Source: Candidatus Hodarchaeota archaeon
GTDB taxonomy: Archaea > Asgardarchaeota > Heimdallarchaeia > Hodarchaeales > Hodarchaeaceae
Assembly (NCBI GenBank): GCA_016840035.1
Contig: JAEOTC010000121.1
Span: 33,962 to 97,961 of the forward strand
Length of the DNA: 64,000 nt
Direction of reading: 5' to 3'
The position numbers and the translations under genes are program-made. Numbering within the stretch: the stretch's first letter is position 1; the number at the start of each line of letters is the position of its first letter. Of this stretch, positions 1 through 64,000 are shown piece by piece. Under the pieces are notes generated by a model. It was given only the letters and a program-made list of their open reading frames with translations. It did no database searches and had not been told where the DNA came from.

Positions 1-142
1 GAAATATTGATGAAAAGGGTATGGATGGCTTCCAATGGTTGTGATAAGTCAAATCTGGATTCAACACCTAAACTGTACTCAGATAATCGGTCACTGTCAT
101 CTTAGAACGGGAAGTGAACTTGACCCTTTCTTAGGAGGAAGT

Positions 143-913
143 ATGTTTACTGCTTTGGAAGCTACTTTAGCAGATATTGAGCAAGAATTTAATTACACAA
201 TGAGTGGATTTTATGGATATAGAATCCCTGAAATCGAAGGGATGGGACTATTTACGGTTTCAGATAAAAATTTTAGAGTATATTTCTTATGTGAAGGGTT
301 ATACACCAAGGGGATTCCATATTTGGCAGGGAAAGCAATTTCTAGTAAGGTAAAGATGCTTTTTGATCATCTTCAAGATAAATCGTATGCAACTTCCTGT
401 ACACTAGCTCACAAATTGGAACAAGGGTCATATTGGTTTGATCTGATGTGTTCTGTAGGATTTGGAGGAGAAATTTCAGTTGAAATGATCGATGAGATTT
501 ACCCCTTGAGAAGCGTTACGATTCATACTAAATCTCATCTACAAACAAATTTTACCAAGATTTTTCAGCTAGAATCTTCTCTATTAGGTTCGTTAGGGTA
601 TGGATGGAAAGAGAGAGATGATATGATTGCTTCAAAAATTGAAGGAATTTTTAGAGAACCAGAGCGAAGCTACCTGTTTTATGTGACTATATTCAAGCAG
701 ATACGAGAATTCATACCTGCTTTCGAACCAAATACAGTTATCTTAACTTACCAACCTTCTGCAAGTTCAAGAACTGAGAATGCTCTTGTGGCATTTCTGT
801 CTGCAAGAGGTGATTCACTTGATATTCGATATTGTATACCTGTAGTGAAGAGTTCGGGACTCGAAGGAACACCAACCAATCTCTTTTTACAAAACTTATT
901 CCTGGATTCCTAA
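143..913 (+). CDS. hypothetical protein; longest ORF begins at 35, ATG at 143 preferred
   Basis: Long ORF ending at 913. The ATG at 143 is preceded by AGGAGG (134-139). No recognisable catalytic motif. The true N-terminus may lie upstream of the window. Confidence 0.45.
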   Translation: MFTALEATLADIEQEFNYTMSGFYGYRIPEIEGMGLFTVSDKNFRVYFLCEGLYTKGIPYLAGKAISSKVKMLFDHLQDKSYATSCTLAHKLEQGSYWFDLMCSVGFGGEISVEMIDEIYPLRSVTIHTKSHLQTNFTKIFQLESSLLGSLGYGWKERDDMIASKIEGIFREPERSYLFYVTIFKQIREFIPAFEPNTVILTYQPSASSRTENALVAFLSARGDSLDIRYCIPVVKSSGLEGTPTNLFLQNLFLDS

Positions 914-935
914 TAAGTATCCTCTGTGGAGTATT

Positions 936-1688
936 TTATGGATTTCCAAGGATTAGATTGAACAGCTTCAAGTAATCTTTTAATTGATACTTATAACCTC
1001 GACTAAGAGAAAGGTCAATAAAATCATCGTATTCAAAATCATGGATAAAATCTCTAATATCCGAACAAATTGAGAAGTGGGGCTGTTGTTTAAGTGAAGA
1101 AATCCAATAAGAAGAATGTATTATCTCTGGGACTAACAAAACAACCCTAGGTATATCAACCGCAATGGGAACAGAAGTTTTTTTCTCAACCAATTTGATT
1201 AGATTCTTTGCTGTTTCCTTTAGTTGCTTTTCTGAATTTCCCTTTACTGCTAATACGTTCATACATTCAAGGTATGAGTAATAATCATCGAACTCCCTCC
1301 CATGCTTTGAATGGAATTTTTCAACAATCCCCTGTTTTTGAAGAAAATTATAGGAGATGATATGAATCGTTAATTCTACTGAATGAGAATTAATTAGCTT
1401 TTCTAAGTCGGTTGACCACCCAAATCTTTCTTTGACACGTGTTTCGATGTCTTTATCAAAATCGTATCCGTAAAAGGTACTATGTGGAGTAAACCACATA
1501 GTTGAATCGTCTTTTCCCATCTGAGTATGCTCCATGTCAATGAAACATATTTTGAGCTTCTTACGGGCAGGTGGACTCTCATCCATTTCCATTCTCTCAC
1601 TCATAGTATTTTTTACATAGTTATAACTTAATTTGTAAGACTTCTCTTTGCCATAAGAAGCATACTTATATTTATCAAACTGTAACAT
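936..1688 (-). CDS. hypothetical protein
   Basis: 250-aa ORF on the minus strand, acidic C-terminal half. No motif recognised by eye. An internal ATG (MSERMEMD...) is an alternative start. Confidence 0.45.
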   Translation of the reverse strand: MLQFDKYKYASYGKEKSYKLSYNYVKNTMSERMEMDESPPARKKLKICFIDMEHTQMGKDDSTMWFTPHSTFYGYDFDKDIETRVKERFGWSTDLEKLINSHSVELTIHIISYNFLQKQGIVEKFHSKHGREFDDYYSYLECMNVLAVKGNSEKQLKETAKNLIKLVEKKTSVPIAVDIPRVVLLVPEIIHSSYWISSLKQQPHFSICSDIRDFIHDFEYDDFIDLSLSRGYKYQLKDYLKLFNLILGNP

Positions 1689-1758
1689 ACATACAGAACT
1701 ATTTCAGATATTATCTAAACCCAATTTCAAACGCCGTAAATTGAAGGTATCAGTGACA

Positions 1759-3057
1759 ATGGACACAGAAAACACAGTGAATTCTTCTTTTGAATCCTTG
1801 GAAAACTCAAATGAAACATCAAATCTTTCAGGTTATCTATTAATTTGGATAGGACAATTAATATCAATTTTAGGATCAGGTATTGTACAATTCGCCATAA
1901 TATGGTGGTTAACTGAAGAAACTGGTAGTACATTTGTGCTCGCACTAGCAACTTTTGTAGGATTAGTACCCATGGTACTTATTGGTCCGTTTTCAGGAGT
2001 ATTAGCAGATAGATGGTCAAGAAAAAAAATTCTACTAGCAACTGATTTTTTCCAAGCTTTTGCTACAATAGGCCTTATTATCCTCTTTTGGTTGAATATT
2101 GCTGAAGTTTGGCATGTCCTCGTGTTAATTGCAATACGAGGGTCTTTTCAAGCGTTTCAAATGCCAGCAAGTGTTTCTATTGTCCCTCAAATGGTACCAA
2201 AAACTCAATTGACTCGAATTAATGGTTTAGGACAAATTTTCAATAATTTAATTTTCATAGTGAGTCCTGTCTTGGGAGCTATCATCCTAGAATACTATAC
2301 TATTAATGTCATACTATGGGTTGATGTTATTACTTTTTTTATTGCAGTATTCACGCTTATTCTTGTAACAATACCGCCCATAATTGCACGATCACAAGAA
2401 GGAGCTAAACCTGAAAGTGCTTCATTCAAAGACCAATTTTTCGAAACATTTCACTATTTGAAGGAACATGGATGGTTACCGCTCATCTTTGGTTTTACCC
2501 TTGGGAATATCTTAATTAATCCATTGTTTAGCTTACTGCCATTATACATTAAGGAGGTGCATCTAGGAGGTGCATTTGAGCTCGCTATTATCATTGGTGT
2601 TTTTCAGGTAGGAAGTTTAGTAGCGTCATTCTTGATTGCAGTAAGTAATTTCTCACCAAAAGTTAGCACAATTGTTGGATTTGTTTTCTCAGCTTTTGTT
2701 GGATTATTTGTAATGGCATTGGCCCCTAAGGGTATCTTCGAAGTAATGGTTATAGGGGCATTAGTAATTGGATTTTCTGTCGCATTCATTGATGTAGGGA
2801 TCATAACTTTGCTTCAAGTGCATATACCACAGGAATTGCATGGTAGGATATTTTCGATCACTTTTACCTTAGTTAAATCTGTTTTACCAATAGCATTACT
2901 CTTCATTGGAGGTATTGCAGAATTTATTCCATTAAAAATCATCTATCTAACTTGTCCAGTTTTAGGTGTCTTTTTAATCATTTATTTAACCTTTATAGCA
3001 AATGTTTCATCACTAGACACAAAATTAGCTGAATCTGTTCTCACTTCGCAAACATAA
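1759..3057 (+). CDS. MFS-family transporter, 12 TM
   Basis: About 12 hydrophobic helices. The loop between TM2 and TM3 reads G..ADRWSRKK, the typical MFS signature. The ORF opens with TTG at 1741; the first ATG is at 1759. Confidence 0.85.
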   Translation: MDTENTVNSSFESLENSNETSNLSGYLLIWIGQLISILGSGIVQFAIIWWLTEETGSTFVLALATFVGLVPMVLIGPFSGVLADRWSRKKILLATDFFQAFATIGLIILFWLNIAEVWHVLVLIAIRGSFQAFQMPASVSIVPQMVPKTQLTRINGLGQIFNNLIFIVSPVLGAIILEYYTINVILWVDVITFFIAVFTLILVTIPPIIARSQEGAKPESASFKDQFFETFHYLKEHGWLPLIFGFTLGNILINPLFSLLPLYIKEVHLGGAFELAIIIGVFQVGSLVASFLIAVSNFSPKVSTIVGFVFSAFVGLFVMALAPKGIFEVMVIGALVIGFSVAFIDVGIITLLQVHIPQELHGRIFSITFTLVKSVLPIALLFIGGIAEFIPLKIIYLTCPVLGVFLIIYLTFIANVSSLDTKLAESVLTSQT

Positions 3058-3181
3058 CATTTAATCCATCATTCTCCTCCCTTTTTACTTACTACTTCAG
3101 GGAAATTACATTTATTTAACTTAAGGGGTAAGTTAACACCAACAGATTATCATCCCAACCAGTATCTTGAGCGTTTGCTGT

Positions 3182-4099
3182 ATGCCATCTGACCTCTCCT
3201 ATAAGTTTATCCGTCGTTTAGTCAAATTTAGTGCCAGAATCGGGTACAGACTAGAGGTAAAGGGAAGTGAGAATCTCGCGAATCATCTTGATGGATTGGG
3301 TGACGGAGTCATCTTTGCAGCTAATCATGAAAGTGTCATCGACGCGTTTCTCATGGGATTAATTGTACCACCAGAAATATCTCGAGTCTTTTTCCTTGGA
3401 AAACAATCTGCCCTCTGGAGAAACCAAATCTGGGGAACAATGATGGATTATTTCGGAGTTATTCCTGTTCAAAAGAAAAATAATGATGAAGCTATTCGTA
3501 GAGGTTTAGAGGTACTGCATAAAAACCAAGCATTAGGAATTTTTCCAGAAGGACATATCAGATATTCCCGTAAAACTCTTGATGGTAAAGTGGGAGTTGC
3601 TAGATTTGCTTTTGAAACTGAATCTCCAGTTGTTCCTGTAGGGATTGTAGGAACCGATGGTGTTCTTCCTTATGGAGGGAATTGGCCAAGTGCAGGAAAA
3701 AAGGTTACTCTTACTGTTGGTGAACCAATTTATCTGTCATATGATTTTGATAAGTCTGATATTTATAGCTTAGGTGCCTTACGTCAAGCCACTGACCTTG
3801 TTATGTATAATATTCGACATTTAAGTTCAGGTTATGGCGTCAATCCCCATGATGCCTCAAGTTTAAAGAGTATGAAGGGGGTTGATAAAATTCTAATACC
3901 ACGCAGAAGAATGCAAGTACTTCGTTCTCAACAGTTACTTCAAAGCCAGAAGAAAGATGTTGTGGATCATTTCACAGAGTGGATGTCTTCACTTGAAAAT
4001 GATTGGGAGAGAAATCCCGCAAATGAAGAAATCAGTCGGCCTATTCCGGCAAAAGGTGCTAGCGAAGAGTTTCTTGGATGGTTGAACGATCAATTATAA
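3182..4099 (+). CDS. lysophospholipid / 1-acyl-sn-glycerol-3-phosphate acyltransferase, PlsC/LPLAT family
   Basis: Acyltransferase motif I NHESVID (HX4D). Motif III is FPEG and motif IV is VPVGIVG. ORF opens with TTG at 3167; first ATG is at 3182. Confidence 0.8.
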   Translation: MPSDLSYKFIRRLVKFSARIGYRLEVKGSENLANHLDGLGDGVIFAANHESVIDAFLMGLIVPPEISRVFFLGKQSALWRNQIWGTMMDYFGVIPVQKKNNDEAIRRGLEVLHKNQALGIFPEGHIRYSRKTLDGKVGVARFAFETESPVVPVGIVGTDGVLPYGGNWPSAGKKVTLTVGEPIYLSYDFDKSDIYSLGALRQATDLVMYNIRHLSSGYGVNPHDASSLKSMKGVDKILIPRRRMQVLRSQQLLQSQKKDVVDHFTEWMSSLENDWERNPANEEISRPIPAKGASEEFLGWLNDQL

Positions 4100-4122
4100 G
4101 AAAACAATTTGGGGAGTTTAGC

Positions 4123-5178
4123 TTAGGAGTTAAATTGAGCATTTATTTGTTTTATCAAAGGCCTAAACCATGCAAGAAGAGTTAAATGACCACCAGGGTA
4201 ACGATATAGCTGTTTGTCCAGCAATCTTGCAAGTTTATAAACACGATTGAAGGGAACGATCCTATCATATAAACCTCCAATGATCACAGTATTCTCGTTG
4301 GTTGTAAACGGATAGAAAGATTTTATATTAGTTGGATATAAGATTTTATAACCAGAGCTTAGACCTTGCTCCTTATACTGTTGAATATAATTATTTGCGA
4401 TTGGTACAATCTTGGTTTTTGAAGCAAGACCAAAAAGAAAAGGACTAGCTAAGGCTGCTATACAATCAATACCTGAAAGAACTTGAGAAGAAAGGGCAAC
4501 AAGGTGACCCCCAAGAGATACACCGAAAAGTATCACACGATCGTACTCCTTCTTTAGATACTTGATTAGGAATTGAATCTCGATAATAGATTGATTAAAT
4601 GCCTCAAACATCCTAATAGGGTTACCATTTATAAAATATGCACCAGAAAAGGGAGAATCATAAGGAACGCGATGATGATGGTATGGTAATTCTAAAGCAA
4701 AAATATCACTTTTGAATTGATTGAAAATGAGACGAAAGTAAAATTGTTCATGAAATATAAAATGCGATTCTGCATAACCATGAATGAAAAGAAAAGCTGT
4801 TTTCAACGGTTTAGATTTCTTTTTTCGATATTTATGTATTATAATTTGTTTAAGGGGATCGAATTTAGAGTCATTAAATACTTCATTGGATATTGGTTGA
4901 TAAGGAGTATATACGGATCCAATCGATTCATGAAATAACCCTCGTTTAACTGTATCTTTCCAAAGGATCTCTCTATCATTTGAGTTCTTTAGAGTGAATA
5001 TCTTACGTGGATTCTTCTTGTAAAAGGGTAAATATTCTTGGATTAAGCTATCATTAAGCAGAAAATCTTCTAAATATCCATTATTTCGGTATTGAAAATA
5101 GGATATGACCGGATATTCAAGTAAATCAGATGGAACAATCTGGAATGTCTCAAAAAGTTGTTTAATGATTGCACTCAA
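4123..5178 (-). CDS. alpha/beta-hydrolase fold protein
   Basis: Contains FIHGY..., a nucleophile elbow GVSLGG (GxSxG), and downstream His/Asp candidates. Confidence 0.7.
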   Translation of the reverse strand: MSAIIKQLFETFQIVPSDLLEYPVISYFQYRNNGYLEDFLLNDSLIQEYLPFYKKNPRKIFTLKNSNDREILWKDTVKRGLFHESIGSVYTPYQPISNEVFNDSKFDPLKQIIIHKYRKKKSKPLKTAFLFIHGYAESHFIFHEQFYFRLIFNQFKSDIFALELPYHHHRVPYDSPFSGAYFINGNPIRMFEAFNQSIIEIQFLIKYLKKEYDRVILFGVSLGGHLVALSSQVLSGIDCIAALASPFLFGLASKTKIVPIANNYIQQYKEQGLSSGYKILYPTNIKSFYPFTTNENTVIIGGLYDRIVPFNRVYKLARLLDKQLYRYPGGHLTLLAWFRPLIKQINAQFNS

Positions 5179-5278
5179 GAAAATCTGTCCCTGATTGTAT
5201 TTAACAATCTTAGAAATTCTTTATTTAAAAACTACTATATTTGAATCTCATTCAACTTGACAGGACGTTCTGAATCAC

Positions 5279-6142
5279 CTACATTCTCTTTTTGAGAAAA
5301 GTGCCGTTCCGATACTCTTCAAATGCTATTCGTAGCTCTTCTTCTGTATTCATAACAATGGGGCCAGCCCATGCAATAGGTTCATTTATCGGCTTTCCTG
5401 AAATTAATAGGAAGCGTACTCCAGTATCCTCATTTGTTGTAACTTGTACAGTTTCTCCTTCTCTTTTGAATATAACTAAATTGTCTTGCTTCGTATATTC
5501 CTGACTATTAGGAGTAAATCGTCCTTTTCCCTCGAAAATATAAGCAAAAACCGTGTATCCATCATTAACTCCATGTTTAAAGGTTACTCCAGGGGGAATT
5601 TCAACATCTAGATAATGAGGTTCTGTAATGATCTCTTTTACTGGGCCTTCGGTTTCTTTATAGTGGCCAGCAAGTACACGTACTTGAGTACCATCTTCTT
5701 CATTTATTACAGGAATGCTAGATGCGTGGATATCTTGGTATCGCGGATCGATTAGTTTTGATACTCTTGGGAGGTTTACCCATAACTGAAATCCTGATAG
5801 CTTTCCTTTTGTTTGTTGGGGCATCTCTTCATGAATAATACCGCTTCCAGCAGTCATCCATTGAATATCACCTTCACTTAAAGCTCCTGAGTTTCCAAGA
5901 CTGTCTTTATGCATGATTAAACCTTCTCGCATGTAAGTAACAGTCTCAATTCCGCGATGAGGATGCCAAGGAAACCCCGCTATGTAATCATTGGGATTGT
6001 CAGATCCAAATGCATCAAGAAGTAAGAAAGGATCGAGTAATTTCGTCTCTTGATGGCTGAAAACCCTTTTTAATTTAACACCCGCCCCATCCATGGTAGG
6101 AATACTTGATTGAATTTTATCAATAGTTCGAAATCTAATCAT
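5279..6142 (-). CDS. pirin-family bicupin protein
   Basis: FPWHPHRGIETVTYMREG ... QWMTAGSGIIHEE matches the pirin N-terminal cupin metal site (HxH...H...E). Confidence 0.85.
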   Translation of the reverse strand: MIRFRTIDKIQSSIPTMDGAGVKLKRVFSHQETKLLDPFLLLDAFGSDNPNDYIAGFPWHPHRGIETVTYMREGLIMHKDSLGNSGALSEGDIQWMTAGSGIIHEEMPQQTKGKLSGFQLWVNLPRVSKLIDPRYQDIHASSIPVINEEDGTQVRVLAGHYKETEGPVKEIITEPHYLDVEIPPGVTFKHGVNDGYTVFAYIFEGKGRFTPNSQEYTKQDNLVIFKREGETVQVTTNEDTGVRFLLISGKPINEPIAWAGPIVMNTEEELRIAFEEYRNGTFLKKRM

Positions 6143-6345
6143 AAGAAGAAGAGATTCTTGGATTCATTTAAGCTTCTCTCTGATAAAATCACAATTTAGG
6201 ATTTCAAAAAATCGAAAGAAGTAAGTTATTCGAACCTAGATACCCCTAGAAGATGGATAGTAATACAAATTCATGGATTGAATTAACTGCTCTCTAAAAT
6301 CTCAGAGAGACAATAAATGAATAAATAAAATGTGAGGGGGAGTAT

Positions 6346-6618
6346 TCACATCTTAGATGCTGCTAATCTAATATCATCACTCTTTACAGTTTTACGACCA
6401 GAGTTATTGCAAATTTCAACAGCATACTTTGACAGTTTTAAGCTGTGTTCGGTCAGAACTGTATTAAGTGCGTCTACTGCATCAGCGGAAACTCGGAATG
6501 CACCTGCATCACGAATTAATCTTTCAACTCTAGCACTAGCAAATCCACCAGCTCCAGAGCTTGATTTCTTTGCGGGTGCGGCTTTTTTGACTTTTTTAGC
6601 GACTTTCTTCTTAGCCAT
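6346..6618 (-). CDS. archaeal histone-fold protein with lysine-rich N-terminal tail
   Basis: Core RVERLIRDAGAFRVSADAVDALNTVL...AVEICNNSGRKTVKSDDIRLA aligns to HMfB-type archaeal histones (DAGAERVS...GRKTIKAEDI.LA). It is preceded by a 28-aa tail MAKKKVAKKVKKAAPAKKSSSGAGG. ATG at 6618; the ORF track extends to a TTG at 6627. Confidence 0.9.
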   Translation of the reverse strand: MAKKKVAKKVKKAAPAKKSSSGAGGFASARVERLIRDAGAFRVSADAVDALNTVLTEHSLKLSKYAVEICNNSGRKTVKSDDIRLAASKM

Positions 6619-6689
6619 ATTTTTCAATTCCTTTTCTCTTAAGGTAAGTTTAGTAACTTGTCGTGAGTTCTACATAAGGAACTATTCCC

Positions 6690-6697
6690 TTTAAAAA
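6690..6697 (-). promoter_or_regulatory. putative TATA box upstream of histone gene
   Basis: TTTTTAAA read on the minus strand, about 70 nt upstream of the histone ATG. AT-rich context, so weak. Confidence 0.25.
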
Positions 6698-7072
6698 CTT
6701 ATTCCATTATATCCGGTGCATTCTAGAAAGCTAACCTCAGACAACAATCATCTGAGGGAACATGAACAATTAGAGATATAGCTAGAGGAGGGAAGCTAGA
6801 ACTTTCAACTATCTCGGAAAATATGAGAAACCTGATAAAGGTACTACTTGATTATGACCAAAGAGATTCTCATATTCAGATATAGATTTTCATGAATAAG
6901 GACAATCACTCTTAGCCAATTTAAAAGAAATATAAAAATATTGATTCTCAACAGATTATATGAAGTTTAAAGCGCTATGCTTGTCTAATTTTGAATAAAT
7001 TTGCCATTTAAAAAAAAGAATTATGAAATAGGACAAGGAGTTAAAATAAATTTCAAAATAAGAAAATGGTAA

Positions 7073-8005
7073 ATGCTCTGCGAAAATATGAAATACTCCT
7101 CTGAACAAGATGGTGAGTGGAGATTATATCCAGTGAAAACGAAATTCTATACAGATCTAAATGTATTTTATCAACATGTTATCTCATTTCTGCTTAACCA
7201 TGAAGCGGAGAATAATCTCCTTTTAGGAATCCTAAATACTTTGAAAAAAGATATTGCTACTTATAGTAAGGAAAATCCCCCTATTTTTATTTCAGTAGAA
7301 TCGGAAGATATGATTGAATTAGTTTCTATAAGGACTCCACCTTATAATCAACTTATATCATATACCAAGGATTTGAAAATGATAGATAGATTGGTAGAAG
7401 AGCTCAACAGGAAGAAAATGAAAGTTCCGGGAGTTTTAGGTTTTAAGGAAGGTGCCTTAAGATTTGCAGAGAAGTGGTGTGAACTACATAGTCTGGAATT
7501 TAAGCTGGAAGTTAATGAAAGGATCTATAGGCTAGAACAGGTGAATCCAGAAACACTCGGAACAAATCAAGTTGAACTAGCAACAGATGAAGATGAGACT
7601 ATTATTTTAGAAATGTCTAAGGGTTTTTTCTTTGAAGCCCTTCCTGAAGAGGCGATTGAAGTGACTGATCTTGAAGCTTCGCAGCAGAGGATGAAGAAAT
7701 CGTTACAAGATAAAATGATTTTCGTTTTAAAGGTTGGAGGGCAAATTGTATCTATGGTCAAACAGGGTCATCATACACCAAATGGCCAGATAATAAGCGC
7801 AGTTTATACACCTCCTCAAAAGCGTAGGAAAGGATATGCAACTGAACTCGTAGCTAAAGTGAGTCAAAAAACTCTCTCTAAAGGGAAAAAATATTGTTTT
7901 CTATTTACTGATCTCTCCAATCCTACATCAAATAAGATTTATCAAACAATAGGATATCGTCCGGTCACTGATATGGATTTATATCGTTTTCATGAAAGGA
8001 AATAA
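7073..8005 (+). CDS. GNAT-family N-acetyltransferase with N-terminal extension
   Basis: C-terminal region ...ISAVYTPPQKRRKGYATELVAKV... carries the acetyl-CoA binding motif (R/Q-x-x-G-x-A/G) of the GNAT fold. Confidence 0.6.
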   Translation: MLCENMKYSSEQDGEWRLYPVKTKFYTDLNVFYQHVISFLLNHEAENNLLLGILNTLKKDIATYSKENPPIFISVESEDMIELVSIRTPPYNQLISYTKDLKMIDRLVEELNRKKMKVPGVLGFKEGALRFAEKWCELHSLEFKLEVNERIYRLEQVNPETLGTNQVELATDEDETIILEMSKGFFFEALPEEAIEVTDLEASQQRMKKSLQDKMIFVLKVGGQIVSMVKQGHHTPNGQIISAVYTPPQKRRKGYATELVAKVSQKTLSKGKKYCFLFTDLSNPTSNKIYQTIGYRPVTDMDLYRFHERK

Positions 8006-8240
8006 GATGAAAAAGAAACAAAAGTGTGTAAAATGTGGAGGAGCTTACACAGTTAATGTTCCTAATAGTTTTTTCGAGAGGGAGGAACATCTAGTCATTA
8101 AATGCCCATATTGTAGCTCCATTACATCTATGATGATAGAAGATGGAAAATTGATTCCTGAATCCGAAGCAAGCACTTATCTAAGAAGTTTACCACAAAA
8201 ACAAGTCGAAACTGAACCTTGGGTTCAATTAATTAAATGA
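7992..8240 (+). CDS. small zinc-ribbon protein
   Basis: CVKCGG...x21...CPYCSS gives two CxxC pairs. Start may be the ATG at 8007. Confidence 0.4.
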   Translation: MKGNKMKKKQKCVKCGGAYTVNVPNSFFEREEHLVIKCPYCSSITSMMIEDGKLIPESEASTYLRSLPQKQVETEPWVQLIK

Positions 8241-8332
8241 GAATAATTTTCAACTATTCTGAAAGATCTGAGAAGTTAAACCTTCGTTTTTTATAAAAAA
8301 AGATTTTGAATTGACTTATAGTCAAAACAAAT

Positions 8333-10105
8333 CTAAGCAATGTCTCTTCTCGGGGTCCAATACTTTAAGACAGATATAAAGAAAATAATACTTACTACCC
8401 CAAATAGAATTGTTTCTGGAATTACTTGTTCTAGAAGAATATCATTCAAAAGAATTCCCGCCACATCAATGTAATAGAAGGGAGAAAGATACAATAACCA
8501 ATCCAATTCTTGATTTATATACCATATCATCGGTATGAAGAGCGCAATTAGAAAAGCACCAACTAGAGTTATTGGGATGTACTTTAAACGTGGAATAGAG
8601 GCAAATGCTACAAATAAAACAAGAAATAGACTATAACCGATCCCTAAAAATATAAAAGTTAATACAGTTGCCCAAAAATCAGTAATTACGATATCTGAGT
8701 AAGTACTCATAAGTATCTCACTACTATACATTGCAATAAAATTACAGATCAGGATGATCCATAAACATAGGATAGTGGCCATTGTTCTTTGGAACAAAAT
8801 TCGTGGACGTGTACGGGGCATAGACCAGGTAATTTCATCGTAACCAGCATTTTTATCACGTAAGACAATAGTATAGGTCATTATGAATAGAAATGGACCA
8901 TAGAAAATCCAATGGAGGGTGAAATACTTTAAAATTACAAATCCTGCAAAAGTTGGAGTCATTGAATGTCCAAAAGTAAAAGCTGCTAAGATAGGAGAAT
9001 CTAGCACAGCAGTCATTTCAGCAAATAGCAATGTCATTTCCTCGTCTCCAGGGTAATTTTGTGCGATTAATGCTTGCAAAATACTAGTTACAAATAAATA
9101 GATTAAGATAATTCCTGCAGTAGATTGGAGTTGATCTCTAAATGCCGGATATCTCCATCCAATTCGTGAAAGTATTGATTCAATTGGTGTTCGAAAAATA
9201 GAGATTTGTTTAATCTTAGTAATCAACTTATTTTGCCCATCTTCATCCCTTCCACTTTTAGTATGAGATGATCGTGTTTCAATGTAATCTGTTCGATATA
9301 AGAAGAAGAGGATTAGGGAGATCAAAATAACTCCTAGAAAAAGGCATTTAACAATATATTCTTCATTCCAAGTTCCTGCTAAACCATGTCGGAGGGAACC
9401 AATTTGAGACATGAGATTAAGATCATTTATAAATGCTAAGGCGTCAATTCGCTCGATTTCAGCATATAATAGATTTAATGTAAAAGAAACGATAAAGAAT
9501 ATACCACCAAAAGCGTATCCTGTTCTGGTAGAGCTTTTGATAGAGCTACCTAGTGTTGTTACCATTGTTACAATGAAAACAAAAAAAATAGGAAGAACAG
9601 AAGCGATTGTAAATGCAGACAAATTAGTACTGGTATCATTTGATATTAAGAGTCCAGCACTGATTAGATAAGCAGGAAGTATTGTAAGGGGTATTAAAAG
9701 ACAAATCATGATTAAATTTTCAATAAAGTTCCATAAAATTGATTTTTCAGTGCTAAAAATTAATTCTTTTCCATCTTTTTCATTGAAGGGTAACATCTTC
9801 ACTCCTAAAAAGATCCCTATAACTGGATAAAAATTTGTTAATGCGAAAGTAGAGAAGAACATTAATAACCATATCAACATACCATATTCACTCACATCTG
9901 CCACACCCATTAACATTTGAAATAAGGGTATTGAAACAAATGTTTGAACCGCTTCAGGACCTGGGTAAATAAATCCAAACAATAGAGATATTACTGTAAA
10001 GATTATTAATGCAAGAAAAAAATAACCTCTGTATCTCTTGAAGTTCAACCAATAACGCTGAACTATATACTTAATTATCAACGATTTCACCCTTTTTTCC
10101 TTCAT
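8333..10105 (-). CDS. ABC-2 type transporter permease, unusually large
   Basis: Polytopic membrane protein immediately downstream of, and overlapping, the ABC ATPase gene. The ORF track starts with TTG at 10150; first ATG is at 10105. Confidence 0.7.
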   Translation of the reverse strand: MKEKRVKSLIIKYIVQRYWLNFKRYRGYFFLALIIFTVISLLFGFIYPGPEAVQTFVSIPLFQMLMGVADVSEYGMLIWLLMFFSTFALTNFYPVIGIFLGVKMLPFNEKDGKELIFSTEKSILWNFIENLIMICLLIPLTILPAYLISAGLLISNDTSTNLSAFTIASVLPIFFVFIVTMVTTLGSSIKSSTRTGYAFGGIFFIVSFTLNLLYAEIERIDALAFINDLNLMSQIGSLRHGLAGTWNEEYIVKCLFLGVILISLILFFLYRTDYIETRSSHTKSGRDEDGQNKLITKIKQISIFRTPIESILSRIGWRYPAFRDQLQSTAGIILIYLFVTSILQALIAQNYPGDEEMTLLFAEMTAVLDSPILAAFTFGHSMTPTFAGFVILKYFTLHWIFYGPFLFIMTYTIVLRDKNAGYDEITWSMPRTRPRILFQRTMATILCLWIILICNFIAMYSSEILMSTYSDIVITDFWATVLTFIFLGIGYSLFLVLFVAFASIPRLKYIPITLVGAFLIALFIPMIWYINQELDWLLYLSPFYYIDVAGILLNDILLEQVIPETILFGVVSIIFFISVLKYWTPRRDIA

Positions 10106-11006
10106 AGAATTGTAAGAAAAACTCTTCGAGACTTGCAGGGGGATAGACAAGTTCTTCAGGATCCATAGCGAGAAGAGCTCCCATATTATCTTTAATTGAG
10201 TCCTCTGTTCTTATTAATAACCTAACGAAATTATCCTGTTTCCTATATTCTAGAAGTCTTTCACCAAACTCATTAAGACGGGATTCATCTGGGTTTTTTA
10301 GACGAGCTTCAAGAACACGTGGTACATCTTTATTTAAATCGTTAATATCTTCAACACTAATCAGAATACCATCTTTTACAATCCCAACACGATCACATAC
10401 TTTTTGTACCTCTTCCAGATTATGTGAACTCATGAATAACGTTTTACCCTCATTTTTAGATTGTAATAAAAGCTTAAACACTTCTTGTTGTAGTAATGGA
10501 TCTAATCCTGAGGTAGGTTCATCCATGATAAGAACGTCAGGATCATTCATAAAAGCAGAGACAATGCCTACCTTTTGTTTATTCCCTTTTGATAATTCAC
10601 CAATTTTTTTAGTTAGATGAGGAGTTAATTCAAACCGATCAATGATCTCTTGACGTCGTGATGCAGGTTTAGCGCGCATAGCTTCAATGTAATTAAGAAA
10701 TTCTTTAATCGTATAATACTCTGGAAGAGCTAACTCTCCAGGTATATAACCTATCTTCTCACGGAGCTTTGGATTATCACGAGTAACATTTTCTCCATTT
10801 ATTTTTATATATCCACTTGTTGGCAGTAATGTATTTATCATACAACGAATAGTTGTTGTTTTTCCAGCTCCATTTGGACCAAGAAAACCAAAAATTTCCC
10901 CACTTTTAACATTTAAATCTAAATTCTCTATCCCACAGGTTTTTCCATAATATTTTGTTAATCCTTTAATTTCTATTGTAATATCAGAGCTCAAATTCTT
11001 CACCAC
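10071..11006 (-). CDS. ABC transporter ATP-binding protein
   Basis: Walker A GPNGAGKTT, signature LSKGNKQKV, Walker B VLIMDEPTSGLD. Probable GTG/TTG start; the ORF track extends to 11030. Confidence 0.85.
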   Translation of the reverse strand: MVKNLSSDITIEIKGLTKYYGKTCGIENLDLNVKSGEIFGFLGPNGAGKTTTIRCMINTLLPTSGYIKINGENVTRDNPKLREKIGYIPGELALPEYYTIKEFLNYIEAMRAKPASRRQEIIDRFELTPHLTKKIGELSKGNKQKVGIVSAFMNDPDVLIMDEPTSGLDPLLQQEVFKLLLQSKNEGKTLFMSSHNLEEVQKVCDRVGIVKDGILISVEDINDLNKDVPRVLEARLKNPDESRLNEFGERLLEYRKQDNFVRLLIRTEDSIKDNMGALLAMDPEELVYPPASLEEFFLQFYEGKKGEIVDN

Positions 11007-11337
11007 GATTAGAAATAGAAATAAAAACAATAATCTGTTTAAATTGAATAAAAATTATGCTAGAATCAATATCTAAAATTTATCTGTTTAGTTACAATTT
11101 TTCAAAGTCCGAATTTAAAGACTGTTGGTTTAGGTAATTTGGTTTGAAAAAGAACCATTTCAGGCCAGTTCTTCTTCTATATATGTTTTATATTGAAAAT
11201 AAGATTGAAAAACCTAGTAGAACGCAAACAATGAATTCTTCTTTCAGAAAATTACTCGAATTAACCTCAATGATATTTGTAAATAGTTTTAATGTATGAT
11301 AAAGATTGAAAGTTCGGTAACACTCCTAGGTGTTTGA

Positions 11338-12444
11338 ATGGCTTATACATTTCCCCAAATGCAATATATAGTACTCTCGTGGTTATCCGTCCTTTTGGCT
11401 ATAAGTGGAACAATTATTGTATTTAGGATATATCGGAAACTTAGAGCTAAACCATTGATCTATCTAGAATTAATTTTAATATTTCTGATCCCATATAATA
11501 TTTCTCATGGTTTGTTATTTCTTGTGGGGTTTGAGGACCAGTCTGTAATGGAACTACTTTTTCGAATTCAAATGGTTTTCCTTTTCATTGTAGTTTTCTT
11601 CCTAGTTTTCTTTATAGAGTCACTAAGAGCTGATAGTCCTTCACCATTCATCTTGATGGCGCTTGGTTTAGGAATAGGTAATGGATTAGTCATGGCTATC
11701 ATTCCTGACTCCATTCAATTCGATCTTGAAATAGGCCCTTATCTTGCAGATTTTGCACGGATAGTATTTGGAATTGATCTAGTGTGTCTAGCAATTCTTT
11801 TAACCTTAAGAATTGGTAGGTTCATTCCATACGTCCCCGAAAAATACTTTAAACCGGCTCTCCTCTTTTATTTTGGGTGTTTAAGCCCTATCTTATTTCC
11901 ATTGGTATTAGTAAGTACAAAAATATCGTTAGTGATATTAGGGATAGAAATCTTAAGTGTAGCATTAGGTACATTCATTGTAATTATTGCAATATTACTT
12001 GATGAACGTGTATTACGAGTTTTACCTTTCAATGCTTATCGAATATCTGTCATCAATATGAACATTGGATTATCGATTTTTGATGTTCTTTTTAAGGCAA
12101 AACAATCAGGCCCTAATTCTAGTGTCCTCATTCCACATTTAATGACTGCAAATTTCCAGTTTGTACAATCTGTTATCCATGATACGGAAAAAATTAAATC
12201 AATTGAGACTGATAATTATTATTTCATATTTGAAGCTTATAAAGATATAGTAGCGTTTGTCATCGCTGATAAAACCTCAATGTTGATCAAATCTTCATTA
12301 AAGGAATTTGTTAAGAGCTTTTATGAAAAGTTTGGAGAAACTATTGACTCCTCCGAGATTAGTCAATATACCAACGCAGGAGCATTATTGGAATTATATT
12401 TTGCTTATCTCCCAGCATATAAAATTGTTTCTATCGGTTCTTAA
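11338..12444 (+). CDS. polytopic membrane protein (7–8 TM) with cytoplasmic C-terminal domain
   Basis: Hydrophobic N-terminal 230 aa, soluble C-terminal 130 aa. Lies directly upstream of the PAS histidine kinase on the same strand. Confidence 0.6.
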   Translation: MAYTFPQMQYIVLSWLSVLLAISGTIIVFRIYRKLRAKPLIYLELILIFLIPYNISHGLLFLVGFEDQSVMELLFRIQMVFLFIVVFFLVFFIESLRADSPSPFILMALGLGIGNGLVMAIIPDSIQFDLEIGPYLADFARIVFGIDLVCLAILLTLRIGRFIPYVPEKYFKPALLFYFGCLSPILFPLVLVSTKISLVILGIEILSVALGTFIVIIAILLDERVLRVLPFNAYRISVINMNIGLSIFDVLFKAKQSGPNSSVLIPHLMTANFQFVQSVIHDTEKIKSIETDNYYFIFEAYKDIVAFVIADKTSMLIKSSLKEFVKSFYEKFGETIDSSEISQYTNAGALLELYFAYLPAYKIVSIGS

Positions 12445-12547
12445 GAGACGATACCCCTTTAGACCAATCCCTTGGGTATCCATTCATTTACTCATTTCTG
12501 GAGGGGGAAATTTTTATTTTATACATAGTTACCCTTATTGATACTTC

Positions 12548-13987
12548 ATGGGACAAAATATACTCAGTTCACAACTCATTTCGGTACTTGATGCCATGAT
12601 AGATCCAGTCCACATTATAGATAGAGATTTCACAATCATATTCATGAATGAGGCGTTTAAAAAATGGAACGCCCATTTTGGGTTTAAATCACAAGTGATT
12701 GGGAAAAATTTGACTGAAATTTTTCCTTTTTTGTCAGATAGACCATTAGCCGAGTATAAATATATTTTTGATACAGGGGAGGCAATGGCCATTGCTGAAA
12801 GGACAAATCATCGACGAGAAGAATTCTATAATATCCAACGCATCCCAATAATGGACGGGGTTACCAATGAAGTTTCTAACATAGTTACAATTATCCGTGA
12901 TGTAACTAAAAGTGTTAGTGTTATGGAAGCGCTTAAAGAATCGGAAAGAAAGTACCGATCGCTAATTCAGACAATGGGAGAAGGAGTATGGGTAACAGAC
13001 AGATTAGATAGAACGATCTTAGTTAATTCAACACTCTTAAAGATGCTAGACTATTCGGAAAGCGAAATGCTCGGAAGAAAAGTAAGCGAGTTTTTAAGCC
13101 CAGAGTATCTTGATGCATTTGAGGAGGTACGGGAACAACGTTTGTCTGAAGAAGTACCTGCTTCAACTTATGAATTGGTGTTTTTAACGAGAAACGGTTT
13201 AACAGTCCATACTAGAGTGGCAGGGACAGCATTATATAATGAAGAGAATGAGATGATTGGTTCATTTGGAGTGATCTCTGATATTTCGACTGAAAAAAGA
13301 TTTCAACAGCTTCAAGAACGATTTATTGGAGTAACAGCTCACGAATTAAGAACGCCTTTAGCGATTATTTCTGGGTACTTAGAACTTCTACTAAAAAATC
13401 CCTCAAATACTAAAGAACATCAAGACATTTATGATGCAATGTTCAAAAACGCAGCAAGGTTGCATCAGCTCGTACAATCGGTACATGACCTAACGGCAAT
13501 CCAAGCTAATGTTTTTACCATCAATCCAACAAAAACCAATCTATTTGAGTTTATTTCCCAATTTAAAATACAAATCAAAATGCTTTATCCAGATCGAATG
13601 ATTATTATTGACGAATTACTCCACACACTTCAGATTGATCTAAATATAGATGCTAATAGAATAACACAGGTATTAGAGAATCTTGTGGATAACGCAGCTA
13701 AAAATTCACCTAAAAACAAGATCATAGCAATCAGCTTTAGTCATACGGAGGATTCTCTCCATGTTACAGTTCAGGATGAGGGAACGGGAATATCCAACCA
13801 GAAACTCTTTCAATTATTTCAACCCTTTTCTCATATCCCTAGTGAGTACTCTCAACGAGGGACAGGTTTGGGACTTTACATTGTAAAATCCATTATTTCT
13901 GCACATAATGGGATAATGAGTGTCTTTACACAGGAAAACAAAGGTAGCTGTTTTTCTGTATCGATTCCTAGCATTGATGAACAGTGA
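12548..13987 (+). CDS. PAS-domain sensor histidine kinase
   Basis: Two PAS-like modules. H-box is VTAHELRTPL; the ATP-lid region shows N-box DNAAKNS... and G-boxes QDEGTGIS and GTGLGLYIV. Confidence 0.85.
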   Translation: MGQNILSSQLISVLDAMIDPVHIIDRDFTIIFMNEAFKKWNAHFGFKSQVIGKNLTEIFPFLSDRPLAEYKYIFDTGEAMAIAERTNHRREEFYNIQRIPIMDGVTNEVSNIVTIIRDVTKSVSVMEALKESERKYRSLIQTMGEGVWVTDRLDRTILVNSTLLKMLDYSESEMLGRKVSEFLSPEYLDAFEEVREQRLSEEVPASTYELVFLTRNGLTVHTRVAGTALYNEENEMIGSFGVISDISTEKRFQQLQERFIGVTAHELRTPLAIISGYLELLLKNPSNTKEHQDIYDAMFKNAARLHQLVQSVHDLTAIQANVFTINPTKTNLFEFISQFKIQIKMLYPDRMIIIDELLHTLQIDLNIDANRITQVLENLVDNAAKNSPKNKIIAISFSHTEDSLHVTVQDEGTGISNQKLFQLFQPFSHIPSEYSQRGTGLGLYIVKSIISAHNGIMSVFTQENKGSCFSVSIPSIDEQ

Positions 13988-13996
13988 GAGTTAAAT

Positions 13997-14881
13997 TTAC
14001 CCTTGTAAGCTATTACTCAAAAAATCAAGAACGGTATGTTTATATTCAGGTAAATATTCATGATTGAAGTGGGTACCTTCCTCTGGAGTCCATAATTGTG
14101 CATGTTTAATCGTTGTGCTTAATTCCTTGGAATAAGTGTAGGGGAAAATAATATCCTGTTTTCCATGAATTATTAAAGTAGGGACACTTATTTGTGGTGC
14201 AACATCTAAAGGACTGTAATCTCCTCTTTTAAACCTTCTAAATATTCTCCGAGTAATAAATGAAATACCTGGCATTAATACCGGTGTTAGTATCCGAAGT
14301 GCAGGCTTGTAGACAAATCTTAAACTGAAGGGAAATGCATACGGAGGAGATTCTGCAATGATTGCTTTAACTTGGGAATTTTTTACACCAGCCAAGAGCG
14401 CTGCTCCTCCTCCGATTGAATGGCCACATAAAATTACCTGTTTAGACCACCAAGAAATTGTTGCTTTTAGATCCTGAGTAAAACGTATTATACTCATCCC
14501 GAAAAATTCTTTATCGGAATTTCCATGATCTCTTGCAGAGATAAGAATTGTTGTATAACCTTTTTCACCAAAAATCTTTGCTCGTGCAACCATACGTCCT
14601 CTATTACGTCCCCAACCATGAAGAAGTATTACTGCTGGCTTACTATCCTCTGATTCCTCTTTATTGTCTAAATTTTCACTAGGTACAACAACCCAGCATT
14701 CTAATTTTTTATTATTTACTGTAGGAATCGAATATTCTTCTATCCTTCCCCAATCAGGGATATCTGGCACTGGATCCCTCGGAAGTTTAGCTAAAATAAA
14801 CATGATTACGATGCAGAGTATTAAGTAACCCAGGATTAAGGAAATCATAACTAGACTTAATTGGAGAAGAATTTCGACCAT
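13997..14881 (-). CDS. alpha/beta hydrolase with N-terminal membrane anchor
   Basis: N-terminal TM helix, then HGWG and a nucleophile elbow GHSIGG. Confidence 0.75.
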   Translation of the reverse strand: MVEILLQLSLVMISLILGYLILCIVIMFILAKLPRDPVPDIPDWGRIEEYSIPTVNNKKLECWVVVPSENLDNKEESEDSKPAVILLHGWGRNRGRMVARAKIFGEKGYTTILISARDHGNSDKEFFGMSIIRFTQDLKATISWWSKQVILCGHSIGGGAALLAGVKNSQVKAIIAESPPYAFPFSLRFVYKPALRILTPVLMPGISFITRRIFRRFKRGDYSPLDVAPQISVPTLIIHGKQDIIFPYTYSKELSTTIKHAQLWTPEEGTHFNHEYLPEYKHTVLDFLSNSLQG

Positions 14882-15064
14882 AAAATGACCCTCTTTAGAG
14901 GAAATGTTTATGAGTTCTCATACTCCTTGGATTAACAATCTTTCAACAATCCTTTATATTTCATTCTTGATCTTGAATAAAATATTAATTATAAGAAAAT
15001 AAGGAAGTTTCTAACGAATTAAATTCTAGAATCCCTGGAAAACCAATTAGAAGAGGAAATAATA

Positions 15065-15643
15065 ATGAGTGATAAAGCAGAATATGAATACTGTCGATTA
15101 TGTGGGTATGTACGACGAGTGGGTAAAGGAGGAGTATGTCCTGCGTGTGGAGCAAGAGAAAGAGCATTCCTACCATATGAACATAAAGCTTCAGAGCAGA
15201 GACGCATGTTCTTAAAATTAGATGTACATCCTGTATCTGTTCACTTCACGATTTCCTATATTGCAGTGATCGCATTGCTGTATATAATCTCTATATTCTC
15301 TTCTGAATTGGTTGGAATATCAATAGAAGGAACGAGAGATCTTCAAATTATCTTTTTCCCATTTCTAGTCATTGGAGGTGGAATTACAGGGATTATTGAC
15401 GGAAAAATTCGTTTTAGAAAGCTTACCACTCCTTATCTACAACGAAAAATTATTTTAGGAAGCGGTCTATTTGTTATTTCAGTTCTGATCTTTTTCGTAC
15501 ATAATCTTAGCACAACAGATGGATTGATCGGATTACTTGAAGGATTGTTGATTTTCTCAGCATTTGGAATTGCAAGCTACCTAGGTTGGATTGGTGCAGA
15601 AATGATATGCCCCATAGTTCCAGTCGGAAGACCGAAAGAGTAA
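15065..15643 (+). CDS. membrane protein with N-terminal zinc ribbon
   Basis: CRLCG...x11...CPACG followed by four hydrophobic helices. Confidence 0.6.
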   Translation: MSDKAEYEYCRLCGYVRRVGKGGVCPACGARERAFLPYEHKASEQRRMFLKLDVHPVSVHFTISYIAVIALLYIISIFSSELVGISIEGTRDLQIIFFPFLVIGGGITGIIDGKIRFRKLTTPYLQRKIILGSGLFVISVLIFFVHNLSTTDGLIGLLEGLLIFSAFGIASYLGWIGAEMICPIVPVGRPKE

Positions 15644-15718
15644 TATTGAAATCAAAATGGATCAAAATTAGGATGCAAGAGGTAATCATAACTGTCACCA
15701 CAAGTAAGGTCTGTTAAA

Positions 15719-15835
15719 ATGATCTGCCCATCCTGTGGAAAACGACAAGGAAATTGTTTCGTATATTGTGTGATGTGTGGAACAAGACTTAAAACCGACT
15801 CTATCCAATTAACCCATCAAATCGAAAAAGAATGA
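15719..15835 (+). CDS. candidate 38-aa zinc-ribbon micro-protein
   Basis: MICPSCGKRQGNCFVYCVMCGTRL... has CPxCG...CVMCG. Too short for the ORF track. Confidence 0.3.
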   Translation: MICPSCGKRQGNCFVYCVMCGTRLKTDSIQLTHQIEKE

Positions 15836-15838
15836 GCA

Positions 15839-16948
15839 TCAGCGCTCAATTTTGGGAAACGATTTGATATTGGAGAGAGGTTCTTCTACCATATAATCAT
15901 AAGATGTTTTCCACTCTTGTTTATTAAAATCAAAGTTCTCAGGATAGAAATAGTAAAGCATAGATCCTTGAACTTTCGTGTCAAGCACATGTACCTTAAA
16001 ATTCGGGATATTTTGCCATCCTGCATAAGTGAAATCAGAAGCCTGTCCTGGACTCATGGTTATCCAAACGAGAAGTTTATTGTCTTTCAGAATATCTAGC
16101 GATAAAAAGAAAGGGGGAGCATCTGTTCTTACTCTATCATATAATTGCTCTTGTTTATGTTGATCAACTTCCGATCCGAAGGCGATAATAGTTTCAGTAA
16201 GGTCAAAAATCTCTCTATCATACATGAATCTATATGAACCAATAAATTTTTCTTTGACTGTTATATAATCTTTCAGAACAACATCTTTGTCTTGACCTGT
16301 TTTAATACAAATGTCATCTACTGTTAAAGAGGCATTGGCAGTAATCAATCTTAGAATTTTTGCTTGGGAGGGTGTAAATTCTGAAAGATTCTTCTTAGAT
16401 TCATCTGGAGTGGGTAAAGGAGGTGGATCAGTATCAAAAGTTGCGAACCAAATAGACCAAATGAAACTCCAACTTGATGTTCCTGAGTTATATTTTTCTA
16501 AGTCTGGATGAGAAGTTACTCTTATTCCACTGCTTTCTGAAATTTCGAACGAAGTAACAATTCTCTGTTCCAAAAGTTTATCAAATAAAATTTGGATGTT
16601 TCTCTTTGTTCCAATCGGGATGTCAAATTGAATAAACATCCCTATATTTCCACCAAATATTCTAGTCCGATAGTGAGTATATGGATGAGCCGTACATAAT
16701 TCTTCGATAATTTCAAGACATGAAAAATTGGGAAGTATAGTGATAACGTGTATACGCTCCAATCCCAATGATTCAGGGTTATATATTGCAATTGGATCTT
16801 GGATTACACCTTCGGTTTTTAAGAAAGAATACCGTTTTACTGCTTCTTGTTCTGTTAAATTTACTTGTCTGGCGAGCTCACTCATAGACATAAAAGGATC
16901 TTGATTTAATGCAAGTAAAATTGCAAAATCCTCAAATTTGAGCTCCAT
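15839..16948 (-). CDS. putative transcriptional regulator with two winged-HTH-like regions
   Basis: The N-terminus FAILLALNQDPFMSMSELARQVNLTEQEAVKRYSFLKTEGVI resembles Lrp/AsnC/TrmB-type HTH. A second HTH-like stretch sits around LTVDDICIKTGQDKDVV. Confidence 0.55.
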   Translation of the reverse strand: MELKFEDFAILLALNQDPFMSMSELARQVNLTEQEAVKRYSFLKTEGVIQDPIAIYNPESLGLERIHVITILPNFSCLEIIEELCTAHPYTHYRTRIFGGNIGMFIQFDIPIGTKRNIQILFDKLLEQRIVTSFEISESSGIRVTSHPDLEKYNSGTSSWSFIWSIWFATFDTDPPPLPTPDESKKNLSEFTPSQAKILRLITANASLTVDDICIKTGQDKDVVLKDYITVKEKFIGSYRFMYDREIFDLTETIIAFGSEVDQHKQEQLYDRVRTDAPPFFLSLDILKDNKLLVWITMSPGQASDFTYAGWQNIPNFKVHVLDTKVQGSMLYYFYPENFDFNKQEWKTSYDYMVEEPLSNIKSFPKIER

Positions 16949-16984
16949 CTATTTTCACACGCTAATTATTAAAGTATTTTAAGT

Positions 16985-17545
16985 TTAAATCATTAACAAC
17001 GTTCTTACAGGTTCAGTACCACCTCGTCCTCCAGGTGGGTCAAAGATTAGAGAGTCATACGAGTGAATTGCACTTTTATAAGCTATATATGCGGTACAAT
17101 GTATACCAACTGTATACCAGCCTGATTCTGTTGCATGATTAAACATATACAGGACCGACTGTTCGGAGGGTTCCGTCTTAAGATAATATCTATGTTTAAA
17201 CGTCAAACCAGATGGGAGTTCTAAGCCAACATCAAGCTTATAAAAATAAATAATATCCCAATCTTCTAAATGAAAATCTAAGGTAAAATGAACCACGATG
17301 TCGTCTTCTTCACCATCAAAATCTGCATCACAATAGTAGGCACGGTCAATGGTAATTGTCATTTTTACAGGTTTGATTCTTTCCCATTCAACCTCATCCT
17401 TTTCAACGTCGTCCCTTTCTTCCTCAACCCATTCGTCATCATAAATCGTGTAACCTTCGTGAGCTAAAATTGGAAAAGAAGAAGCGCTTATAAGAAAAAT
17501 AAAGAGAATAAGACAACCTAATCCTAGAAACTGTTTCTTTTTCAT
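16985..17545 (-). CDS. secreted hypothetical protein
   Basis: N-terminal signal peptide MKKKQFLGLGCLILFIFLISASS, followed by an acidic region. Confidence 0.55.
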   Translation of the reverse strand: MKKKQFLGLGCLILFIFLISASSFPILAHEGYTIYDDEWVEEERDDVEKDEVEWERIKPVKMTITIDRAYYCDADFDGEEDDIVVHFTLDFHLEDWDIIYFYKLDVGLELPSGLTFKHRYYLKTEPSEQSVLYMFNHATESGWYTVGIHCTAYIAYKSAIHSYDSLIFDPPGGRGGTEPVRTLLMI

Positions 17546-17629
17546 AGAAAATATACTCCTGTGTAAATTGAGGAATTATAACTACGACATAATTTTTATA
17601 CATTTGCGAGGATAGATTTACTAGACCGG

Positions 17630-17639
17630 TTTATATATA
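17630..17639 (-). promoter_or_regulatory. putative TATA box (TTTATATATA)
   Basis: Strong TATA-like element, about 85 nt upstream of the minus-strand ATG at 17545. Confidence 0.25.
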
Positions 17640-17778
17640 GACGGGTGCAAAAATATGCGTCCATTCGTAAAAAACGAGTTCCTAGGATTCGTTTTAAACT
17701 TTTTTAATTTTTAGAAAGGGAGTAAATAGAAAAAAAAGAATTTTCTCCCTCTGATCCCTTGTTCAATTTTTTTGGTAT

Positions 17779-19371
17779 CTATTCGAGTCTATCTAAATGG
17801 CGCACACCAATGTAGAGAAGTAAAGCCCCAAGAGATAGTGTAGAAAATGCAACAACCACCATAATATAATAAAACGAGTCTATGATCCCAAAAGTTACAT
17901 AGAGATACATATCCAGCATGATTAAACCAAAGAAAAAAGGAATCATTATTACAAATATGATAACCTGCATGTTGATCATGTATTCGGGAGCTTTTTCGTG
18001 ATATGCAGGATTACGAAGGAATAAACCGGTGGAAAACAAAGTTAATCCAATGGCCATGGCCATTTGAAATCCTACATTAAAAAATATTTCATAAAGCTTG
18101 ATTCCAGGAACCAGAAGAGAAATGATGACTTCTAGTATAATGGCTAGTGGAACGATAATTAGGAAATAATGAGTTAATTTCATTTTGACAAAGGAGGTAG
18201 TGGTCACAGGCGTTTGTTTGTAAAGCAAAAGATTTTCTTTTCCTTGTATCGCTATTTCTCCTACAATAAAAGCTGTAAGAAGCGGCGTGATCATTATTGT
18301 ACTAACGATTGCTCCTTCAGAGTCTTCAGGTTGCATCAAAAAAATATTCATCGCTGCAACCAACGCGATAACATACAATAACATTGTCAAATTACGAATG
18401 GTTCTAACATATCCTTTCCAACTAGCAACTACCATCGTAGCAAAGGGGCCATTTCCGAGTAACTGTCTTAAGAATCGGTAAAACATCCTATCGGGTTTAG
18501 CCTTAGCAGCTGAAAAAGATTTAAGTTCTAAACTGTATAAACGATTTGCTAGTACTATTCCAAAAAGAAACACAAGAGCGGTGAAAACCACAAGAAATAA
18601 AGCAGGAAAAAGTGCATTAGAACTGATTGCGGAAAGATCACCAGGATTTCTAGCAAATTCTATAATTATTTCTGCTCCCCAGGAACTAGGAAATAAGTTT
18701 AAAATATCTTCAAACCATTTTCCTTTCTCAGGATCCAGAAGAAAGTCAAAATAACCACCCATTGCAGCATACATAATCCCAACTAGGGGAATAACCATTA
18801 GAAATGCTACACCTTTTCCAATATCTCGTCCACGAGCATTTTTCATTAGAAATGATCTGACAAGAACAGCTGTAACATTCCCCATCCATGAAGCTGTTAA
18901 AAAGGTCAGAACGAAAATTGCTAGAATAATAAGTACCTGGAAGACATCAATCCCCAGAGGAATCATACCTATTGTGAAAAAACTTCCAATTATCAAAGCA
19001 AAAGTCACATAAAAAGGCATTTTACCAAGGAATTCACCAAAAAGTAAATTTCCAGGACGAATTGGGGTAGAAAACAAATTCTCAAAATGATGGTCCTGGA
19101 TATCTTGGAGAATACTCATCAAGGGGAAAATGAAAAACATTAGGAAGAAGAAAAATAGAATAAATTGGACAAGGACAACGGCGACAAGTGAATATACGTA
19201 AGTATCCATTTCTGAAAGCATAGATTCGGCTAGAGATGGCCCCAAATAGAAAATCCAAAACACTAATCCCCCACCAAGTAGATAAGGAAGGAATGGACGA
19301 AGTTGACGAAAACGACTTGTTATTAGCCGGTAATCTGCCTTTGCAATTATCCACCATTGAAAAGACATCAT
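17779..19371 (-). CDS. ABC-2 type transporter permease, large
   Basis: About 12 predicted helices. ATGATG at 19371 lies 4 nt after the TAG stop of the upstream ATPase gene; the ORF track extends in frame to 19443. Confidence 0.7.
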   Translation of the reverse strand: MMSFQWWIIAKADYRLITSRFRQLRPFLPYLLGGGLVFWIFYLGPSLAESMLSEMDTYVYSLVAVVLVQFILFFFFLMFFIFPLMSILQDIQDHHFENLFSTPIRPGNLLFGEFLGKMPFYVTFALIIGSFFTIGMIPLGIDVFQVLIILAIFVLTFLTASWMGNVTAVLVRSFLMKNARGRDIGKGVAFLMVIPLVGIMYAAMGGYFDFLLDPEKGKWFEDILNLFPSSWGAEIIIEFARNPGDLSAISSNALFPALFLVVFTALVFLFGIVLANRLYSLELKSFSAAKAKPDRMFYRFLRQLLGNGPFATMVVASWKGYVRTIRNLTMLLYVIALVAAMNIFLMQPEDSEGAIVSTIMITPLLTAFIVGEIAIQGKENLLLYKQTPVTTTSFVKMKLTHYFLIIVPLAIILEVIISLLVPGIKLYEIFFNVGFQMAMAIGLTLFSTGLFLRNPAYHEKAPEYMINMQVIIFVIMIPFFFGLIMLDMYLYVTFGIIDSFYYIMVVVAFSTLSLGALLLYIGVRHLDRLE

Positions 19372-19375
19372 CTTT

Positions 19376-20167
19376 CTATGCCCTCCAGGGGAGAGAACTT
19401 GAACTAGGATTACCCCCAGTAATTGCAATAAATGCTTCTTCAAGAGTTTTGGTCTGTGTCTGCTCCTTAATATCTGTGATGGTGCCTACAGCAATCAATT
19501 GACCTTTATGGATAATACCGATACGATCACATAATTCTTCGACTACTGGTAATCTATGACTGCTTATTAGAATAGTTTTACCTCGTTCAGACATGCTTTT
19601 CACCAACTCTTTGACAGTACGAGCAGCTCTCGGATCAAGACCAGCTGTAGGTTCATCTAGAAAGATTACTTCTGGATTATGAATTATCGCGGAAGCTAGC
19701 AACACCTTCTGACGCATTCCTGTGCTGAATCCCTCAATTAGGTCATTTTTTCTATCTGAAAGATCGAAGAATGTTAAGAGTTCATTTATGCGAGTCTTAA
19801 GCTCATTTTTCCTCAGACCATATAGGGCTCCCATAAGCTCTAGAAACTCAAAGGCTGAGAGCTTTGCATGGACTCCAGGAGATTCTGCAAGCAATCCGCA
19901 TATGGATTTAACCTGCTGTGCATCTTTTAAGATGTCAAAACCATTTATACTCGCTGTACCGTTAGTAGGTTTTATCAATCCATTTAACAATCGGAGTGTA
20001 GTTGTTTTTCCAGCTCCATTTGGACCGAGGAGCCCAAAAGTCTCTCCTTGATGAATAGTTAATCGTAATTCATCAACAGCTCTGATTCGTCCATTTGAAT
20101 AATATTTGGAGAGATCTTTGATCTGTATTAAGCCATTTGATATATTTAAACTTTTGTTTGTTTGCAT
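19376..20167 (-). CDS. ABC transporter ATP-binding protein
   Basis: Walker A GPNGAGKTT, signature FSTGMRQKV, Walker B VIFLDEPTAGLD. Confidence 0.85.
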   Translation of the reverse strand: MQTNKSLNISNGLIQIKDLSKYYSNGRIRAVDELRLTIHQGETFGLLGPNGAGKTTTLRLLNGLIKPTNGTASINGFDILKDAQQVKSICGLLAESPGVHAKLSAFEFLELMGALYGLRKNELKTRINELLTFFDLSDRKNDLIEGFSTGMRQKVLLASAIIHNPEVIFLDEPTAGLDPRAARTVKELVKSMSERGKTILISSHRLPVVEELCDRIGIIHKGQLIAVGTITDIKEQTQTKTLEEAFIAITGGNPSSSSLPWRA

Positions 20168-20192
20168 TAGATTTTCAACTTCGTTAATTCAA

Positions 20193-20585
20193 TTATTTGA
20201 TTCTATTTCCACACGTTGTACAAAAGAAATCATTTCTATTAACTATAGAACCGCAATCGGAGCAGTAATCATATTTCAATCTGGAGTGGTCAATCCATTC
20301 TGTTTGAAGGTGGTTAGAAGGACTCACTTTGTATTTAATTGATCGACCAGTAGCTCTATTAGACTGTTTTGACTCTAGTACAACTATTATAGGAATTACA
20401 GACGCAATGATCATAATTATTCCCAGTATAACAAATACACTAGAGATAGAAATCTCTTTTACGAAAATTATTCCAATCATACCTAGTGCAAGGAATATTA
20501 AGAGAAAAGATGCAATTAATAGACCTACTAAGTTGGGTTTCTGCCCATCATTTGAAGGTGGAATGTATGGAATTATTGGAATCAT
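20193..20585 (-). CDS. membrane protein with C-terminal zinc ribbon
   Basis: Three hydrophobic helices, then CSDCG...x12...CTTCG. Confidence 0.55.
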   Translation of the reverse strand: MIPIIPYIPPSNDGQKPNLVGLLIASFLLIFLALGMIGIIFVKEISISSVFVILGIIMIIASVIPIIVVLESKQSNRATGRSIKYKVSPSNHLQTEWIDHSRLKYDYCSDCGSIVNRNDFFCTTCGNRIK

Positions 20586-20905
20586 AATTTTTCACTGTTT
20601 GATTGACATTAATCGTCAATTACTAATTTTTGGTAACATACTTAAATATTCTTCGAATGGGGAAAAATTCTAAAAAAAGAAGTAAATAGTCTTTAATGAG
20701 AAAAAAATTGTGAAATTCCATCATAGAATTGCCAAAGATGTGTGAAATTAACCAAGAAATATCATTGGATAATACTCAAATCGGTATTCTTATATTTTGA
20801 ACTGAAGGAGGTGTGAATGTCTGTTTAGGACAACCAGAAGGTTTAAAAGGAAAATGGTAATTAACTTAAATTGGTAATATCAACTTTCGAAAGTGTGGAC
20901 TTCTA

Positions 20906-21442
20906 ATGAAAAAGCTTTCTGACTCCGAGTTCATTGTTATTTCAGAGATATTTAGAAAGCCATCTATTACATTAAACGAATTAGCAGAAGTTTTAGAGAA
21001 CGCAAAAAATAGGAAAGTTAGAGAACCGGATAAAGCAGTTGATTTAAGATCTGTCTCTAAATTTAAATCTGTTGGATATAAAAAAATCAGAGAAGGATTA
21101 GAGAAATTAGCAACCGATTTTCGTCTTGATTTATCATTGCAAGCTGATAATCCTGAAGAGAAAAAAGAGGAAGAAAGCATTAATCACATTCTACTCAGAA
21201 ATGGAATTTTACGCGGTTTTGACTTTCGAGCAAATGCCATGGTATATTTATTTTATATTCTTGAGGAGCAGTCAATCCTTCCTTGGCAGGCTCATCATTG
21301 CAGACCAGAGTGTGAAACCGATTGTAATCACATTCTTGATAGTCTCCGCTCTGAACATGGATTACCCTCGACAAACATACAGTTGGAAGTACTCGAATTA
21401 ATTGAAATTACTATTAAAGAAATAATAGCTCGTGAAACGTGA
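20906..21442 (+). CDS. hypothetical protein, possible HTH
   Basis: Soluble 178-aa protein. Its stop lies 5 nt before the next gene's ATG. Contains a His/Cys cluster HHCRPECETDCNH. Confidence 0.5.
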   Translation: MKKLSDSEFIVISEIFRKPSITLNELAEVLENAKNRKVREPDKAVDLRSVSKFKSVGYKKIREGLEKLATDFRLDLSLQADNPEEKKEEESINHILLRNGILRGFDFRANAMVYLFYILEEQSILPWQAHHCRPECETDCNHILDSLRSEHGLPSTNIQLEVLELIEITIKEIIARET

Positions 21443-21447
21443 TTAAA

Positions 21448-22200
21448 ATGTCTGATCTCCCACATATAATTGGTTCTGATGTTCCTTCTTCACCACCAGA
21501 AAAACCACGAATCATTCGTCCTAGTCGGAATTTTTTGTATAAAAACTATTTTCTTTTCTTATTAACGGCCATTCTTTTTATTGCGTCAATGGTAATTTTC
21601 TTCTTTATTATTAATACCTTTATTGGCAGTTCTCAAGGCCCAGGAACCCAAAAACAATTAACAGATATGTCAGTCCTCATGACAGTGGGATTTTCATTAC
21701 TCTGGGTGATTCTTTTTGTAATTTATGGAGTGGGGATGTTTATTTATGTAAAACAAATGGTATTCATCGTACATGGAAGTGAAATTGTGGTTAAGAAGGG
21801 ACTCATTAATAAGACGGAAAAACATGTTCCATACAGAACTGTTACTCACATCAGTATGCGATCAGGACCATTTGACAGATTATTTAACATTGGAACTGTA
21901 GAAATCCAAACAGCTGGTGGACCAAGTTCTTCTCTAGAATCAATGGCGGAAGAAAAACTCGAAGGAATAATCATTTATCGAGAAGTCCGTGATTATATCC
22001 TGACCCAGCTTCGTCTTTTCCAACAACAACAAAAAGGAGAGATATCTTCTGATGAGTCTGCCATAATTCCCTCAAACGAAACTGATCTTTTAAACGCTCT
22101 CTTGGATATAAAAGTAATCCTAAAAAACAAGTTCGAGAGTTTAGAGGAGAAATTCAGTCAATTGTCTGACCAATTAAAAAATCAGAGGAAATCCTATTAG
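21448..22200 (+). CDS. membrane protein with bacterial-type PH (bPH_2/YdbT-like) domain and C-terminal coiled coil
   Basis: Two TM helices, then ...VVKKGLINKTEKHVPYRTVTHISMRSGPFDRLFNIGTVEIQTAGG, the bPH_2 pattern. ORF opens with GTG at 21439; ATG at 21448. Confidence 0.6.
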   Translation: MSDLPHIIGSDVPSSPPEKPRIIRPSRNFLYKNYFLFLLTAILFIASMVIFFFIINTFIGSSQGPGTQKQLTDMSVLMTVGFSLLWVILFVIYGVGMFIYVKQMVFIVHGSEIVVKKGLINKTEKHVPYRTVTHISMRSGPFDRLFNIGTVEIQTAGGPSSSLESMAEEKLEGIIIYREVRDYILTQLRLFQQQQKGEISSDESAIIPSNETDLLNALLDIKVILKNKFESLEEKFSQLSDQLKNQRKSY

Positions 22201-22247
22201 AAATTAACGTATGAGAAATAAATGTACCGTCTGATGTGTTCCTAAAA

Positions 22248-22706
22248 ATGTCAGCTAATAAAGATTCGGTAGAAGAACGAATTCTGATCGATTTAAATCC
22301 TGAGATTACTGCAAAGATAGATGTTTTAGTGGAAAAAGGATTATATCCTGATAAAAAGGAGTTTCTTGAACAAGCAATAAGAGCTCAATTAAATATCCAT
22401 CAGGAAACCTTTCAAGAGTTAGAAAGAGTACAAAATTTTGTAATGGGCATCGTGAATTTTTCTGCGGAGGATCTGGAAAAAACAGTAGCAAAAGGAAAGA
22501 AACGAGTTATTAAGGTTGTAGGACGGTTATCTTTCTCATCTAATGTTACTCCTGAGCTGATAGACCGTTCAATTGACAAAATTATCATTGCAGGAATTTT
22601 AAAAGCTCCTTCAAATGTTATGGAAACACTGAATTCTAAACGTTATAGTATTTTGGGATCAAAATATACAGAAAGTCATAGGTTAACTTCTAGAACGGAG
22701 GAATAG
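22248..22706 (+). CDS. putative ribbon-helix-helix (CopG/Arc-like) protein
   Basis: EERILIDLNPEITAKIDVLVEKGLYPDKKEFLEQAIRAQL reads as β-strand, helix, helix. ORF opens with GTG at 22236. Confidence 0.45.
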   Translation: MSANKDSVEERILIDLNPEITAKIDVLVEKGLYPDKKEFLEQAIRAQLNIHQETFQELERVQNFVMGIVNFSAEDLEKTVAKGKKRVIKVVGRLSFSSNVTPELIDRSIDKIIIAGILKAPSNVMETLNSKRYSILGSKYTESHRLTSRTEE

Positions 22707-22866
22707 TCTAAAGATTATTTGGAAGTAATTTCCTGTTAAAGAAATTCATGATTTTTTACATATTTTTTTAGATAGTATGAAAAATCCAAATTATTCGAAG
22801 TTCAGAGACGATTGATATTAATTGTTGACCCTTTTTTTGTCCTCTACATCATAAATTTCACCCCCG

Positions 22867-23652
22867 ATGGAGAATTCAAAGATGAACCACCACAAAATAT
22901 CTAAAACGCGGATATTCCCTGTAAATACACAGATTCTCACCTTATTTCTAGTAACTTTAGTGATAATTTCTACTATCAGGATAATTGAAGCAAAACCACA
23001 AAAAACTTCGGAAAATATATTGGACGGTGTAATCAGTCAAGATGAATATTCATATTCACAGAGTACGGAAGATGGTAAATTTATTCTTTATTGGGAACCC
23101 ACAGATGAGAATACAATATTCTTCGCAATGCAAGCATTGACAACTGGTTATATGTCAATAGGAATTAACCCTTCTCAGCGAATGAAGGATGCAGATATGT
23201 ATTTCGGGTGGGTAGACTCAAATGGTTCAGTATTCATGATAGATGCCTTTGCAGTTGATGACATGGGTACTCATCCCCCAGATACTGAATTGGGTGGTAC
23301 AAATGATATTCTGGACTATAATGGGAGTGAAAATGCACAGACTACAATTATTGAATTTAAGAGACTAATAGTATCACCTGATTCAGAATATGATAATGCT
23401 ATTCCGATGGTAGGTGAAATCCCCATTATTTGGGCGTATGGAACTTCGGATAATTTTGAAGTTCACCATGGAGTTGTTAGCCGCGGTACAATGTTCTGGA
23501 GTCTAGAAGGGGCAAGTGTATTAAGGTTTGATTTCAGTCAACCCTTTATCTTGGGGCTAGCTTTTCTGATTACTTTAACAGGATTAGTAATCTATGTGGA
23601 TAGCAAAGGTCGTCCTACCAGTAACAACGAGAAGACAAACAGTGGTGAATAG
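22867..23652 (+). CDS. signal-peptide protein with C-terminal TM anchor, first gene of oxidase operon
   Basis: N-terminal hydrophobic signal/anchor and a C-terminal helix LGLAFLITLTGLVIYV. Stop is 2 nt before the subunit III-like gene. Function unknown; possibly an electron donor or DOMON-like. Confidence 0.5.
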   Translation: MENSKMNHHKISKTRIFPVNTQILTLFLVTLVIISTIRIIEAKPQKTSENILDGVISQDEYSYSQSTEDGKFILYWEPTDENTIFFAMQALTTGYMSIGINPSQRMKDADMYFGWVDSNGSVFMIDAFAVDDMGTHPPDTELGGTNDILDYNGSENAQTTIIEFKRLIVSPDSEYDNAIPMVGEIPIIWAYGTSDNFEVHHGVVSRGTMFWSLEGASVLRFDFSQPFILGLAFLITLTGLVIYVDSKGRPTSNNEKTNSGE

Positions 23653-23654
23653 CT

Positions 23655-25100
23655 ATGGCTGAATTACATCCTATCGTTTTACATTTTCATATTGCCAATC
23701 TGGCATTGAGTATCTTTACCTTACTACTTGCAATCACTGTGTCTGCATTTGAGCGAACAGATTTTTTTAATCGAAAGCTCGTAAAAAGAACATTTCGTGG
23801 TAGGGAGCTTTTGAGTCAGCAAACTTGCAGAACGTATGCTGATAAATTTGAATTTGTAGCATTCATGTTTCTTCTTTATGGAATTGTAACTTTTTTTGTA
23901 GCAGGAGTTGCAGGTTTTCTAGATGCCTCAGGAAATATTGGGATTGGGGAAATTAATCTAGATAATCTTCTCTTAGGGATATCAGAAGCAAGTCTCAGCT
24001 CAATACTTGGTTATAAAGTTATATATTCCATTATTGGAGTCTCCTACTTCCTCTTCGCAGCGCTTATCCGCATATATTTTGCCAGTTACCGCAAAGAAAG
24101 AATTTTTTCACAACATCCATTATATTGGATAGTCCTTCTCTTAAGTCAAATTCTTGGTTACATTCTTTTAACGCTCGTTTCTGGAGCTGGAGCAATTAGA
24201 GTTTATGGTGGAACCTTAATTTCTGATATTCCAATCTTTGGGGAGTTCTTACCTAATGGATCACTGGATCCTACCCCCATCGTCCTTTTGGGTACTGTAT
24301 TAATCGTCTTCCTCATTATCATTGCTGGTTTTTCAAAGAAACCTCCAGAAATCGAACCTCCTCACGAAGGAGAGCATGAAGAACATGAAATAACTCTTTG
24401 GCCTGCAGCACTAGCATTCGGCACAGTCTTTGTTGCAGCTGCTATCATTAACTTTACTGATGGCAACGAATTAGCAGCTTTCGGTTTCTTCTGGACATTT
24501 TTTATTGTACTGATTGGTTTCATCTTTAATGAAGCATTTAAACAAGATTTGTTTAGAAGACCACGTGAAGGATGGATTTGGTTATTCCTTGGGAGTGAAG
24601 TGATTCTATTCTCTATGATAATTGGGACAAGTTTCGGTCTAAGAGTTGCGTCTGGGAGTAATTGGCCTGATCAGAGTCAGATTCTAGATATCCCTCTAAC
24701 AGCAATTAATACATTTATCTTAATAATTAGTAGTTTTACTATGGTGAAATCGGTAGATGCAATACAGCAAGGTAAACAAAAGTTATCGCGAGATTATCTT
24801 CTCGCAACTGCGGGATTGGGAACACTATTCCTTGGTATTCAACTAACAGAATATCTAGAGTTGTTTGCACATCATTTTACACCAACTACGAACCTATTTG
24901 GATCCACATTTTATGTCCAAACAGGCCTTCATGGAGCTCACGTATTCTTCGGTGTCCTTCTAGTTATCTTTACAACACTGAGAGCTCATCAAGGTGGATT
25001 TACCAAAGAAAATCACGGCAGTTTAGAGTTAGTTGGGCTCTATTGGCATTTCGTTGATCTTGTATGGATTGTATTATTTACATTAGTATATCTAATATAG
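23655..25100 (+). CDS. heme-copper oxidase subunit III-like protein, extended (481 aa)
   Basis: C-terminus LHGAHVFFGVLLVIFTTLRAH...GLYWHFVDLVWIVLF matches the conserved end of COX III/CyoC. N-terminal half carries extra helices. Confidence 0.75.
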   Translation: MAELHPIVLHFHIANLALSIFTLLLAITVSAFERTDFFNRKLVKRTFRGRELLSQQTCRTYADKFEFVAFMFLLYGIVTFFVAGVAGFLDASGNIGIGEINLDNLLLGISEASLSSILGYKVIYSIIGVSYFLFAALIRIYFASYRKERIFSQHPLYWIVLLLSQILGYILLTLVSGAGAIRVYGGTLISDIPIFGEFLPNGSLDPTPIVLLGTVLIVFLIIIAGFSKKPPEIEPPHEGEHEEHEITLWPAALAFGTVFVAAAIINFTDGNELAAFGFFWTFFIVLIGFIFNEAFKQDLFRRPREGWIWLFLGSEVILFSMIIGTSFGLRVASGSNWPDQSQILDIPLTAINTFILIISSFTMVKSVDAIQQGKQKLSRDYLLATAGLGTLFLGIQLTEYLELFAHHFTPTTNLFGSTFYVQTGLHGAHVFFGVLLVIFTTLRAHQGGFTKENHGSLELVGLYWHFVDLVWIVLFTLVYLI

Positions 25101-25132
25101 AAGAGAAATTGATTGAATGGGTGAAATAAAAA

Positions 25133-25786
25133 TTGAAAATAAAAACCAAAGTCTCGCTAGCTAGTGTACTATTTGGATTATTCTTTGCAGGACCAGTTAT
25201 TTCAGGGAGAGCTTCCACGGCTCAATCTACATATACCTCTCAGATTGAGTTTTTATTCCTCCTTGTTGTGCTGGTATCAATTTTAATTGCTTCTATAGTT
25301 TTTGGATTATTGATATACATAATAATCCGCTTTAGAGAAGGAAACACAAATACTGTAAGAAAACCGATCCAAAACGGAATGCGCTTGGAAATCGGTTGGA
25401 TAATATTCGCCACGATAATTGTAGTTTCCCTCTTTGCTGCAAGCTTACCCGCAACTAGTTCGTATTTTACAGAGCGAGATGATTATGACGAAGAAATCCG
25501 TGTTGTTGCATATCAGTATAACTTCACATTTACCAAAGAAAATGGGAATACAACAACAGGATTTGTCGAAATTGAAGTAAATAGAGTATATATGCTTAAT
25601 ATTACTTCTATCGATGTAATACATTCATTTTATGTCCATGAACTGAGTATAAAGCTTGATATGGTTCCAGGGCGTTACAATATTGTATATTTGCAAGTTC
25701 TGGTGCCGGGAACTTATGAAGTTCATTGTGCGGAATATTGTGGATTTGGACACTATATCATGGAAGCGAGGATAATCGTAAAGTAA
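25133..25786 (+). CDS. heme-copper oxidase subunit II (CuA)
   Basis: Two N-terminal helices plus a cupredoxin domain with CuA ligands H...CAEYCGFGHYIM. Apparent TTG start. Confidence 0.85.
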   Translation: MKIKTKVSLASVLFGLFFAGPVISGRASTAQSTYTSQIEFLFLLVVLVSILIASIVFGLLIYIIIRFREGNTNTVRKPIQNGMRLEIGWIIFATIIVVSLFAASLPATSSYFTERDDYDEEIRVVAYQYNFTFTKENGNTTTGFVEIEVNRVYMLNITSIDVIHSFYVHELSIKLDMVPGRYNIVYLQVLVPGTYEVHCAEYCGFGHYIMEARIIVK

Positions 25787-25802
25787 ATAAGAGGAAATTA
25801 AT

Positions 25803-27482
25803 ATGAGCTCTCACAGTAGTATAATTAAAGACGGTCAATTCAAACTTTTTCCGCTCTTTGTAGGCATTCCGTTTGCAATAATTGTATTCATAGTTTTGAA
25901 GATTTTACTTGGTTCTTTTGGTTTCATACCAGAATTAGTTTTCTTATCTATTCTTAGTTTCACAATTTATTTGTCCACTTATGATAAAATTGATTATATT
26001 AGATTAATTGGAACCACAAATCATGCTGAAATTGGTATTCTGTATATTCTTTTAGCTATCGTAAGTGTATTTATTGGAGGGACGCTAGCTATAATCATGA
26101 GAACTGAACTGGCTTTTCCGGGTGCTACACTTGTAGATTCGGAACTGTATTCAGTTATTTTTACCGCTCACGGTACAATTATGATATTTATGGTTATTTT
26201 CCCATTAGGTGCAGGTTTTGGTAATTATCTTGTTCCTAGATTAATAGGAGCACCTGATATGTATTGGCCTAGGTGGAACAACGCAGCTTTATGGCTGCTA
26301 ATCCCTTCAGGGGTTTTAATCTTTACTGCACAATCGTCTGTGGGTTGGACATTGTACACTCCTTTAAGTGCTGAACTCTGGGGTGTGGGTGTAGATATGT
26401 GGATTATAGGAGTATTACTTGCGGGTGTTTCCTCTTTAGTGTCTGCGATTAATTTCATTATGACTGTTGCTACCATGCGTAAACCTGGATTGACATGGGG
26501 GAAGCTAGATCTTTTTAGTTGGTCCATTGTAGCCACATCAATTATCCAATTATGTGCCACTCCCTTAATAACAACTGGACTCGCTCTCTTACTCTCAGAT
26601 CGTATATTGGATACAGCATTCTTCTCAGCAGTAGGATTTGGAGTAGGTTCGTTTTTATGGCAACATGTGTTCTGGAGTTATTCTCATCCTGCGGTTTATA
26701 TTATGATTCTTCCTGCGATGGGATTAACTTCCCTTATGGTTTCAAAGTTTTCTAGAAATGAAATCTTTGGATACGAGCTAATGGTAATATCTATGATGGC
26801 TATTGTCTTTCTTGGTTTCCTAGTGTGGGGTCACCATCAGTATACTCTTTATGGTGCAGCCACAGATGCGTTTACAACCACCTTGTTCTCCTTATTAACC
26901 TCATTAATAGCTGTACCTTCGGGAGTCAAAACTTTTAATTGGCTATTTACAATGTGGGGAGGTAATGTCAAGTTAGAGATCCCGATCGTGTTTCCGTTTG
27001 GTTTCATTATCGGGTTCGTCATTGGAGGAATAACTGGGGTTTGGTTGAACATTGTTCCAGTGGATATAATTGTTCATGATACAGCATTTGTGGTGGGTCA
27101 TTTTCATATGATCATTTTAGGAGGAGCACTTACTGCGCTTATTGGTGCCTTCTATAATTATTTCCCCGAAATAACTGGGAAAATGTATAATCGACCCCTT
27201 GCTTGGGTTCATTGTATCATGTGGATCATTGGTTTTTTGATAACATTTAATTCTATGATGATAGCAGGATTACATGGAATGCCTCGTAGATATTTCGATT
27301 ATTCAACATTTGGTAATGTTGATGTTCTCGCGTTTTGGAACTTTTTAGCGACCGTAGGTGCATATTTGATGTTCCTCTCTGGTGTAATCTTTGTAATCAA
27401 CATGATTTACAGCTTAAGTAAAGGTCCAGAAGCAGGCGATGATCCATTTAACCTATCACTTGATGAGGTCCCCACAGTTTAA
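25803..27482 (+). CDS. heme-copper oxidase subunit I
   Basis: WSYSHPAVYI, W..HHQYT (CuB His pair), HDTAFVVGHFHMII (heme a3/heme a His), and about 12 TM helices. Confidence 0.9.
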   Translation: MSSHSSIIKDGQFKLFPLFVGIPFAIIVFIVLKILLGSFGFIPELVFLSILSFTIYLSTYDKIDYIRLIGTTNHAEIGILYILLAIVSVFIGGTLAIIMRTELAFPGATLVDSELYSVIFTAHGTIMIFMVIFPLGAGFGNYLVPRLIGAPDMYWPRWNNAALWLLIPSGVLIFTAQSSVGWTLYTPLSAELWGVGVDMWIIGVLLAGVSSLVSAINFIMTVATMRKPGLTWGKLDLFSWSIVATSIIQLCATPLITTGLALLLSDRILDTAFFSAVGFGVGSFLWQHVFWSYSHPAVYIMILPAMGLTSLMVSKFSRNEIFGYELMVISMMAIVFLGFLVWGHHQYTLYGAATDAFTTTLFSLLTSLIAVPSGVKTFNWLFTMWGGNVKLEIPIVFPFGFIIGFVIGGITGVWLNIVPVDIIVHDTAFVVGHFHMIILGGALTALIGAFYNYFPEITGKMYNRPLAWVHCIMWIIGFLITFNSMMIAGLHGMPRRYFDYSTFGNVDVLAFWNFLATVGAYLMFLSGVIFVINMIYSLSKGPEAGDDPFNLSLDEVPTV

Positions 27483-27508
27483 TAAAGTAACCCTAGGAGA
27501 TAAAAAAG

Positions 27509-27850
27509 ATGGTAACACAAGTTGAAACACAAGATACTCATGAGTATATTAAACGGCCGTATTTCTTAGTTTTTCTAATGCTGGGGTTTTTGACGGTTCT
27601 TGAACTGAATGTTGGATTTATTTCTGATATAGCAGGAGAAGGATCAAATGTTGAGGGATTTATTAATTTAGCGCTAATTACATTAGCAATTCTCAAAGCT
27701 TATCTTGTTGCTGCATTTTTTATGGGAATTAAATATCAAGATAATCCCAAGGTGGTTTGGGGGGTAATGTTTGGGATTCCTATGTTCATAGCATTACCAG
27801 TAGTTGTAATCCCTGCCTTAGGGACAATTGTCTATCTTTGTGGAATATAA
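27509..27850 (+). CDS. small 3-TM membrane protein, possible oxidase subunit IV-like
   Basis: 113 aa, three helices, placed between subunit I and SCO1 as prokaryotic subunit IV genes are. Confidence 0.45.
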   Translation: MVTQVETQDTHEYIKRPYFLVFLMLGFLTVLELNVGFISDIAGEGSNVEGFINLALITLAILKAYLVAAFFMGIKYQDNPKVVWGVMFGIPMFIALPVVVIPALGTIVYLCGI

Positions 27851-27877
27851 TATAAAGTGTATAATCGATGTGTAGGT

Positions 27878-28546
27878 ATGGAACAAAGCACTGTAGTCGG
27901 AACAATTATAGGATTTATGATTCTAGCTGGAATTGGGTCTGCTTTCATCCTCTATCCCTTAAGTCAAAATCAAGTATTACCCGTTATTAAACCCGCACCA
28001 GAATTTAGCTTAGTAAACCAGGATAATGAAACTGTGGACTTACAGTCATTTTCAGGAAAGGTTATAATGCTGGGTTTCCTTTATACTCAATGTACTGATG
28101 ATTTATGCTCACTGATGACTCAAGATTTCAAAACACTCCAAACCTTACTTGGATCCTCATTTGGTATGGATACTATGCTTATTTGTATTTCATTAGATCC
28201 ATTATTTGATACTCCTACGGTATTAAGAAACTACGCTCTATCCAATGGGGTTAATCTAAGTGGGTGGCAATTTCTGACGGCCTATGAATTAGATACAATC
28301 CAAAAGGTTGTTGATGATTACGGAGTGTTGTCTTATGTCAATGAATTTGAGGGATTGGTAAATACAACTGAAAATAACACCACCTTCAATCTAAAGATCA
28401 GTCATGGTAATGATACTCAACCGAGTATCCTAATCCATTCTTGGGTGAGTATGCTAATAGATCAAGATCTTTTGATACGAAAGGTATATACTCGTGTAAG
28501 CTGGGTTGTGAGCGCTGCACTTGAGGATATGAGGAGTTTATTGTAA
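27878..28546 (+). CDS. SCO1/SenC-family copper chaperone (thioredoxin fold)
   Basis: N-terminal anchor, CxxxC motif YTQCTDDLC, and ISLDPLFDTPTVLRNYA as in SCO1/SenC. ORF opens with GTG at 27857. Confidence 0.7.
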   Translation: MEQSTVVGTIIGFMILAGIGSAFILYPLSQNQVLPVIKPAPEFSLVNQDNETVDLQSFSGKVIMLGFLYTQCTDDLCSLMTQDFKTLQTLLGSSFGMDTMLICISLDPLFDTPTVLRNYALSNGVNLSGWQFLTAYELDTIQKVVDDYGVLSYVNEFEGLVNTTENNTTFNLKISHGNDTQPSILIHSWVSMLIDQDLLIRKVYTRVSWVVSAALEDMRSLL

Positions 28547-28567
28547 GGAAAGAACGTGGTACTATCA

Positions 28568-29584
28568 CTATTTCTTTTTCTTTCTTGAAAGTACAGTAAC
28601 CATTGCTAGTAGTCCTAAACCAAGTGAGATAATGGGGAATTCATATCCAGAAATTTCTTTTTCATCCGTAAAGGTAATTACAAATGGTTTTGCTGATTCA
28701 TTTCCGATTATTGGATCATCAAAGGCGGGAGAGAATAGATGAGTATCTACTGTTTTATTAAATAATCCATAATCTCTATTATCCCAGTGAAGGTGTGCAA
28801 ATACAGCCAATTCTGAAGGAAGGGTTCCTGCTTCTTTATTTGACAAGACATACTCATTGATATCTACATATAGATCAGTATTGACTCCTTGTTTCAATGG
28901 AATATGTCGTCTTCCAACCATTGGGCCTAAACCACTGTCGTTGATATGAATTACAAGCCATGCAGGTCCAGGAACAATGACTTGATCAATGAAAACTTTA
29001 GCGTTTGTTGTGTTCACATCTTGATCACTTACGATTATTGTGGTAGAAAAGGTCTCTGTGCTCGAAAATTGTTCTACGGCCTCTACACTATTTTGATCCT
29101 CCAGAATGAGGTCCGCTCCGTCAGGCTCAAACATCATATTCATATTCGTATCATTATAAAGTTTGGCGACTAGCTGAGTAGTTCTCCCCATTAGGGGTAA
29201 AGTTATTCTGACATAAAGGGTGTGGTTAACTCCTGAATCGGAACTGGTGAGGATTTTTGGAGATATCTGGGTATGATTATGACTCATCCCCACATCCTCC
29301 ATCGTTGAACTATATCCAAGTAAATCGCTAGTTGAATTATAAATTGCTACAAAACCCATATGATGGACATTTACTCTTACTACTACCTGATCATCAACTA
29401 TAGGTTGATCTTTTACTATAAAATCAAACCCAACATACTCTGTTACAGTTTTTGAAATAGTTATCGTACTTGAATTTTGATTTATCGAAAATAAAATCAT
29501 TACAAATAGAATTAAAGATAAGTACTTACTGTGTCTCATAAATACCGCCAATTTACCTTTTATGTATCTAACTAATAAAATCAA
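28568..29584 (-). CDS. secreted surface protein with C-terminal TM anchor and KKKK tail
   Basis: Signal peptide, about 280-aa β-rich ectodomain with NxS/T sequons, then C-terminal ...EFPIISLGLGLLAMVTVLSRKKKK. Confidence 0.55.
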   Translation of the reverse strand: MILLVRYIKGKLAVFMRHSKYLSLILFVMILFSINQNSSTITISKTVTEYVGFDFIVKDQPIVDDQVVVRVNVHHMGFVAIYNSTSDLLGYSSTMEDVGMSHNHTQISPKILTSSDSGVNHTLYVRITLPLMGRTTQLVAKLYNDTNMNMMFEPDGADLILEDQNSVEAVEQFSSTETFSTTIIVSDQDVNTTNAKVFIDQVIVPGPAWLVIHINDSGLGPMVGRRHIPLKQGVNTDLYVDINEYVLSNKEAGTLPSELAVFAHLHWDNRDYGLFNKTVDTHLFSPAFDDPIIGNESAKPFVITFTDEKEISGYEFPIISLGLGLLAMVTVLSRKKKK

Positions 29585-29750
29585 GTCTGTGGAATTAGTA
29601 ATATTAATAGAGACATGAGAGGTGAGAAGAAATTATTTCTTTTGTAGATAAAAATTCCCGAGAAATTAAAAGTTTTTATTACAGAGTATCTTAAACAATT
29701 TTTCACTCAAGGAAAGATTTTATAATGAGTGATATTAGAGGATTAAAAAT

Positions 29751-31091
29751 ATGAGAAGATATTACGCAGTCTTATCTGTATTATTACTTAGTTCTTGTTG
29801 TTTAACTGTTCTAACTACTAATAAATTTGTACTTAACAAGGCACACGGGGAAAATAGGACTAATGATATTTTGATAACTTCTAATAAGACAATTCCAGTC
29901 GATTTTTCTGAGTTCTTACCTGAGATTATATTACCTACAACAGATAATCATTTTATCCTGGTTAATAATGATAATCCATACGCAGACATTAATATTAGGA
30001 AAATTGATCAAAACGGTGAATTAGTATGGAATAATTCATTTGGGGGAGAGGCCTATGAATACCCATCCTCGGTCATTGAAACACAAGACCACAAGTATGC
30101 AATTCTTGCTCAAACTGAATCCTACGGAAACGGATGGAATGATATTTGGCTTTTGAAACTAAACTCTGATGGAGAAGTAGAGTTAAATAAAACCTTTGGG
30201 TGGGAATATAGCGATTATGGTAGTGAAGTTATCCAAACAAGTGAGGGTAACTACGTTATTTTCGGTTCTACCAAATCGGAAATATTAGATGATGATTATG
30301 ACTTTTTATTGCTCAAAGTTGCTTCATCAGGAGCAATGAGTGATTTTTTTACTTACCATCAACGAGATAGAGATTATGGACAGTCTTTTACACAAACTCA
30401 AGATGCAGGATACCTTTTAATTGGCTCTACGCTTACTTTTGGTAGTGTAAATCACAAAGATGGATGGATTATTAAAACTGACCAAACAGCAGAAGTAATT
30501 TGGAAGTACACTTATCAAAGTCAATTGGATGAACTTCTAAAGAAAGGAATCCAGACTGAAGATGAAAACTATGTAATCACTGGGATTGCTGAGAATGAGA
30601 CTGCTTCTTATTCCAAGAATTTCTTTGTATTCAAACTTAATTCGGAAGGAAATTTAATGTGGGACACATCCTTTGGTAATTACTCACATATTCAAGATCT
30701 TGACATTCTTGAAATAGGAAATGACCAAATAATCATTTCAGGATATGTAAAGACCTTTGAGAAAGAGTATTTTATCAATACAGAACTTCTGCTGATTGGG
30801 GAAGATGGAGTTCTTTTAACAAATAAGACCTTAAGTGATTGTATGCCTGTGAAATTAGATCAAGGTATCGAGGAAGGAACGTTTTCATTTCTGGGTATTA
30901 AGTATCAAATAGAGATGGAATTGGATGAAATGAAGGTCAATTATTTTCTTTCCCGCTTAGAGTTTAAATGTCCAAATGGTTTTAAAGCTGACTCATCAAT
31001 TTCAGGGTTCATTTTCCCTTTTGTTATTACTTTTGGAGTGATTGTATCACTTGTTCGGAGAAGGAATGGCTTAAAATTAAGGAATCAGTGA
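29751..31091 (+). CDS. secreted β-propeller-repeat surface protein with C-terminal anchor
   Basis: Signal peptide, then roughly 6–7 repeats of about 45 aa (...YG...D.G....TSDGNYV..GST...). C-terminus is ...GFIFPFVITFGVIVSLVRRRN. Confidence 0.55.
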   Translation: MRRYYAVLSVLLLSSCCLTVLTTNKFVLNKAHGENRTNDILITSNKTIPVDFSEFLPEIILPTTDNHFILVNNDNPYADINIRKIDQNGELVWNNSFGGEAYEYPSSVIETQDHKYAILAQTESYGNGWNDIWLLKLNSDGEVELNKTFGWEYSDYGSEVIQTSEGNYVIFGSTKSEILDDDYDFLLLKVASSGAMSDFFTYHQRDRDYGQSFTQTQDAGYLLIGSTLTFGSVNHKDGWIIKTDQTAEVIWKYTYQSQLDELLKKGIQTEDENYVITGIAENETASYSKNFFVFKLNSEGNLMWDTSFGNYSHIQDLDILEIGNDQIIISGYVKTFEKEYFINTELLLIGEDGVLLTNKTLSDCMPVKLDQGIEEGTFSFLGIKYQIEMELDEMKVNYFLSRLEFKCPNGFKADSSISGFIFPFVITFGVIVSLVRRRNGLKLRNQ

Positions 31092-31250
31092 TTTTTACCA
31101 GTTTATTTTGATTAAAGATAATTCATCCAATTTAATTTTTCCTGAAAGACCACCAAATGTCAAGATTATTTCGAAAATAATTGATATGATGACTTACATT
31201 GGTGAATAACTCTCCAAAGATGTCGATTATTTGAGCCTCAAACAATTTGA

Positions 31251-31259
31251 TTTATAAAA
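31251..31259 (+). promoter_or_regulatory. putative TATA box upstream of GlnRS gene
   Basis: TTTATAAAA, about 76 nt upstream of the TTG start. Confidence 0.25.
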
Positions 31260-31334
31260 TTCAAACAAAAGGCCTCTTAGACTGATTTGCCCAAAGGTTT
31301 CAGATTCAGTCAATCTCCCTAATGTGGAATAACC

Positions 31335-33077
31335 TTGAAATCCTCTAAAGACCTTACAGATGAAAGTTCAGACACTGGATTGGATTTTATCCGAAAAATA
31401 GTGGAAGAAGATATAAGGAATAATAAAAATGAAGGACGAGTTCACACGCGTTTTCCTCCTGAACCAAATGGTTGGATGCATATCGGACATGCAATGGCAA
31501 TCTATCTCAGTTACAGCATTGCACAGGAATATAGTGGCCTTTTCAATTTACGCTTCGATGATACCGACCCATCAAAAGAAAGTATGGAGTATGTTGAAGC
31601 AATTAAAGAGGATATACAATGGTTAGGGGCGGATTGGGAAGATAGATTATATTTTGCATCAGATTATTTTGAAAAATTATATGATTTTGCCGTTGGGCTT
31701 ATTAAAGCTGGCAAAGCATATGTATGTGACCTAAATGTCGATGAAATTCGAGAACAAAGAGGATCTTTAACAGAACCGGGTGTTAATAGCCCCTTTAGAG
31801 ATAGATCAGTCGAGGAGAATCTTGACTTATTCAAGCGTATGCGTGAAGGTGAGTTTGAAGATGGTTCTCGAGTTTTAAGAGCAAAAGTGGATATGGCATC
31901 GCCAAACTTACTTATGCGAGATCCTATCATGTATCGGATAAAAAGAGTAAGTCATTATCGGACTGGAGATGACTGGATAATTTATCCTAGCTATGACTAT
32001 ACTCATGGAGAGTCTGATGCGATTGAAGGAATTACCCATTCTCTATGCTCACTTGAGTTTGAAACCCATAGACCATTATACGACTGGTTTGTAGATGAAC
32101 TACTAGCCATAGGTAAAATAGAACATAAACCCAGACAAATAGAGTTTTCTCGCTTAAATGTAACGTATACTATCACAAGCAAACGAAGACTATTAGAATT
32201 AGTCGACGGGGGGTACGTTTCTGGCTGGGATGATCCAAGAATGCCGATTCTTGCGGGATTGAGGAATCGTGGTTTTCCAGCAAGTGCTATTAGAATGTTC
32301 TTAGGAAAAGTGGGTGTGACTAAAAGGAAAAAGAATATTGATATGGGTCTATTAGAAGCCTGTGTGCGGGAAGAATTAGATCGTGATGCCAACCGTGTAA
32401 TGGCTGTTTTAAACCCATTAACAGTTATTCTTACCAACTATCCCGAAGGACAAGAGGAATATTTAGAAATACCTAATCATCCAAAAGATGAATCACGAGG
32501 TACTCGTAAAGTCCCGTTTTCAAAAGTCTTACTGATTGAGCGAGACGACTTTATGGAGGATCCTCCAAAGAAATTTTATCGACTAACGCTAGGTAGAGAA
32601 GTTCGATTACGAAATGCATACTTTATTAAATGTAATGATGTTGTTAAAGACAAATCCGGGAATATCGTTGAAGTTCATTGCACCTACGATCCTGAAACGA
32701 AAGGTGGATCTGCTCCTGATGGCAGAAAGGTGAGAGCTACAATTCATTGGGTGTCTAAATCGCATGCTCTTAAATCAGAAATTCGATTATACGATCGATT
32801 ATTTACCCGTGAAGACCCGATAGGGATTTCTGATTATAATCCGGACTCTTTAACGACAATTACTGGTTTTGTAGAACCTAGTGTAGGTGAAGCTGAACCT
32901 GGCACGCATTATCAATTTGAAAGACTAGGGTACTTCTTCACGAATTTACAGGAGTTCTCTAAAGACACGATTGTAATAAATCGAACCATAACGTTGCGTG
33001 ATACGTGGGCCAAAATCAAGAAACAACATTTATCAACAAGAAAGAAGGGTCAACGAAAACAAAAGAAAAAGAACTAG
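31335..33077 (+). CDS. glnS: glutaminyl-tRNA synthetase, bacterial type
   Basis: Collinear with E. coli GlnRS over the whole length as recalled from memory: [17 protein letters not shown] (HIGH), [78 protein letters not shown]. Apparent TTG start. Extra K-rich C-terminal tail. Confidence 0.9.
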
Positions 33078-33472
33078 GTTCGTGGTGTTACCTCTAGATA
33101 TACCCATTCTGTTTTTTTTCTCCAAAAAGCTAATTTGGATACTGCAATCAGAAATTTATAAAAGAGTGTTAGAGCTTCTTTCATTGTTTCAATTGCAAAT
33201 TCTTCCTCCTCCTTCGGAAGTATTTTTACTGTTACATCAATTTTTGGCCCTTTTAATTTCCCCCGCATCGTACATGGAGCAATAGTGGCATTTGAGTTAA
33301 TTTTTAATCGTTTTACTTTGTAGGAATGTATTCTAGTTGATACATACAGACGATCATTTTTCCTAACGAAGTCTACTGGAGTAGCGACTCCTTTTCCACT
33401 CTTATAATAAGTAGTTAGGCTGATTGTTCTGTGACCTGCTAAATAATCGAATAGGTGAGATTGTTGATTCAT
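33074..33472 (-). CDS. PNPOx-like FMN-binding split-barrel family protein
   Basis: [53 protein letters not shown] matches the pyridoxamine-5'-phosphate-oxidase-like pattern. Overlaps the glnS stop by 4 nt on the opposite strand. Confidence 0.55.
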
Positions 33473-33632
33473 AATGACTCAATATTCCAATTCTGTATAA
33501 CTCTTTAATTGATTTTTTCGTAATAACTAGAAAGATTCCTTTATATTTACCACTAAGACATTTTGTAACCTAAGATCGTAAGCATGACATCTATTTTGAC
33601 TGTATGAAAAATTAACTGGAAAAAAGAAGAAA

Positions 33633-33710
33633 TGGCAGCCCCATCCAGATTTGAACTGGAGTCATCAGATTCAGAGCCTGAGGTGCTAAACCAAACTACA
33701 CTATGGGGCT
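33633..33710 (-). tRNA. tRNA-Gln (anticodon CUG), CCA encoded
   Basis: Reverse complement folds as a cloverleaf. Acceptor AGCCCCA/TGGGGCT, D-stem GTGT/GCAC, anticodon stem TCAGG/TCTGA, loop CU-CUG-AA, T-arm TCCAG-TTCAAAT-CTGGA, discriminator G, then CCA. An oligo-T tract follows the 3' end. Confidence 0.85.
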
Positions 33711-33753
33711 TTTTTTTAGTGTTTTGCTTCATCTAACGTACATAAAGAATAAA

Positions 33754-33860
33754 TGGCAGCCCCGTCCAGATTCGAACTGGAGTCGAGAGGGTCAAAGCCT
33801 CTTATGATTTTAAGACTTAAGCCCAGTCCAAGCTTAAGTTAGCCTCTACACCACGGGGCT
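33754..33860 (-). tRNA. tRNA-Gln (anticodon UUG) with about 31 nt of non-canonical intron sequence, CCA encoded
   Basis: Acceptor AGCCCCG/CGGGGCT, T-arm TCCAG-TTCGAAT-CTGGA, anticodon arm AGAGG-CUUUGAC-CCTCT. 49 nt lie between position 9 and the anticodon stem where about 18 are expected, so the extra sequence is in the D-arm region and not at 37/38. Confidence 0.7.
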
Positions 33861-34115
33861 ATAGCAATTTTGTGTAAATTTTACCTTTGATTGGTTGAAA
33901 TAATGACCTCTATTTAAATATTATTTCCAGATAGGAAGAATTATGAAATTTTATGTGACTTTCGAATTATTTATTGAACTATATTTTTGTCGTAACTTCT
34001 GAGTTTTAAGTTGTTGTATTATTGTAGAGTGAGTTAATCAGTATTATCACTTGTAGAAACCTTTTTCGCATAAGAATACATAAAAGAAAATTAAGGAAGG
34101 CTTAATTTGAGAACG

Positions 34116-35222
34116 ATGAAACGTAATAGCGATCTTGAAATTACTCCTGAAGAGTTTCATAACCAGATTCGATCAGGAAACGTTCCACTCATTATTGATG
34201 TGCGGAATTCTCAAGCATTTACTGATTGGAATATATTTAATAGCATTAATTTTCCTGTCATGCAGCTTTTAGGGGCAAAATCATACCCAAAGGAATTTAA
34301 TGACAAGGAGATTGTTTTGATATGCGGGAAGGGAAATGATTCTTATTTTGCAGCCGAAAAATTATCTTCTCAGGGTTTCAAAGCGAAATCTCTTGTGGGT
34401 GGTATGACTGCATGGAACCATGTTTTTGATACCATAGAAGTCACAAAAGATACAGATTTGAAATTGATACAATTACGAAGAGTTGCTAAAGGGTGTTTAT
34501 CGTATTTCCTTTATTCAAATGGAGAGGCAATTGTAATAGATCCTGCTCATGACGTTTCACCCTATATTCAAATGGCCGAAGAGAAAGGAGTAGCGATTAG
34601 CACAATTATTGACACACATCTACATGCAGACCATATTTCAGGTGCTAGGGAACTCTCTCGAAGAACTGGAGCAGAATATTTTGTGAATCCCAAAGATCCT
34701 TATGATTTTGAATTTAATCCCATCAATGAAGATACGTCATTTACTATTGAGAATAGTGTTTTACTTCAGGCAATGAGCACACCTGGTCATACACCTGGAA
34801 GTACCTCATTTCGGATGAAAGATTTAGGGATTTTAACGGGTGATATATTATTTATTGATGGTATTGGTAGACCAGATTTGGCTGATAAATCAGCTGAATT
34901 TGCAAAAGACCTATACTCCTCTCTCAATTCTCGTCTGGCAACACTACCTGAAAATATGTTCTACGCCCCAGCACATCATGGAAAATTCTCTCTAGAACAC
35001 TTTAATAACCCACTCATCTCTAACATACAGACCTTTAAAGAAAATACAATACTTGAGAAAGACGAAAAAGCCTTTATAGAGTATGCAGTCCAAACTTCAC
35101 AACAAACGAAACAACCCTCCTCACATCAAACGATTCGAGAAGTAAATTCAGGAAAGTTAGTACTAAGTCCTCTTCAGATTGGCCAACTCGAGGTTGGTCC
35201 AAATCGATGTGCTATCGGTTAA
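34116..35222 (+). CDS. rhodanese-domain / metallo-β-lactamase-fold fusion (persulfide dioxygenase-like)
   Basis: N-terminal rhodanese with candidate active-site Cys loop LICGKGND. C-terminal MBL motif IDTHLHADH with downstream His/Asp. ORF opens with TTG at 34107. Confidence 0.75.
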   Translation: MKRNSDLEITPEEFHNQIRSGNVPLIIDVRNSQAFTDWNIFNSINFPVMQLLGAKSYPKEFNDKEIVLICGKGNDSYFAAEKLSSQGFKAKSLVGGMTAWNHVFDTIEVTKDTDLKLIQLRRVAKGCLSYFLYSNGEAIVIDPAHDVSPYIQMAEEKGVAISTIIDTHLHADHISGARELSRRTGAEYFVNPKDPYDFEFNPINEDTSFTIENSVLLQAMSTPGHTPGSTSFRMKDLGILTGDILFIDGIGRPDLADKSAEFAKDLYSSLNSRLATLPENMFYAPAHHGKFSLEHFNNPLISNIQTFKENTILEKDEKAFIEYAVQTSQQTKQPSSHQTIREVNSGKLVLSPLQIGQLEVGPNRCAIG

Positions 35223-35306
35223 ATGAACGATGTACTACAAAAACCAATAGTAATTGGTATTTTATTAGTGAGAAGGGTCATTCCTTCCTAGGAACGTAGA
35301 TTCGGG

Positions 35307-36806
35307 ATGTCCAGACTTGAAAAGCCCTCTAACCGGTCTTTAAATGCCAAAAGTGATCCTGTTCATGATCTCGAAGTAGATAAATATGTCGAATTTCAAT
35401 ACATTGGATGGAAGTTATGGTCAACTCAGAATACAGTTTTTTTCTTTCTCCTTTTTTTGTTATTTCCTATAGTAATTCTAAATTTTACCGCTTTCTGGAA
35501 AACTGGTCATTTATTATCATCCATTATCAGAATACTAGTTACTGCGCTTCTTGTTCTTGATCTGTTGGCTGTTCTATGTATAAGCTTGGGTATCATCTTA
35601 GAAAGAAAATCTACTACACGGTTAGAAGTGAAGGCTGGATTTGTCACGGTTTCTTGCTTTTGGATTCTTATTACTGGATTAGTGCGTATTCCTTTTCTCT
35701 ATGGAAGTATTTTTTCTCCTTTTTCAAATCTTGATTTCCTTTCTGTGTACTTTGACTACTTTATTGACCCGTTATTCCTATTTCTGTGGAGTATCTCAAA
35801 TATCTTTTTAGTACTCTTTTTGCTTTTTGTTTCGTATATTGAGGGTATAAAACTTGATAAAGATGTTCTAAATTCTCCCCTAATTCTTTTTGGCTTATTC
35901 TCGTTAGGACCTGTTATTATCTTTACTTCTGAAAGGATTTTTAATTTTACCAAGCTATTTCTAGGTAATGGTTTTTCACAACTCTCCTATATAGTCTTTT
36001 TCCTCTTTATAGCCAAGTTTATAATTACTCCGTTGTTGGGTAGAAGAGCAGGAAATTTAGAGATGAAACGCATTATAGATTTAGATATTTCGTCCAAGGT
36101 TGACAACATTAGGCCGAAAATAACAATAAAATTCCATAAAACTCGATTTTTAAAGTATATGAAGAAAGTACAAGCTTCTCTTATACTGCTATTCCTGTTC
36201 TCATTATTACTTCCATTGTCTCCGGTTTTTATTATGAATCTTTACAAAACTCCCCAAATAAGCATTAATCTTGACCGGAACTATGCTGATAACGAATCTA
36301 TGAATGTCATGAATCATGTTGAGGCATTACCCTTACAGGATCTAGCGAGAATTGACTCTGATAATATCATGACAAATCATACATTAACAGAGCGATTGAA
36401 ATTTATCGAAGATGCCCAAATGATGGATATATTCTATTTATTTCGTCGGTCACCCTCCAGTATTTCATTAACATGGCGTGTCAGTATTAAGGATCTAAGT
36501 TCAGTTTTACTTGATACTAATAATCTTGAGACTATAATAGAAACATATTCTGCCTTGGACTGGTGGTTTATTGAGGAAGCATACTTCGTCTACTGGGTGG
36601 ATGGGGATCTTCGTGACGACCATGAATCATTTAATTCTTCCGAATTGTACGCTAAATGGCTATATGTCGGATATTATTATTGGTATACCAATAGTGGATC
36701 AATCTTTGGTGGAAGCTCCACCACTGTGAATCAAATTGTGTTCCTCGATAGTAATCTTGATCCAATCTGTCTTTTTTTTGATGAACCTCATTACGGTTAT
36801 CTCTAG
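35307..36806 (+). CDS. polytopic membrane protein, unknown function
   Basis: About 8 N-terminal helices plus a 200-aa C-terminal soluble domain. Sits between the two MBL genes. Confidence 0.5.
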   Translation: MSRLEKPSNRSLNAKSDPVHDLEVDKYVEFQYIGWKLWSTQNTVFFFLLFLLFPIVILNFTAFWKTGHLLSSIIRILVTALLVLDLLAVLCISLGIILERKSTTRLEVKAGFVTVSCFWILITGLVRIPFLYGSIFSPFSNLDFLSVYFDYFIDPLFLFLWSISNIFLVLFLLFVSYIEGIKLDKDVLNSPLILFGLFSLGPVIIFTSERIFNFTKLFLGNGFSQLSYIVFFLFIAKFIITPLLGRRAGNLEMKRIIDLDISSKVDNIRPKITIKFHKTRFLKYMKKVQASLILLFLFSLLLPLSPVFIMNLYKTPQISINLDRNYADNESMNVMNHVEALPLQDLARIDSDNIMTNHTLTERLKFIEDAQMMDIFYLFRRSPSSISLTWRVSIKDLSSVLLDTNNLETIIETYSALDWWFIEEAYFVYWVDGDLRDDHESFNSSELYAKWLYVGYYYWYTNSGSIFGGSSTTVNQIVFLDSNLDPICLFFDEPHYGYL

Positions 36807-36823
36807 ATGATAGATCTGTATCC

Positions 36824-37843
36824 TTGAAACACTTGAGAAAAGCTAAAAGGATTCCCCTTAAATTAGGGCATATGAAGTCTTTGGGGATTTTTCATTCATC
36901 TGGATTAATTACAAACAATGTTATTCATATCGATCTTGAGCAGTATAATTCTACAGAAGTTTGCTCTGCGTTCTTGGTCACTACTCCGGAATCGAACGTA
37001 ATTTTAGATTGTGGGACTTCGAATGATGTTCCTACATTATTAACACATATAACAACGAATTTACGAATTTCTCTCAAGAAAATTAAGTATCTGATTCCTA
37101 CACATTACCATTTTGATCATTTTGGGGGAGGATGGTTCTTATGGAAACAAATTAAAGAGTACAATCCAGAAGTAAAGATTTTAACAACGTTGAAGACAAA
37201 AGAGCAACTTCAAGAACCCACACTTCACATGAAAAGAGCAGGTCGAACCTTTGGTAACATGATTGGGGAAATGCAAGGGATTCCAGAGGAAGCGTTTGAA
37301 ATAATATTCCCAGATGAAGAAATCTTATTACCTGGATTTAATGAAACCCAGTCATTGTCTTTAGTACCGTCTCCTGGCCATTGTGATGATCATGTTTGTC
37401 CCACATTGTTCAATAATTACGAAACAGAGTTTATGTTTCTGGGGGAAGCTGCAGGTACTAGAATGAACCCTAAGAACTTACTTACATTAGGGACAAGTAT
37501 GCCCCCTGAATTTAATTTTACCACTTATGTACAAAGTTTGGAACGTTTAATAAAGTTTAACCCGAAAAATATTGGATTAGGTCACTTTGGAGTAATAAAA
37601 GGTCAAGAATTTGCTCTTCAGCTGATGAAAGAAAACTTAGAATTTACTCATCATTTTCGAACATTTGTTAAAGATAAGTATGAAGAGAAAAATGAAACCA
37701 AATGGATTGTTGATCAGTTTATTGAACATGAATTGGAAGGACGTGTAGATCCATCACAGATCGATATGAGATTTCTTACACGGATTATTGTCGCTCTTGT
37801 TTATGGTCAGCTGATTGATCTTGGATTTCGTAAACCAAAATGA
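36824..37843 (+). CDS. metallo-β-lactamase-fold hydrolase
   Basis: THYHFDHFGG (HxHxDH) and downstream His residues. TTG at 36824; first ATG at 36872. Confidence 0.7.
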   Translation: MKHLRKAKRIPLKLGHMKSLGIFHSSGLITNNVIHIDLEQYNSTEVCSAFLVTTPESNVILDCGTSNDVPTLLTHITTNLRISLKKIKYLIPTHYHFDHFGGGWFLWKQIKEYNPEVKILTTLKTKEQLQEPTLHMKRAGRTFGNMIGEMQGIPEEAFEIIFPDEEILLPGFNETQSLSLVPSPGHCDDHVCPTLFNNYETEFMFLGEAAGTRMNPKNLLTLGTSMPPEFNFTTYVQSLERLIKFNPKNIGLGHFGVIKGQEFALQLMKENLEFTHHFRTFVKDKYEEKNETKWIVDQFIEHELEGRVDPSQIDMRFLTRIIVALVYGQLIDLGFRKPK

Positions 37844-37861
37844 AAGGAGTTTGAAGCTTTC

Positions 37862-38803
37862 ATGACCTTATATGAAGAACAGAATCCCAAGGACATCGAA
37901 TATTCTCAAGTAATTTCTGAAATCAGTAAGTTTCTATCAAACATCAAGGATTCAGATGTGAAGTTCATCTATCATGGTACATATAACGTTTTCACTGTGA
38001 AGGATGAGTATATTTTCCGTATCCCGGACAGAACCTTACGAAATCAAAAGGGGATTCAATTAATAAAACGAGAAGTAGAAGTTCTCCAATTTTTAAATTC
38101 TAATATGTCTATGTCGATTCCAGAGCCGAAATTTACGAATTACGATGAAAAAACTCCAATGATGGCATATAAGAAACTACCTGGGATTTCACTATCTAGA
38201 TGTATTAATGAACTAGAAGAAACCTGTCTTGAAACAATAGCAAGAGACGTGGGAACATTCTTAACTCAGTTACACTCAAAAAATCTTCTAGAAAAGTCTG
38301 TTGGCCTCTTCAAGCTAAATGATTTAGATTTTCTTTCATATTATCGGAATGTTTGGGAAAAAGAATATCGAGAGGTAAAACAACTAGCTTGGACCTCTCT
38401 TAGTAATCAACAGAGAAACTGGTTAGACTCTCTCTACAATAGTTTTTTTTCCAAAATTCAAGGATATACGTTTGATCCAACAATAATTCATGGAGATTTT
38501 GATACGTCAAATATCCTGGTCAACCCTGAAACCTGTGAACTTTCAGGTATAATTGACTTTGAAGAAGCAAGTATATTTGATCCTGCAGCTGATTTCTTAT
38601 TTTTCCGAGAGGGAAAATTATTTCTTGACGTAATTATGGACTTTTATGAGGGAGAAATAGATGAAACGTTCCATGAACGAATGCAATTTCTCTTTTCAAG
38701 AGCTTGCGTTCCATACATGATTTATGGCGTTAAGAATAACCTTCCCTCTCTGGTTGATGCTGGTTTGGAACTTCTCTCGGACCGAATGAAGTTTTTTCCT
38801 TGA
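37862..38803 (+). CDS. aminoglycoside-phosphotransferase-like (APH/ChoK family) kinase
   Basis: Catalytic loop IIHGDFDTSNILV and the Mg-binding IDFEE, typical of the APH/protein-kinase-like fold. AAGGAG lies upstream of the ATG. Confidence 0.7.
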   Translation: MTLYEEQNPKDIEYSQVISEISKFLSNIKDSDVKFIYHGTYNVFTVKDEYIFRIPDRTLRNQKGIQLIKREVEVLQFLNSNMSMSIPEPKFTNYDEKTPMMAYKKLPGISLSRCINELEETCLETIARDVGTFLTQLHSKNLLEKSVGLFKLNDLDFLSYYRNVWEKEYREVKQLAWTSLSNQQRNWLDSLYNSFFSKIQGYTFDPTIIHGDFDTSNILVNPETCELSGIIDFEEASIFDPAADFLFFREGKLFLDVIMDFYEGEIDETFHERMQFLFSRACVPYMIYGVKNNLPSLVDAGLELLSDRMKFFP

Positions 38804-38819
38804 TTTCTTTTTCCTATTC

Positions 38820-39662
38820 TCAGCTCAAGGAGAATTGGGTTTTTTCATGAGAAGAAATTCTACAAATTGAGTTTAAACCTTTTCTCCTTAGAAACTTCAT
38901 AGTAGATTCAAAAGCATATCCAACATCATCTGGTCGATGGGCATCGCTACTCATAACTAACGGGATCTTTCTCTGGATTAATTCGTTGATGATCAGTTTA
39001 TTAGGATACAGTTCATTTCCTGGTTTTCTTAATCCCGAAGTATTAATTTCTACAGCCATATTGCTGACTTCAAGCGCATCTAGCACTCGAAATACGCGCT
39101 CATTTATCAGATCCAAATTTTCTGGGATAAAACCAAGTTTCCTTATCACATCAAAATGTCCAAGGACATCATAGTAATTACTCTTAACCAAATCAAGTAA
39201 TTCATCGTAATAAGCAAGGAGTAAGGAGTCTGTCCCATTGTCATTCTGTTTCAATTCGTTTGGAAGTGAAAATGAACTATCAATTGGAATAATATACCCA
39301 TTCCACGAACAACCGTGTATAGATCCGATTAAATAGTCTAAATCAGGTAAAATCGGCTTTAATGCCTGTTTATATTGTGATAATATCGGTTTATGAAAGT
39401 CTACCTCAAAGGCAATTTTTGTTTCAATTTTTGAACTAAACTTCTTCTTTAACTCCTTTGCAGAGTTTAGATATGAGTTTAATTGTGAAATACTCATTGC
39501 ATATTTATGAAACTGGGAAGGTAACAGGTGCATCGGAAAATGACCACTTAATCCGATCTCAGGAAGTCCCAGAGATATTGCAGCGTGAATATAATCACTC
39601 AATTGTCCAGTGGCATGATTACAAAGGAATGAATGTGTGTGGTAGTCACCAGGAAGAGACAT
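38820..39662 (-). CDS. PHP-domain histidinol-phosphatase-like (HisJ family) protein
   Basis: N-terminus MSLPGDYHTHSFLCNHATG is the PHP motif I. Downstream His/Asp/Glu ligands are present (HFDV, SSDAH). Confidence 0.75.
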   Translation of the reverse strand: MSLPGDYHTHSFLCNHATGQLSDYIHAAISLGLPEIGLSGHFPMHLLPSQFHKYAMSISQLNSYLNSAKELKKKFSSKIETKIAFEVDFHKPILSQYKQALKPILPDLDYLIGSIHGCSWNGYIIPIDSSFSLPNELKQNDNGTDSLLLAYYDELLDLVKSNYYDVLGHFDVIRKLGFIPENLDLINERVFRVLDALEVSNMAVEINTSGLRKPGNELYPNKLIINELIQRKIPLVMSSDAHRPDDVGYAFESTMKFLRRKGLNSICRISSHEKTQFSLS

Positions 39663-39836
39663 TGTGGATCTGATCTCCGAATTTTATAGTAAGAAGTAAA
39701 TAGGTGCGGTTCAAACGTTTAATTGTGAGGTTTACAAGCACTCGCTAACTGGATGTTAGGTAGGTATTTCGTATTGTATTTAACCAATCAGAATAGAGCT
39801 ACATTATACATTTCACACTTATTTCTGGGTCGATAA

Positions 39837-41540
39837 ATGATGACAATTTTCGAAGATGCCGAGAAACTGTGGAAAACTTATGTTGGGCATAGAAAATGGG
39901 CCTCCACAGTTTTTGGTGAAACTTGGTATGTACGGTATCCTGTAGATACTATAGGAACAGAAGAAGCAAAAACTTACAAACGATCATTATTCTTAGGTGA
40001 TGATTCTGTGCACGCGTGGGAGGCGACTGGTGTCCGTCACAAGATTATACAAAGATTAATCGATAGTACCGAATGGAAGATTCGTCCATGGTATGGAGAT
40101 CTCGGATTTTTTGCGGATCAAATAAGATTCCTGCCTCCAATGCCAGAGAGTGAACTGGATTTTGTTGTAAGAAAATCTCTGTTGGCCGAAGATCACTTCT
40201 CCAGTCGAGACCGGTTTAAGGAAACTCGAATAGAACTTCTTAGCTTTTTAGATCCAGACTTGACAGAAAGGCCTGAACAATCGTTTTTATATGATATTAA
40301 TAGACCAGAGGACATTGCAAAGAAGTATTCTAAATGCCAGATAGAACTGTACGGATTATTATTCATTATAATAACAAAACTTTATACATTGACTGATGAG
40401 GAGATTTTGGAAGTTATAGATTTTCTTTTTGATGTGGAAACTGCTGATCAGTTATTGGTACGTCGATTCATTCATCCAAATAAAGATGATAACAGACCAT
40501 TCATTGGAGAGCAAAATCCTCATACAAAGTTAAAACCAAATTTCCTCCTTCGGTATATTGCAGGGGAAAATCGTGAATTTTACCCCTTTCGAATCTTTCA
40601 TCTATGGTTACGTTTATTATTAGCATTTGACGCGAAGGCTGTTACTAAGATAGAAGATATGGAAATCGATATTGTTGATACATTTTCAGATATTGAAACA
40701 ATGAAGGAAGCTCTGCTATACGCTATTAAATTAAACCAGTTTAATACAGTAAAAGATAATTTTAAGGCTAGATTAAGAAGTGAATATGCACAACAACGAA
40801 ATTATAGTGGGTATATGTCGGAATTTATTCATATCCTCCAGAGTCAAAAAGAACTCTTTATGGATAAACCAAATTCTCTTGTACTATCACTAATCGATTC
40901 TGCAAATTACCAACCTCAGTTTTTATGTCGAGAATTAGGGGATACAATGACCTCTTCAGTCTTGAAGAATCTAGGGAGACAAGTCCCCGAACCTGAGGGT
41001 GTAAGTAAGATTCAATCAAGATTGATTCTTAATCGAAGAATACACAATCTTGAAAAACATGTTTTAACTGATGAAATCGAAGCTGAACTCTTGGAGAAAG
41101 TAACTAGTATGTTTACATACCTTGGGAGTGATACAGAGGAGCAAGCAATTGAAGATACTTTTAAATTAACCTATGACACGTTGGTTCCAAGAGGAGAAGT
41201 TTACTTTAGTGAATTAGAAAAAGAAGTCAAAGCTGCGCTTACTGAAACGGGTGACATGGATATTAGAAAGGAATTGATGGAAACTACGGATACACCGCAG
41301 AATTTAGCTAAACAATATGGAAATAAAGCTTTAAATTTAGTTGATGATGATGCTTCCATTGCAGAAATTTACTCAAGTATTTTAGCATTAAAAAGCACAG
41401 AATTGGCTTTTGGAGGAGGAAAGATTTCTATTCTGCAACAGAGGAAGATAACCCAATCATTTATTGATTTATTTAAGGAAGAGTTTAGATTTCTAGAATT
41501 ATTAACGAAAATCTCCACTGAAGGAGTACAGGAGGAATAA
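39837..41540 (+). CDS. large soluble hypothetical protein (567 aa), first gene of GTPase operon
   Basis: No TM segments and no enzymatic motif recognised. Its stop is 4 nt before the next ATG. Confidence 0.6.
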   Translation: MMTIFEDAEKLWKTYVGHRKWASTVFGETWYVRYPVDTIGTEEAKTYKRSLFLGDDSVHAWEATGVRHKIIQRLIDSTEWKIRPWYGDLGFFADQIRFLPPMPESELDFVVRKSLLAEDHFSSRDRFKETRIELLSFLDPDLTERPEQSFLYDINRPEDIAKKYSKCQIELYGLLFIIITKLYTLTDEEILEVIDFLFDVETADQLLVRRFIHPNKDDNRPFIGEQNPHTKLKPNFLLRYIAGENREFYPFRIFHLWLRLLLAFDAKAVTKIEDMEIDIVDTFSDIETMKEALLYAIKLNQFNTVKDNFKARLRSEYAQQRNYSGYMSEFIHILQSQKELFMDKPNSLVLSLIDSANYQPQFLCRELGDTMTSSVLKNLGRQVPEPEGVSKIQSRLILNRRIHNLEKHVLTDEIEAELLEKVTSMFTYLGSDTEEQAIEDTFKLTYDTLVPRGEVYFSELEKEVKAALTETGDMDIRKELMETTDTPQNLAKQYGNKALNLVDDDASIAEIYSSILALKSTELAFGGGKISILQQRKITQSFIDLFKEEFRFLELLTKISTEGVQEE

Positions 41541-41544
41541 TTTT

Positions 41545-43491
41545 ATGGTAGACTTGTCAAATATTGAAAATCAATTAGAAGAAGAATATGGAGAATTAGG
41601 CGTCAATTATCTTTTTCCACAATTAGACATCATTCGTTCTGCACGTAATCTACCATCAAATATTGAAGATGCACAATTAATGACTGAGAAACTCTTCATG
41701 TCGTATCAAATGATTGAGCAATGGTTAGCTCCAGTAATCGTTCCTATTAATGACAATTTGTTTGGTTTAGAAACACATCTACATGATCTACAAACCCAAA
41801 TAAAGCATTATATTGCACAAGATGAGATTTCATATTGGAACGATGTTGTCAACAGTGAAAATGCTAGCGTCAAGTCTCTATTTTCTGATATTAGTTCGTT
41901 ACGCAAATATATTCTAGACCAACGTCTGAAATTACTCCAATCTGCTCATCGTCAAGAATTACCTGAACTCTTCGGTTTGGTTCTTTGGCCTTATAGTGAA
42001 TATACTGATGTCAAGGATGCGATCAATGATGTTCGGAATATCTATTTCGGACCGAATAATCACTATCGTAAACAAAATGTGTTAACAGATGCTCTAATGC
42101 TAACTGCTTTATCAGAGGATGTTTTAACTCACAAAACTCAAACAAAACAATCATTCCATCATATTGATAGTTTAATCGAGACCTCACTAACCTTCCGACG
42201 TATTGAAGAGCAATTTGAATGGTCAAAATATCAACGGGATCCCAGTGATGGACATTTTACTGAAGGTCAGGTGTTTTCGATCATGGATAGTTTGATGCCA
42301 GGATATCCACGTGATCAGCTGAGAAAAGGGTTGAATACTTTCTATGATTCATCATTAGATAAGTATCCTATCGGAAAATTTATTGCGTGGCTTTCTGATG
42401 TAATGCGAATGAAAACTATGAGTAAAAGTGAGGGGGATGATCAACCAGGAGAATTACGTTTGAAAAAAGAACATTTACTCGGCCTGGCTGTAATGGATAA
42501 ACATAGGAATAGTGAAATCCTCGGCAATATTGGGAATTTGCAGGGTACTTTTGACCGGATCCTTGCTCCATTTCATGAATTAAAACAAAATAACGCATTT
42601 ATGCAGAGTTCACAGTTCGTGATCGATAATGTCGTAGAAATTCCTTCACGAGCATGGATATACGATTATAGCGGTGTGGAAACAGAAATATTGCGATCAA
42701 CACTATTTATGTTGAGTGATCGTCAACCTAAATTTGATGTACTAGAAATTTGTCAAAAGCTCGCGAATATTGTATTATCTGGAAGAGTAGACAGAAATGA
42801 TTTGGTGGACGGTAATTATGTTCGCACAAATAAGTTACCTATTCGATTATGGAATTCTATAAGCGAGCAGTTAATGAAAATTCTTGAAGAAACACTCATT
42901 CACGAAGAGATTCACTCGGTAAGGCTTTTGAAAAAAATCTTCTCCAGTGAAGATACCACCTCACTAATTACTGCAAAGAAATTTGTACCAATCTTTCAGG
43001 TAAAGACAGATTTTAAACGCGGAATCTATCATGATGAGAAAGGATTCCAAGCTGAATCTATGAGCATTTGGGTTCGTTCAGGTTTTCATTTTGAATACCG
43101 TTATGCCCAAATGGCAGGTTATCCCTGGTTTTTTGATACTAATCTTTTACTTGAGTCTCTTGTTATTGAAGCATTATCCCTTCCGTCCTTTAAGGTTTCA
43201 TCTCTACATGAGAATGTCAAATTACGTCAGACAGTATTTATTGTCGATGATTTAACATACATAGTATATTACGACCCGACTCCTGAAGGAATTTCGGTAT
43301 TGGCATTTAAAGAAGTTGATATCATGGACGAAGCAGGTATTGATCCTGTGGAAATTGTGTATCGACCACATAAATACCTTTCTTTAGGACCAGACAAAAA
43401 TAATTTGCAATTGGTCTTGGAAAATGCGCGTGCGAGCGACCCAAAGGACCTTATGACCGTTATTGGGAATATAAAATATAACTGGAGTTAG
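41545..43491 (+). CDS. large soluble hypothetical protein (648 aa), second gene of GTPase operon
   Basis: GGAGG lies 9 nt upstream of the ATG. No recognisable motif. Its stop is 5 nt before the GTPase ATG. Confidence 0.6.
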   Translation: MVDLSNIENQLEEEYGELGVNYLFPQLDIIRSARNLPSNIEDAQLMTEKLFMSYQMIEQWLAPVIVPINDNLFGLETHLHDLQTQIKHYIAQDEISYWNDVVNSENASVKSLFSDISSLRKYILDQRLKLLQSAHRQELPELFGLVLWPYSEYTDVKDAINDVRNIYFGPNNHYRKQNVLTDALMLTALSEDVLTHKTQTKQSFHHIDSLIETSLTFRRIEEQFEWSKYQRDPSDGHFTEGQVFSIMDSLMPGYPRDQLRKGLNTFYDSSLDKYPIGKFIAWLSDVMRMKTMSKSEGDDQPGELRLKKEHLLGLAVMDKHRNSEILGNIGNLQGTFDRILAPFHELKQNNAFMQSSQFVIDNVVEIPSRAWIYDYSGVETEILRSTLFMLSDRQPKFDVLEICQKLANIVLSGRVDRNDLVDGNYVRTNKLPIRLWNSISEQLMKILEETLIHEEIHSVRLLKKIFSSEDTTSLITAKKFVPIFQVKTDFKRGIYHDEKGFQAESMSIWVRSGFHFEYRYAQMAGYPWFFDTNLLLESLVIEALSLPSFKVSSLHENVKLRQTVFIVDDLTYIVYYDPTPEGISVLAFKEVDIMDEAGIDPVEIVYRPHKYLSLGPDKNNLQLVLENARASDPKDLMTVIGNIKYNWS

Positions 43492-43496
43492 AAAAG

Positions 43497-44600
43497 ATGT
43501 CAGATACACGTGAAGAATCAATTAATGCGGGAAGATTTCTCGTAGTTGGGACACAAGCTGGTGGAAAAACAGCCTTAGTTACGAAACTAGCAGCACGTAC
43601 GGATCAATCAATGAGATATGAAGAAGATTTCGGAGGAACAATCGAGACAGAATACTTACGAATATCATTCGATGAAGGAAAATTCTTCAGTTTATTGTTA
43701 CCAGTGGGAGGACAGGAAAAATGGCAAAAATTACGTGAACGATTTGGTAGTACTGCAGAAGGAATGATAGTCATATTAGATTCTTGCACTAAGAAGTTTT
43801 GGGTTAACTCTTTATCACAAGCATCTTCCATCTCTTCCTTTTTACCTTATGATAATTATCCAATTGCTGCGGTTATTACAAAACGCGATTTAAACGATGT
43901 TATTCGAAAAGAAGCTGAAAATTTCGCTCAAGCTATTATGGAGGGATTAGAACAGGCTAAGACCGCTCCAATCGTGTATTATAGTCGTGGATTTCGGATT
44001 ACCGAAAGGAAAATCCACCTCTTAAGCGATGTTCTACCATTCACAACTCTAGAACAAGTGATTGTCAATAGTCTTGAATCCAAGTATTTCTCAAACTTGG
44101 TTCCAGGTAATGCCCAACAAGGGAAAGTCCTACTTCCTGGTTTTAGTTTAGTAAATTGTCGAATTTTTAGTCGTGCATTAACTCAAGAGTTATGTACTTC
44201 TACAGGAGGGGATCAAATGCAGGTACTCAGTTTATTGAATGATATGCGTCCGAGTATGCTCGAATTAGATACGAGTTGGGTAGATTTACTCCAGAAATAC
44301 CCTAAAGCAGGTGCAGAACCTCAAGTAAATATGGCTGAATTATCAGTAGATGTAATAAAAAAGGCAATACTGAACAATCTGTTAGCCAGTGAAACTGATA
44401 TCAATAATTTTACATCAGAACTTAAAACTCTCTCTTCCAAAACTGGATGGAAAGTTAGTGGTCACGAACATCTATCAATTTTTGAGGAAGAAGGATTAGA
44501 ATCAGGGGCCGCTCTTATAAATCAGATGATGGTAGATGTAAAAGAAAGTGTACGAGTAGACAAGTTTAATCTCTTCAATCCTATTGAAGAGTTATTCTAG
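43497..44600 (+). CDS. divergent small-GTPase domain protein with about 190-aa C-terminal extension (Rag/Gtr- or Roc-like?)
   Basis: P-loop GTQAGGKTAL, switch-I Thr (GGTIETEY), G3-like LPVGGQEKW (compare DCGGQ of Rag GTPases), and G4-like ITKRDL. Confidence 0.65.
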   Translation: MSDTREESINAGRFLVVGTQAGGKTALVTKLAARTDQSMRYEEDFGGTIETEYLRISFDEGKFFSLLLPVGGQEKWQKLRERFGSTAEGMIVILDSCTKKFWVNSLSQASSISSFLPYDNYPIAAVITKRDLNDVIRKEAENFAQAIMEGLEQAKTAPIVYYSRGFRITERKIHLLSDVLPFTTLEQVIVNSLESKYFSNLVPGNAQQGKVLLPGFSLVNCRIFSRALTQELCTSTGGDQMQVLSLLNDMRPSMLELDTSWVDLLQKYPKAGAEPQVNMAELSVDVIKKAILNNLLASETDINNFTSELKTLSSKTGWKVSGHEHLSIFEEEGLESGAALINQMMVDVKESVRVDKFNLFNPIEELF

Positions 44601-45345
44601 TATCTATTGTGCCATTATGGAAGAGCATTGAGGGAAATTAAGGGGGGAGAATTACTAAAGGAGAACATGGTTTTTTCATTGAATTCCTCTAGTGAATATT
44701 GCTGCCCTTCCTCATCTCTTATATGGAAGCGTGATTCCTTCACAAGGATTTCAAATACATCCACTGCCATGGTCGGATAAAATGTATTATGACTTAGCAC
44801 TCCAAGAGATATGATTTTAGTATTGGTTGGGGAGGAAATTCGCTCAAGATAGAAGTGTGAATTCATGTCACAAAAGATAGAAAATAATAATATAATCGGG
44901 GATGTTACCTAAGAATTATGACGTTGAACTAGATTCATCAAAATAATACCAGATATTTTCATCGGTTTCAAACTTAATAAGATTCCAAAAGTCAATAATG
45001 ATTCAATAAATCCCGGAATTACCCCCTGTATATCTATTGACAAGGATGTTAACAGGAAAAAATTAATAATAACTAGAATCCTATAAAAATCCTAACATAT
45101 TGATTTTTAAATACTCTATCAACAAATAAGCACTTTACGTGTTTAACGGAATGCACCCAAGGAATTTTCAGGTCAGGAAATTACATCGACTGTTCTAGCA
45201 AAGGAGAATTGATGAGTTCTTTTCTATATTATCTGAAGAGTGTTCGAAAATCGAAGGAAATCCACACTTATGGAGTAAACTAAATCAAACCACCAAAAAA
45301 ATATAAAACTTTCAATATTTTACGTCTAGCCCCCCGGATTCGTTT

Positions 45346-47205
45346 TTGAGGCCAATTAAATTGACACATGACTCCGCTAGTACTAGTCCACTCTATCTTT
45401 CCCAACGTTGGTACACACGCGGATACAAGTGGTGGCTCTTAGGACATGTTCTGAAGCATCGGTGGAAGATTTTAGTTATTTCAGTAACTACGGTAGTGGG
45501 TATTTTTCTTCAAACCTTGATCCCCTTTATCCTTGGATATGTGTTTGCGACTATTCCCTCTGGAGATTTGAGCTTAATTTTAAGTGCAGGAACTCTTGTA
45601 ATTGCTATTGGACTCATGAAACTTGTCACAAACTCAATCGCGGCTGCTCTCAATGAAATCATTGCGCAATATGTCGAAATGCAAATCCGAATTGAATTTT
45701 ATCATAATTTAGAAACCAAATCCATGAGCTTTCATGATTCGACAAGAGCAGGGGATTTGATTCAAATGGCGACTGGGGATACTCGTCAAATCAATGCATC
45801 GATCTCTCCTGGAGTTCGAATAACGGTAACTACTATATCGACCTTACTCTTTACATGGATTGCCATGTTCATTGCCTCCCAGACACTTTCATTGGTATTT
45901 TTACTCACTCTTCCCCTATATATTTTCTTCTTGACAAGATTTGGACGAAAACTCCATCCCCTCTCCAAAAAGCGTCAAGCGATTGTCGCTCGTATGAACG
46001 CAGAATTACAAGAGAACCTGACAGGGGTCCGAGTGGTTAGAACGTTTTCTGTTCAAGATCAAGAAATTAAGAAATTTCAGGACACTCTTGAAGATTTAGA
46101 AGATATCCTCAAGGTCCGTGGAGTAACTTCTGCATTTTACATCCCTAGCCTAATTTTAGGAATTACTACGGCATTGATATTTATAGCAGGAGTATACCTC
46201 ATTGACATCACATTGGCAGGAGCAACTAATATCAGTATTTTTGGTTTTTCTATGTATGTTCAAACAGTTGGCATGGCAGAACTAATTACGTTCCTAGGGC
46301 TTACAAGTATCCTAGCAATGCCAACCATGTTCCTTCGTTGGATCTTAGATATGACATTATTAGGTTTTGCGGGAGCCGCACGAATATTTAACGTGGTAAT
46401 TCATGACAATGTAATTGAAACGGGAGATTATATACCGGAAAAAACCGCTCAGGGTCACATCGAGTTTAGAGATGTCTCTTTCTCATATACAGAGGATAGT
46501 CCATCCGTTCTCAGTAATATTTCTTTAACCATTAATCCAGGAGAGACTGTAGCGATCATTGGACCCACGGGATGTGGAAAGACCACAGTAGGAAAAATGA
46601 TTTACCGGTTATATGATGTAACGAAAGGAGCTGTATTCATAGACGGGGTAGATGCAAAAAAGTGGGATGTAAAGACTCTACGTCGTCTTGTTGGTGTAAT
46701 TGAACAGGATACATTTCTTTTTTCAACATCGATAAGAAATAACATTACCTATGGCAAGGATAATGCAACAAATGAGGAAATAATGGCTGCAGCAATTGCA
46801 GCCCAAGCACACGATTTTATAGAAGATTTTCCTGAAGGATATGATACTCTTGTAGGAGAAAGAGGAGTCACACTTAGTGGTGGTCAACGTCAACGAATAG
46901 CGATGGCCCGTGGATTCCTTGCTGATCCCAGGATACTTATCATGGATGATGCCACATCAGCGGTTGATGCTGCCACTGAAGCCCGAATCCAACAAGCAAT
47001 AGCAAATATTCAGAAAGGACGAACAACTATCATTATTACACACCGATTAGCAACATTAAAAACTGCAAATAAGATTATATTCATGGAAAAAGGGAATATT
47101 GTACGTGTTGGAACACATGCGGATTTAATAACAAGTTTTGCCCCCTATAGACGAATCTTTAAACGATACATGACCTTACCACCATTGGTAATAGAAGGAA
47201 ATTAA
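45346..47205 (+). CDS. ABC exporter, fused permease-ATPase (half of heterodimer)
   Basis: Six TM helices, then Walker A GPTGCGKTT, signature LSGGQRQRIA, and Walker B ILIMDDATSAVD. Apparent TTG start. Confidence 0.85.
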   Translation: MRPIKLTHDSASTSPLYLSQRWYTRGYKWWLLGHVLKHRWKILVISVTTVVGIFLQTLIPFILGYVFATIPSGDLSLILSAGTLVIAIGLMKLVTNSIAAALNEIIAQYVEMQIRIEFYHNLETKSMSFHDSTRAGDLIQMATGDTRQINASISPGVRITVTTISTLLFTWIAMFIASQTLSLVFLLTLPLYIFFLTRFGRKLHPLSKKRQAIVARMNAELQENLTGVRVVRTFSVQDQEIKKFQDTLEDLEDILKVRGVTSAFYIPSLILGITTALIFIAGVYLIDITLAGATNISIFGFSMYVQTVGMAELITFLGLTSILAMPTMFLRWILDMTLLGFAGAARIFNVVIHDNVIETGDYIPEKTAQGHIEFRDVSFSYTEDSPSVLSNISLTINPGETVAIIGPTGCGKTTVGKMIYRLYDVTKGAVFIDGVDAKKWDVKTLRRLVGVIEQDTFLFSTSIRNNITYGKDNATNEEIMAAAIAAQAHDFIEDFPEGYDTLVGERGVTLSGGQRQRIAMARGFLADPRILIMDDATSAVDAATEARIQQAIANIQKGRTTIIITHRLATLKTANKIIFMEKGNIVRVGTHADLITSFAPYRRIFKRYMTLPPLVIEGN

Positions 47206-47206
47206 A

Positions 47207-48994
47207 ATGTCGTTCAGTAGTGCACAAAAGAGTGATTATGACCAAGATTATTCTATTGGTGATATTCTATCTCGTTTATGGGCATTTGCAGTTACTGAAA
47301 AGATGAGATTACTTCTTGTACTTGCACTTTTTATGTTAAATACAGTAATTAGTATTATTGTACCCTTATTTCTCAGAGAAGCGATCAATGAGCTGAACAA
47401 GGGAGAAACGAATTTTGAATATGTCCAATTACTAGGATGGGGGAATTTAATTGGTACTATTACTCTGTGGATAGCATTCTATCTGATTATTCGGTCAGAA
47501 TGGGCAATTATCGCCAAAACGGTAACTACACTGAGGTTACGTATGTTCATTCAACTCCAAGCGCATGACTTATCATTTTATGACAAAAGTAAGACAGGTC
47601 GTATCATGAGTCGTGTCGTGAATGATGCCTGGGAACTTGGCAATTTTATGCTTATTTTCGTAGAACTATTGGCAAATCTCATTACTATTGTAGGAATGAT
47701 TGGAATTCTATTTTATATTCATTCTGTTTTGACTTTAACTTTATTCATGATTGCTCCGATAATATTTGCCGCTACTATTGGATTAGGCTTTTTATTAATG
47801 CGGTTTAATCGTGTTTGTAGACGAACTGTTGGAGCTGTGAATGGAGCGACTCAGGAAAGTATTGCAGGAATAATGGTTACAAAGAGCTTTGCTCGTGAGG
47901 CTCAAAATATTGAAGAATTTATGGAATTGAACAATGATAACTTACGTGCAAACATCAAACGTTCCCTCGTATTCTCCACCATGTTCCCAATCCTAGAATT
48001 TGTCTCTACATTAATTTATTTCTTGATTATCACAGCGGGGGGTGGGTATGTCATAAAAAATTCCATTACTTTGGGAGACTTATGGTTATTCTATAGCTAT
48101 TCCCTTCTCTTGATTCAACCGTTGATAAGCTTTTCACAACAAATTGCTCAATTCCAAATAGGCCGAGCTGCCGCAGAACGAATTTTTTCTTTGATTGAAG
48201 TTCCGAGTGAAATGAAATGGGGGAATATTATCCCAGGAGCTGACGTTAAAGGACATATTGAATTTAAGGATGTAACTTTTGGTTATTCAAAGGATGAGCC
48301 CCCTTTATTCTCACATTTAAATATAACAATTCCTGAAGGACAAAATATCGCCTTAGTTGGACATACTGGATCAGGAAAAACCTCCTTTATATCCTTACTA
48401 GCACGTTTTTATGAGTTTCAAGCAGGCGATATATATTTAGATGGTTATTCAATAAAAGCATATGATATCGACGCTTATCGTAGTACGCTAGGTATCGTAC
48501 TACAGGATCCATTTTTATTTAGTGGATCGATTGAGGAAAACATTAGGTATGGATCTCACAAGGAAATTGATGCAGAAACACTTCAATCAGCAATCATGTC
48601 AACTCACGTTATAGATTTTGTAGAGTTTTTACCTGAAGGATTACAAACTGATGTTGGTGAAAGAGGAGCAAAAGTCTCCCTAGGTCAAAGACAGCTAATT
48701 TCGTTTGCTCGTGCCTTAGTGGCTGACCCTAAAATCTTAATTCTTGACGAGGCTACTGCCTCAGTGGATGCTTATACAGAAAGCTTAATTCAGGATGGTA
48801 TTGACAATCTATTCGAGGGTAGAACGAGTATTGTAGTTGCACATAGACTTTCGACAATAATTTCCGCCGATCGAATTTTAGTTTTTAATCAGGGTGAGAT
48901 TATTGGTGATGGTACTCATGAAGAGCTAATGGCAAATAATGACGTGTATCGCGATTTATACTCTCGGTATTACGAGTTTCAGGGGAGAGTATGA
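47207..48994 (+). CDS. ABC exporter, fused permease-ATPase (second half)
   Basis: Six TM helices, then GHTGSGKTS, degenerate signature VSLGQRQLIS, and ILILDEATASVD. Starts 2 nt after the upstream stop. Confidence 0.85.
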   Translation: MSFSSAQKSDYDQDYSIGDILSRLWAFAVTEKMRLLLVLALFMLNTVISIIVPLFLREAINELNKGETNFEYVQLLGWGNLIGTITLWIAFYLIIRSEWAIIAKTVTTLRLRMFIQLQAHDLSFYDKSKTGRIMSRVVNDAWELGNFMLIFVELLANLITIVGMIGILFYIHSVLTLTLFMIAPIIFAATIGLGFLLMRFNRVCRRTVGAVNGATQESIAGIMVTKSFAREAQNIEEFMELNNDNLRANIKRSLVFSTMFPILEFVSTLIYFLIITAGGGYVIKNSITLGDLWLFYSYSLLLIQPLISFSQQIAQFQIGRAAAERIFSLIEVPSEMKWGNIIPGADVKGHIEFKDVTFGYSKDEPPLFSHLNITIPEGQNIALVGHTGSGKTSFISLLARFYEFQAGDIYLDGYSIKAYDIDAYRSTLGIVLQDPFLFSGSIEENIRYGSHKEIDAETLQSAIMSTHVIDFVEFLPEGLQTDVGERGAKVSLGQRQLISFARALVADPKILILDEATASVDAYTESLIQDGIDNLFEGRTSIVVAHRLSTIISADRILVFNQGEIIGDGTHEELMANNDVYRDLYSRYYEFQGRV

Positions 48995-49959
48995 AGTTCT
49001 TTGAGGATAATGACTTTTTTCTTAAAGTCAGATCTATTGGTCCTTATTTATCGTTACTCAGTGCTGCAGTATTATGGGGAACTACCTATCCGATAGTTAA
49101 AATAGGTTTGTCTGTTCTCTCACCACCCCTTCCTCCTCTAGGCTATTTGTTTCTGCGGTTTACAGTTGCTTTACTTGTACTGATTCCTATTTTACCGATG
49201 ATAACTTCATTAGATAACATCAAGTCTCTATTATCGAATAATCTTATAATTTTACTAGGAATTGTAAATGGAGGGTCGTACATATTACAATTCTTAGGCC
49301 AAAAAGGGACAACTGCTGGAATGGCAACCTTGATGATTAATACATACTTGATCTCGACCCCGATTTTAGCAAGCTTATACTTGAACTTGAAAATAACACG
49401 TAAATTAAGAATTTCAATCTTTCTGGGAATTTTAGGAGTAACAATTTCAGCCCTTAGTGTTATTGCTGCTGATGTCCCTCCTGGAAATATCCCATATTTT
49501 CTGATAAACACGACTGTTGTTTTATTTTCTGGTCTGATTTGGGGTGGCTATTCCGTTATTTCAAATGAGTTCTTTCGTGTAACCAGAAAACGTCCATTAG
49601 AAACTTCATTCCATCCAATCACAGTATTTTTTGTGTCAAACGCGTATTCTGTAATTTTAATAGGTGTAAGCATGCTTATACTCCAACAAACTCCCGATTT
49701 TCTCAATTTATCACTCAAAGGATGGACTTCAATTCTTTATCTTGGGATTGCTTGTACTTCAACAACGTATATCCTATATATCTACGCATCTAAATCCGTA
49801 TCTCCTGCCGTTCTTAATGTGATCTTGTTATTAAACGTAATTATTGGACTAATCCTATCCAGACTACTATTAGGGGACAATTTTTCAGTTTTTATGATAC
49901 TTGGTAGCATAATAATTCTTCTAGCAATCTACTTGGCAAGTGGAACAGAAAAATCGTAA
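48991..49959 (+). CDS. EamA/DMT-superfamily transporter (10 TM)
   Basis: Two 5-helix repeats. ATGA overlap with the upstream gene. Confidence 0.75.
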   Translation: MKFFEDNDFFLKVRSIGPYLSLLSAAVLWGTTYPIVKIGLSVLSPPLPPLGYLFLRFTVALLVLIPILPMITSLDNIKSLLSNNLIILLGIVNGGSYILQFLGQKGTTAGMATLMINTYLISTPILASLYLNLKITRKLRISIFLGILGVTISALSVIAADVPPGNIPYFLINTTVVLFSGLIWGGYSVISNEFFRVTRKRPLETSFHPITVFFVSNAYSVILIGVSMLILQQTPDFLNLSLKGWTSILYLGIACTSTTYILYIYASKSVSPAVLNVILLLNVIIGLILSRLLLGDNFSVFMILGSIIILLAIYLASGTEKS

Positions 49960-50089
49960 CTGTATAATCCAAGTTAGAGGGAAGACAAATAGGACCTCAA
50001 CTCATGGAAAAATATAAATAAAGCGACTTATGTTTATAATGTCAGACATTATTATTTATCGTCTGACATTAAATCTCCTGGTTATCAAG

Positions 50090-50368
50090 ATGCCACGAAA
50101 AAGTTTATCGAAGGGTGAATCCGCACGATTAACCATTCGAATCTCAAGTGAAGTTGAACAGATCCTATCGCTAGTTAATCAAAAACGAAAATCTCTTTTC
50201 GTTCGTGATGCGATTCTTTATTATGCCAAGTATGGAAATAGTCCTGATCTGAGTCCCAAGACATATAGTGATCTACCCTCAAAAAAGTATGCAGATTCTA
50301 TTGAAGAAAAAGGTAGCCCAGACTCTGCTCCTGTTGTAATCGTAAATAAACCTGCTTGGCAAAGATAA
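50090..50368 (+). CDS. small putative ribbon-helix-helix protein
   Basis: MPRKSLSKGESARLTIRISSEVEQILSLV... reads as a β-strand followed by helices. The ORF track opens at 50030. Confidence 0.4.
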   Translation: MPRKSLSKGESARLTIRISSEVEQILSLVNQKRKSLFVRDAILYYAKYGNSPDLSPKTYSDLPSKKYADSIEEKGSPDSAPVVIVNKPAWQR

Positions 50369-50389
50369 AAAATGATAGAGAAGAAGTTC

Positions 50390-52339
50390 TCAATAATCCC
50401 AGAAATACTTTCGATAGAACTCTTCAATTTTCTCAGGTCCTGGGATTTTCATATTATCCCAGACATAGATAATTTCTTCCAGTTCTTTTTCGCAGGTTTG
50501 TCCTTTGAATAATTTTTTTAGGAAAGCACCACGTTCTTTGATGTCACGTTTAACGAAGGCAAGGTATTCTTTTTCACTATAGTAGCGAAGACGGTTAAAC
50601 ATCCGACCAAATCGTTTCATTTCCCACTTATTTTCAAGTTCACTCGGTTGTGGTAACATGATTCGTTCTCCAAAGATAGGATGGGGTAACCAACTCTCAA
50701 TTTTCCGATGTTCGGCTAAATCGAGAAGTTTCTTGGAATGTGGGACACGAATTTTCTTCCCTTGGCCTTGGTAAACTATCTCGCCTAGTTCGTTTCGTAG
50801 AATTTTTCCTGTATTCCGGTCAATCTTGGGAATAAAATCCCCATTTTCATCAGTTAGTCGAATTTGATTACCGTTCAGGTCGTGTTCACCAATTGCTCCC
50901 GTATTAATAACAATAAAAGCTAGCTTTCCATCGGGACCTAGACCCAAATCTCTATACATTTCCCATTTTAATAGTGCTTGATGACAATGCTCTCGTGCCA
51001 TAAAATCAGTAGCAGAGTAACTACGCACGCGTGTACCTGGTTTTTGAGCCGCAATGGCTGAAGTAATAATTGATTCGACCCCACTGTCTAGTGCCACTGC
51101 AACAATAGGATCAACAACTCGAAACATTGGATGCATATAGTCAAATCGTTTCATAGAAAGAACAACGGTTTTCAAATAGCGTGGTTCTTTACTCTTTCCC
51201 CAGTCAGGATTTAATTCTGAAAATAAGAAGATAAAGCGTCCATTGGTGGTGCCAGAACTATGATATCGAGTACATAATAGGGAACCAGGTTCCTTTCCTT
51301 CATCCGTTACAGGAATTTTTACTGTATAACCATTGATTTTTTTTAGTTTATAGCTCACATTTTCACAATCTATGTTCATGGCTAGGACAACGGGATGTTC
51401 TCCATTCTCATCAACTTCTTTAGATTTCATTAGACCTGGCCATTCAGGGCATAAAGGACCAAGGTTTTGTGATTTTGCAAAAGAACCCGCTTCTAATCCA
51501 ATTAATTGGACTTTTTCGATTTTATTGGTTTCAGGGTTTCGAATGATCTTCCCGATGCACGCATCATCTTGTTCAAGTTCTGGTCCGACCGTTAATGTAG
51601 TTTTCCCAGTACCAGATAGGCCTTTAAGAACTCTATCTGATGTCATTCCTGCATGATACGAAATAAAACCATCTGATTCCGCTTTATTCCAAACCATGGT
51701 TAGGTGAGGTTTCTTATACGCACCACCAAAATAATCTACTCGTAGACTGATGACCCGACGTTTATTTTGATCCATTTCCGTAAAATCATATAAGGTAATT
51801 GGCTCATTCGGATCAAAGTTTGGCCAAAACTCTCGAATTTCGTTTACATATCGTAATGGCAATCGTTCTTGGACAATAAAGTTCCAACAATCGATATTTT
51901 GGTTTTCTTTTGGTGGAAATACCATTAATTTCCCAAACCAGCCGATATAAGCGGAATGGGGGTTCTTTACACTAATTGCTACTCGAAGGCCAATTTCGTA
52001 TCCATGTTCTCCTTGAATTCCCTCCTGAACAATTATGGGTACTTTTTCCTCTCTAAGGTATCTAAGGACAACATCATATAATTTTTTCCCTCTTTCTCTA
52101 TCAAAAGCTCTTTGTCCCTGTCCTAAACGGTATCCTTCTGGTACCATGTAGTAGGCCCGATCAGGACGTCTTCCAGGTTGAGTAGATCCGAAAAGATATT
52201 GATGGTCTTTAGTATGAACATAATATCTTCGTAAAAAGATCCTAAACCAATCATGGTCAGGATTCTTAACAATCAGACTGTCTTTTGAAATCTGACAATC
52301 GTAACCAATATCGATAATGGCCTCAGTCACATCTTCCAT
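50390..52339 (-). CDS. phosphoenolpyruvate carboxykinase (ATP)-like protein, divergent and enlarged
   Basis: Kinase-1a motif GLSGTGKTTL as in PckA. Surrounding YFGGAYKK / YHAGMT align loosely to PckA. 649 aa against about 540. Confidence 0.5.
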   Translation of the reverse strand: MEDVTEAIIDIGYDCQISKDSLIVKNPDHDWFRIFLRRYYVHTKDHQYLFGSTQPGRRPDRAYYMVPEGYRLGQGQRAFDRERGKKLYDVVLRYLREEKVPIIVQEGIQGEHGYEIGLRVAISVKNPHSAYIGWFGKLMVFPPKENQNIDCWNFIVQERLPLRYVNEIREFWPNFDPNEPITLYDFTEMDQNKRRVISLRVDYFGGAYKKPHLTMVWNKAESDGFISYHAGMTSDRVLKGLSGTGKTTLTVGPELEQDDACIGKIIRNPETNKIEKVQLIGLEAGSFAKSQNLGPLCPEWPGLMKSKEVDENGEHPVVLAMNIDCENVSYKLKKINGYTVKIPVTDEGKEPGSLLCTRYHSSGTTNGRFIFLFSELNPDWGKSKEPRYLKTVVLSMKRFDYMHPMFRVVDPIVAVALDSGVESIITSAIAAQKPGTRVRSYSATDFMAREHCHQALLKWEMYRDLGLGPDGKLAFIVINTGAIGEHDLNGNQIRLTDENGDFIPKIDRNTGKILRNELGEIVYQGQGKKIRVPHSKKLLDLAEHRKIESWLPHPIFGERIMLPQPSELENKWEMKRFGRMFNRLRYYSEKEYLAFVKRDIKERGAFLKKLFKGQTCEKELEEIIYVWDNMKIPGPEKIEEFYRKYFWDY

Positions 52340-52629
52340 CTCTAATGGGTGAGTAATATACTATGTCAATTAATTTCGAATTGACTGTATGGAGTCGGCG
52401 ATTTTATTGGGTTTTTTATTTCTATTGTAATAAATTACAGCAAATTCAGCTTCAAATTGGAAATATATATCAGCAGGAAGATCTTTGGATAATAACATAG
52501 GTTATATCAGTAATACTCAATTACAGATATGGTACTTGATAATTATATAATCCGCTCAAGAGATCATTATAAGTGAGAGGAAAAGGGTCAAACATACCTG
52601 AGGAAGAATACATCGTGTCACGAGCAAAA

Positions 52630-53241
52630 ATGGACTTTGCTGAGGGAGTATTCCGTACAAATTTCAAGGTATGTGTGATTGGTGATGGAGGAGTAGGAAA
52701 AACCGCCCTTATCCAGCATTTATTGGGGAAAGAATTTTCCAGTAATTATTTACTGACCATTGGAACTGACATTTCCACCTTTCAGCTGGAACACAATGGT
52801 AAAATACTGAGTCTCCAGCTATGGGATCTTGCGGGACAATCACGGTTTGATGTCATTCGGAATATGTATTTTAGCGGTGCACGTGCCGGCGTACTTGTAT
52901 TTGATCTTACAAGACAAAATTCGTTACAATCATTGTCAAAATGGAAGGATGAGATTTTTACATACTCTGACAGAAAAATTCCAATCCTTCTTCTCGGAAA
53001 TAAATCTGACCTTAAAGACTCTCATTTTCCCTTTCTTGAAATGGTTGAAGGATTAAAAAACGAAATCGAACAGGAATACAATATAGTTTATGAAAATAAC
53101 CAGATCACCGTTCCATTTTTTCCCACTTCAGCAAAAACTGGTGAAAACGTTATCGAAGCATTTGAAGCTTTAGGGCAGGAACTACTTACTTACCAAAAGC
53201 AATTTACAATACTACAGAAGAAATCTCAAGAAGATTCGTAA
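52630..53241 (+). CDS. Rab/Ras-like small GTPase
   Basis: G1 GDGGVGKT, Rab-like switch I YLLTIGTDI, G3 WDLAGQ, G4 GNKSDL, G5 TSAKTGENV.EAF. GTG at 52573 gives a 19-aa longer form. No C-terminal prenylation Cys. Confidence 0.85.
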   Translation: MDFAEGVFRTNFKVCVIGDGGVGKTALIQHLLGKEFSSNYLLTIGTDISTFQLEHNGKILSLQLWDLAGQSRFDVIRNMYFSGARAGVLVFDLTRQNSLQSLSKWKDEIFTYSDRKIPILLLGNKSDLKDSHFPFLEMVEGLKNEIEQEYNIVYENNQITVPFFPTSAKTGENVIEAFEALGQELLTYQKQFTILQKKSQEDS

Positions 53242-53263
53242 AGTCATTTACCTAATTATGTCT

Positions 53264-54091
53264 TTAGAAGTATTCCTTCATTTTAGACAAGTGTAGACTT
53301 GCTAAATCCAAGGAAATCGGGGAAACAGTGATTTCTTTCTCATGGATTAAGACATAACTATCCGTCTCTTTCGGGAGATCATCTTGAACTTCACCCCACA
53401 ACCAATAAACTGGAATTTCTCGTGGATCCAACGCTTCAATAGCTTCGTCAATATACTTTACTGGACAAAGTTTAACAACTCTAATATTTGTTGTTAAATC
53501 GACACTATTTGGGAAGTTGATATTGAGAATGTTTACTGGTTTCGGGAGTGGATGAGATATAAGATGTGAAATAATTTCTTTAGCACGAATGGCCGCAATT
53601 TTGAATATTGAAGAAGAGTTCTGGGTTTTTTCGAAGAGCTCATTTTCAGGTAGTTCCAAAGAAAAGGCTAGAGAGGTAATTCCTAGAATTCCTCCCTCTA
53701 ATGCCGCTGCACATGTGCCTGAAGTAAAAATCGCGTGAATAGAGGTGTTATCGCCGTGATTTATCCCACTCAAAATAAAATCAGGTTTTTTATCGAAATG
53801 TTTTTTACATAATTTTTGACCGATTATAACGCTATCTGCTGGAGTTCCATTGACAGAATATGCCAAAATCTCTAGTTCGGGTAAAAAATCTTCTTCCCGA
53901 TGAATCCTAACTGGTCGAGTATAGGTTACTGATTTACCTTTTCCAGATTGTTGGGTTGAGGGAGCGATTACAATTACTTTCCCTAAACTGCTTATTTGAA
54001 TAGCTAATTCTTTTAAACCGACGGCATCTACCCCATCATCATTTGTTAATAGAAAAAGCAGATTTTTACTCTCCTTCAAGCAAAAAACCAA
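53264..54091 (-). CDS. surE: 5'/3'-nucleotidase SurE
   Basis: N-terminal LLTNDDGVDAVGL is the SurE signature. GINHGDN is also present. Confidence 0.85.
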   Translation of the reverse strand: MVFCLKESKNLLFLLTNDDGVDAVGLKELAIQISSLGKVIVIAPSTQQSGKGKSVTYTRPVRIHREEDFLPELEILAYSVNGTPADSVIIGQKLCKKHFDKKPDFILSGINHGDNTSIHAIFTSGTCAAALEGGILGITSLAFSLELPENELFEKTQNSSSIFKIAAIRAKEIISHLISHPLPKPVNILNINFPNSVDLTTNIRVVKLCPVKYIDEAIEALDPREIPVYWLWGEVQDDLPKETDSYVLIHEKEITVSPISLDLASLHLSKMKEYF

Positions 54092-54100
54092 GATTTTTTC

Positions 54101-55012
54101 TTATTTATTAATTTCTAATGAATAGAGGGAATAATTTTCAGAAATTGAGGGTTCAAACTTTAATAGTGTATTAGCAATCGTACTGCCTTCATCGGTACTT
54201 AGATGTAAAGGATACTTAGACCAACCTGCTTTGATGCATTCTTTGGCAATTTCTGGAAGTAAAAGTGACCATGTATCCTCAAAACCAGGACGAGTCGCCG
54301 TAAATCGTAAAAAAAGATAGGGCTCTTCACTAGAAGGACGATCTAACAATGGAGCACTCGCACTAAGATCCTGTTTTCCATCCGAGACAATTATACAGTG
54401 GCCATCTTTAAGTACTTTATTCTTGAAGTAGTCCTGGAAGAACTCTTCTGTTAGACCTGCTTCATGCAATTCTTTATCAGCTCTACCAAGCTCAATAAGT
54501 GATTCAATATCAATTTCTGTTGCAAGACGAGATGTATAGATCGAGGAAACATCAGAGGTTCGTTTACTGAGTTTTTCAATATCGAAACTATAATCTAAAC
54601 CTTTGACTTTGAGTTTAAAACCCTGTATTGTAAAAAACTCTTTTACTTTAGGCCACTTATGGTTAATCCAGTATTGAATTTCCTTAGGTCTTCGTGATTT
54701 TATATGCGCTAGCATATCCGAGAAGAGTTTATTCTGTATTTCTGGAGGACAATCCGTCGTTGCCCAAGGGTAGCCTAAGTAATAGATAGTAGTTGAGACT
54801 TGAGAAGCCTGAATATAAGCTAAGGGTTTATTATCTGCAGTAAAAGCATAACGTATCAAGCGAGGATCTTTTGAATTTTTGAGGATTTTTTTTTCGATAT
54901 CTTCTGCGCTAACATTGCTCCCAGTATTACTGTTAAATAAATCAGCTTGAATTTTTTCAAAACCTTTTCCTGACTCATAGAACTTATATTCCACTTTTTC
55001 CATACTTATCAC
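54101..55012 (-). CDS. hypothetical protein
   Basis: 303-aa soluble ORF, no recognised motif. Confidence 0.5.
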   Translation of the reverse strand: MISMEKVEYKFYESGKGFEKIQADLFNSNTGSNVSAEDIEKKILKNSKDPRLIRYAFTADNKPLAYIQASQVSTTIYYLGYPWATTDCPPEIQNKLFSDMLAHIKSRRPKEIQYWINHKWPKVKEFFTIQGFKLKVKGLDYSFDIEKLSKRTSDVSSIYTSRLATEIDIESLIELGRADKELHEAGLTEEFFQDYFKNKVLKDGHCIIVSDGKQDLSASAPLLDRPSSEEPYLFLRFTATRPGFEDTWSLLLPEIAKECIKAGWSKYPLHLSTDEGSTIANTLLKFEPSISENYSLYSLEINK

Positions 55013-55117
55013 TCTGGGAGTAAATTCACTAACTATGAGGGGTAATTTTTTTTTCTTTTTTAATGTACCTCTGAAGGCAAGAGCAAAGGAGGATTCTTCA
55101 TATGATCTCTGATGATA

Positions 55118-55648
55118 TCACGAAGTTTGAGCTTGAAAACTTACCAACAGCTGATCCAATTCCTCCAACATAATCTTTGTGGCGGATAATAGATTTTCAA
55201 GAGTATCATGAAAACGTTTTGTCTCAGCTCTTTCTCTAAGTTCTTTGCTTAAATTCCCCATTCGTTGTAAAGCACTTGTCATTGGTGAAACGTTATTTCT
55301 GAGTATATTAATGAAAGAAAGAATCATTCCAGAAAGAAGAACAACAGGTGTATTTGCCCGTTTTTCATATTGCCACTCCTTAGTATTTGGAATTTTAGTT
55401 TTAATAATTAGGGGAGGATTATCAGTTATTAACTTAATATTCCGTGAAACGGTTGATACAGAAATTCCTAATTTAGCAGCGATGTCTTTTTGAGTTAGAG
55501 GTTCATTAGAAAGTAATATCGTCATTAAGATACGTCCTGCATAAGGTCCAGCACCCGCACCAGTATCGAGCATTTGTTCGAATAAGGTGGTAAACTCAGA
55601 GATTACTTGGTTCAAGGTCTCCTCATCGGGAACATTTGAGGGCAACAT
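55118..55648 (-). CDS. HTH transcriptional regulator (TrmB/MarR-like)
   Basis: LTQKDIAAKLGISVSTVSRNIKLI is a classic HTH. Divergent from the giant MMPL gene. Confidence 0.55.
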   Translation of the reverse strand: MLPSNVPDEETLNQVISEFTTLFEQMLDTGAGAGPYAGRILMTILLSNEPLTQKDIAAKLGISVSTVSRNIKLITDNPPLIIKTKIPNTKEWQYEKRANTPVVLLSGMILSFINILRNNVSPMTSALQRMGNLSKELRERAETKRFHDTLENLLSATKIMLEELDQLLVSFQAQTS

Positions 55649-55792
55649 AGTTTCAACTTGATCTTCCTAGAATTTTTGCATTTTTTAATGTTTTCCATAA
55701 TTGCATACTATTGAAATATTTATAAAGGAGAAAGCGTTTAGTGCAATCTCGATGTTTATTTGAATTTCTAAATAAAAAACTGAGGGATTGTA

Positions 55793-58700
55793 TTGAGAAA
55801 CCCGTTTGAAATAATTGCAGATATAAATCAATCATATAAGAAATTTACTATTCCATTTGTTCTAATTTTAACCATCATGTTTGTACCTCTTGCTTTAAGA
55901 GGTATAGCAGCAACTAATGCTGATTTTGCAACATTTCTTCCACAAAATTTGGAATCAAGCCATGCTGACCAAATACTTGCCGAAGAGTTCCCAGATCAAT
56001 CAGAATCTAGTATTGTAATCTTACTCCAGAGTAAGAATGAGTCACTGGATATCTATAATGAACAGATTATTTCACTAATTCAGGATCTAGATTCAGGACT
56101 TGAAACTGAGGAAGATATTCCAGAGGTGAATTTGACCTCTTGGGTGTCATTGGAAGATAATGTGCAAGAAATTTTCCAAGAAACAATAATAGATCTCCAA
56201 TTAATGATTGCTGAGAACATGATACCGATATTGAATGATTATCAAGGTAATATCTCCATGATGAAGGAATTACTAGGTGAATTCACCATCTTAGCGAAAT
56301 CCATTGAATTATTTTCCCAGATGTTAGATTTTTACTTATTAACGTATTATGACTTTGCGAGGAGCATCTATTATCTTTCAAATCAGACAAATGCGTATGA
56401 ATCATATTTCCGTTCATCTGATTATAGTCCTCTTTATTCAGTTTGGGACAATACAACAGGAGAACTTAATCAACTTATGGTCCTTCAGGTATATCTGGCT
56501 ACATTCGATGTGATAGACCCACTGCTAATGCCCGATTTTATGATGGATGGATTGCTGAATGATTTAGTTTTAGGTTTTTTTAATCAATCAATGGGAAGTG
56601 TTGTGCCAGCTCCCTATATTCCTGCAGTCAATCAGCTTCTACTCCTTTTAAATAGTACTTGGAGTACGAACTTCGCTATTGAAACTCCAACTAACCAGTC
56701 CATGTATGGAGTTTTGGATTATTCACCAATCCCAACAGTTAATCAACTTCAACAACAATACATGCTTGGCCGATTAGTAAATGTATCGGTCTTAACTTTA
56801 AGTGATTTATTCACAGCAATTATGGCCGATCCTCAATTACAATCAAGTTTAGAATCCCTCCAAGACGTATTGGATTTGTCTGGAGATTTAATTCCAACAG
56901 TAAATAGTTCATTTATGGAAAGTTTGCATGATGCCCCACTTCAATATATGGGGTTATGGTTTGACCTTTCACGAGCAATCTATTATTTAAATAACGCTAC
57001 TGCAGCTTACCAAGATGGATTAAATAGCACTCATCTTGATATTATAAATAATACATGGGCTGGAGCACTGTACGGATTACCTAACCAAGATTATACTGTT
57101 TCAGCCTTAGCCTATACTTCAACAAGTATGCCAATTCCCCCGTCTGGATTCCCTCTCGGGGTAATAATGTCAACCAATTCTACCCTTGCAGACTCTACTA
57201 CTGATGATATAGTGTTTAATATCTTTAATGGTACTGCTTTTCAACAGTGGGCAATTGAGAACCCTGGGGATCTTCCAGGTTACTTCCAATCACAGGAGTA
57301 TCAATCTCTCCTTGTTTTAAGAGATACTTGGGCAACTTTTAGAGGAATATCTTCTCTTATAAATAATCCATTGTTTGGTGATTATGTTGGGATTCCTCCT
57401 GGAACTCCACTTGCAGAATTATCTCAGTTGGGTGTTATGGATCGATTGATGGACATTGCTAACTCTACATTCCAGGTTTATGCGAGTATGCTCTTTAGTA
57501 GTATGAACTTCAGTGAATCTGGAGTACCTCTTTCCTTGAAGATTGCGGAAACGGAATCGCTTAACTCGATAACTGAAGCTATAGGATTGACGATAAAGAA
57601 CGAAACAGAGCTACAGACCTTCGTAACACAGTTATCGGCTGGAATACTCACTCAATATATTGCTGATATTCCTATCAATATTTCAATCCTAACTACGGCA
57701 TTAAACACACAAATTATTCCATTGGCAGTGTTATATCGAGATTCCGGATTCCCAGATCAAGTTCTCCAAGATATTATTGTGAATCTGTTTATAACAATCC
57801 TTCAAAGCACTGATTTAACCTCATTTTTCGATCCCACCATGTTTGGAGAAACTGATCTTGGATCGTATGAGTTCAATATATCACAACTATTAACCTCGAT
57901 CAATTTCACAACACTAGTCGAAAATCTCTACCTTTCAACCATTCCTGGAAGCAATGTTACTACCACACTTATTGCAGCAGGAATCAGTCAAGGATTAATA
58001 TCGCAAATTACTTTAATTATTCCTGAACCAACGATTCACACCCTCCCTAATGCTGTAACTAAATCACTGATTTCTGCGGATAATAAAACCACTTTATTGG
58101 TAATTTCTTTCCCAAACAATGGTGAGGAAGAAAGTTATTCAGATTCTGTGGAAGCAATTCGAACATTGTTGCACCAGGTAGTTGTTGAAAATGATCTTGA
58201 GGATGATCTCGACTATTGGGTAACTGGGGGACTAGCCCAGTTATATGATAGTTCACACTCGATCAATGAGGATATTGAAACAGTGGATATCGTTGCAGTA
58301 ATATTAGTTGTATTACTCCTATCTCTCGTATTTCTAAGCATTATTGCACCAGTTATACCCTTACTGGCTATTGGTATTGCAATCGTTGAAGCTATTGGTT
58401 TCGTGTTTATTATTGTGACATTGGGTAGTCAAGAAATTCCTACATTGATGTTGGCACTCCTCTCTGTTACTATGCTCGGAGCAGGAGTTGATTATTGTCT
58501 GTTTATTTTATGGCGTTACAAGGAAGAACGACAATATGGACGGAACAGATATTTAGCAATCCGAGAAGCCACAATTCATGCAGGTGAATCTGTGGTATCA
58601 TCTGGTTCAACAGTTATGATTGGATTTGGTAGTCTTCTTCTATCAACATTTCCATTACTTAATCAACTCGGTTTAGGACCGATGGTTGGAATTGCGTTTT

Positions 58701-60418
58701 CACTGTTAGCTGCTTTGACGATTATTCCAATTTTTCTACATTTACTTGGAGATAAAGCATTTTTTCCACGTAATTTTGCGAAAGATTACGATAAAAATCG
58801 TGAAAGGATTCGGGCGGAGATTAAAGCCGAGAAAGAAGGCCGTAGGAGCGAGAATAAACCCCGTCGCTTCTCAATTAAATGGATGAGTCACTGGACAGTT
58901 AAACATCCTTGGCCTGTTATTTTAGCCTTCCTCGCAGTCACTGCATTCTTTGGTGTGAAAATGCTTGACATTCGTGTAAGTTACGACACCGCGGATCTAC
59001 TCCCTCTAAATGTGGAGTCCATGGATGGTTTTCAAGCAATGGAAGGTAACTTCCCCAAAGGCCAGCTGTACCCAATTAAGATCGTCTTAAAGTTTGAGGA
59101 TCCGCTTTCTGCCCCAACTGATCCGATGTATGACCTGACAAAGCTACAGCAGATAGAATCTTTTGCACAGGCTATAGAGCAAGAATTCAGATTAACATCA
59201 GGTGGAGAAACATTGGTTAGCCAAATTAATACGGTAACAAGGCCTAATGGAGTACCCATTAATTTCTCTGAATCCCTTGATCCGTTAACATTTGGATTAC
59301 TAACTCAATTTGTTGGTCCTACCACTAACACTACCGTTGTTCTTGATGTGGTTATGGATGTTGACCCAATAGGCGGTGAATCCCTTAGATTTGTTGGTAA
59401 TCTTCGTTTATTCGTGGAGGAATACCAAATCGACAATGAAGGAACCGTTTTTGGGACTCAGGACTTAGAAATAGTCATTGGGGGTACCACTGCACATTTC
59501 AAGGATATGTCAGAAATAATCGAACGCGAAACTCCCATGATCGTTGCTTTTGTATTGATAGGGATCTTTATTGTCTTATATCTGATAACTGGCTCACTTT
59601 TTACACCTATTCGCTTAGAACTGACTATTCTAATGACAGTTATCATCACGCTGGGTGCTAGCCAAATTTTCTTTGTAGAGTTCCTTGGTTATGGAATCTC
59701 ATGGGTAATGCCGATAATGTTATTTGTCTTAATCTTTGGATTAGGAATGGACTATGACATCTTCATTATCACACGAATGCGTGAAGAAGTGGCACTACGA
59801 GGATTATCAGATGAAGATGCAATTTTAGAAGCATTAGATAAAAGTTCAACCATTATCACAGCAGCAGGCCTTATCATGGCTTCTTCATTGGGCTCTCTCT
59901 ACGTAGGTGATTCGGCTATCCTTAAATTATTTGGTTTTGCATTTTTCGTAGGAATTTTATTAGATGCTACTCTTGTAAGGCAGTTACTTGTCCCTGCTAT
60001 CATGGTAGTTGCTAAAAGAGCCAATTGGTGGAATCCAATCAAAGCGCTACAGCGAGTACCTAGTGAAGAAAAACGAGAATGGATCCGTGAAGCTCAACTA
60101 GAGAAACTCGAGCAAGAACATAAACAAAAAGATCTAACTGATAATCAGTTGAAAGAATTCCGAGGAAAGATGAAAAAGTATTGGAAAGAAGTCTCAAAAC
60201 TTGAGAAAATGCGTAAAGAGATGTCAGACGATGAATATCTTAATAATTTGTCAAGAGTTGAGAAATCTATTAGGAATCTACCCCGTAATGTCCGTCAAAC
60301 TTTTATTCTCGATGTTCGAAGATTGATTGGGAAAATTGAGAAGTTACGTGACAAGACTGCAGGGAAGATCTACAATACGATCGAAATCGATAATCTCAAA
60401 TTTAAACTGGAGAAATAG
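55793..60418 (+). CDS. giant MMPL/RND-superfamily membrane protein (1541 aa)
   Basis: N-terminal TM1, then an ~800-aa extracytoplasmic domain and TM cluster 1 with the MMPL motif GAGVDYCLF. A second ~330-aa extracytoplasmic domain precedes TM cluster 2 with GLGMDYDIF, followed by a ~115-aa coiled-coil tail. Apparent TTG start. Confidence 0.8.
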   Translation: MRNPFEIIADINQSYKKFTIPFVLILTIMFVPLALRGIAATNADFATFLPQNLESSHADQILAEEFPDQSESSIVILLQSKNESLDIYNEQIISLIQDLDSGLETEEDIPEVNLTSWVSLEDNVQEIFQETIIDLQLMIAENMIPILNDYQGNISMMKELLGEFTILAKSIELFSQMLDFYLLTYYDFARSIYYLSNQTNAYESYFRSSDYSPLYSVWDNTTGELNQLMVLQVYLATFDVIDPLLMPDFMMDGLLNDLVLGFFNQSMGSVVPAPYIPAVNQLLLLLNSTWSTNFAIETPTNQSMYGVLDYSPIPTVNQLQQQYMLGRLVNVSVLTLSDLFTAIMADPQLQSSLESLQDVLDLSGDLIPTVNSSFMESLHDAPLQYMGLWFDLSRAIYYLNNATAAYQDGLNSTHLDIINNTWAGALYGLPNQDYTVSALAYTSTSMPIPPSGFPLGVIMSTNSTLADSTTDDIVFNIFNGTAFQQWAIENPGDLPGYFQSQEYQSLLVLRDTWATFRGISSLINNPLFGDYVGIPPGTPLAELSQLGVMDRLMDIANSTFQVYASMLFSSMNFSESGVPLSLKIAETESLNSITEAIGLTIKNETELQTFVTQLSAGILTQYIADIPINISILTTALNTQIIPLAVLYRDSGFPDQVLQDIIVNLFITILQSTDLTSFFDPTMFGETDLGSYEFNISQLLTSINFTTLVENLYLSTIPGSNVTTTLIAAGISQGLISQITLIIPEPTIHTLPNAVTKSLISADNKTTLLVISFPNNGEEESYSDSVEAIRTLLHQVVVENDLEDDLDYWVTGGLAQLYDSSHSINEDIETVDIVAVILVVLLLSLVFLSIIAPVIPLLAIGIAIVEAIGFVFIIVTLGSQEIPTLMLALLSVTMLGAGVDYCLFILWRYKEERQYGRNRYLAIREATIHAGESVVSSGSTVMIGFGSLLLSTFPLLNQLGLGPMVGIAFSLLAALTIIPIFLHLLGDKAFFPRNFAKDYDKNRERIRAEIKAEKEGRRSENKPRRFSIKWMSHWTVKHPWPVILAFLAVTAFFGVKMLDIRVSYDTADLLPLNVESMDGFQAMEGNFPKGQLYPIKIVLKFEDPLSAPTDPMYDLTKLQQIESFAQAIEQEFRLTSGGETLVSQINTVTRPNGVPINFSESLDPLTFGLLTQFVGPTTNTTVVLDVVMDVDPIGGESLRFVGNLRLFVEEYQIDNEGTVFGTQDLEIVIGGTTAHFKDMSEIIERETPMIVAFVLIGIFIVLYLITGSLFTPIRLELTILMTVIITLGASQIFFVEFLGYGISWVMPIMLFVLIFGLGMDYDIFIITRMREEVALRGLSDEDAILEALDKSSTIITAAGLIMASSLGSLYVGDSAILKLFGFAFFVGILLDATLVRQLLVPAIMVVAKRANWWNPIKALQRVPSEEKREWIREAQLEKLEQEHKQKDLTDNQLKEFRGKMKKYWKEVSKLEKMRKEMSDDEYLNNLSRVEKSIRNLPRNVRQTFILDVRRLIGKIEKLRDKTAGKIYNTIEIDNLKFKLEK

Positions 60419-60537
60419 TTTTCATATAACTACTCTCCAACTCTTTTTTCATTCTCTCTAGAAGATAACTTCTTATAAAAACGCTTAGAGGTATCACAAT
60501 TGAGCTCACAAGTTGAGCTTTAATAACATAAATCTGA

Positions 60538-60583
60538 TGGCTCTTCAGAGGAAGGTGTGAAGACTTGTGTTAGTGAAGAGCCA
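60538..60583. repeat. 10-bp perfect inverted repeat (TGGCTCTTCA / TGAAGAGCCA) with 26-nt spacer
   Basis: Read directly in the intergenic region between the MMPL gene and the hybrid kinase. A-run on the plus strand and T-run on the minus strand flank it. Confidence 0.4.
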
Positions 60584-60711
60584 AAAAAGATGCCCAATAA
60601 GTCTCGTATAAATAACTGAGATTCTAACTATTAATTCGATGAGTTTATTTGGATTGATCTTTTAAGTGGAAATTCTATCATTCATTCAAAGTCATCATTG
60701 AGGAGGAAAAA

Positions 60712-62217
60712 ATGATGGGATCGAAGATTTCTATACTCCATGTGGATGATGAACCGAGTTTCCTAGATTTATCCCAGAAATTTATGCAATTAATTGGAGA
60801 TGAAGATCTACAAATATATTATTTGTCAGATCCGACGAGGGTTTTTGAAGAGCTGGAGCTCAAAGAGATTGATGTTATAGTAACGGATTATCAGATGCCG
60901 TTAATGGATGGCTTGGAATTATTAGGAAAATTAAGAGAGGCAAACAATGATATTCCGGTTATTTTTTTGACTGGAAAAGGCAGAGAAGAGGTAGCAATTA
61001 GAGCATTAAATTTAGGTGCCAACTATTATATGGAAAAGCGAGGGGATATGAAGACTCTATTTGGTGAACTTCGACATAATATTCATCAAGTAACAAAACA
61101 TAAGCGTATAGAAAGAGCTCTGAAAGAAAGTGAGGAACGATATCGGATCATTTTCGATGAATCACCCATTAGTTTATGGGAGGAAGATTTCTCTGAGGTT
61201 CGAAAGCATTTCGACCAATTGAGGAACAAAGGGATAGAAGATTTACGAGCATTTCTTGATTCAAATCCTGACGAAATTGAAAAAATCTCTAATTTAGTCA
61301 AAATAATAAATGTAAACAATGCCACTATAAAATTGTATAATGCTAAGAATAAAATAGAGTTTTTTGAAGGATTGGCGACTTTCTTTAATGCAGAAGCTCT
61401 GGTGCTATTTAAAGAAGAACTTATTGCACTCTTTAATGGAAAAACTATCTATCAAAGTGAATTTCCTGGGTATAAATTTTCAGGGGAGAAAATTGACGTC
61501 ATTGTTCGATTATCGGTTATTCCTGGGTACGAAAAGACCTTGGAAAGAATAATAGTATCCGTAATCGACATTACAAAATTAAAAATCGTTGAAACTACCT
61601 TAAGACGACAGAAAAAGGAACTCAGCGAATTTGCGCATTTTATTGCTCACGATATTAGTAATTGTTTGGTTACAATTGAGGGTTATGCTTCATTATTGGA
61701 TATGGAGTATGATGAAGCTTCAATAATTAATCGACAAGTTGAATATATGAAGACTTTATTGCAGCGATCACTGACCCTTGCCGACGCAGGGGTGGTTGTT
61801 GAGCTCAAAGAGATGGTTGATCTAAATGATCTTGTACAAAGTGTCGCTAAAACAGTAATTCCAGCTTCTATAGCGTTTACTAATGATATTCTACCAGAAG
61901 TTTTGGGAGATGTTGAAAAACTCTTTCAAGTGTTCAAGAACATGTTTGAGAATGCTGTCATTCATGGAAAACCTCAAAATATTGAAATAAAATTAATAGA
62001 GGATTATGACTTCCTTCATATGCTTGTAATAAATGATGGTGTCCCAATCCCAATCGGTATCCAAGAGAATATCTTTGATTATGGATTTACAACGGAAACT
62101 GGTAATATGGGTCTTGGATTATCCATTGTCAAGAAAATCATTGAGGCTCATGGATGGCACATTTCTATTCACTCCAGTCAAGAGTCAACATATTTTCAAA
62201 TTTCAATTCCAACTTAG
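60712..62217 (+). CDS. hybrid sensor: receiver (REC)-PAS-histidine kinase
   Basis: REC has acidic HVDDEP, phospho-acceptor VIVTDYQMP, and TGKG. PAS-like middle. H-box FAHFIAHDISN, with N and G boxes (NAVIHG, GLGLSIVKK). Confidence 0.85.
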   Translation: MMGSKISILHVDDEPSFLDLSQKFMQLIGDEDLQIYYLSDPTRVFEELELKEIDVIVTDYQMPLMDGLELLGKLREANNDIPVIFLTGKGREEVAIRALNLGANYYMEKRGDMKTLFGELRHNIHQVTKHKRIERALKESEERYRIIFDESPISLWEEDFSEVRKHFDQLRNKGIEDLRAFLDSNPDEIEKISNLVKIINVNNATIKLYNAKNKIEFFEGLATFFNAEALVLFKEELIALFNGKTIYQSEFPGYKFSGEKIDVIVRLSVIPGYEKTLERIIVSVIDITKLKIVETTLRRQKKELSEFAHFIAHDISNCLVTIEGYASLLDMEYDEASIINRQVEYMKTLLQRSLTLADAGVVVELKEMVDLNDLVQSVAKTVIPASIAFTNDILPEVLGDVEKLFQVFKNMFENAVIHGKPQNIEIKLIEDYDFLHMLVINDGVPIPIGIQENIFDYGFTTETGNMGLGLSIVKKIIEAHGWHISIHSSQESTYFQISIPT

Positions 62218-62254
62218 GAGACTAAGTGAGTCCCGAAATCAACAAAAAATTAGT

Positions 62255-62632
62255 TTATAATTCATCGCAGCTTCTACATTTACCGAAGAAGGTCGTTTCG
62301 GCACTATTAATTCTAAAACCTTTATAATCTTTAATTAATTTTAGTGAATAATTAACTAAATCATCAGATTCAAAATCAATAATTTTTGCACAAGTCTTAC
62401 ATATTATATGGTGATGTGGTTCGATTTTTGCTTCAAATCTTGAAACTCCCCTTACATTGACTTCTTTTAAGAACCCTTTATCTGCCAGTACCTTGAGGTT
62501 TTTATAAACTGTGGCCTTAGTTATCCGTGGAAGGGATACTTTCACATTTTCGTAAATTTCCTCAACATTTGGATGATCGAAATTATCTTTGAGGAACTCT
62601 AAAATAGCAGCTCGTTGATTGGTAAGTTTCAT
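62255..62632 (-). CDS. Fur-family regulator (PerR-like)
   Basis: Winged-helix N-terminus and metal sites HHHIICKTC ... CRSC. Divergent from the catalase gene. Confidence 0.85.
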   Translation of the reverse strand: MKLTNQRAAILEFLKDNFDHPNVEEIYENVKVSLPRITKATVYKNLKVLADKGFLKEVNVRGVSRFEAKIEPHHHIICKTCAKIIDFESDDLVNYSLKLIKDYKGFRINSAETTFFGKCRSCDEL

Positions 62633-62708
62633 GTTCAGGTTTCCATGTATGAACTTGGTACGAGACGAATTATTCTTTTTATAAATGATATTTCGTAAAT
62701 ATCTTACT

Positions 62709-62759
62709 TGATAATAATGAATATCATTTAACTCGCATTACTACATAATAATCATTATC
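62709..62759. promoter_or_regulatory. Fur/PerR-box-like AT-rich palindromes in the perR–catalase intergenic region
   Basis: AATGA-ATA-TCATT palindrome at 62716-62728. CTACATAATAATCATTATC (62741-62759) matches 14/19 of the Fur box GATAATGATAATCATTATC, including the entire right half. Confidence 0.35.
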
Positions 62760-62833
62760 TTTATAAAGAAAGCTATGTTTTTTACTCCTTAATTCCTAAA
62801 AAGAATGTTCGAATAAATATCCAGGTGAATAAG

Positions 62834-64000
62834 ATGAATGACAAAAAAGAAAAGGTTTTAACCACATCAGCAGGAAATCCGGTGGCTGATAACCAAAATT
62901 CACTCACTGCAGGTCCTAGGGGTCCTGTTCTCATACAAGATTATCAACTGATCGAAAAACTTGCTCATCAAAATAGGGAAAGAATTCCAGAGCGAGTTGT
63001 ACACGCCAAAGGTTGGGGTGCATTTGGGACATTAATTGTGACTCATGATATTACGAAATATACAAAAGCCAATATTTTTAGTGAAATAGGTAAAAAAACC
63101 GGTATGTTAGCTAGATTTTCTACTGTTGCAGGCGAAATGGGTGCTGCGGATGCAGAGAGAGATGTCCGTGGATTTGCTTTAAAATTCTACACCGATGAGG
63201 GTAATTGGGATATGGTTGGAAATAATACACCGGTGTTTTTCATACGAGATCCACTGAAATTTCCAGATTTTATTCATTCTCAGAAACGACATCCGAAAAC
63301 TAATCTTCGATCTAATACTGCCGCTTGGGATTTCTGGAGTCTTTCACCAGAAAGTCTTCACCAAGTAACCATATTAATGTCTGACCGAGGTATTCCAACA
63401 GCTCCTATGTACATGAATGGGTATGGATCCCATACTTATAGCTTCATCAATGCAAATAATAAGCGTTTTTGGGTGAAATTTCACTTTAAAACTCAACAAG
63501 GACATAAACATTATACCAACGAAGAAGCAGCTGAGGTTATAGGTAGGACAAGGGAATCCTATCAAGAAGAACTCTTTGGAACTATAGAACGGGGTGATTT
63601 CCCAAAATGGACTTTGTATGTTCAAATCATGCCAGAGGAAGATGCATTAAAGACAAGTTATAATCCATTTGATCTTACAAAAGTCTGGCCTCATAGTGAA
63701 TATCCTTTAATTGAAGTAGGCGTTATGGAACTCAACAGAAATCCAAATAATTACTTTACAGATATAGAACAAGCAGCATTCTCTCCCTCAAATATTGTAC
63801 CTGGAATTAGCTTTTCCCCTGATAAAATGTTACAGGCAAGGATCTTTTCTTACGCAGATGCACACAGGTATCGATTAGGTACACACTATGAGTCATTACC
63901 TGTAAATAGACCAAAAAGTGGAGTAGCTCATTACCATAAGGATGGCCATATGAGATTCTTTGATAATTTTGAGGATAATCCTGATGCATATTATGAACCA
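62834..64000 (+). CDS. monofunctional heme catalase, 5' partial (runs off the window)
   Basis: Own translation: ...[21 protein letters not shown]...[18 protein letters not shown]...[10 protein letters not shown]...[14 protein letters not shown]. Open frame to position 64000, so absent from the ORF track. Confidence 0.9.

Follow-up and report, generated by a model that had tools for sequence, protein, structure and literature searches.

A conserved operon of Heimdallarchaeia joins a divergent Ras-superfamily GTPase gene to genes for two orphan proteins, its candidate partners

The window, which is the whole stretch of 64,000 nucleotides that was analysed, contains three consecutive genes, here named g1, g2 and g3, the last of which encodes a divergent small GTPase. 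The triad was found here only in Heimdallarchaeia, mostly in Hodarchaeales, and, with the explanation judged as a whole, we think it reasonably probable that the three genes constitute one unit of transcription and translation that encodes a dedicated small-GTPase module. Small GTPases encoded together with dedicated partners are known; what is new here are the families to which the partners belong, the C-terminal domain of the GTPase and the loss of its Walker-B Asp.

Organization, conservation and duplication of the operon

The features of the operon on the forward strand are the following.

39800-39836, + strand: probable promoter and leaderless operon start, as read from the sequence
39837-41540, + strand: g1, open reading frame of 567 aa
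41531-41535, + strand: ribosome-binding motif GGAGG for g2, within the 3' end of g1, 9 nt ahead of the g2 ATG
41545-43491, + strand: g2, open reading frame of 648 aa
43484-43487, + strand: ribosome-binding motif GGAG for g3, within the 3' end of g2, 9 nt ahead of the g3 ATG
43497-44600, + strand: g3, open reading frame of 367 aa

The first-pass annotation had proposed a three-gene operon with products of 567, 648 and 367 aa, gaps of 4-5 nt and a GGAGG before the second gene, and the coordinates agree exactly with this description: from stop to start, g1 and g2 are separated by 4 nt (41541-41544) and g2 and g3 by 5 nt (43492-43496), and the GGAGG is present. Judging from the two motifs listed above, g2 and g3 would be translated from internal ribosome-binding sites. 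When the sequence upstream of g1 was read directly, no Shine-Dalgarno-like motif was seen ahead of this gene, and a TATA-like A/T-rich element (cattatacatt, about 39801-39812) lies roughly 25-35 nt ahead of its ATG; g1 would be the promoter-proximal first gene and is possibly leaderless. The A/T-rich spacer 5' of g1 is 174 nt long and is common to g1 and a divergent gene of the PHP family. A scan for bacterial-type promoters and terminators, which is uninformative for archaea, returned no terminator-like site between g1, g2 and g3, and the G+C content of the window is about 35%.

Wherever a related locus has space for the whole triad, the three genes follow one another in the order g1-g2-g3 (L001-L009, L011-L014 and L016), and all of these loci belong to metagenome-assembled genomes of Heimdallarchaeia/Hodarchaeales. 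Because the same order is met at every such locus, the arrangement is not due to chance. In a synteny scan with one genome per species, which gave 12 loci, tblastn placed the three genes in order at 11 of the 12, the remaining one being a 2.6-kb fragment that holds part of g3 only; at L006 the match to g1 was confined to its C-terminal third. Source-labelled homologs of g1, g2 and g3 are nearly all assigned to Heimdallarchaeota, Hodarchaeales or Promethearchaeota, and the few that are labelled Odinarchaeota, Thorarchaeota or Calditrichaeota are taken to be mis-binned. The earlier suggestion of an Asgard-type genome, made from the letters of the sequence, is borne out by these labels, and the neighbourhood conservation that had been proposed as a check across Asgard genomes holds for the triad itself, while its flanks vary. 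In the window, genes for an MBL, an APH and the PHP-family protein lie upstream and two ABC exporter genes lie downstream; these flanking genes are common only to the close relatives L001, L002 and L007, and they differ in the distant loci, in 5 of which a gene for an N6/N4 DNA methylase is found upstream of the triad. The neighbours of the triad gave no clue to its function. The divergent triads of L013, L014 (LC_3) and L016 are similarly compact, with overlaps of 1-8 nt or gaps of 1-17 nt, and the GTPase of L014 is OLS16490, which is annotated as 'GTPase KRas precursor'.

In-frame fusions of g1 and g2 are present in three or more distinct proteins (P0112; P0185, together with ORF 6344-9976 of L008; and P0187). 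The g1 and g2 profiles match these fusions end to end; the record of P0112 is partial and begins roughly 120 residues into g1. A fourth and very divergent g1+g2 fusion is P0203. The module has also been duplicated: L003 contains a second triad in tandem, and L016 contains a second, very divergent module that consists of a g2-like gene (491-2260) and a gene for a GTPase with the C-terminal domain (2282-3478), so that in both loci each GTPase paralog adjoins its own g1/g2-type genes. In the distant variant L017, the far-diverged fusion P0203 is followed by two genes for GTPases with the C-terminal domain. Gene fusion, translational coupling and duplication as a unit are classic signatures of proteins that act in a complex. 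The kept gene order, the fusions, the tandem duplication and the variant L017 therefore point to an obligate g1-g2 complex that would serve its own GTPase.

The duplication of the module, the orphan nature of its components and the methylase gene in distant loci might also be expected of a mobile system for defence or conflict with a GTPase at its centre. We consider such a system very improbable, as PADLOC returned 0 families for g1, g2 and g3 at E<=1 and the flanks shared by the window with L001, L002 and L007 are unlike those of a mobile island. Among PHROG families, the only match below E 0.001 for any of the three proteins was that of g2 to a family whose function is not known, with an E value of 0.00077 and 19.8 bits over 61 residues; we regard it as noise. 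In addition, Pfam and NCBIfam revealed no nuclease, protease, TIR, Sir2 or transmembrane effector domains. Homologs of integrases or transposases did not recur in the open reading frames that flank the related loci, nor were any seen among the neighbours scanned with Pfam.

The GTPase encoded by g3

The product of g3 consists of a Ras-superfamily G domain that falls clearly into none of the subfamilies and of a C-terminal domain for which no match was found.

43497-44087, + strand: G domain of g3, about residues 1-197, with a Ras-superfamily GTPase fold
44088-44600, + strand: C-terminal domain of g3, about residues 198-367, family-specific, about 170 aa

The motifs of the G domain are all as described in the first-pass annotation: a P-loop GTQAGGKT (residues 18-25), switch-I threonines (T48/T51), a G3 segment LPVGGQE (residues 68-74) in which PxGGQ replaces DxxGQ, and a G4 segment TKRD (residues 128-131) in which Thr replaces the Asn of NKxD. 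In an alignment of 82 sequences of the g3 family, G18, G23, K24, T48, T51, P69, G71, G72, Q73, K129 and D131 are invariant and T25 is nearly so. The score of g3 against Pfam Ras (32.1 bits) lies above the threshold of 21.6, that against Pfam Arf (21.3 bits) lies just below the threshold of 22.3, and Pfam Roc is matched as well; across the family, Ras and Roc were each matched by 82 of 82 members and Arf by 78 of 82. When the family profile was compared with the PDB, H/K/M-Ras were matched with an E value of about 4e-9 over residues 13-137 only. The AlphaFold2 model of g3 (pLDDT 86.3, pTM 0.86) is a confident GTPase fold. g3 combines the G1 P-loop, the K and D positions of G4, the small-GTPase fold and the profile match that are expected of the Ras superfamily.

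Since the P-loop, the switch-I threonines, Gln73, K129 and D131 are invariant, real nucleotide binding by g3 is to be expected and hydrolysis is probable. The position of the Walker-B Asp is occupied by Pro69, which is invariant (LPxGGQ) across the main clade. Very divergent g3 paralogs have at this position the Asp of a canonical WDNPGQ or NDNPGQ, and their G4 segment is NKTD or SKRD; as they keep the canonical Asp, Pro69 appears to be a derived state that became fixed in the main clade. In Ras, Asp57 holds a Mg2+-coordinating water, and the replacement suggests altered Mg2+ coordination in g3, which could mean weak Mg2+ affinity with fast exchange or the need for a residue supplied by a partner. 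With an invariant Pro in place of the Walker-B Asp, the Mg2+ handling and the GTPase activity of g3 may be atypical or the activity may have been lost. Alternatively, g3 might not cycle as a switch but belong constitutively to a stable complex of the three proteins, an assembly chaperone or scaffold for instance, as a structural and possibly catalytically inactive (pseudo-GTPase-like) subunit, in the manner of Arl2 in the tubulin-cofactor D/E/Arl2 complex or of SR-beta in the SRP receptor. This seems unlikely to us, because the invariance of Gln73, the P-loop, both switch-I threonines, K129 and D131 in the 82 sequences indicates selection on nucleotide binding and hydrolysis; moreover, the divergent paralogs retain DxPGQ and NKxD/SKRD, and the CIN4 score is indistinguishable from those of dozens of other small GTPases.

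The C-terminal domain is predicted by AlphaFold2 to be mostly helical with a short, small sheet. It carries the invariant motifs SLVNxRxFxRAL (with the core SLVNxR), LLNDMRPxxLELD and YPxAGxEP and ends in a conserved PIEELF tail. No Pfam family was found over this part in the 82 members scanned, and no sequence in the PDB matched it at E<=10. The first-pass annotation had proposed an extension of about 190 aa that could be roadblock- or longin-like; the extra domain exists, with a length of about 170 aa, but its likeness to roadblock or longin domains could not be sustained, as no significant match to either was obtained.

With Rag/Gtr GTPases (which work with Ragulator, FLCN-FNIP and GATOR1) and with the Asgard Rag-like GTPases (LokiRagO, 8yl2), g3 shares the succession of a G domain and a C-terminal domain, and the two tandem GTPase paralogs of L017 recall the Rag heterodimer. 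However, the resemblance of the G3 segment to that of Rag/Gtr proteins, which had been pointed out in the first-pass annotation, did not extend further: Gtr1_RagA (PF04670) is absent from the 25 Pfam families listed for g3 members (the weakest listed being matched by 3 of 82 at E<=1), and in the structure comparison the Rag entries rank behind those of Rab, Ras and Arf. A Rag/Gtr-type C-terminal roadblock dimerisation domain was considered for g3 and was not found. With the Asgard ArfR/AArf proteins, which are likewise Asgard small GTPases, g3 members share the frequent Arf match in Pfam and a VGGQE-K-W segment that resembles DVGGQDK of Arf. Unlike Arf, g3 has an Arf score below the cut-off and a higher one for Ras, and an N-terminus (MSDTREESINAGR) that is polar and, as judged by eye, has no obvious amphipathic helix; g3 also bears the additional C-terminal domain, and a Pro takes the position of the Walker-B Asp.

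The spacing between G1 and G2 is 24-27 residues in the g3 family and 18-19 residues in Arf1 and Ras. Rup3 is a Heimdallarchaeia-specific group of the Ras superfamily that has no eukaryotic relatives and is defined by expansions of the G domain between G1 and G2 and between G2 and G3 (Vargova et al., bioRxiv 10.1101/2024.02.28.582541). The g3 family is similar to it in being restricted to Heimdallarchaeia, in standing apart from Ras, Arf and Rag, in a G1-G2 segment that is longer by roughly 6-9 residues in g3 and its paralogs, and in a G2-G3 segment that is longer by a few residues in the divergent paralogs. In contrast, the g3 of the window has no G2-G3 expansion, and neither a C-terminal domain nor partner genes are mentioned in the text of that paper (bioRxiv 10.1101/2024.02.28.582541). 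Therefore, g3 may or may not be a Rup3 protein; its family accessions (OLS16490, PWI47153 and others) are not mentioned in the literature searched, including the accessible part of the Vargova supplement.

The proteins encoded by g1 and g2

That the two upstream proteins have no recognisable motifs, as had been noted before, was confirmed by the lack of any match in Pfam and NCBIfam. Family profiles of g1 and g2 found no sequence match in the PDB at E<=10. For g1, 41 homologs were collected, nearly all labelled as Heimdall- or Hodarchaea. The g2 profile matched only 26 of 1.84 billion representative proteins, namely orthologs, fragments, g1+g2 fusions and two distant paralogs, and none of 4 such matches that were checked contained a Pfam domain. 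Three low-scoring resemblances were set aside as noise or as absent: that of g1 to Pfam FPL (CLEC16A), which concerned 7 of 37 homologs and a single helix (profile positions 26-62 of 148) with a best E value of 0.0029; that of g2 to the coiled coil of CEP290 in 16 of 49 homologs, which looks like an effect of coiled-coil composition; and homology among g1, g2 and g3 themselves, for which hhalign gave probabilities of 0.1-0.2%.

In an AlphaFold2 model of the two proteins g1 is entirely helical, whereas g2 is predicted to have a helical N-terminal half (about residues 1-294) and a C-terminal half (about 311-648) of two alpha/beta units with the order beta-beta-alpha-beta-beta-beta-alpha. In the conservation map, most invariant residues of g2 fall in its C-terminal half. 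For this model, residues 1-556 of g1 and 5-648 of g2 were joined into a single chain with both families aligned, using an alignment in which each g1 row carried about 20-28 stray tail residues. It had a pLDDT of 80.6 and a pTM of only 0.55, so that the contact between g1 and g2 is modelled with low confidence. Those segments of g1 that are conserved most strongly (31-78 and 471-556) came out with pLDDT<50, suggesting that they might fold against a partner that is absent from the model. We infer that g1 is one subunit of a g1-g2 partner complex.

Two large co-dependent subunits that serve one small GTPase are characteristic of the tri-longin Rab GEFs (Mon1-Ccz1, Fuzzy-Inturned and BLOC-3), and the tandem alpha/beta units predicted for g2 have an order compatible with longin domains. 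The possibility was considered that the operon encodes a module of eukaryotic type, in which g3 would be a Rag/Gtr- or Arf-like GTPase with a roadblock or longin domain at its C-terminus and g1 and g2 would be divergent longin, DENN or tri-longin-type GEF or GAP subunits, homologous to Mon1-Ccz1, Fuzzy-Inturned, FLCN-FNIP or components of GATOR/Ragulator. The strand and helix order modelled for g2 is also that of longin and roadblock domains, the combination of a GTPase with a pair of subunits of 550-650 aa echoes the heterodimeric tri-longin GEFs, and the Foldseek list includes Fuzzy/Inturned (7q3e_B, 9rs9_B) and KICSTOR chains, with no significant fold match. Small longins of the FLCN/SMCR8 type have been described in Asgard archaea (PMC12290439), and g2 has no detectable relation to them. 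However, among these points it is only the strand and helix order of g2 that speaks for a eukaryote-type module, and the proposed relationships failed all the tests that were run. Neither structure nor profile comparisons detected a significant similarity of g2 or of the C-terminal domain of g3 to longin or roadblock domains; searches of Pfam, NCBIfam and PDB sequences (E<=10) gave no match of g1 or g2 to DENN, TRAPP, GATOR or Ragulator proteins, and fold comparisons gave no significant one. Significant structural or sequence similarity to the tri-longin GEFs is absent as well, and g1, being all helical, is unlike a tri-longin subunit. Homology to the eukaryotic systems therefore appears improbable as an explanation of the operon.

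A proposed GTPase module and its meaning

On balance we favour an obligate heterodimer of g1 and g2 with g3 as its dedicated nucleotide switch. According to this proposal the all-alpha g1 would pair with g2 through an obligate association, the C-terminal domain of g3 would tie g3 to the heterodimer and/or dimerise g3, and the complex would pass from one state to another as g3 binds and hydrolyses GTP. The heterodimer would regulate g3 as its cognate GEF or GAP, or serve it as effector or scaffold. Both the physical association of g3 with g1-g2 and a GEF/GAP or effector role of the latter are presumed. In Foldseek comparisons neither g1 nor g2 resembled a known GEF, GAP or effector. Among prokaryotic systems, MglA-MglB (with RomR/RomX) is similar in that a small Ras-like GTPase is encoded beside its dedicated partner(s) or regulator. 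The earlier idea of a GTPase with dedicated regulators of eukaryote-like type thus survives in part: the operon, the divergent GTPase and the orphan partners stand, while roadblock, longin, DENN, Rag and GATOR relationships do not.

A bolder version, which we put forward tentatively, is that g1-g2 represents a hitherto undescribed class of complexes that regulate small GTPases or act as their effectors and have new folds, or else that the C-terminal units of g2 are extremely divergent tandem platforms of the longin/roadblock type, and that a new C-terminal domain lets a dedicated GTPase dock or dimerise, this GTPase having given up the Walker-B Asp. Relatives of g1 and g2 could not be detected beyond the group, and structures would therefore probably show new folds. 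If the proposal is true, the operon would encode a self-contained GTPase cycle.

Asgard genomes encode very many small GTPases, and the regulator or effector of each can rarely be assigned. In the cultured Asgard archaeon MK-D1, GTPase genes are generally not located in operons with genes for roadblock, longin or TRAPPC3 proteins, which makes it difficult to match GTPases with regulators (Tran et al. 2024, PMC10933270). The g1-g2-g3 operon is a counter-example to this pattern, with partners of another and unrecognised type; the operon, the fusions and the co-duplication single out one GTPase and two candidate partners in particular, which makes the assignment directly testable by co-expression. 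An invariant loss of the Walker-B Asp in a family that keeps the other catalytic residues is in addition an unusual natural experiment in GTPase chemistry.

The Heimdall lineage is widely counted among the archaea most closely related to eukaryotes. The module seems to have arisen within this lineage, and no descendant of it could be detected in eukaryotes. Because no eukaryotic homologs were found, it does not speak directly to the ancestry of the eukaryotic trafficking machinery but to heimdallarchaeial cell biology, where the structure of the partners would perhaps reveal a new way to control or read a Ras-like switch.

Neighbouring genes of the triad

In the window, the gene for the Ras-superfamily GTPase g3, the last of the triad, is followed by a small convergent ORF and by two genes of the ABC exporter type:

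44615-44866, minus strand: 83-aa ORF, convergent on g3, within the 745-nt gap preceding the ABC genes
45346-47205, plus strand: ABC exporter-type gene
47207-48994, plus strand: ABC exporter-type gene, adjoining the preceding one

A Pfam search with the 83-aa ORF gave no match, and this ORF is probably not a gene. The two ABC exporter-type genes show a mutual identity of 32% and probably encode a heterodimeric exporter. Such a pair was found downstream of the triad only in the close relatives of the window (loci L001, L002, and L007), and the spacer between g3 and the pair is variable, ranging from 0.7 to 3.7 kb and containing additional genes in these relatives. Among the more distant genomes, a convergent gene for a GNAT acetyltransferase directly follows g3 in seven loci (L003-L006 and L009-L011), in four of which the next gene product has a length of 710 aa and combines DHH, OB, S1, and zinc-ribbon domains. 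A gene for an N6/N4 DNA methylase is located upstream in five of the more distant loci.

Further features were recorded in the window:

33633-33710, minus strand: tRNA-Gln (CTG), the sole tRNA in the window
35307-36806, plus strand: 499-aa protein with a strongly hydrophobic N-terminal half
55793-60418, plus strand: very large ORF of 1541 aa

The 499-aa protein had no match in a Pfam search and has counterparts in L001 and L007 at about 37% identity.

Duplicated and divergent copies of the module

In two related loci, L003 and L016, a second copy of the module (93-1748 and 1-3478, respectively) is located directly upstream of the main copy, at distances of 0.25 kb and 2.7 kb. The second copy in L016 is strongly divergent, its g2-like gene and its GTPase matching the family profiles with E values of 3e-22 and 2e-9. 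A highly diverged module is present in L017 (6001-12062), where a fusion of g1 and g2 (1094 aa) is followed by two tandem GTPase paralogs of 383 and 398 aa, each with the C-terminal domain and a canonical NDNPGQ, an arrangement reminiscent of heterodimeric Rag-type pairs.

Candidate docking segments of g1 and g3

The most conserved stretches of the all-alpha orphan protein g1, residues 31-78 (39927-40070) and 471-556 (41247-41504), were modeled with pLDDT values below 50 despite their top conservation within the protein, and they are candidate partner-binding segments. The C-terminal tail of g3 (44571-44597), which reads ...F-x-L-F-(D/N)-P-I-E-E-L-F, is strongly conserved family-wide, and its residue F367 is invariant in an alignment of 13 sequences and almost so across 82 sequences. 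This tail looks like a docking peptide.

Follow-up and report, generated by a model that had tools for sequence, protein, structure and literature searches.

The locus lies in a 64,000-nt stretch of Hodarchaeales DNA (hereafter the window) and consists of a long transporter gene, a divergently encoded regulator gene and a conserved intergenic region between them:

55118..55648, minus strand: winged-HTH regulator gene, 176 aa, borderline MarR-type (Pfam HTH_24, MarR_2 and MarR)
55695..55728, plus strand: conserved intergenic block (intergenic alignment), 67 nt upstream of the TTG start
55701-55716, plus strand: operator-like dyad TTGCATACTATTGAAA, abutting the TATA-like box
55719-55726, plus strand: TATA-like box TTTATAAA, abutting the dyad
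55782..55786, plus strand: GAGGG Shine-Dalgarno-like site (sequence), 7 nt upstream of the TTG start
55793..60418, plus strand: MMPL-family transporter gene, 1541 aa, TTG start, stop codon at 60416-60418 (ORF list and translation)

Translation of the transporter gene is uninterrupted from end to end, in agreement with the single 1541-aa frame, free of stops and frameshifts, described in the initial annotation; position 55118, where that annotation begins, is the end of the regulator gene and not the start of the transporter gene. The GAGGG site is invariant in 4 loci, and homologues have ATG at the position of the TTG start codon. Independent assemblies supply eight homologues of 1469-1544 aa at 51-78% identity; overall identities among full-length homologues span 51-79%. 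In public records, these proteins are labelled only “MMPL family transporter” or hypothetical.

The regulator passes the Pfam thresholds of the MarR families by a hair (27.9 vs 27 bits for MarR_2, 24.7 vs 24.6 for MarR) and that of HTH_24 more comfortably (29.9 vs 21.9), the match being confined to the HTH of ~35 aa. No match to TrmB (PF01978) was found in the Pfam scan; the TrmB half of the former “TrmB/MarR-like” label is unsupported, and the MarR half is borderline. The divergent transcription first annotated did hold: in 8 of 9 loci the transporter gene has a divergent regulator gene as its partner, with regulator identities of 26-80% (orthologues in L001, L003, L004, L005, L042, L044 and L045), and locus L002 lacks it. 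The arrangement of dyad and TATA-like box recurs in distant loci, as a perfect palindrome (TTTTGCA-N6-TGCAAAA) in L044, and the block is unique within the window.

No other neighbour is conserved, and the genes downstream differ in every locus. When related loci were compared, no lipid, glycan, S-layer, substrate, biosynthetic or envelope gene was found to be conserved beside the transporter gene. No MmpS-type Pfam match was detected among the neighbours in the window and six related loci. The terms “lipid or glycan exporter” and “surface scaffold”, used in the initial annotation, are speculation. In a close relative, NosD/beta-helix surface proteins are encoded downstream; they are absent as conserved neighbours in the other loci.

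Transmembrane core and cytoplasmic tail

The Pfam MMPL profile (PF03176) matches the protein with E 7.8e-95 (318 bits vs a cutoff of 20.5) in two stretches, with significant matches in both halves; the match begins at aa 753, and aa 750-1422 alone score 308 bits. The best relatives of solved structure are MmpL4, MmpL5 and MmpL3 (E 6e-45 to 1e-30). Twelve transmembrane (TM) segments were delimited by hydropathy and alignment to these structures and not by a dedicated topology predictor. The following features make up the core and tail:

55844..55912, plus strand: TM1, aa ~18-40 (hydropathy; alignment to a Methanomassiliicoccus MMPL protein over its N-terminus and TM1)
58268..58762, plus strand: TM2-TM6, aa ~826-990 (hydropathy; MmpL4/5/3 alignment)
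58478-58504, plus strand: TM4 motif GAGVDYCLF, aa 896-904 (residues invariant in the family)
58763..58909, plus strand: K/R-rich cytoplasmic loop between TM6 and TM7, aa ~991-1039 (composition, hydropathy)
58910..59512, plus strand: TM7 (aa ~1040-1061) and C-terminal porter subdomain PC (aa 1062-1240) (MmpL4 alignment)
59513..60016, plus strand: TM8-TM12, aa ~1241-1408 (hydropathy; MmpL4/5/3 alignment)
59738-59764, plus strand: TM10 motif GLGMDYDIF, aa 1316-1324 (invariant in the family)
60017..60415, plus strand: K/E/R-rich cytoplasmic tail, aa ~1409-1541 (composition, alignment, heptad tests)

The distribution of charges follows this topology: a short K-rich cytoplasmic N-terminus precedes TM1, the cytoplasmic loop and tail are K/R-rich, and the outward loop has a K+R content of only 2%. 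The G-x-G-x-D-Y-x-x-F motif occurs twice, as G896AGVDYCLF and as G1316LGMDYDIF, and the Asp-Tyr pairs of the two copies, D900-Y901 and D1320-Y1321, align with the proton-relay DY motifs of MmpL4 and are invariant in 9 family members. Both porter subdomains, PN and PC, have the double beta-alpha-beta layout (by AF2 model for PN and MmpL4 alignment for PC). PC is short (179 aa) and MmpL3-like, and aligns end to end without gaps to a coiled-coil-deleted MmpL4 construct.

Narrower family profiles are not reached. Scores fell below the whole-protein cutoffs of NCBIfam TIGR00833 (actII MMPL; 300.2 vs 874.7 bits), below that of TIGR00921 (HAE3; 184.9 vs 351.9 bits) and below that of the MmpL3 equivalog (145 vs 1400), and the YhgE/Pip-type family, absent from the NCBIfam results, was discarded as an assignment. 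In Pfam, the TM core gave a sub-threshold match to ACR_tran (14.8 bits) and none to Patched (PF02460) or the sterol-sensing domain (PF12349), even at E <= 10, and kinship with Patched/NPC1 was rejected on this profile evidence. Altogether, the MmpL architecture of the initial annotation is confirmed by the Pfam match, the 12 TM segments and both motifs: judged by its sequence, the protein is a bona fide MMPL (RND superfamily) transporter for which proton-coupled transport is predicted.

The tail had been described as a long, K/E-rich coiled coil. Its composition agrees with the description (K 16%, E 12%, R 9%); a long coiled coil is not supported, as prolines are present and the longest a/d-consistent heptad run is 25 aa (aa 1453-1477; 18 ± 11 in shuffled sequences), in a crude test that used neither a COILS-type matrix nor a structure model of the tail. 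The heptad register shifts along the tail. Conservation is confined to the first ~45 aa, beyond which the sequence diverges fast; no Pfam match was found in the tail.

The first outward loop and its helical insert

The loop between TM1 and TM2 spans ~aa 41-825. Its ~785 aa, measured by hydropathy, are close to the ~800 aa first annotated, and its parts are as follows:

55913..56152, plus strand: first half of PN (beta-alpha-beta), aa 41-120 (AF2 secondary structure; match to Thermoplasmata PN flank)
56153..58057, plus strand: all-alpha, sequon-rich PN insert, aa 121-755, ~635 aa (AF2; no relatives found outside the MMPL subfamily)
56165..56782, plus strand: repeat module R1, aa ~125-330 (hhalign), with motif YYDFARSIYYLSNQT at aa 185-199 (56345-56389)
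56783..57412, plus strand: repeat module R2, aa ~331-540 (hhalign), with motif WFDLSRAIYYLNNAT at aa 389-403 (56957-57001)
57413..58057, plus strand: third helical region, aa 541-755 (helical in AF2)
58058..58267, plus strand: second half of PN (beta-alpha-beta), aa 756-825 (alignment to MmpL4 136-190; AF2)

An insert of ~630-635 aa interrupts the canonical PN subdomain between its strands beta2 and beta3. In the AF2 model, the order is beta-alpha-beta, helical insert, beta-alpha-beta, with a strand at 33-40, a helix at 50-65 and a strand at 73-77 in the first half, and strands at 726-732 and 766-771 in the second (ectodomain numbering). Residue 760 is aligned with MmpL4 136, and the flanks (aa 11-98 and 742-836) align with the Methanomassiliicoccus protein. 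Borderline hydropathy at aa 725-743, and at ~660-678 in a relative, raised the question of extra TM segments within the ectodomain. These candidates, being short or polar and separated by the conserved sequons N695 and N704, were discarded. The split PN, the tandem repeat and an insertion site pseudo-symmetric to that of the MmpL4/5 coiled coil are all additions to the initial annotation.

R1 and R2 form a tandem repeat of ~204 aa (hhalign probability 98.3%, E 1.4e-14). The region at aa 541-755 was considered as an additional copy and rejected, as hhalign found it dissimilar to both. A motif scan located D-x2-R-x3-Y-L-x-N-x-T in each repeat; relatives carry 2 or 3 copies of the motif, three being found in a 1761-aa protein. 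Within the insert, conservation and model confidence are both highest in R2 (pLDDT ~90), with H379, W389, D391, R394, Y398, L399, N401, T403, W422 and Y503 invariant family-wide. The AlphaFold check of the ectodomain gave a confident model with an all-helical insert between the PN halves (pLDDT 73.7 and pTM 0.60 overall, 75-92 pLDDT over most of the insert); it was built on a 12-sequence alignment with more distant members, the 9 close homologues alone yielding a pLDDT of 48.

No Pfam match and no PDB sequence match to the insert were found, and Foldseek against PDB and BFVD returned nothing at E <= 1e-3 (TM-scores <= 0.12). In a search space of 1.84 billion, the insert was found in only 7 protein clusters, all of MMPL proteins, and a metagenome contig scan with one alignment added a single 1.5-kb fragment (L045). 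A candidate larger relative, P0011 (1888 aa), turned out to be an ordinary MMPL protein, extended at its C-terminus but lacking the PN insert. The insert-bearing transporter was found only in a few Hodarchaeales-type (Asgard) archaea. No description of an MMPL protein with a comparable domain from Asgard archaea, Hodarchaeales or archaea in general emerged from our literature search.

The insert is under purifying selection, with constraint similar to that of the canonical loops: its dN is 0.19, compared with 0.15-0.18 for the PN flanks and PC, and its dN/dS is ~0.1. These figures bear on the suspicion that the long frame might be an artefact, whether an MMPL gene joined to an unrelated one by an error of assembly or gene model, or filler sequence without function. 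Split annotations in two relatives (826 + 640 aa in L044; adjacent proteins P0055 and P0056) might be read in that sense; however, the split points differ between those assemblies and look like frameshifts there. At least nine full-length versions from independent assemblies and samples are known, the insert is flanked by both halves of one domain, the dN/dS of ~0.1 holds across the insert, and the AF2 model is confident. A fusion of two frames, named in the initial annotation as the result that would overturn it, is ruled out by the eight full-length homologues, and the chance that any form of this artefact explains the gene is negligible.

The protein contains 27 N-x-S/T sequons, 23 of them in the first outward loop (8.9 ± 2.6 expected from shuffles, z = 5.4). 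Nineteen sequon positions are kept in at least seven of nine members, all in outward loops 1 and 2, where PC contributes two invariant ones (N1157 and N1179), and sequon asparagines are conserved in 7.4 of 9 members vs 4.4 for other asparagines. The only other sequon-enriched ORFs of the window encode a SCO1/SenC protein and a DUF7282 protein, which we take to be extracytoplasmic. The earlier count of more than 20 sequons is therefore upheld, and their enrichment and conservation suggest that the outward loop is probably N-glycosylated.

Proposed function and alternatives

We favor, with a probability of roughly 0.55, a protein that acts as an exporter driven by the proton motive force, bears an N-glycosylated helical extension and is under a dedicated divergent repressor. 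The proton motive force would drive the 12-TM core with its two canonical porter subdomains, and the helical module (tandem ~204-aa repeat plus third region) would project from the cell surface in glycosylated form. We infer outward transport and an amphiphilic class of substrate, which the module may take over or guide from the porter domains; alternatively, the module may dock other surface components. Because the insert has no structural analogue by Foldseek, this conduit or docking role is argued only by analogy with the helical coiled coil that cluster-I mycobacterial MmpLs have at the pseudo-symmetric site in PC and require for export. Counting against the favored reading are the lack of conserved substrate, biosynthetic or envelope genes next door, the missing regulator in L002 and the single membrane of Hodarchaeales, which leaves no periplasm-wide gap to be bridged as in mycobacteria. 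The winged-HTH protein is predicted to bind the conserved dyad beside the TATA box and would repress by promoter occlusion, possibly relieved by the substrate.

The heavy, conserved sequon load and the very acidic, K/R-poor character of the ectodomain, as expected of archaeal surface glycoproteins, admit another explanation: the ectodomain might be mainly a structural surface element (glycocalyx or scaffold, adhesion, protective coat) on an MMPL anchor, with transport secondary or lost; the “surface scaffold” of the initial annotation belongs here. The varying number of repeats in relatives (2 or 3 copies) and the NosD/beta-helix genes of the close relative would fit. However, the latter are unconserved in other loci, and conservation within the protein peaks in the TM core (91-93% identity, dN 0.05), which, together with the invariant Asp-Tyr pairs, argues for a working proton-coupled machine. 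The dedicated regulator and operator-like dyad, reminiscent of the Rv0678-mmpS5L5 efflux-pump locus, suggest inducible rather than constitutive expression. We consider the surface-element explanation improbable.

An inward direction of transport can also be envisaged. The MMPL core might be a scavenging or lipid-transfer device whose ectodomain captures an external hydrophobic molecule, for instance a lipid or isoprenoid supplied by partners or by the environment, and feeds it to the membrane domain, much as the luminal domains of eukaryotic NPC1 capture cholesterol and pass it on. The architecture is of the same class (an RND core with a large, sequon-rich loop-1 domain), Leu, Ile and aromatic residues abound in the insert, and its weak top Foldseek matches are membrane-protein helical bundles, a hint of hydrophobic helices; the invariant R2 cluster H379/D391/R394/W389/Y398 could be a binding site. 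Yet the presence of the D-x2-R-x3-Y-L-x-N-x-T motif in both repeats fits structural helix capping better than a unique ligand site, Pfam detects MMPL (308 bits) and sub-threshold ACR_tran instead of any Patched or sterol-sensing signal, and the characterised MMPL-family proteins that we know of act as exporters. Scavenging seems to us unlikely.

A bolder reading would turn the PN insert into a tower outside the cell, self-contained and glycosylated, along whose hydrophobic path lipids or other amphiphiles would travel from or to the membrane of a single-membrane Asgard archaeon; its reach would be set by the number of repeat copies (2 or 3). We regard this as doubtful. If true, archaea would have, built into the transporter itself, an equivalent of the coiled-coil tube of MmpL5 or of the periplasmic adaptors that serve tripartite pumps, made from a previously unseen helical repeat fold of ~200 aa.

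Comparison with known pumps

The nearest relatives of the core are uncharacterised Methanomassiliicoccales/Thermoplasmata MMPL proteins of 1007-1110 aa (31-34% identity over aa ~750-1430). Their PN, too, is enlarged (380-480 aa) and has its additional residues at the same site, although their inserts are about half the size of the Hodarchaeales insert. Homology between the inserts was considered and rejected, as BLASTP and hhalign match the canonical flanks alone; the WFDxSRxIYYLxNxT motif was not seen in the one Thermoplasmata-type protein examined in detail (L006). The claim that the loop is several times the usual size is correct relative to bacterial MmpLs (~150 aa) and does not extend to these archaeal relatives; since their first loops already reach 380-480 aa, the loop is the extreme of a trend and not a singular jump.

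Rv0678 is a MarR-type protein and is divergently encoded. With the cluster-I pumps MmpL4, MmpL5 and MmpL10, the Hodarchaeales protein shares the 12-TM core, including the Asp-Tyr pairs of TM4 and TM10 (E 6e-45), a helical module between the two beta-alpha-beta halves of one porter subdomain, and a pump gene accompanied by a transcriptional regulator, putative here and the repressor Rv0678 in the case of mmpS5L5 (bioRxiv 10.1101/2025.06.24.661325). Export depends on the cluster-I module, which is also implicated in oligomerisation (PMC11850643, PMC12501195, PMC12183618). In MmpL4/5, a coiled-coil domain sits in PC as an insert, has a predicted extension of 130 Å and is essential for export (PMC11850643), and MmpS5L5 uses its coiled-coil tube (PMC12501195). 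The differences lie in site and build. The insert sits in PN (loop 1) instead of PC (loop 2), a mirror-image, pseudo-symmetric position, and consists of ~635 aa of tandem-repeat helical bundles instead of a ~195-aa coiled-coil hairpin, with no sequence or Foldseek similarity between the two. The PC coiled coil is absent: residues 459-719 of MmpL4 are passed over when the full-length proteins are aligned. Moreover, the MmpS partner is absent, the archaeal host has only one membrane, and sequons abound in the loop.

MmpL3, the cluster-II trehalose monomycolate exporter, likewise has a short PC without insert and a cytoplasmic tail after TM12, and its TM8-12 align at E ~1e-35; however, its PN is ~150 aa without insert, and the tails are dissimilar. 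NPC1, Patched and Dispatched share the RND-type 12-TM core and have large N-glycosylated domains in the TM1-2 and TM7-8 loops, whereas here loop 1 alone is enlarged, with an ectodomain fold that is unrelated as far as Foldseek could tell. AcrB-type pumps also extend their exit path by subdomains inserted into porter loops, but they belong to another RND family, their docking domains are small alpha/beta modules that contact TolC, and no outer membrane exists here.

Among archaea, the host lineage is reported to be the nearest relative of eukaryotes. The family by itself opens no long-standing question. Should the module prove to act as conduit or dock, the known rules by which RND proteins reach beyond the membrane would become broader, and it would offer a handle on how Asgard archaea build or service their cell surface. 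The regulator-operator pair provides a simple experimental entry, because the ligand of the regulator should point to the substrate.

Altogether, the protein is a known pump type with an unusual extension, and not a new kind of system. Extension of the exit path by inserted domains is known from the AcrB funnel and from the MmpL4/5 coiled coil, the MmpL4 coiled coil occupying the insertion site of the AcrB funnel domain (PMC11850643). To these the Hodarchaeales family adds a third solution, an independent one: its insertion lies in the other porter subdomain, builds on helical repeats without detectable relative in sequence or structure, and probably wears a dense glycan coat.

Reading frame, family and membrane topology

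The gene under study encodes an MMPL/RND transporter, and its frame is uninterrupted in the window:

55793-60418, + strand: transporter ORF, 1541 aa, TTG start

A GAGGG sequence resembling a ribosome-binding site lies 7 nt 5' of the TTG start and is invariant across four related loci; more distant relatives have ATG at the equivalent codon (MKNPFE...). The GC content (0.35-0.40) is the same as in the remainder of the window, and full-length homologues carry the labels Heimdallarchaeota B3_Heim or Hodarchaeales. The initial annotation had described a single long ORF without stop or frameshift, with fusion of two ORFs as the refuting case. The frame does read through over 1541 aa, and the idea that the long ORF is an artefact of assembly or fusion can be considered refuted, with a negligible residual probability.

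Two other family members are called in pieces. At L044, a locus with a related transporter gene, the member appears as two adjoining ORFs of 826 and 640 aa (7517-11948). The second case involves proteins P0055 and P0056 (MHA2362641.1 and MHA2362642.1, adjacent accessions), of 535 and 1233 aa, whose sum of about 1768 aa matches the 1761 aa of P0051, a relative with three repeats. Frameshifts or assembly errors probably account for these split calls.

The transporter matches the Pfam MMPL family in two stretches (E 7.8e-95), and its closest relatives of solved structure are MmpL4, MmpL5 and MmpL3 (E 6e-45 to 1e-30). In the profile search, neither Patched, sterol-sensing nor other RND-family profiles rose above threshold, and the NCBIfam subfamily models actII, HAE3, MmpL3 and HpnN were all far under their cutoffs. 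Together with the MMPL match, these scores indicate an MMPL protein that does not belong to the curated subfamilies.

Hydropathy places TM1 at aa ~18-40, TM2-6 at ~826-990, TM7 at ~1040-1061 and TM8-12 at ~1241-1408. Charges follow the positive-inside rule: loop 1, the outward loop between TM1 and TM2, contains 0.9% K and 1.1% R, and both residues are abundant in the TM6-7 loop and in the tail. TM4 (aa 896-904) and TM10 (aa 1316-1324) each have a G-x-G-x-D-Y-x-x-F motif. Both align with the Asp-Tyr proton-relay motifs of MmpL4 and do not vary among nine family members. One might conceive of the protein as mostly a structural surface glycoprotein that uses an MMPL bundle as its anchor. The TM core and the proton-relay residues are extremely conserved, however, which speaks against this idea; we consider it unlikely.

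The cytoplasmic tail (~130 aa, rich in K, E and R) had been annotated as a long coiled coil. A consistent heptad pattern extends over 25 aa at most (aa 1453-1477), and shuffled sequences do equally well; moreover, the register shifts along the tail and is broken by prolines. For these reasons the description was not accepted, and the tail is taken to be a charged, probably helical cytoplasmic segment. Its first ~45 residues are conserved (NWWNPIK..LQRVPSEE.R..IR), the remainder diverges fast (35% identity in distant pairs), and a Pfam search of the tail gave no family match.

The helical insert and its sequons

Nothing in the PDB aligns over aa ~120-755. On the C-terminal side, residue 760 pairs with MmpL4 residue 136, and the match to a Methanomassiliicoccus MMPL is confined to aa 11-98 and 742-836. 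When Thermoplasmata first loops were compared by profile-profile alignment, just the flanks of the N-terminal porter subdomain (PN) matched once more. An AlphaFold2 model of the ectodomain, built on a 12-sequence alignment (mean pLDDT 73.7, pTM 0.60; 75-92 across most of the insert), has, in ectodomain numbering, strand 33-40, helix 50-65 and strand 73-77, then ~620 residues of helices, the first of them 77 residues long, and finally strand 726-732, helix 742-759 and strand 766-771. Flank alignments and modelled strands thus place the insert (aa 121-755), in the predicted fold, between beta2 and beta3 of PN.

A 15-residue motif occurs twice in the insert, as YYDFARSIYYLSNQT at aa 185 and, 204 aa further, as WFDLSRAIYYLNNAT at aa 389; in the 1761-aa relative it is present three times, ~200 aa apart. 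Each motif closes a long helix in the model, with the sequon Asn at the helix C-terminus. Profile-profile alignment relates aa 181-316 to aa 385-539 (probability 98.3%, E 1.4e-14) and neither repeat to the third part of the insert (aa 541-755). Repeat 2 holds a cluster of residues invariant in the most diverse alignment (H379, W389, D391, R394, Y398, L399, N401, T403, W422 and Y503). The insert matched no Pfam or PDB sequence, even at E 10. Its dN (0.19) is close to that of the PN flanks and of PC, the C-terminal porter subdomain (0.15-0.18), the TM core having 0.05; its dN/dS is ~0.1, an approximate ratio as dS is saturated. Substitution rates indicate purifying selection on the insert, comparable to that on the canonical loops.

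Loop 1 contains 23 sequons against 8.9 ± 2.6 expected by composition (z = 5.4). Elsewhere, N12 is the only one in the TM1/N-terminal cytoplasmic stretch, the tail has one that is unconserved, and the other TM bundles and the cytoplasmic loop have none. Nineteen sequon positions, every one in loop 1 or loop 2 (N1157, N1179), are shared by 7 or more of the nine family members, and loop Asn residues are retained by 7.4 of 9 members within sequons versus 4.4 of 9 outside. Among 41 window ORFs of at least 200 aa, a clear excess was otherwise found in only two:

27857-28546, + strand: SCO1/SenC-type protein, z 2.9
28568-29584, - strand: DUF7282 protein, z 4.2

We take both to be extracytoplasmic proteins, and sequon excess may be a marker of surface proteins in this organism. 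On statistical grounds, the pattern supports N-glycosylation and outward topology of loop 1, as the initial annotation had proposed for a sequon-rich ectodomain.

Distribution among archaeal MMPL proteins

When 1.84 billion cluster representatives were scanned exhaustively with HMMER, seven clusters matched the insert. Six are MMPL proteins whose insert comes before the first TM bundle. P0055, the seventh, is without Pfam match and looks like the N-terminal piece of a split MMPL gene. Insert-bearing proteins have Hodarchaeales source labels, plus one 'Thorarchaeota' and one 'Odinarchaeota' MAG, and the full-length form is found in only 2 of 185,579 species-representative genomes (Hodarchaeota YT2_065 and Heimdallarchaeota B3_Heim).

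By core sequence, the nearest relatives (31-34% identity) come from Methanomassiliicoccales/Thermoplasmata; these MMPLs are 1007-1110 aa long and have first loops of 380-480 aa; in other Asgard MMPLs this loop is ~220 aa or less. The inserts in the Methanomassiliicoccales/Thermoplasmata loci (L006-L028) share the beta2/beta3 site, and homology to the Hodarchaeales insert is not detectable. Since the loops of these relatives are already long at the same site, the transporter represents the extreme of an archaeal tendency to expand PN; judging from the sequences, the insert is of independent origin or has diverged untraceably. The genes flanking the MMPL gene of L006 resemble leucyl-tRNA synthetase and a UbiX-like prenyltransferase (translations judged by eye), and in L007-L009 the same positions are taken by ORFs comparable in size and orientation.

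Source records name the relatives just 'MMPL family transporter' or 'hypothetical protein', and a literature search found no paper describing an MMPL with such a PN insertion. MMPL transporters are themselves already known; this one has a PN insertion of a ~200-aa helical repeat that lacks detectable relatives.

Regulation, proposed role and known MMPL systems

The initial annotation had also pointed to an adjacent TrmB/MarR-like regulator:

55118-55648, - strand: winged-helix (wHTH) regulator ORF, 176 aa, divergent from the transporter

A divergent wHTH protein is indeed present and barely attains the MarR thresholds, but the profile search gave no TrmB match. Seven related loci (L001, L003, L004, L005, L042, L044 and L045) have an orthologue (26-80% identity) placed divergently in the same way, L002 being the sole locus examined that lacks one. 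Apart from the regulator, no neighbour is conserved across related loci.

The intergenic block 55695-55728 is near-invariant in the alignment of close relatives. It consists of a dyad-like element, TTGCATACTATTGAAA, abutting a TATA-like box, TTTATAAA, 67 nt 5' of the start codon. The dyad pattern (TTGCA-N5/6-TTGAA/TGCAA) is found in the intergenic regions of the window, L044, L003, L042 and L045, with a perfect palindrome (TTTTGCA-N6-TGCAAAA) in L044, and its arrangement with the TATA box persists over 26% to 80% regulator identity. Archaeal repressors can act by blocking TBP/TFB access at an operator abutting the TATA box. The position of the predicted operator suggests that the regulator binds the dyad and represses in this manner.

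The surroundings of the two genes include:

45346-49959, + strand: two tandem ABC exporters (fused ABC_membrane + ABC_tran, 619 and 595 aa), then an EamA-family transporter
50390-52339, - strand: PEPCK-like ORF, 649 aa (PEPCK_ATP E 6.5e-8, weak and partial, aa 74-293)
52573-53241, + strand: Ras/Roc/Arf-family small GTPase, 222 aa (Ras E 1.6e-40)
54101-55012, - strand: ORF of 303 aa adjoining the regulator, without Pfam or NCBIfam match
60712-62217, + strand: hybrid receiver-PAS-histidine kinase, downstream of the transporter
62255-62632, - strand: Fur/PerR-family regulator, also downstream

Ras-family small GTPases are a signature of Asgard archaea; this one is syntenic in the close relatives L001 and L004, and L044 also has a Ras/Roc GTPase near its family member. 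The PEPCK-like ORF, atypically long for such a protein, is kept in L001 and L004, the only loci with counterparts of the 303-aa ORF (300-303 aa), which is absent from distant loci. At least one ABC exporter gene lies at the edge of L001, the closest relative's locus, and distant loci have none near the transporter. The kinase and Fur/PerR genes are not kept next to the transporter at other loci; in L001 their place is taken by NosD/beta-helix surface proteins.

Our best reading, to which we assign a probability of about 0.55, is the following: a working proton-driven MMPL core would export an amphiphile, its glycosylated helical PN insert would receive, guide or dock material leaving the porter cleft, and a dedicated repressor would govern the system. 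An inward or scavenging device of the NPC1 kind seems unlikely to us. Under the export reading, the role of the insert is proposed because of its analogy with the coiled-coil domain found in MmpL4/5, which is essential for export and is believed to reach across the periplasm (PMC11850643, PMC12501195). Altogether, what the initial annotation observed is real and largely as described, and its interpretation, which included a surface scaffold, is partly right. The transporter is structurally curious and comes from an interesting lineage; it does not alone resolve an open question.

Homology between the protein's two halves is plain to see (LPxNxES...FP, followed by beta1, alpha, beta2). In loop 2, the site after beta2 reads VSQINTVTRPNG, and full-length MmpL4 has its coiled-coil domain there; alignment of full-length MmpL4 to the transporter leaves out MmpL4 residues 459-719, and the published bounds of the domain are S491-Y685 (PMC11850643). 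Hence, MmpL4 has its coiled coil in PC, whereas the Hodarchaeales transporter has its insert at the pseudo-symmetric site of PN. The short PC of the transporter (179 aa) is a likeness to MmpL3. A regulatory parallel is offered by Rv0678, a MarR-type protein in divergent position. Rv0678 has a repressor role for mmpS5-mmpL5 (bioRxiv 10.1101/2025.06.24.661325), and the likeness lies in a repressor that controls an MMPL pump, as we infer for the Hodarchaeales regulator.
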